Below, piece after piece: positions 1 through 39,971 of a stretch of DNA of 39,971 nucleotides (its first letter is position 1; every line of letters begins with the position of its first letter). Below the pieces are notes generated by a model, which made no database searches, had not been told where the DNA came from, and saw nothing but the letters and a program-made list of their open reading frames with translations. Location of the stretch: assembly GCA_021818465.1 (NCBI GenBank), contig JAKAEA010000001.1, positions 1-39,971 of the forward strand, in the 5' to 3' direction. A program made the translations under genes and the position numbers. The stretch is from a bacterium (GTDB lineage Bacteria > Patescibacteriota > Minisyncoccia > Phycocordibacterales > JAKAEA01).

Positions 1-375
<375 letters not shown>

Positions 376-677
376 AAAAATTATCCTCGCGAGATTTTGA
401 ATAAAAATCTGGCGAGTCGAACGGAACAAAATAAAAGACGCTAGTAAAAACTATTGTTTTTAAGATTTTGTATTTCCAACTTTATTTTTAGTGTAGGTTT
501 TGATTGCTCGAATAAAACTGACTTGTTTTATTTGGAATTATAATTTGTAAGAAATAATTAGGTACTTGCCGGAATATAACCAGTGTTACTGGCCATATCC
601 GTCTCAAGTATTCCAAGTTTCAAAGAACCAGCTCCTTTTAGAGAGCGTTAGACAGTATATCCTAACAAAAAATACTG

Positions 678-1697
678 TCAAGAGTTTTTACTTTTCTGCC
701 ACTTTTCAAAAACTACAAGCAACGGCGAAGCAACAAAAATTGAAGAATATGTGCCGACAATAATACCGATAAGAAGCATCAGAGAAAAATCACGAGTTGT
801 GGAACCGCCGACAAGGAAGAGAACGAGGAGAACCAGGAAAATAGTGAACGACGTATTAATAGAGCGCCCAAACGTCTCGCGTACACTTTTACCAACAGTT
901 GTTTCAAAATCTTCCTTAATGCGTTGTTCTTTATTAACGCGAAGGTGTTCACGAATACGATCAAAAACAACGATGGTATCGTGCACAGAGTAGCCGAGAA
1001 TAGTGAGCACGGCGGAGACAAAAAGTATGTCCAATTGCCCACCAGTAAAATGCAAATAAATGATAAAAAGACCAGTGGGAATAACTACGTCGTGTACGAG
1101 AGCGATAATAGTGGCGAGACCATATTTCCAACTTGGTACCGGTTCAGATACTTTACGGAATGCAAAGGTAATAAAGAGCACGATACAAATAACCACAATC
1201 GAAAGTGCTATGTATGATTTTTGTGCCAGTTCAGCGCCAATAACCGGACCAACCGAGTTGTATTCCTGAAGCGTGAACGGGGCTGTGCCGTTAAGTGAGA
1301 GCGCATTCAGAAATTCTGTTTTTTCAGTATTGGAAAGTTGTCGAGAACGAATAATATAACCTGCTACACCAGTCGATTGAATTTCCGTATCGCTAAAATT
1401 AGCGAAATGGAGATTAGTGATGGCGCTCTGCAACTGGGCTATAGAAGGAATTGGTCTCGCCGTTGTCGATGACGCTGTGGAGGGCGTAACCGCTACAAGT
1501 GGACCAGCCGCGCTTGATGGAACAAGGTGTGTCGCTGTGCTTGTCGCCGTACCACCAGTGTATGTGATTTGCGTTAACGTACCACCCAAAAAATCAATAC
1601 CGAAATTAAAACCATAAAAAATCATGGCTAGCACAGCGAGCAAAATGAAAGCGCTGGAGAGAGCAAAGAAGAATTTTCTGTAGGTAACAACAAACAT
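678..1697 (-). CDS. secF: protein translocase subunit SecF
   Basis: 339-aa multi-TM ORF with SecF-type motifs LVHDVVIPTGLF and ILGYSVHDTIVVFDRIRE. It starts 10 nt after the secD stop. Confidence 0.9.
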   Translation of the reverse strand: MFVVTYRKFFFALSSAFILLAVLAMIFYGFNFGIDFLGGTLTQITYTGGTATSTATHLVPSSAAGPLVAVTPSTASSTTARPIPSIAQLQSAITNLHFANFSDTEIQSTGVAGYIIRSRQLSNTEKTEFLNALSLNGTAPFTLQEYNSVGPVIGAELAQKSYIALSIVVICIVLFITFAFRKVSEPVPSWKYGLATIIALVHDVVIPTGLFIIYLHFTGGQLDILFVSAVLTILGYSVHDTIVVFDRIREHLRVNKEQRIKEDFETTVGKSVRETFGRSINTSFTIFLVLLVLFLVGGSTTRDFSLMLLIGIIVGTYSSIFVASPLLVVFEKWQKSKNS

Positions 1698-1707
1698 GAT
1701 AGTACAA

Positions 1708-3060
1708 TTATGATTGGTTTTGTTTAGCTACCGCCGAAGCGACCGGTCGCGGCGCGTTATCTTTACGCAATCCACAACCAAAAAGAAACTTGATTATCGG
1801 ATTACGATCAATAAGTGTTAAAGCGAAGAGAAACGTTCGAGAAATGGTGATAGCAGTAAGCATACTAATAACTACACCAATGCCAAGAGTAAGAGCAAAA
1901 CCTTTTACTGATGATGTTCCCATCCAGAAAAGCACCAGTGCTGTAATAATACTGGAAATATTGGAATCACGAATAGAAAGCCAAGCGCGATGAAAACCTT
2001 CGTGAATAGCCTGCACAAGTGGTTTACCCCAACGCAACTCTTCTTTCATACGTTCAAAAATAAGAATATTGGCGTCTACAGCCATACCAATAGACAACAC
2101 GAAGCCTGCCAAACCGGCGGCAGTTAGAGTTACGGGGATGAGTTTGAAAACGGCCAAGGAAATTACAACGTAAATAACCAAAGCGACAGAAGCAATGAGA
2201 CCTGGTAAGCGATACCAAAGAATAAGAAAGAGAACAATAGCTAGAAAACCAATACTACCGGCCTTAACACCAGCATTTAAAGCCGATGCACCCAGTGATG
2301 GACCAATAGTTTGTGTATTTTCCAAGGTGATGGGCATTGGCAGAGCACCGTAATTAAGATTTTGCACAAGAGATTGCGCTTCACTGATACTGAAACTACC
2401 TGTTATTTGAGCCTGACCACCAGAAATTTCTTGATCAATAGTTGGTTCAGAAATAGGGCTGTTATCAAGAAAAATACCGAGCACTTTTCCCACATTATCT
2501 TTAGTGATCTTGTCAAAAAGTGTTGCACCCTGACTATTAAATTGTAAACCAACGTACGGCTGGCCCGTGGTGTTGTTAAATTCTAAAGTTGCCCCCGTAA
2601 TATAGCGTCCGGTGAGACCAGTTGGCACAAAAGCGGTTACCGTACTTGTGCCAAGTGTTGTGGTTGTTGCAAGACGAAAATCAAGTGTTGGCGTTTTACC
2701 AATTTGGGCAATTGCCTCTTGAACGTTGGTTACACCTGGCAAATCAACAATAAGTCGATTTTGTGTAGTAAGACCGCCTGCGGCTTCGGTTTGCACCACC
2801 GGCTCAGAAACACCGAAAAGATTAACGCGTCGTTCAATGACACCCTTTAAGGCTTCCATTGCGCCTGCAACTTGCGCCGGTGGCACCTGAGAAACGTCGG
2901 CACTGTAGGTCAGCTCGGTGCCGCCGGCGAGATCCAAACCAAGTTTAAAAGGAAAATTTGAAGCAAAACCATTGCCTGTGTGTTGAGAAGCAACAACAAA
3001 CCACCCAAGTAAGGCTGCACAGATAAGAATTACGATAGTCCAGAGACGGTAAAAAGACAT
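1708..3060 (-). CDS. secD: protein translocase subunit SecD
   Basis: 450-aa ORF with an N-terminal TM and a periplasmic domain starting LGLDLAGGTELTY. The C-terminal 6-TM bundle contains SIGMAVDANILIFERMKEE. Confidence 0.9.
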   Translation of the reverse strand: MSFYRLWTIVILICAALLGWFVVASQHTGNGFASNFPFKLGLDLAGGTELTYSADVSQVPPAQVAGAMEALKGVIERRVNLFGVSEPVVQTEAAGGLTTQNRLIVDLPGVTNVQEAIAQIGKTPTLDFRLATTTTLGTSTVTAFVPTGLTGRYITGATLEFNNTTGQPYVGLQFNSQGATLFDKITKDNVGKVLGIFLDNSPISEPTIDQEISGGQAQITGSFSISEAQSLVQNLNYGALPMPITLENTQTIGPSLGASALNAGVKAGSIGFLAIVLFLILWYRLPGLIASVALVIYVVISLAVFKLIPVTLTAAGLAGFVLSIGMAVDANILIFERMKEELRWGKPLVQAIHEGFHRAWLSIRDSNISSIITALVLFWMGTSSVKGFALTLGIGVVISMLTAITISRTFLFALTLIDRNPIIKFLFGCGLRKDNAPRPVASAVAKQNQS

Positions 3061-3125
3061 GGGAGCGTAGAAATAATAAAAATACGGATGTTGGCTATCC
3101 TACCTCAAAAGCCCTAGAAAATCAA

Positions 3126-4484
3126 TCAAGCGCCGGCAAAAGCTAAGAGTTTTTTAATAGTTTTTAAAGCTATACGAATATCGAGCAAAAATGAACGATT
3201 TTTGATGTAATACAGATCATAAGAGAGCTTTTCTTTGGTGGAACGTACACCAAGCGCATGATGAGAGTGTCCGTCGTGATAGAGCTGTGCCCACCCAGAA
3301 AGACCGGGTTTAATAAGATGGCGAATGCCGTAATATGGAATTTCTTGTTCATACCGTACGACCGCTGACGGTAGTTCTGGCCGCGGTCCAATAAGTGACA
3401 AATCGCCACGAATAACGTTCCAGAGTTGCGGCAACTCATCTAAACGCGAACGACGCAAAAATAAGCCGGTACGCGTAATGTGATTATCACCATTAGCCGA
3501 CTCTCCTATTTCCACATCGTTGCGACTCATTGAACGAAATTTGTAAATAGAAATTGGATGACCATCTTTACCTATACGTTCTTGAACAATAAATACTGGC
3601 CCCCCATCGTCAAGCTTTATGGCAGCAATAATACACGGGTAGAGCACCAGCGAAAGCAGCGCGGCTGGTATTGCCAATATAATATCCATAATTCGCTTAA
3701 AAAGATCGTACCCTATTTTGGGACGCAATGAAATATTTTCTAAAAACCAACTGTATCCGATAAGCGACAATGGAATACGATCAAAAACACTTTCGTAGAG
3801 TTTATGCATGTCTATAAAAATAATTTTTGAAAAAATGAGATTATAGAGCGAAGCAAGAATCGGTTCGGCCTGATTTGCCTTGAAATCAGCGACAATGACA
3901 GAAATGGCATCACTGTAAACACGTTGCACCACTTCTTCGGTAAAATCAACATTCGTTAAACGATCAAGATCAACTGAAGAGAGAAACGAGAGAGCGTAGT
4001 GCGGATGATTATTAATTTCCTCACGTAATTCTCGCATCTCATCACCACTCGCAATCAAAAGCGAATTCTGACGCTGTCGCGGTACTAATATAGAAATACC
4101 ATACAAACGCCACAACAAAAGAAGCACTAGTGAGACGATAATAGCAATAAACAGATTAGTTTTAGGAGTAATGACAAAATACGGAATAAGATAAAAGAAG
4201 GCTATGGCCAAAGCGCTATTGATAAGATGGACGCGCACAATAGCCCACGGCAAACGATCTCGTAAAATAAGTGTACGTTTTTCATAAAGCCCACCAATAT
4301 AGAACACAATAAGCCACACTATAAATATCAAAGAGAATGGCAAAAGATGAAGCTGGAGTAAGGCGGCAGTGGGCCATTGAGTATAGCGAAGTACGAGCGT
4401 AATCCACAGTGAAATATATAATACAAAAATATCACCAAAAAATAAGGTGGAGAAATAGCCTCGTCGGAAAGCCATAGCGATCAA
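3126..4484 (-). CDS. polyprenyl-phosphate glycosyl-1-phosphate transferase (bacterial sugar transferase family, WbaP/CpsE-like)
   Basis: 452 aa with several N-terminal TM segments. The C-terminal domain carries FKRIMDIILAIPA, PVFIVQERIGKDGHPISIYKFRSM and DELPQLWNVIRGDLSLIGPRPELP. Confidence 0.85.
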   Translation of the reverse strand: MIAMAFRRGYFSTLFFGDIFVLYISLWITLVLRYTQWPTAALLQLHLLPFSLIFIVWLIVFYIGGLYEKRTLILRDRLPWAIVRVHLINSALAIAFFYLIPYFVITPKTNLFIAIIVSLVLLLLWRLYGISILVPRQRQNSLLIASGDEMRELREEINNHPHYALSFLSSVDLDRLTNVDFTEEVVQRVYSDAISVIVADFKANQAEPILASLYNLIFSKIIFIDMHKLYESVFDRIPLSLIGYSWFLENISLRPKIGYDLFKRIMDIILAIPAALLSLVLYPCIIAAIKLDDGGPVFIVQERIGKDGHPISIYKFRSMSRNDVEIGESANGDNHITRTGLFLRRSRLDELPQLWNVIRGDLSLIGPRPELPSAVVRYEQEIPYYGIRHLIKPGLSGWAQLYHDGHSHHALGVRSTKEKLSYDLYYIKNRSFLLDIRIALKTIKKLLAFAGA

Positions 4485-4518
4485 TGTACCACAAAATTAT
4501 GCAAAAACAAGATTCGCC

Positions 4519-5670
4519 TTAAAGGCCGACTATTTCTTGGCGAGCCGCTTCCCGACCACCAGAAAGACGGTAGCGGCGCATACTCATTAAAATACCTAGA
4601 GCGGCAAATTCCGTAACAAGATGTGATCCGCCGTAACTCATAAACGACAATGTTACGCCGGTTATAGGCAATACACCGATATTCATTCCGACATTAATAA
4701 TAATATGACTTAAAAAGAAAAAGGTTATTCCTAAACCATACAACACTTCAAAATTTGAAACACCAGATATAGATGTCTGCAAAAGCCTTGTGATAATAAT
4801 CGCATAGAGACACAGTAGTATACTAACGCCCACCAGACCCCATTCTTCAGCAAATGCTGCAAAAATAAAATCAGTTTGATATTCTGGCAAAAAATTAAGA
4901 CGTGATTGCGTGCCATAGCCAACCCCTTCTCCCAACAGCCCACCGGACCCAACAGCAATAGCTGACTGGTAGGCGTTATATCCAGCCCCTTGAATATTAG
5001 TAAGCGGGTGAAGAAAAATTTCAATTCGTTGGCGTTGATATTCTTTGAATCCAAAAAACCACAAACCAACAAATGCCACCAGACCAATGGCTAGTACTGT
5101 CGCTAGATGTTTCTTAGAAAGACCCGATACAAGAACCATACCTAACCAAATAAGAAGAATGATGATAGCCACTCCCAAATCTGGCTGTACAAGAATGAGT
5201 AAGGCAATGATGAGCGCATAGACACCCGACACAATAACGTGGCGAATGTTGGCAATTTCAATATGCCGCCGCGAAAAATATTTTGCCAATACTATCACAA
5301 GAATAATTTGAGCCGGATCCGATGGTTCAATAGAGAAAAGACCGACCCTAAACCAACTCGCCGCACCACGAGAAATGTGGCCAACAACAAAAAGCATTGC
5401 TAAAAGAGCAGCAACCGCCACGAATAAAAGAGCGACAACCCCCGGCCTTTTTAAAAAACGAACATCCACAAAACTAATCCCAAAAAAGATGATGAATGAG
5501 ATACCAATCCAAATAATTTGATGAACAAAAAACGGACTGGAACCAGAAAACGAATTCATTGTTACCAATCCTGCTGCCATAATCGGCAGTGTTGCTACAA
5601 ACAGAATTGGATCAACCGCCTGAAACAGGCGGTGAAAGAAAGCATTAGGGTTGGATAGGTTGAGTTTCAT
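4519..5670 (-). CDS. SEDS-family peptidoglycan glycosyltransferase (RodA/FtsW)
   Basis: 383 aa, ~10 TM. Motifs are GAGYNAYQSAIAVGSGGLLGEG, NFLPEYQTDFIFAAFAEEWG and PITGVTLSFMSYGGS. I cannot separate RodA from FtsW on sequence alone. Confidence 0.85.
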   Translation of the reverse strand: MKLNLSNPNAFFHRLFQAVDPILFVATLPIMAAGLVTMNSFSGSSPFFVHQIIWIGISFIIFFGISFVDVRFLKRPGVVALLFVAVAALLAMLFVVGHISRGAASWFRVGLFSIEPSDPAQIILVIVLAKYFSRRHIEIANIRHVIVSGVYALIIALLILVQPDLGVAIIILLIWLGMVLVSGLSKKHLATVLAIGLVAFVGLWFFGFKEYQRQRIEIFLHPLTNIQGAGYNAYQSAIAVGSGGLLGEGVGYGTQSRLNFLPEYQTDFIFAAFAEEWGLVGVSILLCLYAIIITRLLQTSISGVSNFEVLYGLGITFFFLSHIIINVGMNIGVLPITGVTLSFMSYGGSHLVTEFAALGILMSMRRYRLSGGREAARQEIVGL

Positions 5671-6454
5671 TAACTACAGGTAACAATTCCGCACGCACCG
5701 GCACTATCGTAAATGGCGTAATCCACGTAAAAACGATGTGCTTACTAGACTGTTCTGGCAGATCACTCACGTATGTTTTGGAAACACCAAGAGCATTACC
5801 GGAAGCATCGTACAGAATAGCGGAGATATCGATGCGAGGCAAATTAGTATACGACACATTAGCGATATCGGCTTCAACACGGGGCGCTGTGGTGGTAGAA
5901 AATGTAGTTTGCACATTATTTATTTGCAGAGCACTAAAATCGCGAGCAGCATTTGGTGCTACATCCCACGTAATTGGTCCAAATTGAAAATTTGTTCTAC
6001 CCGGAAGAATCACCGAAACGCTTGAGGAAGCAGTAGATTGTCCCGCGGAAATATCACTCTCAACAACCGCAAAATTTTGCCCAGCAGGAATGTATGTTGT
6101 TCCCGAACGACTGCCGAGAAGTTTGCCTGTGTTGCTATAAAAATCAAACGTGTACGGAACATTGAACGCTTGTGCCGTAGCATTTGGATTTTGAATATAC
6201 GCAGCTGCAGAATACACACCGGGAACAACAGCAAATGCTCGCGACCACAGAACGATTGGCGCTTGCACTTGATTAGAACACAACTTGACGCACGGCCCGC
6301 CGCAATCAACACCCGTTTCCCCTCCATCTTGTCTACCGTCAAAACACGTAGCGGGACGTTGTGTCAGCACATACACAGAAACATAAACAGACATTAATAC
6401 TATAACGAGAAGTATGAGGAAGTATAAAAGTTTCCTTTCAGTAGACCATTGCAT
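5645..6454 (-). CDS. hypothetical membrane-anchored extracytoplasmic protein with Cys-rich module
   Basis: 269-aa ORF with one N-terminal TM (LLYFLILLVIVLMSVYVSVYVL), then CFDGRQDGGETGVDCGGPCVKLC, then a beta-rich Ser/Thr/Asn region. Its 3' end overlaps the SEDS gene start by 26 nt. Confidence 0.6.
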   Translation of the reverse strand: MQWSTERKLLYFLILLVIVLMSVYVSVYVLTQRPATCFDGRQDGGETGVDCGGPCVKLCSNQVQAPIVLWSRAFAVVPGVYSAAAYIQNPNATAQAFNVPYTFDFYSNTGKLLGSRSGTTYIPAGQNFAVVESDISAGQSTASSSVSVILPGRTNFQFGPITWDVAPNAARDFSALQINNVQTTFSTTTAPRVEADIANVSYTNLPRIDISAILYDASGNALGVSKTYVSDLPEQSSKHIVFTWITPFTIVPVRAELLPVVNETQPIQP

Positions 6455-6493
6455 AATGCTTTTATTTTAGCATACAAAAAAATTGAATACTCT

Positions 6494-6606
6494 GTTCCGG
6501 CGGTGAGCTACTCTCCCATCCATAGACGGTACCATCGCCTCAGCGGAGCTTAACTTCTGAGTTCGGAATGAGATCAGGTGTGACCCCCGCGACGAACCAC
6601 CAGAAC
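6494..6606 (-). rRNA. rrf: 5S rRNA
   Basis: Reverse complement reads GTTCTGGTGGTTCGTCGCGGGGGTCACACCTGATCTCATTCCGAACTCAGAAGTTAAGCTCCGC...GGGAGAGTAGCTCACCGCCGGAAC. The ends pair as a terminal helix and the CCGAACTCAGAAGTTAAG core is present. Confidence 0.93.
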
Positions 6607-6636
6607 ACAATATTCAATTTATATTTTATTTTAATT

Positions 6637-6666
6637 CCAGGTAACAGAGCATATATTGAGATTCGC

Positions 6667-6678
<12 letters not shown>
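6637..6678. repeat. 3' arm of the long-range inverted repeat bracketing 23S (putative RNase III processing stem)
   Basis: CCAGGTAACAGAGCATATATTG (6637-6658) and ACATTTCCTGAC (6667-6678) are reverse complements of 9996-10018 and 9977-9988. A short unpaired bubble separates the two paired segments. Confidence 0.75.
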
Positions 6679-9976
<3,298 letters not shown>

Positions 9977-9988
<12 letters not shown>

Positions 9989-10018
9989 AGAACCACAATA
10001 TTATGCTCTGTTATCTGG
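9977..10018. repeat. 5' arm of the long-range inverted repeat bracketing 23S (putative RNase III processing stem)
   Basis: GTCAGGAAATGT (9977-9988) and CAATATTATGCTCTGTTATCTGG (9996-10018) pair with 6667-6678 and 6637-6658, apart from one unpaired base and one G-U pair. Confidence 0.75.
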
Positions 10019-10170
10019 AATCAAAGATTCACAATATAACAGAATGTATTCTACCTGCCCGTCTGCAACACTATAAAGACCCCTCTAAAATCATTGTTGA
10101 TTTCAGAAAGTCGTGTCGCGACGGAAATGTAATTTTCAAATAACGATCGTTTCAGAAACCTGATTGTAAA

Positions 10171-10196
10171 ACAAAAAATCCGCGTTGCCGCGGACA
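10171..10196 (-). terminator. intrinsic terminator downstream of the wHTH gene
   Basis: Minus-strand RNA reads UCCGCG-GCAA-CGCGGA followed by UUUUUUGU. The stem is 10179-10184 paired with 10189-10194. Confidence 0.6.
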
Positions 10197-10326
10197 TAAA
10201 AGCCTTTTTTAAGGGCCCTTATGAGCGGCAGTGGAATTTTTTGATCAACATATTCAGGTGAGAGCTATTATACTCTAAACTGTTTTTGCGTCAAGCGCCG
10301 AAGCTGGTATATACCCCAAGCCGAAA

Positions 10327-10959
10327 TTAGAGACCCAATTTGTCAAGAATTTTCTCGTGAGGATAATCGAGAATATCACGAATAAGTTTGTCATACATAT
10401 TCACACGATACTTAAAATCAGCTGTTTCAAAAACCGCATATTTAATTTCCCGACCAAGTTCTGACTCTATCTTTTTTACAATAGTATCGAGGGAAGTTTT
10501 TTTTATGCTATCACCGACGATAAGTAGGTCGATGCGCGCATCAAGGTTTTGTAGAAACACTCCCGACAAGACTACGAGTTTTAACTTTGCAACACGAGCC
10601 AGACGATCGACAATTTCTTTATCGCGCACAGGACTTGGGTAGAGTAATAACTCGCGTAATTGTCTCAAGTAACTAAACTCTGGATTGATGCTCCACGTGC
10701 TGGTACTCTTGAAACTCATTTTTTTAACATCGCCAGTCTTTTTTTCTACCTGCACTTTATTCCCTCGCATACTGCGACGGTGTCGCACAAGACCAACGCT
10801 TTCAAATAACGTTATCGTGCGTTTTGCTTCAGACTCTGAAACCTGGGAACGACGAGCAATGTCAGCCAATGAGAATGATCCTTGCGGGTTAAACAAAAAG
10901 AGCCGCATAATCTTTACCTTGGCCGCCGAACCAAATAGTTTTTCTAGTATCTCAATCAT
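10327..10959 (-). CDS. winged-helix domain protein, putative transcriptional regulator
   Basis: 210 aa. The N-terminal wHTH-like segment is LADIARRSQVSESEAKRTITLFESVGLV. The C-terminal segment RIDLLIVGD...YAVFETADF resembles a degenerate minimal nucleotidyltransferase fold. Function unknown. Confidence 0.5.
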   Translation of the reverse strand: MIEILEKLFGSAAKVKIMRLFLFNPQGSFSLADIARRSQVSESEAKRTITLFESVGLVRHRRSMRGNKVQVEKKTGDVKKMSFKSTSTWSINPEFSYLRQLRELLLYPSPVRDKEIVDRLARVAKLKLVVLSGVFLQNLDARIDLLIVGDSIKKTSLDTIVKKIESELGREIKYAVFETADFKYRVNMYDKLIRDILDYPHEKILDKLGL

Positions 10960-10974
10960 GAGGTGTAGTATAAC

Positions 10975-11006
10975 GCAAAATATGCCCGCTTGAAGGCGGG
11001 CATATT
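10975..11006 (-). terminator. intrinsic terminator after rplL
   Basis: Perfect 9-bp stem TATGCCCGC (10981-10989) / GCGGGCATA (10996-11004) with a 6-nt loop. On the minus strand it is followed by UUUUG. Confidence 0.7.
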
Positions 11007-11015
11007 GTATCGTTT

Positions 11016-11432
11016 TTATTTAAGTTCAACTTTTCCGCCCGCTTCTTCAACCTTTTTCTTGAAAGCGTCCGCATCTTCTTTCTTCATACCTTCTTTGAGA
11101 ACCGACGGTGCGGCGTCAACAAGATCTTTAGCTTCCTTGAGACCGAGGCCGAGTACCTCCTTCACCACTTTGATGACGGCAATTTTACCAGCGCCAGCAT
11201 CTTTTAAGTGCACGTTGTATGTGCTCTTTTCTTCAGCGGCTGGAGCGGCGCCGGCGGCCGGAGCGGCTGCAACAGCCGTGGCGGAAACACCGAAACGCTT
11301 TTCAAAAACTTTCACAAGCTCGTTGAGCTCCAACACTGACATTTTTTCAATACTTTCAATGATTGTTTTAAACTGAGCCGGAACTTCCACTTTTTCAGCG
11401 GCTGGAGCGGCTGCTGTTGTTTCTTCTGCCAT
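11016..11432 (-). CDS. rplL: 50S ribosomal protein L7/L12
   Basis: 138 aa with [18 protein letters not shown], an Ala/Pro hinge [14 protein letters not shown], and C-terminal [56 protein letters not shown]. Confidence 0.95.
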
Positions 11433-11483
11433 AATAATTTCAATTAATAAATACTAGTAATAAGACTACCGAACTGAGACCTT

Positions 11484-11978
11484 TTAGACGGTCTTGGTTT
11501 TAGCAATCTCGCCAAGGGCGAGCGCGGTGCGCTGAATTGGACTGTTGATAATATTAGCCAACATACCCAAAAGCGTTTGACGCGACGGAATACTGGCGAT
11601 GGCCAGAGCCTGATCGCGGCCGATATATGCGTTGTCAAAAATAGCTCCGAGAATAGAAATTTTTCCTTCGTGCTTTTTTTCAAATGCGTATACTTCGCGA
11701 GCAGGAGCCAAAGCGTCATTGGTGCTGTAGGCAATAGCTACTTCACCAGTGAGTTCCGGTACTTCGCCGGATATATTCTGATCGGTCAAAGCTTTGCGCA
11801 TCAGGGTTTTTTTAGCAACCGTGTAGCCAACGCCGTGCGCACGAAGATCGTGGCGCAATTGTGTTGTTTCCGCGACAGGTAAGCCGTGGAAATTTACAAA
11901 AACCATCGATGTAGCATTCGCAGCAATTTGCGAAACCTTATCTAAGATTTCCTTTTTTTTGTGTTTTGATAGGGCCAT
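11484..11978 (-). CDS. rplJ: 50S ribosomal protein L10
   Basis: 164 aa. FVNFHGLPVAETTQLRHDLRAHGVGYTVAKKTLMRKAL fits the L10 family pattern. It lies immediately upstream of rplL. Confidence 0.9.
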   Translation of the reverse strand: MALSKHKKKEILDKVSQIAANATSMVFVNFHGLPVAETTQLRHDLRAHGVGYTVAKKTLMRKALTDQNISGEVPELTGEVAIAYSTNDALAPAREVYAFEKKHEGKISILGAIFDNAYIGRDQALAIASIPSRQTLLGMLANIINSPIQRTALALGEIAKTKTV

Positions 11979-12084
11979 AGATACGAATCTATGAATAATT
12001 CTGAATCGACCCGTGGCAAAGTATTTGAGAATAACCTCGAGAGGACTTATGTATTGCCTCTTGTCTTTGGCACACGTGGCACCA

Positions 12085-15000
12085 TCATACCCCGTCGCGA
12101 AAATATGTCAACTTTTGGTGCGGAAGAATCTTAAATCGATTTTCAATTGTTTGTATAGTATCTTTTATTTTTTCTAGCATATCTTCGCCGAACGGGTGTC
12201 GCTCAAAAGCAGCCATGAGTTTTTTTATCGCTGCCGGATAGGTACGTGGATCAAACTCTCCAGAGGAAAATGTTGCGTCTACTACCCCATCACCATCGTA
12301 GTCAAGATTGAGCGGCGTAGTGGTGGTGCCCAAATCTACTGAAGCAATGGAACCAGGCGCAACAGGAATGTCTGCAAATTCTGTGGTGGTGCCGTTGAGC
12401 GTGATATCGAGCGTAGCCGTGCCCGCCGCCGTCGCCTGAAGCACAATCTTCCCTGCCGTGCCGGCGGGCACGGCGGCATATTGACCTTCTCCAAATGGCA
12501 CATAGTAGCTATTAGGAATTTTGCTTTCAATAGGAATGATGCTCGTATCCCGAATACTCAGATTTACACTAGAATGTGTACTCGGTCCTGTGTGTCGCCC
12601 CTGATCATCGTACACATGTAACATAACCGGCGAATGAACACTGATTTTTTCCTCACTACTGGAAGCAGCTATACTCGCCAGATACGCACGAGGAATAGTC
12701 GTGGAAACAAATGGCGGAAGTGCCGAATTACGTGACGCTGTTGTGCCAACCGTACCTTGTACAATATCTATCAGTAATTCTTCAGCTGGTAGTGTTTCCA
12801 ATATATCAGCATGTCCACGGTTCTCGGCATGCGTACTGTTGTAACGTGCCAAATCAACATAATACGTAAACGCAGTCGGGATGTACGCAGCTGCACTTGC
12901 TGTCACCACCGTATTGTCGCCAAGCTTCGTCATCTGTGGTGCCATATCCATACGTTCTGAATTTCCCAGTAACACTCCGAGAAACGATGGCTTCCGAGCG
13001 TAGTAGCGAGTGGCTGCAAGCGTACTGACGCCTACACCGGCGATTTCTATAACATTGATACCTGAAGGCGCGCGCCAGGTATCAAGCGCTGCGTGTTCAT
13101 TTGACGATGCGGTTAATAATGTTTTGTTTGCAATAGCGAGCAGCTGTTGGTGCGGAGCACTATAGGCTGCTGTACGCAAGAATCGAGACAGTGTGGGAGC
13201 ATCAGATATGGCTGCACCATACATACTATATAAATTAGAGATATCATTGAGAGAGGGATCGAGCACAACGGCTGGCATTGGTGCCGTTTTAAAATAGGCC
13301 GCAGTTGGCAAAAGTGTATAAGCAGCTGGCATATTCTCAGCAAGTTTCTGAGCAGTGCTCGCATTCAAAATAAAACCCATACCAACTTCTTGGCCATAAC
13401 CAGAAAGAAGCGCTGGAATAGCCAAGGGTGTACCATGTTGCGGCACCGCCACCAACACAACCTTGTCTAGTAGATTGCTTTTACCCTCCGCCTGCAACTC
13501 ATTCAATAAAAGCTCGGCAAGTATGCCTCCATTACTGTGCGCAACGATGGTTACTTTTTTAGTTTTTGAAGTAGCGGCCAACGCGGTTACCATAGATTGC
13601 AAACGAGATATAGCATTGGCACGTGCAGTACCCTCTTCTACAAGCTTTTTTGGATCGAGACGCCAATCATAGGGATACGCCTGCCACGATGCAATGACAC
13701 CGCCCGATACTAATGTATCGAGCACTCCAGAAAATTTTTGGTATATATCGACGTTAAATACGGGAAGTAATTCATTGGTTGTTTTGATAATGTCTTTGGT
13801 ATAGATGGGACGCGTACTAGCGCCAGAACTATCGAGTGCGAGATTAGCGAGAGGTGTCATAAATCCTGGTTCCCAAAGTTTGGTTTCTTTTGCATTCGCA
13901 CTTTTGCGCAAATGACCCAGAAGCGTGCTAGAGGTCGCGTACAACCTACTCGCCTCAATACCAGGAATAAAAAGAACACTGGAACAACAAGGTACAGGAT
14001 GCGGATCCACTTCTGCACTATCGTGAAGCCATGGAGAAAATGTAACATTATCGGATACCGCGTCTCCTGTACCCGTGGCGTTTAAGGTAGCGTGATACGG
14101 CCCATCCGCACTTCCCCACCAATTTTCTACGGCAGTAAACGGTGCAGTCGTTCGACTTAAAATACCAAACTGACCATTATGAACTATGTCACTATTTTGT
14201 ACAGAACCATTAACAGTTGACCACATTTCAATACCAGCATTGCTGTTTTTTGTTATCTGCAAAGCTTCTCCCGCAATAGTGGCACCATCATAGAGTTGTA
14301 TACCGTCGTTAGAAAAATTTTGAATGGTCGTGGTTGCTAGACGTAGGATTACTGGGCCAAAAGCTGTAATACCATTTTGTCCCCCATCAAAAACTGTGTT
14401 GGAAATTGTAGCCTGTGAATGCCCGGGAAGCGCTGTGTCCCACGCCGGATCATAGAGCTCTAACGCGGTGGCAATCGTGCCCGTAGCTTCTTCGAGTTTG
14501 GAATGAGTAAGAGAAATATTGCTGCCCGAGTACACTGCGACCGTGCCGGCAACTCCATCAGCATCAGCAAACACACACCGATCACAAGATGCTGTCGTGG
14601 AGGTATAGACAATCAATGCCGAGCCATTGTGCACTCCGCGCACTAAAAATTTTGAAGCCGAAAGTGTACTGGCGCCATACACCCGAACTGCGTCAGTACG
14701 ACTATCATCAACCGTCGTTGAAGCAATCATTGCGCTGCTGCTGGCATACACCCACAGTGCCCCCGTATACATATGCGAAAACGATACCGCGGTAAGCGTA
14801 AGCTTTCCGTGCGAAACCGAGACAGGATTATTCATAAAACTAATACTGCTACTGGCGATAGCAAGCCGTGTATTGAGATTAAAAATGCCGCCGCCGCTAT
14901 AGCGAATGACCGCTCCCGAAATAGTGGAGTACCCAGCAGTAAGAAAATTAATACCCCACCTATCAGACGCTGTCGGCAACGTAGCGCCGCCATCACCATT

Positions 15001-15333
15001 ACTATCGCCACCAACAGCATCATCAGCCAATGATGTAAAGTATACCGGCTCATTGGGGCTACCGGCGGCGTTCAATGCGCCGGCAATATTTAAGTTTGCA
15101 TCTGCAGCAAACTTAACCACGGTGCCTGGTTCAATATAGAGTGTTGCTCCTGGGTCGACGGTTACCACACCAGACACTTCATAGGTACCATCGAAGACCG
15201 ACCACACGGTGTCGGTGGCTATATCGCCACCGACACGCACCACGCCCGCTGCTTGTGCTGGTACACAATCGGTCATAAAAACGCCTCCACCTAAAAGCGC
15301 CGCCCACAAAATACCGCTGTAAAAAAATTTCAT
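12085..15333 (-). CDS. secreted fusion protein: parallel beta-helix region + LCAT/PGAP1-like alpha/beta-hydrolase (lipase/acyltransferase) + C-terminal domains
   Basis: 1082 aa with a signal peptide (MKFFYSGILWAALLGGGVFMTDCVPAQA). Residues ~30-445 are repetitive G/S/T/V-rich beta-helix-like sequence ending in NWWGSADGP. The hydrolase part has VLFIPGIEASRLY, YPYDWRLDP, the nucleophile elbow VTIVAHSNGG (Ser600 codon 13534-13536), LGDNTVV and GHADILE. A Ca-binding-like DYDGDGVVD lies at 12277-12303. Confidence 0.7.
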   Translation of the reverse strand: MKFFYSGILWAALLGGGVFMTDCVPAQAAGVVRVGGDIATDTVWSVFDGTYEVSGVVTVDPGATLYIEPGTVVKFAADANLNIAGALNAAGSPNEPVYFTSLADDAVGGDSNGDGGATLPTASDRWGINFLTAGYSTISGAVIRYSGGGIFNLNTRLAIASSSISFMNNPVSVSHGKLTLTAVSFSHMYTGALWVYASSSAMIASTTVDDSRTDAVRVYGASTLSASKFLVRGVHNGSALIVYTSTTASCDRCVFADADGVAGTVAVYSGSNISLTHSKLEEATGTIATALELYDPAWDTALPGHSQATISNTVFDGGQNGITAFGPVILRLATTTIQNFSNDGIQLYDGATIAGEALQITKNSNAGIEMWSTVNGSVQNSDIVHNGQFGILSRTTAPFTAVENWWGSADGPYHATLNATGTGDAVSDNVTFSPWLHDSAEVDPHPVPCCSSVLFIPGIEASRLYATSSTLLGHLRKSANAKETKLWEPGFMTPLANLALDSSGASTRPIYTKDIIKTTNELLPVFNVDIYQKFSGVLDTLVSGGVIASWQAYPYDWRLDPKKLVEEGTARANAISRLQSMVTALAATSKTKKVTIVAHSNGGILAELLLNELQAEGKSNLLDKVVLVAVPQHGTPLAIPALLSGYGQEVGMGFILNASTAQKLAENMPAAYTLLPTAAYFKTAPMPAVVLDPSLNDISNLYSMYGAAISDAPTLSRFLRTAAYSAPHQQLLAIANKTLLTASSNEHAALDTWRAPSGINVIEIAGVGVSTLAATRYYARKPSFLGVLLGNSERMDMAPQMTKLGDNTVVTASAAAYIPTAFTYYVDLARYNSTHAENRGHADILETLPAEELLIDIVQGTVGTTASRNSALPPFVSTTIPRAYLASIAASSSEEKISVHSPVMLHVYDDQGRHTGPSTHSSVNLSIRDTSIIPIESKIPNSYYVPFGEGQYAAVPAGTAGKIVLQATAAGTATLDITLNGTTTEFADIPVAPGSIASVDLGTTTTPLNLDYDGDGVVDATFSSGEFDPRTYPAAIKKLMAAFERHPFGEDMLEKIKDTIQTIENRFKILPHQKLTYFRDGV

Positions 15334-15424
15334 ACCACCACTCTATGCCTTCACGCTTAAAATTCTCATCACATAAAAATAAAATTTCTTTAAAATTCAC
15401 CATCACACCACAAAAAATTAACCA

Positions 15425-15457
15425 ACACAAAAGCCCGACCTTGTGGATCGGGCTTTG
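15425..15457 (-). terminator. intrinsic terminator after the 660-aa surface protein gene
   Basis: Minus-strand RNA reads AAAGCCCGA-UCCACAAGG-UCGGGCUUU followed by UGUGUUGGU. The stem is 15430-15438 paired with 15448-15456. Confidence 0.55.
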
Positions 15458-15516
15458 TGTAGTCAACCTGTTTATTTAGCCAAAGCTAGATAAACCAGGG
15501 TTCACAAGCGACTAGA

Positions 15517-17499
15517 TTATTGCGAGACACCAACGCCACCGCTCTTGAAGTTATCAAGACCCCAAGTTTGTGTGGTGCTGACAGCATTACCATTCGGGTT
15601 GTAGACCGTGGTAGAAGCCGATGTCATGTAGAACTGGTAGGTACCGCTACCACCGAGCTGAGCTGCGTTAGCAGTTGCAGCCAAGGTGACAGTGTAGGCC
15701 TGTCCTTGTGACAACGGAGCTGAGGTGCTAGACGGAGTCGGAGTGATGGACAAGATTGAAGTGCTCGCTGTCGGAATGACAGAAGCGCCAGTCAATGATG
15801 TACCGACTTTCACAATGAAGTCAGAAGCAACTGGTTGCACCATCTGACCACCCTTCGGAGTGACCGTGAAGGTCAACTGACCGTTAATGGTAGTGGTTTG
15901 ACCACTCTGGTTATTGCCACCAGAGGAAGCTGAACCAGAAACGAAGGCCAATTGCGGTGAAGCTGTGTAGAAGTACTGAGTGTTACCTATGAGGTTAGGA
16001 TTGGTGCTATAAACCTGACCAGTCGTGCTCTGATAAGTAACACTGTTCAACTCAAGCTGCACTGTCGTGTTGCCACTTGTATAGTTCGGAACAGAAACTT
16101 CAACAACATACGGCTGGGTTGTGCCCGAAGTAATCGTGCTACCCGTATCAGTTGTAAGGTTATTGAAGGTAATAGCCTGCGTACCATTCAAGCTTTGAGA
16201 AGCAACAACGGTACCATTCTGCACAAGGGAGATACTGGAAGCAGCGAGACCACTACCAGCAGCGTCGTTATGGAGAGGTGTAATGGTAATACTACTCAAT
16301 TGAGCATTAGCATTAGAGGCCTGTGCATTGAAGACGAATACTGGAATATTTTGAGCGCCAACATTCGGATCAATATAGTAGGTGCTGGAGAGTGGGTTGG
16401 AAGCATCAATACCGAAGGTAACAGTTGTATTACCCGGCTTGGTGAAGGTTTGCTGACGAGTAAAGGCAGAACCGGAAACGTTATAGTAATCAGCGATACC
16501 ACCACTCATGGTCTGAAGACCGGTTGTTCCATAACCAGTGATTGTCAACTGGTGAGCGATATCAATGCTACCGCTGGTGGTGAATTCAACAAGTAAGGTC
16601 TTTGTTTGACCGTTCGGAACGGTGAAGTTGAAACCAGACAAGCGGATGTAGTAGTCAGTTGAGCTTGCACCCTGAACGAAGCTGTTGAGGCCTACGTTGT
16701 AAGAAGCAAGAACTTGGTTGGTGCTACCATCAACAAGTTTAATGTTACTGATGAAGTTACCCGGATTTTCCTGGTAGCTTGGGCTAGCATTAACCTGATC
16801 TTGAACATCAAGGTCAAGGCGCTGGATGGTTACATCACCAATTTGAGCTTGGGCCTGGAGACCCCACACCGGAACATCAATATTCTGTTGAATATTGGTT
16901 TGGGTGGAAGGATTACCAGAGAGCGTCAAATTAAGTGTACCTTCCTGGCTTGTTGGTGTACTGGTTGTATTCGGAGTGCAGGTGAAACCAACTGGGCAGG
17001 TAGCCGGAGTGGTAGACGTGGTTGATGTGGTCGTGGTTGTGGTGCACGGAGCGCCAGTCATTGAATTAAACAAAGCGCCGGCTGGGCAACCAGGGGTTGC
17101 GGCAGCGCTGGTGCACGGAGCGCCAGTCATTGAATTAAACAAAGCGCCGGCTGGGCAACCAGGGGTTGAAGTCGTGCTTACTGAAGCCGATGAAGCAATA
17201 GCAGCGCGAGATTCAGGACCAAAGAAACCATAGGACGGAAGACCGATACTAGCTTGCCAAGCGGCAACAGCCTTCTTGGTGATAGGACCGAAGTAACCGG
17301 TCGGAGTCACTGTGAAGAAGCCTTCTTGAGCAAGGAACTGCTGGAGAGCGCTGACATCAGCACCAGTTGAACCAACAGTAAGGTTTCGTGTGAAGTTATA
17401 GGTGGAAGTCGTAGCAGCGGAAGCTGTGATAGCAGCAACGCCAACGAGCGACAAGATTGTCGCGGCACCTAAAGCTCCAACGAGAATTCGTTTAGACAT
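15517..17499 (-). CDS. secreted peptidoglycan-binding, low-complexity surface protein
   Basis: 660 aa with a signal peptide (ILSLVGVAAITASA). A PG_binding_1-like segment GSTGADVSALQQFLAQEGFF...GYFGPITKKAVAAWQASIGL is encoded at ~17215-17388. It has two copies of TPGCPAGALFNSMTGAPCT and a Thr-rich linker. About 470 aa of T/S/N/Q/G-rich beta-type sequence follow. Confidence 0.7.
   Translation of the reverse strand: MSKRILVGALGAATILSLVGVAAITASAATTSTYNFTRNLTVGSTGADVSALQQFLAQEGFFTVTPTGYFGPITKKAVAAWQASIGLPSYGFFGPESRAAIASSASVSTTSTPGCPAGALFNSMTGAPCTSAAATPGCPAGALFNSMTGAPCTTTTTTSTTSTTPATCPVGFTCTPNTTSTPTSQEGTLNLTLSGNPSTQTNIQQNIDVPVWGLQAQAQIGDVTIQRLDLDVQDQVNASPSYQENPGNFISNIKLVDGSTNQVLASYNVGLNSFVQGASSTDYYIRLSGFNFTVPNGQTKTLLVEFTTSGSIDIAHQLTITGYGTTGLQTMSGGIADYYNVSGSAFTRQQTFTKPGNTTVTFGIDASNPLSSTYYIDPNVGAQNIPVFVFNAQASNANAQLSSITITPLHNDAAGSGLAASSISLVQNGTVVASQSLNGTQAITFNNLTTDTGSTITSGTTQPYVVEVSVPNYTSGNTTVQLELNSVTYQSTTGQVYSTNPNLIGNTQYFYTASPQLAFVSGSASSGGNNQSGQTTTINGQLTFTVTPKGGQMVQPVASDFIVKVGTSLTGASVIPTASTSILSITPTPSSTSAPLSQGQAYTVTLAATANAAQLGGSGTYQFYMTSASTTVYNPNGNAVSTTQTWGLDNFKSGGVGVSQ
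17041..17168. repeat. in-frame tandem duplication, 69-nt period, 59 nt identical
   Basis: 17041-17099 is identical to 17110-17168 (GGTGCACGGAGCGCCAGTCATTGAATTAAACAAAGCGCCGGCTGGGCAACCAGGGGTTG). It encodes the two CPAGALFNSMTGAPC modules. Confidence 0.95.
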
Positions 17500-18056
17500 A
17501 GGATAAAATTTATTAATAAGATTATGTTAATAACCGCAATGTATAACTGCGACTAATAATTTCGGTTTTACTTGCATCAGAAAATATTAATCGACATTAA
17601 CATTCACTGATGTTGACCAAACATTTCTGAAAACCGAAAAAGAAATATTTGGTTTTTTCTGCACTATATTTCATCTTTTGTTTATCGACACAAGATGAAA
17701 AATAGTTAATAAGAGTGAGACTGAGTTTCGGAAAAATTTTCAGAAGGGCGCGCATGATATGCACGCACGCCAACGGAACAATTACAGATATATCAGAATA
17801 AACTTTTTAGAAGAAACGCTATGTAATTTTCAATGTACCGTCGTTCTGTGTACCTGAGACAAAAGCCGCCAGATCTTTCCGACTGTCGGCAGTATATCGC
17901 AACGGAAACCCTTTAAAAACAGCATTTATGGGGATAACTCCGTTACCGCCACATATTTCCATATTTAAACGGAAAAGTCAATCGTATCAACCATAAAAAT
18001 GCCTCTGTAATGAATACGTTTTATTATCCACGAAGTAACAATAAAACCCCACAAAA

Positions 18057-18836
18057 CTAAGCGAGTACGTAGGTACTCCAGCGACGGTCGCCAATTCTTT
18101 TCACAACTCCCTGTTCTATAAGACGATTTATTTCTCTTTGAATTGTTTTTTCACCTATATTAGGGAATAAAGCAGCTATGTCTTTTATAGTTCTTTGTTT
18201 AAAATCACGAAGAATGAATTTTATCTTATCAACCCTTTCTTGGTTATTAATTCTCAATGCTTTTTCCTTAACTTGTCCTATATTTTTGTCCTTTATGCTG
18301 TCTTTTATGTCTTTTATACTGTCCTTTATATTATTGTCCTTTATGGCATTTTTTGCTGCATCAGGTGTAGTGACGTGAGATAGTATTGGTACAGTATTTT
18401 TTTCTATTAAGGCCAAGAATGAATTTTTGGGATTACTGCGATCTCGGTATTTTTCCTCAATCTTGGAGATTATTGAAACAGTTATTTGAATTTCTTTTTG
18501 AATAACGGATGAGTTCATTTGAGATAGATATCCTGACCAAAAAGCATTATCGAGGTGAGCGTAGAGGACAGATAAATTGATAGAAATTTCTTTAAGTTTT
18601 TGATGGTTAACATTAGTACCCATAACAAAATCTGCGCACATTTTAAAGGACACGAGTGCTGAATTTTGCAATGTATTTTTTATGAGAGAATCATCAATGA
18701 AACGGGTTACTAAAAAAACTGCCCCGCAAATTCTTTCTGTTTTTTGGTAAATAGAGATAATATCCTGGTCATTGTGGAAAAATAATGGGTTATAAAAGAC
18801 ATTGTCCTTTATATTCTGATTTTTTTCTTCAGTCAT
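18057..18836 (-). CDS. hypothetical protein with internal IKD repeats and C-terminal winged-helix DNA-binding domain
   Basis: 259-aa AT-rich ORF. The repeat tract is AIKDNNIKDSIKDIKDSIKDKNIG. The C-terminus DIAALFPNIGEKTIQREINRLIEQGVVKRIGDRRWSTYVLA is wHTH-like. Confidence 0.55.
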   Translation of the reverse strand: MTEEKNQNIKDNVFYNPLFFHNDQDIISIYQKTERICGAVFLVTRFIDDSLIKNTLQNSALVSFKMCADFVMGTNVNHQKLKEISINLSVLYAHLDNAFWSGYLSQMNSSVIQKEIQITVSIISKIEEKYRDRSNPKNSFLALIEKNTVPILSHVTTPDAAKNAIKDNNIKDSIKDIKDSIKDKNIGQVKEKALRINNQERVDKIKFILRDFKQRTIKDIAALFPNIGEKTIQREINRLIEQGVVKRIGDRRWSTYVLA

Positions 18837-18935
18837 AATTTTATGTCTTTTACATTATTTTTAAATATGTCCTTTATGACTTTTATATAGTATACCTGAC
18901 ATTTTCTTTGTCAAAAAATTTCTTTGATTTTAGTG

Positions 18936-18944
18936 TGGTATAAT
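18936..18944 (+). promoter_or_regulatory. candidate extended -10 promoter element for ftsK
   Basis: TGGTATAAT (TGnTATAAT pattern) ends 27 nt upstream of the ftsK ATG, in a divergent intergenic region. No good -35 element was seen. Confidence 0.3.
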
Positions 18945-18971
18945 CTAATAAACGTTATTTAAAGCAACAGA

Positions 18972-21260
18972 ATGAAAAAAGAAAGAAAAACACGTTCTGG
19001 AAGATCCACCTCTTCAAAAGAACCGTCTATTGGCCTTCAACAAGAGACATTGCGAGTTGTGTATGCTATTGCAAGTTTTATTATCGGTATTTTTTTTATT
19101 CTTTCGGCTATCGGTAAAGCTGGAGTTGTCGGAGATAGAACCTACGCTGCCCTAGCTTTTCTTTTAGGAATTGGTTACTTCTTTTTACCTGTTTTTCTAT
19201 TCTTCACTGGTTTAATATTTTTAGGTTCGCTGCGCCGCCAACACGTTGGTTGGATACGCTTAGTGGCTTTCTTTATAAGCCTTGTCGCCTTTTTAGGAAT
19301 TATCGGCATCATATTTAAAGAAAATAAAACAGGCATAGGAGCGGGTGGTTACATTGGTTCGCTTATTGCCCACCCATTAGTACAATTATTTGATATCTGG
19401 GCCTCTCTCATTTTTCTTTTTGGTATCGCATTTATTGCTCTTATCATAACGGCCGATAGTCATTTCGGATGGCAACAGCTTTTATTCTGGAAAAAACATT
19501 CCGAGGAAGATGCAGACGATATGGAAACGGCATATATAGAAACTCCTAGCCCAGCAACTGCACCAGAAGCGCCTCTTCTTGAAAAGAAAAAACCAGAACG
19601 AGATGAAATTGAAAAAGAACCTCAGAAAATAAAACCTTCGACTAATGAACAAAAAATTACCGGCTTAGCAAAAAGCGACACGAATGATTTTGCCGTGAGC
19701 TCAAGAAAGTTTCTGGGTAAAACCTTCACCCCTCCTCCCCTTTCGCTCCTCGAGGAAGACAAGGGTAAGCCGGGCGTTGGCGACATTAAAGCAAATGCAA
19801 ACATTATTAAGCGAACACTACAGAATTTTGGCATTAATGTGGAAATGGATGAGATTTCTATCGGCCCATCGGTTACTCGTTACGCGCTCAAACCAGCCGA
19901 AGGGGTGAAGCTCTCGCGTATTGTCGGTTTGCAAAACGATTTAGCATTAGCACTCGCCGCCCACCCGCTTCGTATCGAAGCGCCAATTCCTGGTAAATCA
20001 CTGGTTGGTATTGAAATTCCTAATAGTTCGAAAACTACCGTCGGCCTCGGTACGCTACTCGCTGGCGAAGAGTTTCAAACATCCGACAAACCTCTTTTGG
20101 TTGCTCTCGGTCGCGGCATATCAGGCAAAAGCCATTTTGCCAACCTTGCTAAAATGCCTCACCTTCTGATTGCCGGCGCTACTGGTTCCGGTAAATCGGT
20201 TACTATTCACGCTATTCTTACATCACTGCTCTATCGCAGCTCCCCTGAAAACCTGAAATTCATCATGGTTGACCCAAAACGTGTTGAATTGACTCTCTAT
20301 AACAATATTCCCCACCTCTTAACACCAGTTATCACTGATCCCAAAAAAGCAATTTTGGCTCTGAAATGGGCGGCTAAAGAAATGGATCGACGATACGACA
20401 TTCTGGAAACAGAAAAAGTTCGTGACATTGAGTCCTACCACAAAAACGTTTTAGGCCCAGCCCTTAAAAAAAGTAGCGGCAAATCCACTGATCAAGAAGG
20501 ACAGCAATTGCCCGAGACCATGCCCTATACTGTGGTGGTCATTGATGAACTTGCCGACTTAATGCAAGCGTATCCACGAGAACTGGAAGCCGCTATTGTT
20601 CGTCTTGCTCAAATGAGTCGTGCTGTAGGTATTCATCTTATTATTTCCACCCAACGACCGTCCGTAAACGTCATTACCGGCCTCATTAAAGCAAACATTC
20701 CTTCGCGCATAGCTCTCCAAGTAACCTCGCAAATTGATTCGCGAACTATTCTCGACACTGGTGGCGCTGAAAAACTACTCGGCGCCGGCGATATGCTCTA
20801 CATGTCAGGTGAAATGGCTAAACCGCAGCGTATTCAATCAGCTTTTATTTCTGAAAAAGAGCTTAAAGACGTGGTTGGCTATTTTATTGATACCTACAAC
20901 GACATACCGCCATCAGAAATTAATTTCTCCGAATCAGCAGCCGACAAAAATGCTATTTTTGACGCAACTTTTGGTACTGAAGATGCAGACGATAGCGATC
21001 CGCTCTATGAAGAAGCTCGCGAATCAGTTATCCAAGCTGGTAAAGCTTCAACATCCTATCTACAAAGAAAATTACGCATTGGGTATGCCCGCGCCGCTCG
21101 ACTCATTGATATTTTAGAGGAACATGGCGTTATTGGCCCTGGAGAAGGCGCTAAACCGCGAGAAATTCTTGGCGGTGGAGGTAGTGTGAGTGCACACGTA
21201 ACAGAGGCACCTGAAAACGATGAGGTGTCAAATGAAAATCATGCTACTATGACACCGTAA
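18972..21260 (+). CDS. ftsK: DNA translocase FtsK/SpoIIIE
   Basis: 762 aa with N-terminal TM helices and an acidic/Pro linker. The motor has Walker A GATGSGKSV, Walker B VVVIDELADLM and ISTQRPSVNVITG. The gamma wHTH is ASTSYLQRKLRIGYARAARLIDILEEHGVIGP. Confidence 0.93.
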   Translation: MKKERKTRSGRSTSSKEPSIGLQQETLRVVYAIASFIIGIFFILSAIGKAGVVGDRTYAALAFLLGIGYFFLPVFLFFTGLIFLGSLRRQHVGWIRLVAFFISLVAFLGIIGIIFKENKTGIGAGGYIGSLIAHPLVQLFDIWASLIFLFGIAFIALIITADSHFGWQQLLFWKKHSEEDADDMETAYIETPSPATAPEAPLLEKKKPERDEIEKEPQKIKPSTNEQKITGLAKSDTNDFAVSSRKFLGKTFTPPPLSLLEEDKGKPGVGDIKANANIIKRTLQNFGINVEMDEISIGPSVTRYALKPAEGVKLSRIVGLQNDLALALAAHPLRIEAPIPGKSLVGIEIPNSSKTTVGLGTLLAGEEFQTSDKPLLVALGRGISGKSHFANLAKMPHLLIAGATGSGKSVTIHAILTSLLYRSSPENLKFIMVDPKRVELTLYNNIPHLLTPVITDPKKAILALKWAAKEMDRRYDILETEKVRDIESYHKNVLGPALKKSSGKSTDQEGQQLPETMPYTVVVIDELADLMQAYPRELEAAIVRLAQMSRAVGIHLIISTQRPSVNVITGLIKANIPSRIALQVTSQIDSRTILDTGGAEKLLGAGDMLYMSGEMAKPQRIQSAFISEKELKDVVGYFIDTYNDIPPSEINFSESAADKNAIFDATFGTEDADDSDPLYEEARESVIQAGKASTSYLQRKLRIGYARAARLIDILEEHGVIGPGEGAKPREILGGGGSVSAHVTEAPENDEVSNENHATMTP

Positions 21261-21278
21261 ACTTGGAATCCAGAAAAT

Positions 21279-21641
21279 ATGGTTACCTCTCCCCATAAAA
21301 AAAATCTACTTATAGGCATTAGTATAGTTTTTTTTGCCATAGTCATCGTTGGTTATGGTTTGTTTCAGGCAAGAAATCTTCTTATGGGACCGCAAATTTA
21401 TCTCGCGAGTCCCCAAAATGGAGCGACCATTACACATTCGCCCCTTGTAACTATAGCCGGTAAAGCTAGCAATATCTCCTTTATTAGCTTAAATGATCGT
21501 CCAATTTTTGTTAATGAACAGGGTGATTTTAACGAGCAACTATTACTCTCCCCTGGTTACAACACGTGGACGATTATGGCAAAGGATACATTTGGTCGTA
21601 CCATTACTAAAAGTTTTAGTTTGATCTTTAATAAAACTTGA
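21279..21641 (+). CDS. hypothetical membrane-anchored small protein (Ig-like beta domain?)
   Basis: 120-aa ORF, 18 nt after ftsK. It has an N-terminal TM (LLIGISIVFFAIVIVGYGLF) followed by a ~85-aa beta-rich domain. Confidence 0.5.
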   Translation: MVTSPHKKNLLIGISIVFFAIVIVGYGLFQARNLLMGPQIYLASPQNGATITHSPLVTIAGKASNISFISLNDRPIFVNEQGDFNEQLLLSPGYNTWTIMAKDTFGRTITKSFSLIFNKT

Positions 21642-21712
21642 GAAAAAATTGATAGGAATTTTACCATCACTGCAGTAGCATCAATCAAAGACTTTATTAA
21701 AAAAATAACACT

Positions 21713-22789
21713 ATGCCCAAAATCACTAAAAAAGATACTCGCGAGCAGTCCGAAACCAAAGGCGCCGGCGCAAAAATTTCAGCCGTTGCAATCAGTCAGG
21801 CCATTGATCAAATTAAAACGAAATTTGGCGATGAAGCCATCATGACACTTGGTGCTAAACCCAAAGTTAATATTGATGCCATTCCTACGGGTTCTATTGG
21901 CCTTGATGCAGCACTCGGTATCGGTGGTTTACCCCGAGGTAGAATTGTTGAGATTTTCGGTCCAGAATCTTCTGGAAAGACGACGCTTGCTTTACACGTT
22001 ATTGCCGAAGCTCAAAAAACAGGTGGTATCTGCGCCTACATTGACGCTGAACACGCCATGGATCCCGAATATGCCGCAAAACTCGGCGTGAAGACTAACG
22101 ATCTTCTCATTTCCCAACCCGACACCGGTGAACAGGGTTTAGAAATTGCTGAAAGTTTAGTACGAACCGGCAAACTTGACGTTGTTGTTATTGATTCCGT
22201 TGCCGCCCTCACTCCCAAAGATGAAATAGAAGGTGAAATGGGTGCTCTCCACGTTGGTAAACAAGCCCGCCTCATGTCACAAGCCTTGCGCAAACTCACC
22301 GGCATTGTTGCCAAATCAAAAACTATTGTCATTTTTATCAATCAAATTCGTATGCAAATCGGTGTTATGTTTGGCAACCCAGAAACAACGCCAGGTGGTA
22401 AAGCTCTGAAATTCTATTCCTCGGTGCGTATGGATATTCGCCGCATCGCTCAAATTAAAAAAGGTGACGAAGTAGTTGGCGGTCGTGTTCGCGTAAAAGT
22501 GGTCAAAAATAAAGTGGCAGCACCTTTCCGCCAAACAGAATTCGACCTCATCTATAATGAGGGCATTTCTAAAGAAGGTGAGATTCTGGCACTTGGTGAA
22601 AAAATGGGTTTTATCAAAAAAAGCGGCTCGTCTTATGAATACGGCGAGACCAAGCTTGGCCGAGGCTACGACGCTAGCAGAACTTTTCTGCGTGAGAATC
22701 CAACACTAGAAGAAGAAATTCTCACGAAAATTCGTGAAAATCTTAAAACGGATGCGTCAGTAGCTGTGCGCAGTGGTAGCGACGAATAA
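21713..22789 (+). CDS. recA: recombinase RecA
   Basis: 358 aa with Walker [14 protein letters not shown], Walker [11 protein letters not shown] and L2 region [26 protein letters not shown]. Confidence 0.97.
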
Positions 22790-22839
22790 TCATTCTAAAA
22801 GTTGCCTTTTTATTAAAAGTCTCGTAGACTCTTCCTACT

Positions 22840-23418
22840 ATGCTTGAATACAACGAAATCACCCTTCGCAAGTTTATTATTTACGAAAATGAACCGTACG
22901 AAGTTATTGACTCGCACGTTTTTCGCAAACAACAACGCAAGCCAGTTAATGCCACCAAGTTGCGCAATCTTATTACTGGCAACATAAAAGAAATTTCTTT
23001 CCATCAATCAGAAAAAGTTGATGAAGCAGAAATTGATAAGAAAGAAATAAAATATTTATACTCTCACCGTGGCGAACACTGGTTTTGCGATGCTAAAGAC
23101 CCATCTAAACGTTTTACTATTAGCGAAGCGCTCGTTGGTTCTAAAGTGCGCTTTTTAAAACCGAATACCATTGCTACCGCTCTCATGTTTGGTAAAAAAA
23201 TGCTCGGCGTAGAAATCCCTATTAAGGTTGACCTTAAGGTAGTGGAAGCACCGCCAGCTGTTAAGGGTGATACTGCTAAGGGTGGTTCAAAACAAATTAA
23301 ACTGGAAAACGGCACGATGATAAACGCCCCTCTATTTATTGAAGAAGGTGAAGTGATTAGGATAAATACAGAAACCGGAGAATATGTTGAACGCGCCGCA
23401 AACGGTAAAGCGTTCTAA
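22840..23418 (+). CDS. efp: translation elongation factor P
   Basis: 192 aa with the three-domain EF-P pattern: YEVIDSHVF..ATKLRNLITG, then EIKYLY..GEHWFCD, then GDTAKGGSKQIKLENG..INAPLFIEEGEVIRINT. Confidence 0.88.
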   Translation: MLEYNEITLRKFIIYENEPYEVIDSHVFRKQQRKPVNATKLRNLITGNIKEISFHQSEKVDEAEIDKKEIKYLYSHRGEHWFCDAKDPSKRFTISEALVGSKVRFLKPNTIATALMFGKKMLGVEIPIKVDLKVVEAPPAVKGDTAKGGSKQIKLENGTMINAPLFIEEGEVIRINTETGEYVERAANGKAF

Positions 23419-23427
23419 TCCTGCATT

Positions 23428-23634
23428 CTAACGAGAAACGTAAGGCAATAAACCAAGAAAACGAGCGTACTTAACCGCCGTGCTTAATTTACGCTGATCT
23501 TTAGCACTCATACCAGTACGGCTGGCAGCAAGAATGCGGCCGTGCGGATTCAAAAACTTCTTGAGAAGCTCAATATCTTTATAATCAACGTGTTTAATGT
23601 TATTTTGGGAAAAATAAGATTGTTTTTTTGACAT
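23428..23634 (-). CDS. rpsR: 30S ribosomal protein S18
   Basis: 68 aa with [49 protein letters not shown]. Confidence 0.93.
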
Positions 23635-23637
23635 ACA

Positions 23638-24120
23638 TTAAAATGGAATATCGTCGGGATTAATTTCTTCTGATGGGTACTCAATAGTATCAGCTCCGAT
23701 TGGTTTGTCAACAGAGGCCGCGTCAGACGCACCTTGACCCGCACTGCTAGCGGCACTCGCCTCGCCTCCACGATTACCAGTGGTCCCACCACCCATGCGC
23801 GGTCCAAATTGCACACGATCAGCAACAATTTCCGTACGATATTTCTTTTGGCCGTCTTGAGCGTCCCACGAGCGGGTTTGAATGCGACCTTCTACAAGCA
23901 CCGACGAACCTTTTTTAAGATACTGCGAAACTGTTTCAGCCTGTCGACCAAACACTACAATATTATGAAAGTCGGTCGCTTCCTGACGAGCACCGTTTTT
24001 ATCTTTAAAAACACGATTCGTGGCAACACTGAAACTAGCGACACCAATTCCAGAGGGCAATGAACGAAGTTCTGGATCGCGCGTTAGGTTGCCAATTATA
24101 AACGCTTTATTGAGATACAT
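23638..24120 (-). CDS. ssb: single-stranded DNA-binding protein
   Basis: 160 aa with an OB fold starting MYLNKAFIIGNLTRDPELR, a Gly-rich tail and the acidic tip DDIPF. It lies between rpsF and rpsR, the conserved operon arrangement. Confidence 0.93.
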   Translation of the reverse strand: MYLNKAFIIGNLTRDPELRSLPSGIGVASFSVATNRVFKDKNGARQEATDFHNIVVFGRQAETVSQYLKKGSSVLVEGRIQTRSWDAQDGQKKYRTEIVADRVQFGPRMGGGTTGNRGGEASAASSAGQGASDAASVDKPIGADTIEYPSEEINPDDIPF

Positions 24121-24178
24121 AGGTGAACAAAATTATAAATAATACGAACCAAGGAGCGGATTAACGGCTTTGCAGCGC

Positions 24179-24676
24179 TTACACAACAAGACTTTCAAGT
24201 GTCTTTTCAAGTTCAGCTTCATTAATGGGCTGTTTTTCGGTCTCATGAGAAGTTTCTGTTGCATCAATTCTTGGTGCAGGACTGGTGGCGACAACAGTTT
24301 TTAAGCTTACTCGAGGTGAAGACTGGGCTTCGTCCTTAACTGTTTTGATAATCATAAAACGCAAAAAGTGTTCATATGCGTCACATTCTCGTTTTAGAAA
24401 TTCCGCAGCCGCAGCTTGACCTTGAAACTTAACCCAACCAAAATAAGCCTTGTCAAACTTTTTTTTCTGACCAGATACGCCGTGAACCATTTGATACATC
24501 AGAGAAATGAGCTTGGGAGAATCTTCGGAAATGACTTCAACGTCGGCTTTTTTAAGCATATCCTTAATCACCTTCACTTCAGCGGGAATCTGCTCCTCTG
24601 TTAGTGTTGGAACTAAAAGATACCCGAGCTCATATATTTTTTTGCCGTTAGTGTCGGACATTTGTTCGGTTGCCAT
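24179..24676 (-). CDS. rpsF: 30S ribosomal protein S6 (with C-terminal extension)
   Basis: KIYELGYLLVPTLTEEQIPAEVKVIKDMLKK and YFGWVKFQG fit S6. The ORF extends upstream to 24715 (MHLQAACG...). The ATG at 24676 (MATEQ...) is the more plausible start. Confidence 0.8.
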   Translation of the reverse strand: MATEQMSDTNGKKIYELGYLLVPTLTEEQIPAEVKVIKDMLKKADVEVISEDSPKLISLMYQMVHGVSGQKKKFDKAYFGWVKFQGQAAAAEFLKRECDAYEHFLRFMIIKTVKDEAQSSPRVSLKTVVATSPAPRIDATETSHETEKQPINEAELEKTLESLVV

Positions 24677-24763
24677 AGTAGCCACAAGGGTACCACAAGC
24701 GGCTTGCAAGTGCAACCATGCACACTAGCCTAACACCAGCATTTCGACTATAGCAGACGGGTG

Positions 24764-25558
24764 TTAAAATTCCGCTGCATTTTTTCTCAAAAAAAGTTCA
24801 AAAGCATTTTTAACCAGAATTTTTGCCACACTGTCAATATCACTGCCTTTTATAGTGGCAATTTTTCGGGCAATTTCTTCCACATACAGTGGAGTATTGC
24901 GTTTGCCCCGATGGCTATGTGGGGCCGCATACGGCGAATCGGTTTCAATCATCATCCGCTCAAGTGGCACATACGCTACCGTTTCATCGTATTGATTAGT
25001 AAACGTAATCGGACCTGTAAACGAAATATAAAATCCCAAATCCAAGCACTTTTTAGCAATGTCTGGCGAAGAAGTAAAAAAATGAAAATCTCCTCGTACG
25101 CGCTCCCCCACTTCCCGCTTTTTTGCATTTAAAATATCTAGCACATCGGGATAGGCATCACGACAATGAATAATGAGCGGCTTGTTCGTGGTACTGGCAA
25201 GATCAACGTGCTCTTCAAAAATCTGCCGCTGTCGTTTCTTATCTTCCGCCGTAAGCGTTCGACTATAATCCAAGCCGCATTCGCCAATAGCAACAACTTT
25301 TTTTTCTTCAGCGAGTGTACCTAGCCCATCCACCGATTCACGGGCATCGAGTGGATGTATACCAACTGCCGCAAAAAAATGTGAGTGTTTTTCGGCAAGT
25401 ATAAGAGCTTGACGTGACGTAGCTACAGTAGTTCCAACAGTAATCGTCGCTATTTTCTGGTTAGCCATTTCAGCGATAATGGCCTCCCTGTCAGCATCAA
25501 ATTGCGGAAAATTGAGATGCGAGTGTACGTCAAAATAGCGAATTTCTTCTGGCTTCAT
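24764..25558 (-). CDS. tatD: TatD-family metal-dependent hydrolase/DNase
   Basis: 264 aa with DVHSHLNF, GECGLDY, IHCRDA, DFHFFTSS and ETDSPY. Confidence 0.9.
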   Translation of the reverse strand: MKPEEIRYFDVHSHLNFPQFDADREAIIAEMANQKIATITVGTTVATSRQALILAEKHSHFFAAVGIHPLDARESVDGLGTLAEEKKVVAIGECGLDYSRTLTAEDKKRQRQIFEEHVDLASTTNKPLIIHCRDAYPDVLDILNAKKREVGERVRGDFHFFTSSPDIAKKCLDLGFYISFTGPITFTNQYDETVAYVPLERMMIETDSPYAAPHSHRGKRNTPLYVEEIARKIATIKGSDIDSVAKILVKNAFELFLRKNAAEF

Positions 25559-25564
25559 GGCGAT

Positions 25565-27055
25565 TTATTCCTTCCGCGGGAACAGTGGCGCTTGAGGCAT
25601 CGTATTCTCACGCACCAGTGTTTTAATTTTCTCAGCGGTCTCCGGCATAATTGGCTTAAGCATGTGCCCAATTTTATATAATTGCCCCAAAAGAAGCTCA
25701 ATAATTTTCTTTGCCTTCTCAAAATCGGTTTTAATAAGCACAAACGGCTGCTCTTTTTGGATTAACTCATCAGCAAAACGTATATGCTGCCAAATTTCCG
25801 CGCAGGCTTTATTTAATTCATATCGATCAAACGCGTCAAAATATTCTTTCTCGCCAGCTAAAGCCTCAAAAAAGCGCTGCTTCGGCTCAACTAAAATGAC
25901 ATTGTTTACTGTCGCCATTTTCATTACTCGACTTACTAAATTGCCCAAACCATTGGCAAGCTGCGCATTGTAAGCGGTTTTAAAAAGTTCGAGAGAAAAC
26001 GGACTGTCTTCAAAAGAACTTAGCTCCGCCAACACGTAGTATCGTAGAGCATCGACGCCATATTCAGTGATAATATCGAATGGACTAATGGTATTGCCGA
26101 GCGACTTAGACATTTTTATACCACCGACGCCGGTAACAAAACCATCGACAACGATGTGATCACTTGTTTTCAAACCAGCCGCCAGCAACATAGCTTGCCA
26201 AATAGCCGCCTGTTGTCGAAGATTATCCTTACCGCAATACTGTACTTTTATACTGTCTTCACTCTGCCAAAATTTTTGAAAATCACTATTATCAGGCCAA
26301 CCGAGAGCGGAAATATAACTAACAAGCGCTTCGAACCATACGTACATAACATGCTCCGCATCGTCAGGAACCTCTACACCCCATGGCATTTTCGACTTCA
26401 ACCGCGAAATACTAAAATCTTTCAGGCCTCGCTCGACAAAAGCTTTCACTTCAACGGTTCGCATCACATCGAGCGCAAATTGTGGAGTCCGCGGCGCATA
26501 CAATGCAAGCAGTTTTTCTCGTATTCTCTCATCTGAAAATTTGAAAAAATAATTTTCTTCATCAATAATTTCTATTTTAAGATTAGGATGGAGTACACAA
26601 TGACCATTAACGAGCTCCGAGTCTGTTTTTTCCAGTTCGCAACCTACACAATATTTTATTTGATGTTTTTTCAGCTCAATGAAGCCATTTTTCTTACAGA
26701 GTAGCCAAAACTTTTTTGCAGCTTCACTATGGTGCGGATCGGTCGTTCGCGTAAAGTGAACGGGAAAAATTTCTCGATCCCCCGTGCGGCCGATATTCAA
26801 AACACTGACTAAATCTTTAAATTTCTGCACATGTGGCTTGATATATGCTTCCGGTGTCTGACCAGCTTTTTGGGCATTCTGATAAATTTTTAGACCGTGC
26901 TCGTCGGTACCGGTATGAAAAAACACATCATACCCCTGAGCTTTCCGAAAACGTGCTATCGTGTCGGCACGAATAATTTCTACAGCAAAACCGATATGCG
27001 GCTCGGCATTGACGTAGGGCAATGTGGTAGTGATATACAATGATTTTTTTGACAT
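25565..27055 (-). CDS. metG: methionyl-tRNA synthetase (short form, no C-terminal tRNA-binding domain)
   Basis: 496 aa with the HIGH-type motif YVNAEPHIGF, an exact KMSKS (IKMSKSLGN) and the knuckle CVGCELEKTDSELVNGHCVLH. Confidence 0.93.
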   Translation of the reverse strand: MSKKSLYITTTLPYVNAEPHIGFAVEIIRADTIARFRKAQGYDVFFHTGTDEHGLKIYQNAQKAGQTPEAYIKPHVQKFKDLVSVLNIGRTGDREIFPVHFTRTTDPHHSEAAKKFWLLCKKNGFIELKKHQIKYCVGCELEKTDSELVNGHCVLHPNLKIEIIDEENYFFKFSDERIREKLLALYAPRTPQFALDVMRTVEVKAFVERGLKDFSISRLKSKMPWGVEVPDDAEHVMYVWFEALVSYISALGWPDNSDFQKFWQSEDSIKVQYCGKDNLRQQAAIWQAMLLAAGLKTSDHIVVDGFVTGVGGIKMSKSLGNTISPFDIITEYGVDALRYYVLAELSSFEDSPFSLELFKTAYNAQLANGLGNLVSRVMKMATVNNVILVEPKQRFFEALAGEKEYFDAFDRYELNKACAEIWQHIRFADELIQKEQPFVLIKTDFEKAKKIIELLLGQLYKIGHMLKPIMPETAEKIKTLVRENTMPQAPLFPRKE

Positions 27056-27058
27056 AGG

Positions 27059-28330
27059 TTATGCCAACTGAACACGTTCACGTAGCGTGGCGTCATCCGG
27101 CAATGGTCCAACGCCCGCGAAATTGAGTTTGGTATCAACAAAAAGATCTTGGGCCACGCGGCGCACATCGGCGGCAGTAACTTTCTTAATTTCAGCGATA
27201 AGCTGTTCGGGTTTTTTGAGTGGTCGTCGCAATACTTCTTGATGACCGTAAAATTCAGCGATACGATCGGACCCTTCTAAATCCAAGAGAAGCGCCCCAG
27301 CGAGATGCTGTTTAGTTTTTGCTAATTCTTCAGCGCCCACCAAATCAGTTTTTAGTTTTTTAAACTCAGCTAAAATTGCATCGAGCGCCTCCCCCACGCG
27401 TTTCGTATCACACCCCAGCGATACAGCAAGAATGCCGTGATCGGTGAGTGCATCGTAGCCAGCGCGGACGTAATAGCCAATACCCATTTCTTCGCGCAAG
27501 CGTAAAAAGAGTCGCGAGCTCATACCACTTCCCAAAAGGGCGGTGAGCACTTCAGCAGCCACTTGGCGTTTGTGTCCAGCCTTATATGCCCGTACACCAA
27601 TAACAATATGACTTTGGTCGGTAGGTCGACGCTCAACGACAATCGCCGGCGCCTTTTGTACTTCTGTAACCGGCACTTTCGCGCCTTTTTTAGCGCGCCG
27701 AACTGTTCCAAAAATCTTTGTGAGCTGTTTAAGCACCACTCGTTCTGAAAAGCCACCGGCAACAATAATTGTGGTCGCCGGCGCAACATAGTGTTCGGTA
27801 CGATAGTGTAAAAAATCATCGCGGCCAAATGAACGAACAGTTTCCTTGGTGCCCGCAATACTCCAACCCGCTGGCTGATCGTCATAGAGCACTTTCATAA
27901 ACAATTCCTGCACGTGCCGCTGCGGCATATCGTGGTACATATTAATTTCTTCTACAATAACCCCTTTTTCTTTTTCAATTTCAGCAGCAGGAAAAGTGGA
28001 GTTGAGATAAATATCGCTCACCACATCAAGCAGAAGAGGTACATGCTCCTTTGCTGCTTTGGCCCAGTAGCCGGTAAATTCCTCTGACGTAAAAGCATTG
28101 TACTGTGCTCCAAGCGCATCAAGTTCGTGACTAATATCTTTAGCCGTTGGTCGCTTCAGTGTACCTTTAAAACACATATGTTCCAGAAAATGAGAGAGGC
28201 CGTTTGTTGTATGATTCTCATACTTTGAACCCGCCTCAACCATCGCTAACACGGTTGCTGTCGGTGCTCCGGTTATTGGCACCGTAATGATTCGTAAGCC
28301 GTTAGGCAAAACTGTTCGTTTAAATGTCAT
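27059..28330 (-). CDS. M16-family (insulinase/pitrilysin-like) zinc peptidase
   Basis: 423 aa with the inverted zinc motif HxxEH in GLSHFLEHMCFKGT. The start overlaps the glyQS stop by 4 nt (ATGA). Confidence 0.88.
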   Translation of the reverse strand: MTFKRTVLPNGLRIITVPITGAPTATVLAMVEAGSKYENHTTNGLSHFLEHMCFKGTLKRPTAKDISHELDALGAQYNAFTSEEFTGYWAKAAKEHVPLLLDVVSDIYLNSTFPAAEIEKEKGVIVEEINMYHDMPQRHVQELFMKVLYDDQPAGWSIAGTKETVRSFGRDDFLHYRTEHYVAPATTIIVAGGFSERVVLKQLTKIFGTVRRAKKGAKVPVTEVQKAPAIVVERRPTDQSHIVIGVRAYKAGHKRQVAAEVLTALLGSGMSSRLFLRLREEMGIGYYVRAGYDALTDHGILAVSLGCDTKRVGEALDAILAEFKKLKTDLVGAEELAKTKQHLAGALLLDLEGSDRIAEFYGHQEVLRRPLKKPEQLIAEIKKVTAADVRRVAQDLFVDTKLNFAGVGPLPDDATLRERVQLA

Positions 28331-29658
28331 GCCAAGAGTCTACCAGAAAGTTCAGAAATTTTCAGCCGTTCTTGATTACCGCTATCGCGATCGCGTACCG
28401 TCACCGTATCATCTTCAAGCGTCTGAAAATCAATAGTGACGCACCACGGCGTACCAATCTCATCTTGGCGGCGATAACGTTTGCCAATATTTCCATTATC
28501 ATCAAAAGCGATGCGCGCGCGACTGGAAGCGGTTTTTTTAGTTTCGCGCAGAAGTGCATACACTTCCCTCGCCTTCTCCACAAGCGGCGGTTTGTTTTTT
28601 AAAAGCGGGAACACAGCAATCGTCACTGGAGCAATACGTGGAGATAATTTCAAGAAACTGCGTGGTTCTCCCCCGAGTTCGTCTTCAGTATACGCATCAG
28701 TCAAAATTGCTAACACAGTACGGTCAACACCGAGCGATGGCTCAATAACGTGCGGCACAAATTTTTCCTTAGCGGCTTCATCAAAATATTCGAGAGACAC
28801 GCCGCTTCCCTTTTGGTGTGCACCAAGATCAAAGTCAGTGCGATAGGCTAAACCGTACAGCTCTTTACGGCCAAAGGGATACTCGAATTCAAAATCAATA
28901 GTGCGCTTGGAGTAGTGCGCCCGGTCTTCGGCCGGTACGTCTAATTCATGTATGCGTTCACGACGTAAACCAATGCGTTCAATCCATTGCCATATCAATT
29001 GCCGAAACTCTTCAAAAAAGCGTTCCCAGTCATGAGGACGAACAAAATACTCAATTTCCATTTGTTCAAACTCGCGCGAACGAAAGAGGAAGTCGCGAGG
29101 AGCAATTTCATTACGAAACGCTTTACCGATTTGCGCCAAACCAAATGGTAACTCCGGATGAAATGAGTCTACGATATTTTTAAAATTCACAAACATACCT
29201 TGGGCCGTTTCTGGTCGTAAATATGAAATGGCCGCCTCGTCCTGAGCCGCCCCAACGTGGGTCTTGAACATCATATTAAACTGACGCACATCACCGAGTA
29301 GACCGCCGCAATCGGGACATTTTTTTAGATCAGCTATATGATCGGCGCGAAAACGGTGATGACATTTTGAGCACTCCACGAGCGGATCAGAAAAACCGCC
29401 GACATGACCGCTGGCTTTCCACACGTTTTGATTCATTAAAATCGCCGCGTCTACACCATACATATCTTCGCGCTCATCCACAAACATTTGCCACCACAGT
29501 GCCTTAAGATTATTTTTGAGAGCCACACCCAGAGGACCATAATCCCACGTGCCAGCCAAACCACCGTAAATCTCTGAGCCTTGATACATGAAACCACGCC
29601 GTTTGGCTAAGGAAATAATTTTTTCCATCGTGTTGTCTGTAGTGTTTTTTTGATTCAT
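28327..29658 (-). CDS. glyQS: glycyl-tRNA synthetase, alpha2 (GlyQS) type
   Basis: 443 aa with RRGFMYQGSEIYGGLAGTWDYGPLG, GKAFRNEIAPRDFLFRSREFEQMEIEYF and a C-terminal anticodon-binding region (VTIAVFPLL...GKRYRRQDEIGTPWCVTID). Confidence 0.93.
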   Translation of the reverse strand: MNQKNTTDNTMEKIISLAKRRGFMYQGSEIYGGLAGTWDYGPLGVALKNNLKALWWQMFVDEREDMYGVDAAILMNQNVWKASGHVGGFSDPLVECSKCHHRFRADHIADLKKCPDCGGLLGDVRQFNMMFKTHVGAAQDEAAISYLRPETAQGMFVNFKNIVDSFHPELPFGLAQIGKAFRNEIAPRDFLFRSREFEQMEIEYFVRPHDWERFFEEFRQLIWQWIERIGLRRERIHELDVPAEDRAHYSKRTIDFEFEYPFGRKELYGLAYRTDFDLGAHQKGSGVSLEYFDEAAKEKFVPHVIEPSLGVDRTVLAILTDAYTEDELGGEPRSFLKLSPRIAPVTIAVFPLLKNKPPLVEKAREVYALLRETKKTASSRARIAFDDNGNIGKRYRRQDEIGTPWCVTIDFQTLEDDTVTVRDRDSGNQERLKISELSGRLLA

Positions 29659-29676
29659 GAAATTACAATGATTGAA

Positions 29677-31596
29677 TTACTGTTGCACAAAACCATTTTG
29701 ACCACCGTAGGTTGGATCACTGGAAATGTCCGTGGTGAGCGAACCAGCTGAAGCCGACACGGGCACATTCACAAACGCATCGGTACCGTTAAACGAAATA
29801 TCATTAACAATATCCGGCGCGGTGCCAACTTGATTAACCGTTGGATCAACTTCTACTTGAAATGCCACCGAAGCAACGGGCGCAGCGCCACCAGCCGGTA
29901 ACGTCCCTGGAGTCCAGGTAATTGTGTTTGAATTAGTATCAAACGTTACCGACGCATTGCTAGGACTAATATTATTGAGCCATTTAACGTAGGCTGGTAA
30001 GGTCGCCGTAACCGTGCCACCAGACACTGTATTGGAACTATTGGTTAATGTCCAGACAATCGTATAGGTGGTTGGTGTATCTGCGCGCGGCGGCACAAGA
30101 CCAGTATTGGTAAACGGCCCGGTGGAATATACAGCGTGTGCAAGCAAACCAACAGCTGTTGTCAATCGTGCCGACAGCGTAGATGTTGAAGAAATAGGAG
30201 CCGCACCAGAAACGGCGCCGTATTCTTGACCGCTGACATTAGCAGATAGTGTTATTGTTCCATTGTCTAATCCCGCGAGCACACTGGCTGGTAATGTTGC
30301 GAACGAAAATTGCAACGATATCTGCTGACCAGGACTTATGACACCGAGATCAGGATCTGATAGACGATCCCACGTGATTGCCTGTGACGATTGACGGTAG
30401 ATACCATTTTCAGCAGGATTCACACTTGTTGGATCGAGCGCATTGCCGTTGAGCGTTACCGTCGTCACCGCATTTAATAAATCAACGGGTAAATTATTAG
30501 TAATGGTAAGTGTTGCATTAGAAGAACCTGGCTGAATCACAACATTGTTTCCATTAGCTGTACCAACAGACATCGCCAATGCCACAGGCGAACGCTGGAT
30601 AGTGAGCGTTTGATTTTGAGCGAGATAAATAACCCCTAATTTTTGCGGATCCACCTGGCTCTGGGTACCAACGAGAAATCGAACTGTTTCCTGATCATTC
30701 TCCTGGCCCTGTAAGTAGCCACGAATAGTAATGGTTTCGGTACTACTAGCAGACAACGCTGGAAAGAGCCATTCTGAATTGTTGCTATAGCTTGGCGCTG
30801 GCGTAGAACTAGCAAACTGAAAACCAAACGGATACTGTGCCGTAACTAACACATTTGATGGCGGATTATTGGAGTTTGCAGACAGTGTCAGTGAAAAATT
30901 AACGGGGGCGCCGGCAGGCGTTTGACTGGGCGCGTTTATATTCATCGCCAGCGGCGCTGAACTAATTTCTACAGTATATATTTCTTTCTTTTGATATAAC
31001 GCATTATCGTTGGCGATAGAATATTGAATTGTTGCGGTAATTTGTTCCGTAGCATGCTCAGCCCCGTAGATAACCGCTTCCACATTGTGTGTCATCGATG
31101 TACCAGAGGCAATTGTTCCCAACACATCAGACTCGTGAAGCAATGTTGCTGACGTATTAGTCGCTTCGACGGTACCATTCGGAAAGGTCAGATATAGTCT
31201 GGCATTTTCCATAGAAGCTATATTGTTGTTTTTTATTACTACAGAGAAATCGAGTGGCGTACCAGCCGCTATGGTTACTGGCCCCACAAATGAAACAGCG
31301 ACATTATTATTAGAAACTGTATTAAAACCACGATAAATGATAACCCCAGCAATGCTAGCACACACCAAAAAAAATATGAGCGATCCCAAAAAAAGTGCTT
31401 TTAGAGAAAAGCCGTGACCATGACCCTGAGCTTCATCAGCAAAAAGTTCCTCGGTGTCTTTCCAGCGTCGAGGACTCGTGTTCGCAGTGGTAGGTAATGT
31501 GGGCTTAGGAAAATTTGGTGTATCAGAAAAATCTCGATCATAAATTCTATTACCGAGTTTTTCCAGGCCGTCAAAATCTGGTTTTTTCGGATTCAT
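29677..31596 (-). CDS. hypothetical type-II membrane-anchored surface protein
   Basis: 639 aa with a ~65-aa cytoplasmic N-terminus and one TM (ALFLGSLIFFLVCASIAGVIIY). About 550 aa of T/S/N/A-rich, beta-type repetitive extracytoplasmic sequence follow. Confidence 0.55.
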   Translation of the reverse strand: MNPKKPDFDGLEKLGNRIYDRDFSDTPNFPKPTLPTTANTSPRRWKDTEELFADEAQGHGHGFSLKALFLGSLIFFLVCASIAGVIIYRGFNTVSNNNVAVSFVGPVTIAAGTPLDFSVVIKNNNIASMENARLYLTFPNGTVEATNTSATLLHESDVLGTIASGTSMTHNVEAVIYGAEHATEQITATIQYSIANDNALYQKKEIYTVEISSAPLAMNINAPSQTPAGAPVNFSLTLSANSNNPPSNVLVTAQYPFGFQFASSTPAPSYSNNSEWLFPALSASSTETITIRGYLQGQENDQETVRFLVGTQSQVDPQKLGVIYLAQNQTLTIQRSPVALAMSVGTANGNNVVIQPGSSNATLTITNNLPVDLLNAVTTVTLNGNALDPTSVNPAENGIYRQSSQAITWDRLSDPDLGVISPGQQISLQFSFATLPASVLAGLDNGTITLSANVSGQEYGAVSGAAPISSTSTLSARLTTAVGLLAHAVYSTGPFTNTGLVPPRADTPTTYTIVWTLTNSSNTVSGGTVTATLPAYVKWLNNISPSNASVTFDTNSNTITWTPGTLPAGGAAPVASVAFQVEVDPTVNQVGTAPDIVNDISFNGTDAFVNVPVSASAGSLTTDISSDPTYGGQNGFVQQ

Positions 31597-31647
31597 TTAT
31601 GAAAGTATACCATGTTCCACATCTTCACTCATATAATGTTTTATGTA

Positions 31648-31684
31648 TAAAAATAGCCCCCAGCTGCACGGTACAACTGGGGGG
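31648..31684 (-). terminator. intrinsic terminator after recO
   Basis: Minus-strand RNA reads CCCCCAG-13 nt loop-CUGGGGG followed by CUAUUUUUAU. The stem is 31657-31663 paired with 31677-31683. Confidence 0.55.
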
Positions 31685-31746
31685 CGGGATGGGGAAGGGT
31701 AACCTTTATTATGATATAAAACGAAAACCATTATGTCAAAAGCTAT

Positions 31747-32337
31747 TCACAATTGCGACTGATGCAACGAAAAATTAATCGTGGTCACAAGTGATCTACG
31801 TTTTTTTTGAGCAGCAACAATTAAATCCTGACTCCAAGAATCAGTTAAAAATAATTTCAAATCATCGCCAGCAGAACTATAGCCAAGATTGTACAATATG
31901 CGCAACACCACTATATGTTCAAACGCTGCTGCTGCAACATCAGAAAATTCTATGCCACGTGCAAAATGGAGCGCCGCCAGTATTTCAACATAGAGCTGCT
32001 CACTCTTCTCTTCCCCGGGCACCAGGCGAATTAGTAAGCGAAAAATGCGCGCGATTGCTTCCACGAACGGCCGATTGGTGCGTTGCTGCCAAAAAATATT
32101 TGTATCAGCCGAGGCATTCGTAATGCGCCAATGTTCTTTTCCCCGCACCAGTGACACAGAGAGCACCGAAAATTCCTGCAATGCATAACGCAATTTTGAA
32201 ACTTCACGACGAATCCCCTGCGCCGTAGCCCACACTATTCCTAATTGCGGCGTAAAGAGCGTATAGCTTCGATCAGCCTCACGGCTCGGCGCACTTGCGA
32301 GCACCATCGCTGGTGTAGTGTAAATGTGGTGCGACAT
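31747..32337 (-). CDS. recO: DNA repair protein RecO (short form)
   Basis: 196 aa. The N-terminal OB pattern is PAMVLASAPSREADRSYTLFTPQLGIVWATAQGIRREVSKLRYALQEFSVLSVSLVRGK. The later FEHIVVLRILYNLGYS resembles the RecO helical domain. No Cys4 zinc finger is present. Confidence 0.6.
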   Translation of the reverse strand: MSHHIYTTPAMVLASAPSREADRSYTLFTPQLGIVWATAQGIRREVSKLRYALQEFSVLSVSLVRGKEHWRITNASADTNIFWQQRTNRPFVEAIARIFRLLIRLVPGEEKSEQLYVEILAALHFARGIEFSDVAAAAFEHIVVLRILYNLGYSSAGDDLKLFLTDSWSQDLIVAAQKKRRSLVTTINFSLHQSQL

Positions 32338-35300
32338 TAAAATTTCAAATCAAGAGTAAATGTTATGTTTTCTATAGTGATAGTATTGTTGGCACTCAAT
32401 AAAACCGTATCAAAAACGATACGCTTGGTTCTAGTCACCTGTCGAATATCAGCAGCGAAGACTTCAATAATTTTTCTCCCTTCCGACGATGTGGCGACCG
32501 TAAGCATAATATCTTGACTTGGTTGCAAGCCAGCATTTTTACGTAACTCTTGCACAGATCGGATAAATTCTCGGGCTATGCCTTCATGTTTCAGTTCCGG
32601 CGTGATTGTAGTATCTAATTTGACCAGTTCGGTTTGCGAAGCATTTTTTGAGATTTTCTTTATATTTACTTCATCTCTAACGAGCGCGGCGAGGTGCTCG
32701 TCATCAAGCACCTGTGCAAAAGCGCCATTAACCGTCAACGCAGCCAGCGGCTGACGAATTTTAATACCCGCCGCCGCTCGCGCCTCCAGCGCGAGCGATA
32801 CTAGCTCGCGAGTTTTGTACATATTGTTAATTAAAGAGACCGTTTCATTTTTTTCCAAGATTGGCACCCAGGGCCAGCGTTCTACATGGACGCTTTCTTG
32901 ATCATTTTTTGTTTTCACTTTTTGATACAAATCTTCGGCGAGAAATGGCATAAATGGTGCGAGACTTTTTGCGAGTTCGCGCAAAACAAAACGAGTAGTA
33001 GCAATAGCGTCACGAGCAGTGTCGGCATTTTTGAAGCGATCGCGAGAGCGACGAATATACCAGGTTGAAAGGTCGTCGATAAACTGTGCGAAGGGACGCG
33101 CAGCAGCATCGAGCCTGTAGCTATCCAATTCTCTTGTTATCTCCCCTTGCATCTCTGACAATGTCGCCAGAATCCAGCGATCAAGAATGTTGGGCGAATC
33201 AGTATTGGGCTCAACAGTTCCATCTGCATAGAGCTCATAAAATGAGTAAACATTATCTAAGCGATTGATAATTTTTTTAACGACTTCATCCAAACCTTTT
33301 TCAGAAAATGCCAAGTCTTCGGCTTCAACGACCGGCGAGGAAAGGAGATAGTAGCGCAATGCATCAGCGCCATATTTATCCAAAACAAAACGGATGTCAG
33401 GATAATTTTTAAGTCGCTTGGACATTTTTTGCCCGTCTTCGGCCAAAACAATACCATTCACTACTACGTTTTCATACGGCGCACAATCAAATAGTGCCGT
33501 ACTTAAAATAAGCAGTGTATAAAACCAGCCGCGCGTTTGGTCCTGACCTTCAGCGATGAAGTTAGCGGGGAAACGTGGCAGCTTTTTTTTATTTTCTTGC
33601 TCAAAAGGAAAATGAATTGACGCAAACGGCATAGAACCAGATTCGTACCAGGTATCAAAGACATCAGGAACGCGTTTCATGTTCCCCGAGCAACCCTTTG
33701 CTGTACAAGGAAATTCCACCGCATCGATATAGGGCCGATGCATATCGAAATTAAACTGTGGATCGTGGGGCAAAGCGGCAAACGGCAATGTGCGAATCTC
33801 GGCATTGTCCATAAAACCAACGTTGTATACGCCAAGTGGTTCAGCTAAATGTAGCGCGGCCGAAAGCGGCGCAGCATGACTGATAATTAAAATATTTTTA
33901 CCTTTGTGAGCGGCATCAATTTCATAGAAAAATTCACCGACACGTTTTTGCTCGTGGACTTTTGTCTCATCATTTTTAGACACATCACCAACGCGATAAG
34001 CTGCATTACGTTCCTGACGACTCTTGCCACCAAAAGCAAACGCGCCGAGCTCGTGGAGACGTTCATCGGTTATGATTTTTCCCTGAAAACCGATTTCCTG
34101 GGCCATAATTTTTGCTGTTTGTTGCGTCCGCTCAAAGGGCGAAGCAAAAATCAAGTCAATTTTTTTGCCAACCAAATCCTCGGAAAGTTTTTTAGCTGCT
34201 TCCCTCACCTGCCGCTCGCCTTCAGATGTTAACGGATCATGCGCTTGCTCATTGGGACTGATAACATTGGCCACGTTACTATGCGCTTGACCGTGGCGCA
34301 TCAAAAAATAATTATTACGCTGCAACTTTGTATACAGTGTTTTTACCGAGTCAACAAATTCTAGTTCGCCACATTCATCACATTTCCACACCGGCAACGG
34401 CGCGCCCCAAAAGCGCGAACGCGATACCGCCCAGTCACGGGCGTTCTCCAGCCACGTACCGAAGCGTCCCTGACCGATTTCTTCCGGCACCCAACGCACC
34501 TTTTTATTTTCCTCAACGAGTTTTTCTTTGAGTGTAGTCACCTGCACAAACCACGAACTCGTCGCGTAGTTTAAAAGCGGCGTGTCACAGCGCCAACAGT
34601 GCGGATAGCTGTGGGTGATTTTTTCTTTAGCAAAAAGCGTGCCGTGATGCGCCAAGTATTTGATAATTTCAATATCTGCTTTCTGGTGCGCATTCGGCTC
34701 TTCCGCCGTCGGTCGCGGCTTGACCTGCTGCCCCGCAAAATCCGTCACCTCTTTTTTAAAGCGCCCATCCATGCCGACGTGCTGGATGAACGGTAGCTCA
34801 GCCGTTTGCGAGAGATTATAGTCGTCCTCGCCAAATGCCGGCGCGATGTGCACAATACCCGTGCCATCGGTCGTGGTCACAAAATCCGCACCAACCACAC
34901 TGTACAGATGTTCGCGATGCTTCACGTCAGTCGCCTGCTCATAGTACGGAAACACCGGTTTGTATTTTTTGCCGAGCAATTCCTTTCCTTTAAAACTATG
35001 GCTCTCAACAAAAACATCACCAGCATCTTTAGGTATTGGAAGATGTGTTTTTGCAAAGTCGGCAATTACATATGTTCCAAGAAAATTTTCTATTTTTACT
35101 TTTATATAGTCAATCTTCGGATTCACCGCGAGCGCCGCGTTACCCGGCAATGTCCAGGGCGTCGTCGTCCAGGCCAGCAAAAACGTGCCAGGCTCGTCAA
35201 CCAGTTCAAACTTCACATACGCCGAAAGATCGCTGATATCTCGATAATTTTGTCCGACTTCAAAATTGGAAAGTGTCGTCTCACAACGCGGGCACAGGTG

Positions 35301-35903
35301 CATCGGCTTGAATCCTTGATAGACCAGGTGCTTATCGTGCAATTGTTTGAATGACCACCAGATACTCTCGGTGTAGCGCCAATCCATCGTTAGGTAGGCG
35401 TGGTCCATGTCCACGAAGCGGCCGGTGCGCGGCACGATATCCTTCCACAGCGTGTCGTAGCGCAAAACGCTCGCGCGGGCCGCGGCGTTAAATTTTTCCA
35501 CGCCGTAGAGCTCAATGTCTTTGCGCGTGGAAAGTCCGAGCTCCTTCTCAATCATATTTTCAATTGGCAAACCGTGACAATCCCAACCCCAGCGTCGCGG
35601 TACACGGTAACCGCTCATCGTTTTGTAGCGCGGTATGACGTCCTTGATGGTGCCTGCGAGAATGTGCCCGTAGTGCGGCTCGCCCGTGGCAAACGGCGGC
35701 CCGTCGTAGAAAATAAATTCTAACTCCGTACCATCTTTAATGAGAGGCTTCTTGTCGAGAGTTTTTTGAAAAATATCGTGATCGCGCCAAAACTGGAGCG
35801 TTGCCTCCTCGCGCTTGGCGATGACAGATTTTACATTTTCTTCTTTATTTCTTTTTTGTTCCGGCTTTGCCGTTATATCGGCTGCGGAGTCCTCTTTAAC
35901 CAT
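32337..35903 (-). CDS. ileS: isoleucyl-tRNA synthetase (type 2-like) with an internal histidine-phosphatase domain insertion
   Basis: 1188 aa with HIGH as PHYGH (res 76-80), a CP1 editing region (LAWTTTPWTLPGN), KMSKS as KMSKR and DVFDTWYESGSMPF. Residues ~528-716 are an extra domain; see the separate feature. Confidence 0.93.
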   Translation of the reverse strand: MVKEDSAADITAKPEQKRNKEENVKSVIAKREEATLQFWRDHDIFQKTLDKKPLIKDGTELEFIFYDGPPFATGEPHYGHILAGTIKDVIPRYKTMSGYRVPRRWGWDCHGLPIENMIEKELGLSTRKDIELYGVEKFNAAARASVLRYDTLWKDIVPRTGRFVDMDHAYLTMDWRYTESIWWSFKQLHDKHLVYQGFKPMHLCPRCETTLSNFEVGQNYRDISDLSAYVKFELVDEPGTFLLAWTTTPWTLPGNAALAVNPKIDYIKVKIENFLGTYVIADFAKTHLPIPKDAGDVFVESHSFKGKELLGKKYKPVFPYYEQATDVKHREHLYSVVGADFVTTTDGTGIVHIAPAFGEDDYNLSQTAELPFIQHVGMDGRFKKEVTDFAGQQVKPRPTAEEPNAHQKADIEIIKYLAHHGTLFAKEKITHSYPHCWRCDTPLLNYATSSWFVQVTTLKEKLVEENKKVRWVPEEIGQGRFGTWLENARDWAVSRSRFWGAPLPVWKCDECGELEFVDSVKTLYTKLQRNNYFLMRHGQAHSNVANVISPNEQAHDPLTSEGERQVREAAKKLSEDLVGKKIDLIFASPFERTQQTAKIMAQEIGFQGKIITDERLHELGAFAFGGKSRQERNAAYRVGDVSKNDETKVHEQKRVGEFFYEIDAAHKGKNILIISHAAPLSAALHLAEPLGVYNVGFMDNAEIRTLPFAALPHDPQFNFDMHRPYIDAVEFPCTAKGCSGNMKRVPDVFDTWYESGSMPFASIHFPFEQENKKKLPRFPANFIAEGQDQTRGWFYTLLILSTALFDCAPYENVVVNGIVLAEDGQKMSKRLKNYPDIRFVLDKYGADALRYYLLSSPVVEAEDLAFSEKGLDEVVKKIINRLDNVYSFYELYADGTVEPNTDSPNILDRWILATLSEMQGEITRELDSYRLDAAARPFAQFIDDLSTWYIRRSRDRFKNADTARDAIATTRFVLRELAKSLAPFMPFLAEDLYQKVKTKNDQESVHVERWPWVPILEKNETVSLINNMYKTRELVSLALEARAAAGIKIRQPLAALTVNGAFAQVLDDEHLAALVRDEVNIKKISKNASQTELVKLDTTITPELKHEGIAREFIRSVQELRKNAGLQPSQDIMLTVATSSEGRKIIEVFAADIRQVTRTKRIVFDTVLLSANNTITIENITFTLDLKF
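33756..34322 (-). other. histidine phosphatase (PGAM/His_Phos_1-like) domain embedded in ileS
   Basis: All five family blocks are present in order. They are FLMRHGQAHSN (His537 codon 34293-34295), LTSEGERQVREAA, IFASPFERTQQTAKIM, DERLHELGAFAFGG and ILIISHAAPL (His676 codon 33876-33878). The domain is in frame with IleRS sequence on both sides. Confidence 0.8.
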
Positions 35904-35941
35904 AGATGGCTAAGATTCTAGCATTTTTTTTCGGATTATGC

Positions 35942-36406
35942 TTACTGAAACCACATTAAAAAAATAATGATGATGATTACTACTAAAATAAGTACTGAAA
36001 CAATCCATGACCACCTAAGGGTGAGCTCATCAATACAAGTAGTTTTTGTAGAAAGAGGTACTTGGTAAATTTTGGTCATAAGTCGCACACCTTTCTTTTC
36101 AGCATTGTTTATAAAACGAGCATAAAGGATTAGAGAGATGGGTATTATTAAGAGTAATACTGAAATTAGTATTTTAACTATAAATAGAACATGAATGGAG
36201 AGAAAAATATCATTGAATGATGCTAGGATTAAAAGAGCTGCAGCAACACTACTAATGAGAGGAAAGGATGCTAGCTTGGCGTTTGTTATCTGGAACAATT
36301 GATCATTCACAGTGTTAATGACTCGTAACTTATCCACGGGAGAAGCGGAATTAAATTCCTCTTTTTGTTGCTGCTCTTTTTCGGTAAGTTTGTTATCCAT
36401 ATACAT
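35942..36406 (-). CDS. hypothetical small membrane protein (AT-rich gene)
   Basis: 154-aa ORF with a hydrophilic N-terminus and about 3-4 TM segments (e.g. WIVSVLILVVIIIIIFLMWF). GC content is visibly far lower than in flanking argS and ileS. Confidence 0.5.
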   Translation of the reverse strand: MYMDNKLTEKEQQQKEEFNSASPVDKLRVINTVNDQLFQITNAKLASFPLISSVAAALLILASFNDIFLSIHVLFIVKILISVLLLIIPISLILYARFINNAEKKGVRLMTKIYQVPLSTKTTCIDELTLRWSWIVSVLILVVIIIIIFLMWFQ

Positions 36407-36411
36407 TTAAT

Positions 36412-38181
36412 TCACATTCTTTCCGGCGCGGCGATACCCAGAAGCCAGAGGCCGTTGCGGAGAACGGTGCCGATAGCGGCGGCGAGAGCAAGTTTTGCCT
36501 GCGAAGATTCTTTTGCGCTGGGGTCAATAATTTTCTCGGCGGCGTACCAGCGATTAAATTCACCGGCGACAAGGGTGAGATAGGTGGTAACGTACTGCGG
36601 CGCGTAGTCGGCGGCGGCGCGAGCGACAATTTCCGGGAAGCGGTAGAGGAGGTGCGTAAGTGGTGCGGCGTTTTCCGGCAGAGCTCCGACGATTGGTGCG
36701 ATCCCCTGCTCTTTTGCTTTCGCGAGTAGCGCTTGGGTTCGAACAAAAGTGTATTGGAGATATGGTCCGGAATCACCCTCCAACGAGATCGACTGTTCCT
36801 CATCAAAAATAACATCGCGGCCAATAGATTGCTTGAGCACAGCGTACTTAATCGAGGCCACGGCAATTTGATTAGCGATTTTTTCGTCGCGATGCTCCAT
36901 TTTTTCCAACACGCGCGCCGCTAGATCAGTCAGCAGCGCTTCGCCGGTAATAACGTTGCCGGTGCGCGAGCTCATTTTGCCATCGGCGAAGCGCATCATG
37001 CCGTGACCAATGTGGTGGGTACGCTTGGCAATTTCGGGATAAATTTCAGTGAGTGCGGCCAGCACCACTTTGAAATAGTCATTCTGCTCATTAGCGGTAA
37101 TCACTACAGAGCGATCGAAGTCGTGGAGCTCAAATTTTTTCTTAGTAAGACCGAGCTCTTTGGCTTCATAGGTGGGAACTCCGTGCGAAGTGATAAAGAC
37201 ACGATTGTGGAGGCCGCGGGCTTTAGCATCGGGCTTTTTTTCGCCAGGATAAATGATGGCACCATCACTTTTTTCAAAGACGCCGCGAGCGAGCGCTGCC
37301 GCAACAATCTCCTCGCCGAAAGCGGCGATGTCGCTCTCCCAGATTTGGTGATCAAATTTTGAGCCGAGTCGCTGAAAAATTTCGTTGAAATGCTCTATGC
37401 TGGCGCGCTTGCCGAACACGTAGAACTCGTTGGCCGTCGAATCGGCGTGGGTGTAAATTTTATGGTTCAGCTGGATAATTTCCTCTTTAACCGCATCGTT
37501 TTGCTCATATGTTTGGGCGCCGTGCACGTAGGCTTTCCCAACAAAATCAATTTTTTCTGAAAGTGACATCGAGCGCAGCTCGGCGAGCGCTTGGTCGGTC
37601 GACGTGCCAGGAAATTTTTCAGCAGCAAGCTTTTGCATACCCCAAACGGCCATGGCGACGTTCAGCCCGACGTCGGAGCCGTAGGTAGCGCGACGTACTT
37701 CAGCCCCTTCATATTGCGCCAGTCGCGAGAGTGATTCACCAATAGCATTACTCATCAAGTGACCGATGTGGAGCGGTTTAAAAGCGTTCGGGTCAGTATA
37801 TTCGATGATAATTTTTTCCTTGAGAAGTTTAGTATTTTTTCCAAAATCATCGCCCGTTTTCAAAATATCGCTCAGCGAATCAGTAAAGAATTTTTCTGTT
37901 AAAAAGAAGTTGATGAAGCCGGCGCCGGCGGTTTCTACTTTTTTAATCGGCGTGGCGGCATCGTTTTTTAATTCAGCTTCAAGGGCGGCAAGAATTTTTT
38001 TTGCCAGCGCTTGCGGATTTTCACCGAGTTTTTTTGCCAGCACCAGGGCGATATTTGTCGCATAGTCGCCGAATTTCAAATCCGCCGGGTGGTCTAGACT
38101 AATCACGACGTCGTCGTTGGCGATATCGGCGCGTTCGAGTGCCCGTCTGATGAGGGTTGTGAGTGTCTCTTGTATGTGCAT
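36412..38181 (-). CDS. argS: arginyl-tRNA synthetase
   Basis: HIGH is exact (FKPLHIGHLMSNAIG) and the C-terminus ...APERM is typical of ArgRS. I chose the start at 38181 (MHIQETL, compare E. coli MNIQALL). The ORF runs 12 codons further, to 38217, which would overlap dut by 35 nt. Confidence 0.9.
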   Translation of the reverse strand: MHIQETLTTLIRRALERADIANDDVVISLDHPADLKFGDYATNIALVLAKKLGENPQALAKKILAALEAELKNDAATPIKKVETAGAGFINFFLTEKFFTDSLSDILKTGDDFGKNTKLLKEKIIIEYTDPNAFKPLHIGHLMSNAIGESLSRLAQYEGAEVRRATYGSDVGLNVAMAVWGMQKLAAEKFPGTSTDQALAELRSMSLSEKIDFVGKAYVHGAQTYEQNDAVKEEIIQLNHKIYTHADSTANEFYVFGKRASIEHFNEIFQRLGSKFDHQIWESDIAAFGEEIVAAALARGVFEKSDGAIIYPGEKKPDAKARGLHNRVFITSHGVPTYEAKELGLTKKKFELHDFDRSVVITANEQNDYFKVVLAALTEIYPEIAKRTHHIGHGMMRFADGKMSSRTGNVITGEALLTDLAARVLEKMEHRDEKIANQIAVASIKYAVLKQSIGRDVIFDEEQSISLEGDSGPYLQYTFVRTQALLAKAKEQGIAPIVGALPENAAPLTHLLYRFPEIVARAAADYAPQYVTTYLTLVAGEFNRWYAAEKIIDPSAKESSQAKLALAAAIGTVLRNGLWLLGIAAPERM

Positions 38182-38182
38182 A

Positions 38183-38611
38183 TTATTTGCGGCCAGTGCT
38201 ACCGAAGCGGCCTTCACCGCGAGCCGATTCAGACAGCGTATCAGTTTCTTCTATTTTGGCAATTTCCACGGGGAAAAGGACGAGCTGAGCGATCTTGTCG
38301 CCTGGTTCAACAGTGTACGACTGATCGCTGAGGTTCACGAGATGTACGTTGTATTCGCCGCGATAGCCGGCGTCGTAGACGCCACCCATAGTGTGCAAAC
38401 CTGCCTTACTGATACTCCCCTTGTCTTTAACGATGCCTCCATAGCCGTGTGGAAATTCTATGGCCACGCCGATATTAAAAAAATGATGCTCACCCGGCGC
38501 CAACGTTTTTTCTTCCAGTGCATATAAATCTAAACCGACATCACCAGGATGCGCATAGCTCGGCACTTTGGCCTCGGGCTTCAACTTTTTGATTTTGATA
38601 GTGATTGGCAT
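38183..38611 (-). CDS. dut: dUTP diphosphatase
   Basis: 142 aa with AHPGDVGLDLYA, GVYDAGYRGEY, KIAQLVL and RGEGRFGSTG. Confidence 0.93.
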   Translation of the reverse strand: MPITIKIKKLKPEAKVPSYAHPGDVGLDLYALEEKTLAPGEHHFFNIGVAIEFPHGYGGIVKDKGSISKAGLHTMGGVYDAGYRGEYNVHLVNLSDQSYTVEPGDKIAQLVLFPVEIAKIEETDTLSESARGEGRFGSTGRK

Positions 38612-38633
38612 GATGAAATTGTGATTTTAAATT

Positions 38634-39332
38634 TTACACCCGCTTAAGAAACGGGTCGATGATGCTCCAGATACGCTCGTGAATGACCTCGCGCGGTTTA
38701 ACGTCGCCGTCGCCGTCACAATCTATTTTGTGCCAGTTGTTACTTTTTTTGATCATACCGAGCGCGCTGCGGCGTGAGGCGTCCATATGCGCGAGATTGT
38801 CTTCGGCCACATCCACCTTGCGCCCCTTGTTGTAGCGCTTCTTGAATGAGGCCAGCTTGGTGCGCAAAAGTTTTTGACTAAGCTTAATAGGCAGATCGAG
38901 GTACAGAATAAGATCAGGTTTAGGAATTTTGAAAATGCCGTACTCCATTTTGTCCAACCAGTGGAGAAATTCCTTGCGGCCGGCAGCACTTTCAATTTTT
39001 GCGCCTTGATGGATTTGATTAGCGCTCACGTAGCGATCGGCGACAACAATGTAGCCATCAGCCAGCCATTCGCGGATGAGTGGCGCCGATTCAAAACGAT
39101 CAGCAGCATAGAGCACCGAGGCAATATGCGGATCAACTTCGATGAAGTCGCCATACTTCCCTGCGAGGTATTCACCGACCAGTGCACCGAAAAAGTTGCG
39201 GTAGTAGCCGGGAAAATCTATAGTCTTGACCTTCTTCCCTTCTTTCTTGAGCCGCTCTACCAAGAGCGCCGCCTGCGTTGCTTTACCGGTACCGTCTATG
39301 CCATCTATGACGATGAATTTTCCCTGCTTCAT
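38634..39332 (-). CDS. tmk: thymidylate kinase
   Basis: 232 aa with P-loop FIVIDGIDGTGKATQ and DRY-type VADRYVSANQ. The start overlaps the glyA stop by 4 nt. Confidence 0.88.
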   Translation of the reverse strand: MKQGKFIVIDGIDGTGKATQAALLVERLKKEGKKVKTIDFPGYYRNFFGALVGEYLAGKYGDFIEVDPHIASVLYAADRFESAPLIREWLADGYIVVADRYVSANQIHQGAKIESAAGRKEFLHWLDKMEYGIFKIPKPDLILYLDLPIKLSQKLLRTKLASFKKRYNKGRKVDVAEDNLAHMDASRRSALGMIKKSNNWHKIDCDGDGDVKPREVIHERIWSIIDPFLKRV

Positions 39333-39971
39333 GATTTTGGTTTTTTCTTTTTAGCCTTGCGTAAAATTGTATCGATTTTGGCGGCGATTTTCTGCATATC
39401 TTTTTCGCCCCGGCCGCGCGTAGTTTCGGCAGCTGAGCCAAGGCGAATGCCTGACGGATCCGAGGGCGAACGTGTCTCGCCAGGAATAGTGTTTTTATTG
39501 ACAATGATATCAGCTTTTTCAAGCGCCTCACTCGCCTCTTTGCCAGAAAGACCGAGGCCGTTGAGCCACGTGTCCACAAGTACCAAGTGACTATCGGTGC
39601 CGCCGGAAACGATGCGCCAGCCACGCTTAGCAAGTTCTTCGGAAAGCACTTTGGCATTTTTCACTACCTGCTTGGCGTATTTTTTAAAAGCTGGCGAGTC
39701 TGCTTCTTTGAGCGTCACGGCCACAGCGGCAATTTGATTGATATGCGGCCCGCCTTGCAAGCCGGGAAACACCGCTTTATCTATTTTTTTATCAAGTTCG
39801 CGAGCATCTCTATGAGCAAAAATTATAGCCGATCGTGGGCCACGTAAAGTTTTATGAACTGTTGTCGTCACTACATCAGCATATTCAAATGGTGATGGAT
39901 ACGCACCACCAGCTACTAAGCCAGCGAAATGCGACATATCGACCATAAGAATCGGCTTGGGCGAAACCGCG
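39329..39971 (-). CDS. glyA: serine hydroxymethyltransferase, C-terminal part (5' end outside window)
   Basis: LMVDMSHFAGLVAGGAYPSPFEYADVVTTTVHKTLRGPR contains the PLP-lysine motif. The reading frame stays open from 39946 to the window edge. Confidence 0.92.
   Translation of the reverse strand, partial: AVSPKPILMVDMSHFAGLVAGGAYPSPFEYADVVTTTVHKTLRGPRSAIIFAHRDARELDKKIDKAVFPGLQGGPHINQIAAVAVTLKEADSPAFKKYAKQVVKNAKVLSEELAKRGWRIVSGGTDSHLVLVDTWLNGLGLSGKEASEALEKADIIVNKNTIPGETRSPSDPSGIRLGSAAETTRGRGEKDMQKIAAKIDTILRKAKKKKPKS

Follow-up and report, generated by a model that had tools for sequence, protein, structure and literature searches.

Gene architecture and genomic context of the lipase locus

We analyzed a window of 39,971 nucleotides, i.e. 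the whole presented stretch of contig JAKAEA010000001.1, with 29 open reading frames (ORFs). The ORF of 1082 residues that the initial annotation had placed at 12085–15333 was recovered exactly and lies on the minus strand; its features are compiled in Table 1. Full-length orthologues share 63% and 52% identity with the protein. The locus is also present, with 0 differences, on an independent contig of 6.8 kb sequenced at ~19x depth. The upstream neighbor encodes a peptidoglycan-binding wall protein, and with the terminator-like hairpin behind it, a transcription unit of its own putatively begins for the lipase gene. The downstream region previously ascribed to the gene itself turned out to be a 106-nt spacer with a near-consensus promoter directed into rplJ, the first gene of the rplJ–rplL pair.

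Table 1 Features of the lipase gene, its product and its flanks.
Feature	Position	Strand	Residues	Basis and remarks
Modular LCAT-type lipase gene, product predicted to be exported	12085..15333	(-)	1082 aa	Complete ORF, from ORF list
Putative Sec signal peptide (MKFF…VPAQA/AG)	15250..15333	(-)	1-28	Sequence features and homologous leaders
N-terminal head, right-handed parallel beta-helix	13999..15249	(-)	29-445	Pfam Beta_helix, model
Beta-helix C-cap NWWGSADGP	14098-14124	(-)	404-412	Motif
Alpha/beta-hydrolase, LCAT/LPLA2/Tle4 type	12739..13998	(-)	446-865	PF02450, profile and Foldseek matches
CCSS motif		(-)	449-452	Sequence
First strand and oxyanion loop VLFIPGIEASRLY	13939..13977	(-)	453-465	P457, G458 invariant; aligns with Tle4 VIFIPGIMGTNL
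YPYDWR motif	13660..13677	(-)	553-558	Aligned with PYDWR of LPLA2 and LCAT
Nucleophile elbow AHSNGG	13525..13542	(-)	598-603	Ser600 codon 13534-13536; aligned to catalytic Ser of LPLA2, LCAT, Tle4
Acid strand LGDNTVV	12904..12924	(-)	804-810	Asp806 codon 12916-12918; aligned to GDGDGTV (LPLA2), GDDTV (LCAT)
Base GHADIL	12799..12816	(-)	840-845	His841 codon 12811-12813; 151/151
Conserved beta-sandwich	12259..12654	(-)	894-1025	Ten strands, pLDDT ~85-92; in 150/150 relatives
Ca-binding-like loop DYDGDGVVD (DxDGDGxxD)	12277-12303	(-)	1011-1019	Inside beta-sandwich
Helical hairpin tail	12088..12258	(-)	1026-1082	Helices 1031-1044, 1050-1069; pLDDT 55-68
Promoter-like site TTGACA-16-TATGAT	12084..12111	(-)		Overlaps lipase stop codon; 11/12 consensus matches; directed into rplJ-rplL
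Terminator-like hairpin	15430..15456	(-)		After upstream wall-protein gene; 11-bp stem, 6 GC pairs, T-rich tail

The block running from FtsK to the wall protein, the lipase gene and rplJL keeps the same housekeeping order in ~25 genomes, and the gene is vertically conserved in this neighborhood. Among 80 related loci, 29 carry a gene for a small protein with four transmembrane helices (4-TM) immediately downstream, of which the window holds no copy, and some genomes contain tandem paralogues of the lipase gene. Genes for lipid uptake, lipid transport or reacylation were found nearby neither in the window nor in the 80 related loci, and none of the 29 ORFs of the window encodes a type VI secretion system (T6SS) or other contact-dependent delivery component (VgrG, Hcp, Tli). 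Nothing from the locus was present in three small metatranscriptomes of the same study. The automatic JGI label for the protein is generic carboxylesterase.

The guess that the DNA derives from a CPR-type organism proved correct: by synteny, its nearest relatives are metagenome-assembled genomes of Parcubacteria/Tayloriibacteriota, the rRNA genes are unlinked and the 23S gene is ~390 nt longer than the model. The source would be an ultrasmall and presumably lipid-dependent Parcubacteria-type (CPR/Patescibacteria) bacterium. Patescibacteria account for much of the diversity of bacteria, and as a rule they do not synthesize fatty acids or phospholipids.

A putative leader precedes a beta-helix head

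The amino terminus displays the features of a Sec leader, comprising K2, a hydrophobic core of 17 residues and an A-x-A site (AQA/AG), and residues 7–15 form a low-confidence helix in the AlphaFold model. The public gene call P0001 (1063 aa) begins at Met20, by which the leader would be lost. This internal ATG at 15276 is preceded 7 nt upstream by a perfect GGAGG, a better Shine-Dalgarno sequence than that of the longer start; we nevertheless favor the latter based on the homologues P0002 and P0003 and on the hydrophobic leaders found in 126 of 146 relatives. The sequence features support export via this putative leader. Neither a membrane anchor nor a lipobox was found in the lipase sequence of the window.

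The beta-helix region with its NWWGSADGP cap, as initially annotated, is corroborated by the Pfam Beta_helix family (PF13229; 42.7 bits versus a threshold of 25.9, with a weak NosD match) and by a confident model with ~40 strands of 3–6 residues between residues 31 and 402, mostly at pLDDT >90. The amino-terminal cap module (residues ~34–150) is widely shared, and both cap modules also occur in 52 unrelated secreted proteins. In Foldseek, GH87, AlgG and PL6 matched weakly (TM 0.3–0.47, E 1e-4 to 1e-3). Given how weak this likeness to carbohydrate-active beta-helix enzymes is, the label 'adhesin-like' given earlier is a guess; as the neighbors are polysaccharide-active enzymes, a carbohydrate-ester substrate is also conceivable.

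The hydrolase domain is of the LCAT/LPLA2 type

Three approaches upheld the LCAT-type assignment of the central domain: Pfam, a profile comparison with the PDB sequences, and a fold search. The Pfam LCAT family (PF02450) scored 58.4 bits, where the gathering cut-off is 21, the match spanning residues 531–684 and only profile positions 66–212. LCAT was the top above-threshold match in all 14 tested relatives carrying the hydrolase domain, where matches reach profile positions 52–386 of 392 and in several cases cover nearly the whole profile. The family profile retrieved LPLA2 (6.9e-10), LCAT (~2e-9) and Tle4 (2e-7 and 2.4e-5) from the PDB sequences. The PYDWR and GDxTV motifs align with the LPLA2 and LCAT chains at every residue, and the alignments also include the nucleophile and a PxxG(T/G) loop. 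Likewise, Foldseek with the AlphaFold model (residues 441–1082: pLDDT 85.5, pTM 0.88; full length: pLDDT 84.6) ranked LPLA2 first (E 4e-12, target-normalized TM 0.65–0.71, ~450 aligned columns) and LCAT second (TM 0.61–0.69), followed by Tle4, well ahead of other lipases. Insertions at residues 468–530 and 640–760 of the model occupy the places expected for the membrane-binding and cap subdomains of LCAT/LPLA2. Taken from sequence and predicted structure, the enzyme class of an LCAT/LPLA2-type alpha/beta-hydrolase is well supported.

The hydrolase span first proposed, 12754–13989, corresponds to residues 449–860, and all motifs reported within the ORF are located where they had been placed. 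Among 151 family members, P457 and G458 of the oxyanion strand are invariant, as are Y555, W557 and R558 of the YDWR motif (D556 in 150/151), Ser600, and G805 and D806 (V809 in 150/151). In the model, Ser600 is located between the strand 594–599 and the helix 602–615, and His841 in a loop following the strand 822–827 and the helix 828–835. The nucleophile, acid and base picked in the initial annotation hence coincide with invariant residues, and Ser600–Asp806–His841, following one another in alpha/beta-hydrolase order, qualify by sequence as the candidate catalytic triad. The only cysteines of the domain are the pair C449–C450 at its amino-terminal edge. That the protein is an adhesin devoid of catalysis, or the ORF spurious or wrongly assembled, is effectively ruled out by the 151/151 conservation, and the confident models, the identical independent assembly and the >1,300 full-length relatives likewise speak against it.

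The enzyme could also be a general extracellular lipase or esterase with no link to a host, acting on non-membrane esters such as triacylglycerol, wax esters, polyesters or the O-acetyl groups of polysaccharide or peptidoglycan to which the beta-helix would bind. The resemblance of the head to the GH87, AlgG and PL6 folds would suit such a role, as would the weaker matches of the hydrolase to family I.5 lipases, Bacillus lipases and BlEst2, the carboxylesterase label, and the proposal that Parcubacteria are biomass recyclers (bioRxiv 10.1101/2022.04.20.488981). However, the LCAT, LPLA2 and Tle4 matches stand orders of magnitude above any match to a triacylglycerol lipase. All characterized members of the LCAT/LPLA2 fold act on glycerophospholipids via an acyl-serine intermediate, and the residue following the PG motif, I459, is hydrophobic, a trait of lipid-acting lipases (PMC6027918). 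Furthermore, a polysaccharide-linked substrate is not the common denominator of the family, since the beta-helix is missing from most of its members. We consider this role quite unlikely.

A conserved carboxy-terminal module and interchangeable heads

The beta-rich domain and the DYDGDGVVD loop noted behind the hydrolase are confirmed in model and sequence. D1011, D1015, G1016 and D1019 of the loop are nearly invariant among the relatives, and no Pfam or PDB relative of the beta-sandwich was found. The tail shows only 16–38% identity, even to the closest orthologues.

Clustered at 50% identity, the family comprises at least 1,398 clusters (E<=1e-30). It is spread over 214 or more species genomes, almost all of them from Patescibacteria. 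Hydrolase, beta-sandwich and tail are common to all 150 best relatives, and at least 12 types of amino-terminal head are interchangeable, the beta-helix being one of them. The fusion of beta-helix and lipase put forward at first is therefore present here, but does not define the architecture: it occurs in only ~40% of the 150 best relatives, and the remainder have either no head or one of at least 11 further, unrelated types. An unchanging catalytic core combined with variable heads would fit a targeting-module design. As had been supposed, the architecture appears uncharacterized, in that we found no publication in the literature describing it or the family.

Comparison with known enzymes

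The best profile and fold matches, lysosomal phospholipase A2 (LPLA2/PLA2G15; PDB 4X90–4X97) and lecithin:cholesterol acyltransferase (LCAT; PDB 4XWG, 5TXF, 6MVD), both belong to PF02450 and present the same order of motifs as the lipase, i.e. the PG oxyanion strand, PYDWR, xHSxG, the PxxG loop, the GDxTV acid and the histidine. Domain size (~420 aa) and the large insertions at the sites of the membrane-binding and cap domains are similar, and both enzymes are secreted, as is predicted for the lipase. Their identity to it is only 14–16%, and the spacing from serine to aspartate is ~206 aa in the lipase versus ~162–164 aa in LPLA2 and LCAT (PMC6027918 for LPLA2; the LCAT value is general background). 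Unlike these two, the lipase is bacterial and carries the beta-helix head as well as the beta-sandwich, Ca-loop and helical tail.

Tle4 (PDB 4R1D, Tle4–Tli4 complex), an antibacterial T6SS phospholipase effector of Pseudomonas aeruginosa, is a bacterial member of the same clan. Tle4 attacks bacterial membranes. Its aligned blocks comprise VIFIPGIMGTNL versus VLFIPGIEASRL in the lipase, THSMGGL versus AHSNGGI, the PxxG loop and an LPSAEY block; the Foldseek match has an E-value of 6.5e-9, but a TM of only 0.43, lower than for LPLA2 and LCAT. This kinship raises the possibility of a membrane-breaching effector that would lyse or permeabilize a host or prey cell to release its cytoplasmic nutrients, lipid supply being incidental. 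In both sequence and fold, Tle4 is one of the best matches, aligned over the oxyanion strand and nucleophile block, and Pfam adds a weak Tle3 match. The downstream 4-TM protein of 29/80 related loci could be an immunity factor, tandem paralogues are common in effector arsenals, and a secreted LCAT of Toxoplasma helps membrane rupture (PMC5830472). The accessory domains differ from those of Tle4. Against an effector role, a putative Sec leader stands here in place of T6SS delivery, no contact-dependent delivery gene lies in the window, the putative immunity gene has no copy there, and the locus is a stable housekeeping block, not a variable effector island. We regard a dedicated effector as unlikely on balance. 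The evidence fits a membrane-breaching role, as for Tle4, just as well as it fits lipid harvesting, and the two are not mutually exclusive.

Exported PF02450 enzymes hydrolyzing another membrane are known from Toxoplasma gondii (LCAT), Plasmodium berghei (PL) and plants (LCAT3/LCAT4), where they are used by a dependent organism or in a lytic compartment and require the catalytic serine (PMC5830472; PMC13377104); in Toxoplasma and Plasmodium the secreted enzymes disrupt membranes (PMC5830472). They are related to the lipase by family only, being eukaryotic with other accessory regions and no demonstrated role in lipid acquisition. A precedent by proposed function is Vamp_34_196 of the predatory Absconditabacteria member Vampirococcus lugosii, proposed to be a secreted phospholipase with the double effect of harming the membrane of the host and providing phospholipids (PMC8080830). 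It differs from the lipase in belonging to another CPR lineage, and the proposal was made for a single gene and not for a radiation-wide family.

Proposed mode of action

CPR bacteria lack lipid synthesis and are enriched in lysolipids, which on the basis of lipidomics were proposed to stem from phospholipase A action (PMC7242380), and as of 2024 no mechanism of lipid uptake or breakdown had been identified in Patescibacteria (PMC11665869). The lysolipid-rich membranes have been read as an adaptation to curvature (PMC7242380), which would also suit an enzyme remodeling the cell's own envelope. In that case it would act on the outer leaflet, lipoproteins or lipoglycans of its producer, yielding lysolipids that ease curvature stress, or would transacylate a surface acceptor, as LCAT-type enzymes are transacylases (PMC6027918); the vertical conservation beside a peptidoglycan-binding wall protein and rplJL is in line with this. 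However, the many unrelated amino-terminal heads are hard to explain with a constant self-substrate, the protein encoded in the window lacks a membrane anchor or lipobox, and hydrolysis of its own lipids without acyl resupply would be costly for a cell unable to make fatty acids. We consider self-remodeling very unlikely.

We instead favor, with about even confidence, a lipolytic enzyme of modular build that a Parcubacteria-type bacterium exports via Sec and that would act outside the cell on foreign membrane lipid, its products being used by the cell. The leader would be removed after export, and the beta-helix head would bring the protein to a surface that is probably rich in glycans. The beta-sandwich, Ca-loop and helical tail probably serve to keep the enzyme at the cell surface or to orient it there. 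Ser600–Asp806–His841 would detach an acyl chain of a membrane glycerolipid, forming a serine acyl-enzyme, and pass it either to water, yielding lysolipid and free fatty acid as a phospholipase A, or to an acceptor alcohol by transacylation. The substrate, presumably phospholipid, would most likely be the membrane of a neighboring or host cell, or membrane debris. The resulting lysolipids and fatty acids could be taken up and used by a CPR cell auxotrophic for lipids, and the same reaction would also weaken the target membrane. Harvesting of host lipid would be a plausible role, in agreement with what has been published on lysolipids in CPR bacteria.

Implications for the biology of Patescibacteria

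A more far-reaching and speculative idea, which we hold to be improbable, is that Parcubacteria-type CPR bacteria acquire lipids by means of this family, which would be the enzyme so far missing for that task. It would be a surface LCAT-style transacylase that removes acyl chains or sets free lysolipids from the membrane of an attached host cell and so supplies the symbiont membrane, for which de novo synthesis is lacking. The interchangeable heads would then set which host surface is recognized, and sandwich and tail would anchor the enzyme to the symbiont, possibly via the downstream 4-TM protein found in about one third of the genomes. If true, this would explain the lysolipid-rich membranes of CPR bacteria.

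Taken together, the family offers a concrete and testable candidate for the breakdown of membrane lipids of other cells that is widespread, vertically conserved, predicted to be exported and intact in its catalytic residues, and that belongs to the enzyme clan that makes lysolipids. Its modular layout suggests testable ideas on host range, and expression and assay of the lipase do not require a culture of the bacterium. Even if it were only a generic lipase, this would still be the first description of a large bacterial LCAT/LPLA2 branch and of a new conserved carboxy-terminal module.

Reading frame and translation start

The open reading frame of the LCAT-like gene (12085..15333, minus strand) encodes 1082 residues, and a sequence check found every motif that the initial annotation had listed for this protein at its expected position. 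Positions 10300–17069 of the window recur with 0 differences in an independent public contig (6,840 nt, ~19x depth), so the reading frame is not an assembly artefact.

The public gene call of the protein (P0001) comprises 1063 residues, corresponding to a start at Met20. A perfect GGAGG precedes this ATG (15276) by 7 nt; ahead of the ATG of the longer form (15333) there is only GGTGGT. The longer amino terminus, MKFFYSGILWAALLGGGVFMTDCVPAQA followed by AG after an A-x-A site, is of the n-h-c leader type. The two closest orthologues (P0002 and P0003) carry equivalent leaders at their amino termini and lack an internal methionine at the Met20 position. A simple hydrophobic-window test on the complete amino termini of the family (n=146) detected a hydrophobic leader in 126, the Met20 form of the window protein scoring 0. 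Based on the orthologue leaders and this test, translation likely starts at 15333 and the protein is likely exported by Sec; the public start, which removes the signal peptide, is then likely a systematic mis-annotation.

Predicted structure

Using the family alignment, AlphaFold2 yielded a mean pLDDT of 85.5 and a pTM of 0.88 for residues 441–1082, and 84.6 and 0.63, respectively, for the full-length protein. In the full-length model S600 lies between the strand 594–599 and the helix 602–615, forming a classical nucleophile elbow.

Features of the window protein (residue numbers; segments from the full-length AlphaFold2 model) and of other genes in the window (nucleotide positions)
Feature	Position	Strand	Remarks
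Leader	N-terminal		helix, low confidence
β-helix	aa 31 to 402		~40 short strands, mostly pLDDT >90
Cap-like motif NWWGSADGP	aa 404-412		
Linker	aa 425-448		
α/β-hydrolase	aa 449 to ~860		
CCSS	aa 449-452		
VLFIPGIEASRLY	aa 453-465		
YPYDWR	aa 553-558		
AHSNGG	aa 598-603		nucleophile elbow
LGDNTVV	aa 804-810		
GHADIL	aa 840-845		
β-sandwich	aa 894-1022		ten strands
DYDGDGVVD	aa 1011-1019		
Helical hairpin	aa 1031-1069		lower confidence, after the β-sandwich
16S rRNA, 5' end	1-378	-	after five protein genes
5S rRNA	6495-6604	-	after 23S
23S rRNA	6671-9981	-	span 3,311 nt vs 2,925-nt model
Glucodextran_B-like protein, 120 aa	21279-21641	+	adjoins FtsK, conserved in syntenic block

Class of the hydrolase

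Pfam LCAT (PF02450) matched residues 531–684 with 58.4 bits (gathering score 21) and Beta_helix (PF13229) scored 42.7 bits (gathering score 25.9), bearing out both assignments proposed initially. Weaker Pfam matches (DUF7379, DUF900, PGAP1, Tle3 and Lipase_2) all fell over the nucleophile region, and an NCBIfam search with the window protein gave no meaningful match. For the carboxy-terminal region, the Pfam scan returned nothing and a search of its last 201 residues against PDB sequences only noise.

Among PDB sequences, the single window protein sequence found nothing, and LPLA2, LCAT and Tle4 were reached only by a family profile. A first profile of 38 members, run against all PDB sequences, had as its sole strong matches LPLA2 (Group XV phospholipase A2, 4x90; E 6.9e-10), LCAT (E ~2e-9) and 4r1d (E 2e-7). 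The profile alignment placed the family PYDWR opposite PYDWR, VtIvAHSnGG opposite VVLVAHSMGN (LPLA2) and VFLIGHSLG (LCAT), PqlGTP opposite APWGG, and sdGDgTVvvpSA opposite GDGDGTVNLKSA (LPLA2) and EDGDDTVATRS (LCAT). A cleaner profile devoid of the amino-terminal heads scored 4r1d and LPLA2 equally among PDB sequences (2.4e-5 each), with the first strand VlFlPGleaSrL opposite VIFIPGIMGTNL of 4r1d and the LPSAEY block also aligned.

With the model of residues 441–1082, Foldseek returned, in this order, LPLA2 (E 4e-12 to 1e-11, target-normalised TM 0.65–0.71, ~450 columns), LCAT (E 5e-10 to 1e-7, TM 0.61–0.67) and 4r1d ('The crystal structure of Tle4-Tli4 complex'; E 6.5e-9, TM 0.43), with BlEst2 and family I.5 lipases far behind; the full-length model left this ranking unchanged. 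These fold matches uphold the LCAT-type assignment proposed initially.

Defining features of the LCAT/LPLA2 family are an α/β-hydrolase core with membrane-binding and cap domains, a Ser-Asp-His triad (Ser165/Asp327/His359 in LPLA2) and a serine acyl-enzyme that water or a lipophilic alcohol can resolve (PMC6027918). Directly after the PG motif, LPLA2 has Asp13, LCAT Cys31 and ordinary lipases a hydrophobic residue (PMC6027918); in the window protein this residue is Ile459. The lines of evidence examined (profile score, motifs, triad and overall fold) place the window protein in the PF02450 LCAT/LPLA2 superfamily. It differs from the characterised members in its CPR origin, in a longer Ser-Asp spacing, in a hydrolase lacking cysteines except for the C449-C450 pair at its amino-terminal edge, and, as a family, in a constant, unannotated carboxy-terminal sandwich with Ca-loop and tail module as well as in variable amino-terminal heads. 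Tle4 is related to it by sequence profile and fold; we rejected a T6SS effector identity because the window has no T6SS context and the protein carries a putative Sec leader.

Conservation and modular heads

Across alignments of 34–38 full-length relatives, P457, G458, Y555, D556, W557, R558, H599, S600, G602, G603, P631, G634, G805, D806, V809, S813 and H841 are invariant. An exhaustive HMMER scan with the hydrolase domain alone against 1.84 billion cluster representatives retrieved 2,724 proteins at E<=1e-3, 1,787 at 1e-10 and 1,398 at 1e-30, the best 150 matching end-to-end. In the family HMM alignment of these 150 and the query, S600, D806, H841, H599, Y555, W557 and R558 were retained in 151/151 sequences, which argues that the enzyme is under strong selection to remain active. 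A reading of the window protein as a pseudoenzyme or artefact was rejected, given that the triad is invariant and a separate assembly reproduces the locus.

A β-sandwich follows the hydrolase in all 150 representatives, with a nearly constant 226–294 residues after the hydrolase. The amino-terminal side is variable: both ends of the window β-helix head were found in 60/150, neither in 85/150, and 11/150 have almost no extension. Clustering separated one β-helix group (63 members) from 19 singletons and at least 11 further groups unrelated to it, all of them positioned after hydrophobic leaders. Pfam recognised a SpaA-type prealbumin fold in one of the other groups, a NosD-type β-helix in another and nothing else; LCAT was the top match in every member tested. 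Two portions of the window head, an N-cap module (aa ~34–150) and a C-cap with NWWG (aa ~375–445), recur in other phyla, where 52 large secreted proteins contain them, frequently as tandem copies; RHS-toxin and T9SS-sorted proteins are among these.

A hypervariable head was considered and rejected, as head (63–72% identity) and core (67%) diverge equally between the window protein and its close orthologue P0002. From this equal divergence, head diversity is read as module swapping over deeper evolutionary time, not hypermutation. Foldseek related the β-helix weakly to GH87 glucanase, AlgG and PL6 lyases (E 1e-4 to 1e-3, TM 0.3–0.47); a surface- or glycan-binding role of the head can be proposed with low confidence.

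In one relative (P0047) a Glucodextran_B-like domain forms the amino-terminal accessory domain. IS200-like (Y1_Tnp) transposase genes precede the LCAT-like gene closely, either directly or with a single gene in between, at L002, L012, L029, L053 and L079, with L003 an exception to this placement; in five loci such a gene sits within the otherwise conserved block. This site may be a hot spot for head swapping.

Organism and gene neighbourhood

The window, from a mine-drainage metagenome, encodes SecD/F, FtsW, a sugar transferase, rplJ/rplL, FtsK, RecA, EF-P, SSB, S6, TatD, several aminoacyl-tRNA synthetases, dUTPase, thymidylate kinase and SHMT, alongside 23S, 5S and a partial 16S rRNA. Linkage of the rRNA genes is lost and their order is non-canonical: after 23S and 5S come five genes for proteins (an unknown of 269 aa, FtsW/RodA, sugar transferase, SecD and SecF) and then the 16S 5' end; the 23S carries ~390 nt of insertion(s). 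The isoleucyl-tRNA synthetase (32337-35903, minus strand, 1188 aa) has a class I catalytic domain that is split in two by an inserted histidine-phosphatase domain (PF00300, aa 533–704), and 29677-31596 (minus strand) encodes another large predicted surface protein of 639 aa with a DUF11 repeat.

Scanning one genome per species located relatives of the LCAT-like gene at at least 214 loci. Labels of the best 80 of these were almost all Patescibacteria, Parcubacteria, Paceibacterota, Moraniibacteriota, Taylor-, Kaiser-, Zambryski- or Uhrbacteria, or else 'uncultured Candidatus Saccharibacteria', this last a third-party label that may be generic. Nearest among the loci listed was L001 (JAJYGQ010000003.1; RecA 91%, FtsK 83%, LCAT-like protein 63% identical), followed by Parcubacteria/Tayloriibacteriota MAGs (RecA ~81%), classified in the Patescibacteria and Parcubacteria groups. 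These nearest syntenic relatives bear out the CPR-type cell assumed initially. The exported wall protein encoded immediately upstream (15517-17499, minus strand) has 660 aa and a PG_binding_1 domain. Its sequence includes long stretches rich in Thr/Ser and two copies of a PGCPAGALFNSMTGAPCT motif, and it is syntenic with the LCAT-like gene in ~17 loci.

Comparison of the best 80 of the at least 214 loci with the window showed its order of genes again in ~25: EF-P, RecA, the small Glucodextran_B-like protein, FtsK, a 259-aa HTH protein, the peptidoglycan-binding wall protein, the LCAT-like gene, an optional small membrane protein, L10, L7/L12, a 210-aa protein and an MscS-like channel. This shared order indicates that the LCAT-like gene is old and vertically inherited within a housekeeping block, not on a mobile island. 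Since the wall-protein gene upstream ends in a terminator-like hairpin (15456-15430) and a near-consensus promoter (12111-12084) overlaps the LCAT-like stop codon, directed into rplJ, the LCAT-like gene looks like its own transcription unit.

At 29 of the 80 loci (including L002, L003, L005-L007, L011, L015-L019, L023 and L029), a gene for a protein of ~139 aa, predicted to cross the membrane about four times and bearing an amino-terminal CxxxxC, lies directly downstream, with gaps of -4 to +34 nt. The protein has no Pfam match, and neither tblastn nor HMM found a copy in the window; it could be an immunity factor, anchor or uptake partner. Some CPR genomes have two or three LCAT-like copies, sometimes in tandem (L005, L044, L061 and L078), and the CAIMLT01 and CAYHIZ01 genomes carry such genes on two contigs each.

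Proposed role

The window protein combines an intact, conserved LCAT/LPLA2/Tle4-type serine hydrolase with a preceding leader and β-helix and a following conserved sandwich and tail, in a large, CPR-centred family with swappable heads. It is very probably secreted and active as a lipolytic enzyme of this clan; that phospholipids or lysophospholipids are its substrate is somewhat more likely than not.

Following the established chemistry of the clan, Ser600 would be acylated by a glycerolipid acyl chain, which would pass to water, yielding lysolipid and fatty acid, or to an acceptor. Context suggests a foreign membrane or membrane debris as target, to which the head may direct the enzyme, while the DxDGDGxxD loop may bind Ca2+ and the tail or sandwich may retain the enzyme at the cell surface. 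The products would feed a lipid-auxotrophic cell, and/or the reaction would breach the host membrane.

Patescibacteria are described as lacking lipid pathways (PMC11665869; PMC10633639; PMC13059738). Size fractions enriched in CPR show an unusual abundance of lysolipids, which may come from phospholipase A acting on the lipids of other cells, followed by uptake (PMC7242380). Secreted LCAT-family enzymes of Toxoplasma and Plasmodium disrupt membranes and require the catalytic serine (PMC5830472), and plant vacuoles use LCAT-family enzymes for membrane disruption (PMC13377104). For the predatory Vampirococcus, one secreted phospholipase has been proposed to serve both host-membrane damage and phospholipid supply (PMC8080830). 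The CPR literature examined makes no mention of an LCAT-type enzyme, and we found none joining LCAT or PF02450 with CPR.

Neither the window nor the 80 related loci contain a lipid-transport or reacylation gene beside the LCAT-like gene; conserved neighbours across the 80 are ribosomal proteins, FtsK, RecA, a DeoR-like HTH protein, an MscS-like channel, an IS200 transposase and an ABC ATPase, none lipid-specific. Transcripts of the locus were absent from the three metatranscriptomes of the source study, which are small and hence uninformative. Both absences speak against lipid harvesting, or at least not for it, and we consider lipid supply as the main role, over membrane attack, general scavenging or self-remodelling, somewhat less likely than not. 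For an acknowledged gap in CPR biology, the window protein is a specific candidate that can be expressed; its functional link to that gap is inferred.

Follow-up and report, generated by a model that had tools for sequence, protein, structure and literature searches.

An operon-neighbour histidine phosphatase probably internalised in the zinc-knuckle loop of a Patescibacteria isoleucyl-tRNA synthetase

Aminoacyl-tRNA synthetases are among the best-studied enzymes, and their accessory domains, whether for editing, tRNA binding or signalling, have each revealed new biology. The ileS gene of a Patescibacteria contig of 39,971 nucleotides (hereafter "the window", meaning the whole stretch that was analyzed) raises the question of why an isoleucyl-tRNA synthetase (IleRS) should carry what looks like a second enzyme within its own chain, where that second enzyme came from and what it does there. 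A sequence-only reading of the window had proposed an in-frame insertion of a histidine phosphatase domain, creating a bifunctional protein of a kind not known to have been described. The literature agrees on the latter point: our search found no description of an IleRS with an embedded histidine phosphatase, and a 2026 survey of 96,219 IleRS sequences does not mention any phosphatase. New here are the probable origin of the domain from a neighbour of argS and ileS, the mutual exclusivity of its free and embedded forms, fusions to arginyl-tRNA synthetase (ArgRS), insertions at further IleRS loops and one loss.

The gene, its parts and the sequences flanking the insert are as follows.

32337..35903, minus strand: ileS, 1188 aa plus stop; type-2 IleRS with an internal His_Phos_1 domain
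34323..35903, minus strand: IleRS residues 1-527; first core half (Rossmann/HUP), CP1 with its editing domain, first half of the last connective peptide
33756..34322, minus strand: His_Phos_1 insert, residues 528-716; Pfam envelope aa 533-704, that is 33792-34307
32340..33755, minus strand: IleRS residues 717-1188; post-insert linker, second core half with KMSKR, anticodon-binding domain, type-2 C-terminal domains
34371..34382, minus strand: first half of the zinc knuckle, C508-D-E-C511; Cys in 108/120 homologues, aligned with T. thermophilus C461/C464
33690..33707, minus strand: second half of the zinc knuckle, C733-T-A-K-G-C738; Cys in 108/120 homologues, aligned with T. thermophilus "C-A-C"

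Both the length of the open reading frame and the extent of the insert (aa 528-716 exactly) are as first read, and all the motifs quoted at that time, including the flanking CDEC and CTAKGC, were re-read from the DNA. The NCBIfam model TIGR00392 (ileS) matches the product with 851 bits (cut-off 621) in an alignment that is split at residue ~532, and Pfam finds a split tRNA-synt_1, Anticodon_1, His_Phos_1 and DUF5915, the last of which is the type-2 C-terminal domain (aa 1094-1185). Residues up to ~524 can be aligned to solved IleRSs, and HYGH (residues 77-80, 35664-35675), the editing motif TTTPWT (residues 246-251, 35151-35168) and KMSKR (residues 826-830, 33414-33428) are all present in the DNA. 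The full-length AlphaFold2 (AF2) model (pLDDT 89.9, pTM 0.83) has its best Foldseek matches, with E values down to 4e-85, in the type-2 IleRSs of Priestia megaterium (IleRS2, 8C8U/8C8V), yeast (8WND) and T. thermophilus (1ILE). Outside the insert the window protein is collinear with these enzymes and shares with them HYGH, the KMSKS motif, the CP1 editing domain, the Cys4 knuckle and DUF5915, whereas the solved enzymes lack the 189-residue enzyme domain in the zinc-knuckle loop. The MupA and MupB models NF000257 and NF000258 scored 663 and 703 bits, below their cut-off of 1900, and no second ileS was found in the 40-kb window. The one ileS detectable there encodes a complete type-2 IleRS with a histidine phosphatase of ~190 residues looped out of its zinc knuckle, and the synthetase chemistry (HYGH, KMSKR and the editing site) is presumably unaffected by the insert.

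The insert is seated in the Cys4 zinc-knuckle loop of the last connective peptide. The spacing of ~190 aa had been set against a short linker in type-2 IleRSs, and this is borne out, since solved IleRSs have ~10-20 residues there and the yeast and Candida enzymes only ~10 at the same junction. We take the Cys residues of 1ILE that are equivalent to C508/C511 to bind Zn. When the insert was deleted in silico, its flanks were collinear with residues 433-570 of T. thermophilus IleRS (E 2.4e-44). In P. megaterium IleRS2 the catalytic core restarts only at residue 513 (PMC10485003), so that the insertion site, at about residue 480 of that enzyme, falls in the connective-peptide region. The N-junction of the insert reads K-L-Q-R-N-N-Y, and the conserved linker that follows the domain includes P-H-D at 33762-33770. 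Junction motifs, considered as a tally of insertion events, were not decisive because part of the linker, P-x-x-x-x-phi-D-x-H-R-P (phi, hydrophobic), is also present in the insert-less T. thermophilus IleRS.

The insert itself matches PF00300 with an E value of 4.2e-23 (82.4 bits against a gathering score of 21.7) over profile positions 2-177 of 194, and retains the catalytic set of that family; the counts below refer to 119 insert-bearing homologues, among which E646 and R654 were also counted as invariant.

34290..34298, minus strand: R536-H537-G538, phosphate-binding Arg and presumed nucleophilic His; 119/119
34275..34277, minus strand: N543, phosphate pocket; 117/119
34128..34130, minus strand: R592, second phosphate-binding Arg, in S588-P-x-x-R-T; 119/119
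34050..34052, minus strand: E618, presumed general acid/base, in D-x-R-L-x-E; 119/119
33876..33878, minus strand: H676, second catalytic His, in the motif S-H; 118/119

The roles given to R536, H537 and G538 are those known for the His_Phos_1 family, in which R-L-x-E followed by G marks the phosphatase type and E-R-H-Y-G the mutase type. After the catalytic Glu the window has E-L-G-A-F, and the consensus is E-[VIL]-x-x-G. Modelled alone by AF2, the insert reached a pLDDT of 84.9 and a pTM of 0.86, and within the full-length model (pLDDT 83-97) it is predicted to form a discrete alpha/beta His_Phos_1 fold. Foldseek returned 307 PDB matches at E<=1e-3 for the insert model, and the best 50 of the 307 were His_Phos_1 enzymes, led by PspA (4IJ5/4IJ6), Rv2419c (4PZ9), TIGAR, PhoE (1H2E) and CobC (6E4B) with TM ~0.7 and ~21% identity; the insert groups with the phosphatase subgroup of ~200 aa, with an rmsd of 3.4-4.2 A to phosphatases versus ~6 A to mutases. 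Profile, catalytic core and predicted fold all place the insert in branch 1 of the histidine phosphatase superfamily. A more specific assignment was sought among the NCBIfam equivalogs, none of whose cut-offs was reached: the best match was the archaeal cofactor-dependent phosphoglycerate mutase (dPGM) model with 72-102 bits against 225, and bacterial dPGM models gave at most 32 bits against cut-offs of at least 300. We therefore rejected a dPGM identity on the score (72.5-76.8 bits with the archaeal model), the missing mutase motif, the length (~190 aa versus 230-250 aa) and the rmsd of ~6 A.

Three lines of enquiry that the sequence-only reading had suggested, namely profiles, a predicted structure and homologous synthetases, all bear out an in-frame insertion with intact catalytic residues, and the last of them also bears on whether the architecture could be an artefact. 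PF00300 was found at the same place in 119 of the 120 best database IleRSs (51-77% identical to the window protein), and the insert-bearing proteins derive from mutually independent Patescibacteria assemblies held by NCBI, JGI, ENA and Logan, the taxonomy of these relatives being that of their source names (Patescibacteria, Paceibacterota, Minisyncoccia, Lloydbacteria, Staskawiczbacteria and "Saccharibacteria"). In this set the domain is on average ~39% identical to that of the window, and the host IleRS 60%. A large clade of Patescibacteria normally has this architecture, which is no peculiarity of the window genome. The precise, in-frame insertion, which involves a whole gene, could point to an assembly chimera, or to an intein or other selfish element that is excised before the enzyme acts, and so could a Pro-His-Asn (P712-H713-N714) that the family consensus has just past the domain, where the window has P-H-D. 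On the other hand, the same architecture in more than 100 independent assemblies, a G+C content with no step across the insert, a His_Phos_1 fold and the absence of HINT, LAGLIDADG or endonuclease domains among the Pfam matches of the ileS product leave this reading effectively refuted. As for the intein hallmarks that had been reported as absent, the consensus Pro-His-Asn qualifies that statement, but the exclusion stands because the N-junction has no Cys or Ser, the residue after Pro-His-Asn (P/x) is no nucleophile (neither Cys, Ser nor Thr), and the fold is that of a histidine phosphatase, not HINT. Many database proteins begin at "MRHG" or near residue 457; a split-gene intermediate was considered and dropped, because such N-termini fit gene calls truncated at contig ends, which start at a conserved internal Met/Val/Leu.

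The neighbourhood of ileS points to where the domain came from.

36412..38217, minus strand: argS (ArgRS, 601 aa), upstream gene; Pfam Arg_tRNA_synt_N, tRNA-synt_1d and DALR_1
35942..36406, minus strand: orf154, hydrophobic, low G+C (0.34-0.37); occupies the slot that in other lineages holds a stand-alone phosphatase gene
31747..32337, minus strand: recO-like gene with a RecO_N match, conserved downstream neighbour, its start overlapping the ileS stop

The ileS-recO-like order recurs at the loci L001, L009, L012, L016 and L018. The orf154 product has no match in Pfam, PADLOC or PHROGs and is not a phosphatase, and an HMM of the insert finds no other match anywhere in the window. Among the best representatives of the insert's relatives are stand-alone phosphatases with ~40% identity, encoded by genes of ~189 aa lying between argS and ileS. 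Of 69 stand-alone metagenome loci, argS lay upstream of the phosphatase gene in 50 of the 52 that were informative, and ileS lay downstream of it in 50 of 53. At L012, L014 and L016, for example, the order is argS-phosphatase-ileS with gaps or overlaps of 1-3 nt, and the IleRSs there (818-946 aa) lack the insert. The insert was absent from all 43 IleRSs that lie beside a stand-alone phosphatase and have both halves, and the stand-alone copy was absent from all 11 embedded loci, showing that the two forms substitute for each other at the argS-ileS locus. By sequence, the insert falls in a Patescibacteria-specific His_Phos_1 clade together with the stand-alone proteins (P0160 family), which are 33-40% identical to the window domain, correspond from about residue 3 to the C-terminal strand to the whole insert, and have in common with it the signature N-x-Y-F-x-x-R-H-G...N, S-x-x-x-R-T-x-x-T-A, D-x-R-L-x-E, G-E, R and S-H. 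They differ in being separate genes flanked by argS and ileS and in being strongly basic. Their source names are only "histidine phosphatase family protein" or "PhoE".

The domain also occurs elsewhere on synthetases. Three C-terminal fusions to ArgRS belong to the same clade and lie at two separate places in the tree of the stand-alone clade, although such a fusion was seen in only 3 of the 120 nearest ArgRSs. We considered them as a sign of a general link to synthetases and down-weighted them, since argS lies immediately upstream and loss of its stop codon would suffice. Three other loops of IleRS carry more distant His_Phos_1 domains, in proteins that have 2-4 copies each; one of these multi-copy IleRSs is present on six contigs of up to 1.06 Mb. 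The catalytic signature is kept in nearly all of the 160 domain copies examined, including every copy of the multi-copy proteins. Forms embedded at the same site as in the window occur in at least two lineages, in which the phosphatase and the host IleRS each group with different relatives, the trees being neighbour-joining trees on short domains with poorly resolved deep nodes. In P0049, a close relative nested in the window's own clade, argS is followed directly by an insert-less ileS with no phosphatase at the locus; it has lost the domain, which is thus dispensable for IleRS as such. We consider it very probable that the fusion arose from the operon neighbour, whose gene would have been internalised, probably more than once, into a tolerant surface loop of IleRS. 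The product would be one polypeptide with two independent active sites, and the gain from fusion would be that the phosphatase is necessarily made in a 1:1 ratio with IleRS and kept in the same place.

Is the captured domain an active enzyme? Preservation of the catalytic residues across the homologues and in nearly all domain copies is the pattern expected of an enzyme rather than of a scaffold, and from these residues the insert is probably catalytically competent. Of the bifunctional synthetase/phosphatase proposed earlier, the intact insert in an intact IleRS is established, and the two activities are what its sequence predicts. The domain might instead be a catalytically silent module, that is, a strut, a surface for binding tRNA or protein, or a sensor of a phospho-metabolite that tunes IleRS. 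Non-catalytic appended domains occur in other synthetases and offer a precedent, the insertion lies in the connective peptide next to the acceptor-end path, and the stand-alone homologues are very basic (net charge +10 per 100 aa, versus +1 to +3 for their neighbours). Nevertheless, we regard a silent module as very unlikely, because the catalytic residues together with N543, E646 and R654 are conserved among the 119 homologues and in nearly all of the 160 copies. A pure sensor would still need a phosphate pocket, so this conservation tells less strongly against sensing. The basic charge suggests a polyanionic partner only weakly and is a weak hint of RNA binding, since the domains of the window and of L001 are not basic, although some embedded forms are.

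An active domain would be expected to work by the chemistry of its family: attack of His537 on a terminal phosphoryl group would form a phospho-histidine intermediate, the phosphate being held by Arg536, Asn543, Arg592 and His676, and Glu618 would serve as general acid/base before water frees the phosphate. Its substrate may be one encountered at the synthetase, such as a tRNA whose 3' end is phosphorylated, or a phosphoester or phosphoanhydride of nucleotide type that is tied to aminoacylation, and we rank a metabolite unrelated to aminoacylation lower. Taken as a whole, the account in which IleRS captured an operon neighbour as an active accessory phosphatase that acts on a substrate met at the synthetase is the one towards which we lean slightly; a translation-linked role as such we put just short of an even chance. 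The apparently active phosphatase is tied to IleRS in four ways: through a near-obligate operon, through mutually exclusive forms, by repeated internalisation and by convergent fusions. The tie spans a very large uncultivated radiation with minimal genomes, where the genes that persist can be expected to matter. A functional link would add a new step near tRNA charging, such as repair of tRNA ends or removal of a by-product or inhibitor, and would offer a directly testable protein in which one polypeptide is open to two assays. A more specific version, which we offer as speculative and improbable in its details, is that the phosphatase is an accessory enzyme dedicated to tRNA charging. The free protein would dock on the IleRS zinc knuckle, next to where the tRNA acceptor end passes, and free the CCA end for aminoacylation by taking off a blocking 2'/3'-phosphate or a (pyro)phosphate added by a toxin, or it would destroy a phosphorylated by-product or inhibitor at the synthetase. 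The repeated captures at the knuckle loop would hard-wire this previously undescribed complex; capture at further loops and on ArgRS would then be convergent. The scatter of insertion sites over the IleRS surface implies that the domain need not keep a set position relative to the synthetic or the editing site, and it also fits a purely expression-level benefit. The earlier suggestion of Ap4A hydrolysis is chemically weak, since Ap4A lacks a phosphomonoester at its ends and its synthesis is not known for ArgRS, to which the phosphatase is also fused. A link to defence or phage was rejected as well: PADLOC gave no match to the window domain and one marginal, unrelated match to P0160 (E 4.6e-4), and PHROGs only an unannotated His_Phos-like family.

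The nearest solved structures act on small metabolites and not on RNA, which counts against a substrate at the synthetase. The idea of a salvaged metabolic phosphatase piggy-backing on an essential gene, already raised by the sequence-only reading, remains a live rival, though one that we think rather unlikely. The domain would then be a housekeeping small-molecule phosphatase or mutase (for example the phosphoglycerate mutase, PGM, reported as undetectable in some Parcubacteria, a phosphoserine phosphatase or a broad PhoE-like enzyme) that hitch-hikes on argS and ileS through genome streamlining and the assured expression of an essential gene, without any mechanistic tie to aminoacylation. 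Several observations are consistent with this: the closest structures (PspA, GpgP, TIGAR, PhoE and CobC) are all small-metabolite enzymes, among NCBIfam models the short dPGM model of archaea scores best, and the scattered sites together with the loss in P0049 indicate that IleRS can do without the domain. It also accords with the report by Jaffe et al. 2020 (PMC7304191) that several shallow clades of Parcubacteria are without PGM, perhaps because it is too divergent to be detected. However, the equivalog score falls far short (72-102 bits versus 225), the motif is D-x-R-L-x-E...G and not the E-R-H-Y-G of mutases, the insert lacks the ~40 extra residues of dPGM, and the rmsd favours phosphatases. 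Placement between synthetase genes in 50/52 and 50/53 loci exceeds what hitch-hiking would lead one to expect, as do repeated internalisation, up to four copies in one protein and convergent recruitment in other lineages. If only hitch-hiking were at work, the locus would still show cleanly how, in nature, an essential enzyme can take up an operon neighbour as an internal domain, and the phosphatase would be a candidate for a metabolic step that seems to be "missing" in Parcubacteria.

Known systems resemble the window protein in part. The small His_Phos_1 phosphatases PspA (4IJ5), Rv2419c GpgP (4PZ9), PhoE (1H2E), CobC (6E4B) and TIGAR (3E9D) share with the insert its fold, catalytic residues, size (~190-210 aa) and phosphatase-type motif after the catalytic Glu, but they are only ~21% identical (TM ~0.7) and their substrate-binding regions are not conserved, so that their specificity cannot be transferred to it. 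In the mycobacterial bifunctional RNase H/acid phosphatase (NF005567) and MutT1 (NF052459), members of the same superfamily are fused to nucleic-acid or nucleotide enzymes. These proteins are end-to-end fusions with other partners, whereas the window domain is an internal insertion; the match to NF005567 is weak, with 56-82 bits, and the cut-offs of the two models, 326 and 475 bits, are not reached. MutT1, which combines a Nudix with a histidine-phosphatase domain, is evidence that nucleotide phosphoanhydrides can be substrates of such domains. A curated precedent for an IleRS with an inserted accessory enzyme domain is NF040702 (IleRS with an N-acetyltransferase domain), which differs in that its domain is a GNAT and lies in the editing domain; the 344 bits of the window protein fall below the cut-off of 1999, so it is not a member. 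One homologue, P0096, holds both the GNAT and the phosphatase.

We analyzed the ileS ORF at 32337-35903 (-), which the sequence-only reading had taken to encode 1188 aa interrupted by a histidine-phosphatase domain. This was borne out: translation gives 1188 residues, and the NCBIfam ileS model TIGR00392 matches with 851 bits (cut-off 621), interrupted at residue ~532. The Pfam tRNA-synt_1 match is also split, and PF00300 (His_Phos_1) covers residues 533-704 with significance (E 4.2e-23; 82 bits, gathering score 21.7). The position claimed for the insert and the motifs quoted from it were found again when the DNA was re-read, as listed here (residue numbers are those of the window IleRS).

33756-34322, (-), the insert, exactly residues 528-716
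34290-34298, (-), RHG motif, re-read from DNA
N543, R592, E618 and H676 of the insert, residues re-read from DNA
C-D-E-C and C-T-A-K-G-C, motifs flanking the insert, re-read from DNA
HYGH, KMSKR and the editing motif TTTPWT of the IleRS, re-read from DNA

In a full-length comparison, residues 524-720 correspond to only ~10 residues in solved IleRSs (496-506 in Candida, 6LDK; 489-499 in yeast, 8WND). When the insert was removed in silico and the remainder compared with T. thermophilus IleRS, the flanks aligned without a gap problem to residues 433-570 (E 2.4e-44), C508/C511 falling on C461/C464 and C733/C738 on the C-A-C; all four knuckle Cys are kept in 108 of 120 homologues. Because the flanking Cys pairs align with the T. 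thermophilus knuckle Cys, the His_Phos_1 domain is looped out between both halves of the Cys4 knuckle. The catalytic core of P. megaterium IleRS2 comprises residues 40-168 and 513-632 (PMC10485003); since it resumes at 513, the position matching the insertion site (~residue 480) lies in the last connective-peptide element, just preceding the chain's return to the Rossmann fold. The connective-peptide region with the insertion site moves during transfer of the CCA end between the synthetic and the editing site (PMC11685878). Judging from this anatomy, two short conserved linkers would hold the domain out from the connective-peptide knuckle, leaving the synthetase core uninterrupted.

A search of 5.8 billion proteins for homologues carrying the insert found PF00300 in 119 of the 120 IleRSs closest to the window protein, which are 1144-1325 aa long, 51-77% identical to it, and derived from NCBI, JGI, ENA and Logan assemblies. 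The composition of the window shows no G+C discontinuity across the insert. Intein hallmarks had been reported absent; this holds in that the insert of the window IleRS has neither a HINT or homing-endonuclease signal nor a nucleophile at its junctions, but a family-consensus P-H-N after the domain had been overlooked (P-H-D in the window, with no Cys, Ser or Thr next). The minor alternative of an artefact or intein is thus excluded by the homologues from separate sources, the even G+C, and the lack of a splice nucleophile or HINT.

The 120-sequence alignment shows R536, H537, G538, R592 and E618 in all 119 insert-bearing proteins, E646 and R654 likewise invariant, H676 in 118 and N543 in 117. 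Mean identity to the window in the same homologues is 39% for the domain vs 60% for the rest of IleRS. This conservation shows that the phosphatase site is under strong purifying selection, and the invariant catalytic set makes it unlikely that the domain is silent or a sensor. AlphaFold2 gave confident models, both full-length (pLDDT 89.9, pTM 0.83; insert blocks 83-97) and of the domain only (pLDDT 84.9, pTM 0.86). With Foldseek, the whole-protein model groups with type-2 IleRSs and the domain, in line with the proposed fold, with ~200-residue phosphatases of the His_Phos_1 superfamily (PspA 4IJ5/4IJ6, GpgP Rv2419c, TIGAR, PhoE, CobC, HFP; TM ~0.7, rmsd 3.4-4.2 A, identity ~21%), whereas dPGMs fit more poorly (rmsd ~6 A). 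The domain reached no NCBIfam equivalog cut-off, the best being archaeal dPGM (72-102 bits vs 225), with CobC at 50-99 bits vs 163. Its motif after the catalytic Glu differs from E-R-H-Y-G in the alignment; we take the former to be of the phosphatase type and the latter of the mutase type. The inserted domain therefore looks like a working enzyme, and the single chain holds two intact catalytic modules. The main rival to a translation-linked role is a metabolic phosphatase or mutase with a housekeeping function that simply hitch-hikes; the nearest solved structures do act on small metabolites, and PGM is undetectable in some Parcubacteria (Jaffe et al., PMC7304191), but the domain qualifies as a mutase by none of the criteria, and we consider this rather unlikely.

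Searching the insert against 1.84 billion cluster representatives gave 247 matches below 1e-10; the best 150 of these 247 include 92 domain-bearing IleRSs or fragments thereof, 52 proteins of stand-alone size (<=235 aa, ~40% identity) and one ArgRS. The stand-alone family (325 matches, from Patescibacteria MAGs) is recorded only as 'histidine phosphatase family protein' or 'PhoE'. At three loci (L012, L014, L016) its gene is flanked by argS and ileS, with few-nucleotide gaps or overlaps, and the IleRSs there are insert-less (931, 818 and 946 aa, respectively). Scanning metagenomes with the stand-alone alignment yielded 80 loci; the phosphatase stands alone in 69 of them and is embedded within IleRS in 11. 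Of the informative stand-alone loci, 50 of 52 have a same-strand argS upstream of the phosphatase gene and 50 of 53 have ileS downstream. The IleRS junction gap measures 16-88 nt in each of the 43 stand-alone loci having both IleRS halves and 604-646 nt in 11/11 embedded ones, and no metagenome locus has both copies. The operon is thus conserved and the two states are complementary. The window retains this synteny, in the order argS, orf154, ileS with its inner domain, recO, a DUF11 protein, GlyRS-like, M16 peptidase, metG, tatD, rpsF, ssb, and no second copy of the domain was found in it.

23638-38217, (-), synthetase-rich syntenic block from argS to ssb (recO gene recO-like; GlyRS-like, a class II synthetase)
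35942-36406, (-), orf154, hydrophobic ORF, G+C 0.34-0.37

The insert comprises nearly the whole stand-alone protein, from N-N-x-Y-F-x-x-R-H-G through the last strand. Given this extent, the argS-phosphatase-ileS address and the kept synteny, the domain is most simply explained as an operon neighbour taken up into IleRS. The block order recurs in L009, L012, L016 and L018. The ORF orf154, without a family match, fills the argS-ileS gap, the exact slot of the stand-alone gene in other lineages; the gap is only 42 nt in the close relative L018. Some lineages have further phosphohydrolase-type genes in the operon: a CYTH (triphosphate-tunnel) gene between the phosphatase gene and ileS (L014 8570-9160) and a weak HDIG/HD-domain gene immediately after ileS (L001 4154-4804).

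Fusion of this phosphatase to a synthetase has occurred repeatedly. In three ArgRS clusters (P0267, P0271, P0272) the domain follows straight after the canonical C-terminal end; such a fusion is present in just 3 of the 120 nearest ArgRSs. In a neighbour-joining tree these domains take two separate places within the stand-alone clade, implying two fusion events, and loss of a stop codon is enough to explain them because argS is the upstream neighbour. Such genes lie at L009 10001-12070 and L010 10001-12163; in L009 recO is directly next, with no ileS at that position. Besides the window's clade, the zinc-knuckle loop is occupied in L001 and in two groups (L033/L049/L073/L082/L098 and L061/L065) whose phosphatases are 45-48% identical to stand-alone proteins and 37-40% to window-clade inserts, and whose host IleRSs group with those of stand-alone loci. 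Either this loop has been reused, or the two states can interconvert; repeated use would be expected if the free phosphatase already docks there. Loss is also seen: P0049, an IleRS nested in the window's clade (64-70% identical), has argS, 42 nt and then an insert-less ileS, and its locus lacks the phosphatase.

His_Phos_1 domains that are more distant, with ~30% identity to the knuckle-loop, stand-alone and ArgRS-fused groups, occupy other IleRS loops, after window residues ~456-466, ~763-778 and ~893-905. Some IleRSs hold two (P0122, P0220, P0193), three (P0182) or four (P0121) copies, spread over up to four loops, and the catalytic signature is retained in almost every copy.

L099 6001-10260, multi-copy IleRS gene (P0122)
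L100 1228-5634, multi-copy IleRS gene (P0193)
L102 4034-8173, multi-copy IleRS gene (P0220)

These proteins are real, since P0122 recurs on six contigs, the longest 1.06 Mb. Their neighbours (purA, DAHP synthase, SLH and Wzy proteins) are unlike the Patescibacteria argS-ileS block, so that they probably belong to other lineages, pointing to convergent recruitment. The 1325-aa IleRS P0096 carries a GNAT acetyltransferase in the editing domain (after window residues ~284-303) as well as the zinc-knuckle His_Phos_1.

By family chemistry, His537 would accept the phosphoryl group in a phosphate pocket formed by R536, N543, R592 and H676, and E618 would protonate the leaving group. The property under selection is probably co-production and co-localisation of phosphatase and IleRS; precise channelling is unlikely because insertion sites vary among lineages. 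Stand-alone phosphatases (loci L019-L098) have a median pI of ~10 and carry a net charge of +10 per 100 aa, compared with +1 to +3 in the neighbouring ArgRS and IleRS; embedded copies in Lys-rich lineages retain part of this charge, and the window's domain is not basic. Because the operon and fusions are synthetase-specific and the stand-alone proteins unusually basic, we tentatively favour a translation-linked substrate, which would be a nucleotide-type phosphate or a tRNA whose 3' end is blocked.

Taken singly, the type-2 IleRS host and the His_Phos_1 fold of the guest are both ordinary; what is new is their combination. We found no description of it in the literature: a 2026 domain-architecture survey of 96,219 IleRSs does not mention a phosphatase, a 2017 paper on CPR synthetase fusions also lacks it, and databases name the insert-bearing homologues only 'isoleucyl-tRNA synthetase' or 'class I tRNA ligase family protein'. 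Accessory enzymes inserted in IleRS have precedent in the curated GNAT-IleRS (NF040702, whose cut-off the window protein does not reach) and in P0096 with both domains. Mycobacterial RNase H/acid phosphatase and MutT1 are likewise His_Phos_1 fused to nucleic-acid or nucleotide enzymes, and the window protein scores below their cut-offs. The phosphatase-IleRS thus joins the synthetases that carry an accessory enzyme domain; it is recurrent, is conserved throughout a huge radiation, and can be tested directly on a single polypeptide.

Several other features were seen. A reverse transcriptase (RVT_1) paired with a bAvd-like gene, as is typical of a diversity-generating retroelement, occupies L016/L017 12716-14078, between ileS and recO in L016, and an RVT_1 gene lies upstream of argS at L014 4890-5663. 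The window 23S rRNA (6671-9981, (-)) is 3311 nt vs 2925 nt in the model, ~390 nt extra (insertion or intron). The 16S 5' end (1-378, (-)) lies ~6 kb downstream of 5S (6495-6604, (-)) with protein genes between, so the rRNA genes are unlinked. A 1082-aa protein with a right-handed beta-helix and an LCAT-like alpha/beta-hydrolase region (12085-15333, (-)) adjoins a 660-aa protein with a peptidoglycan-binding domain.
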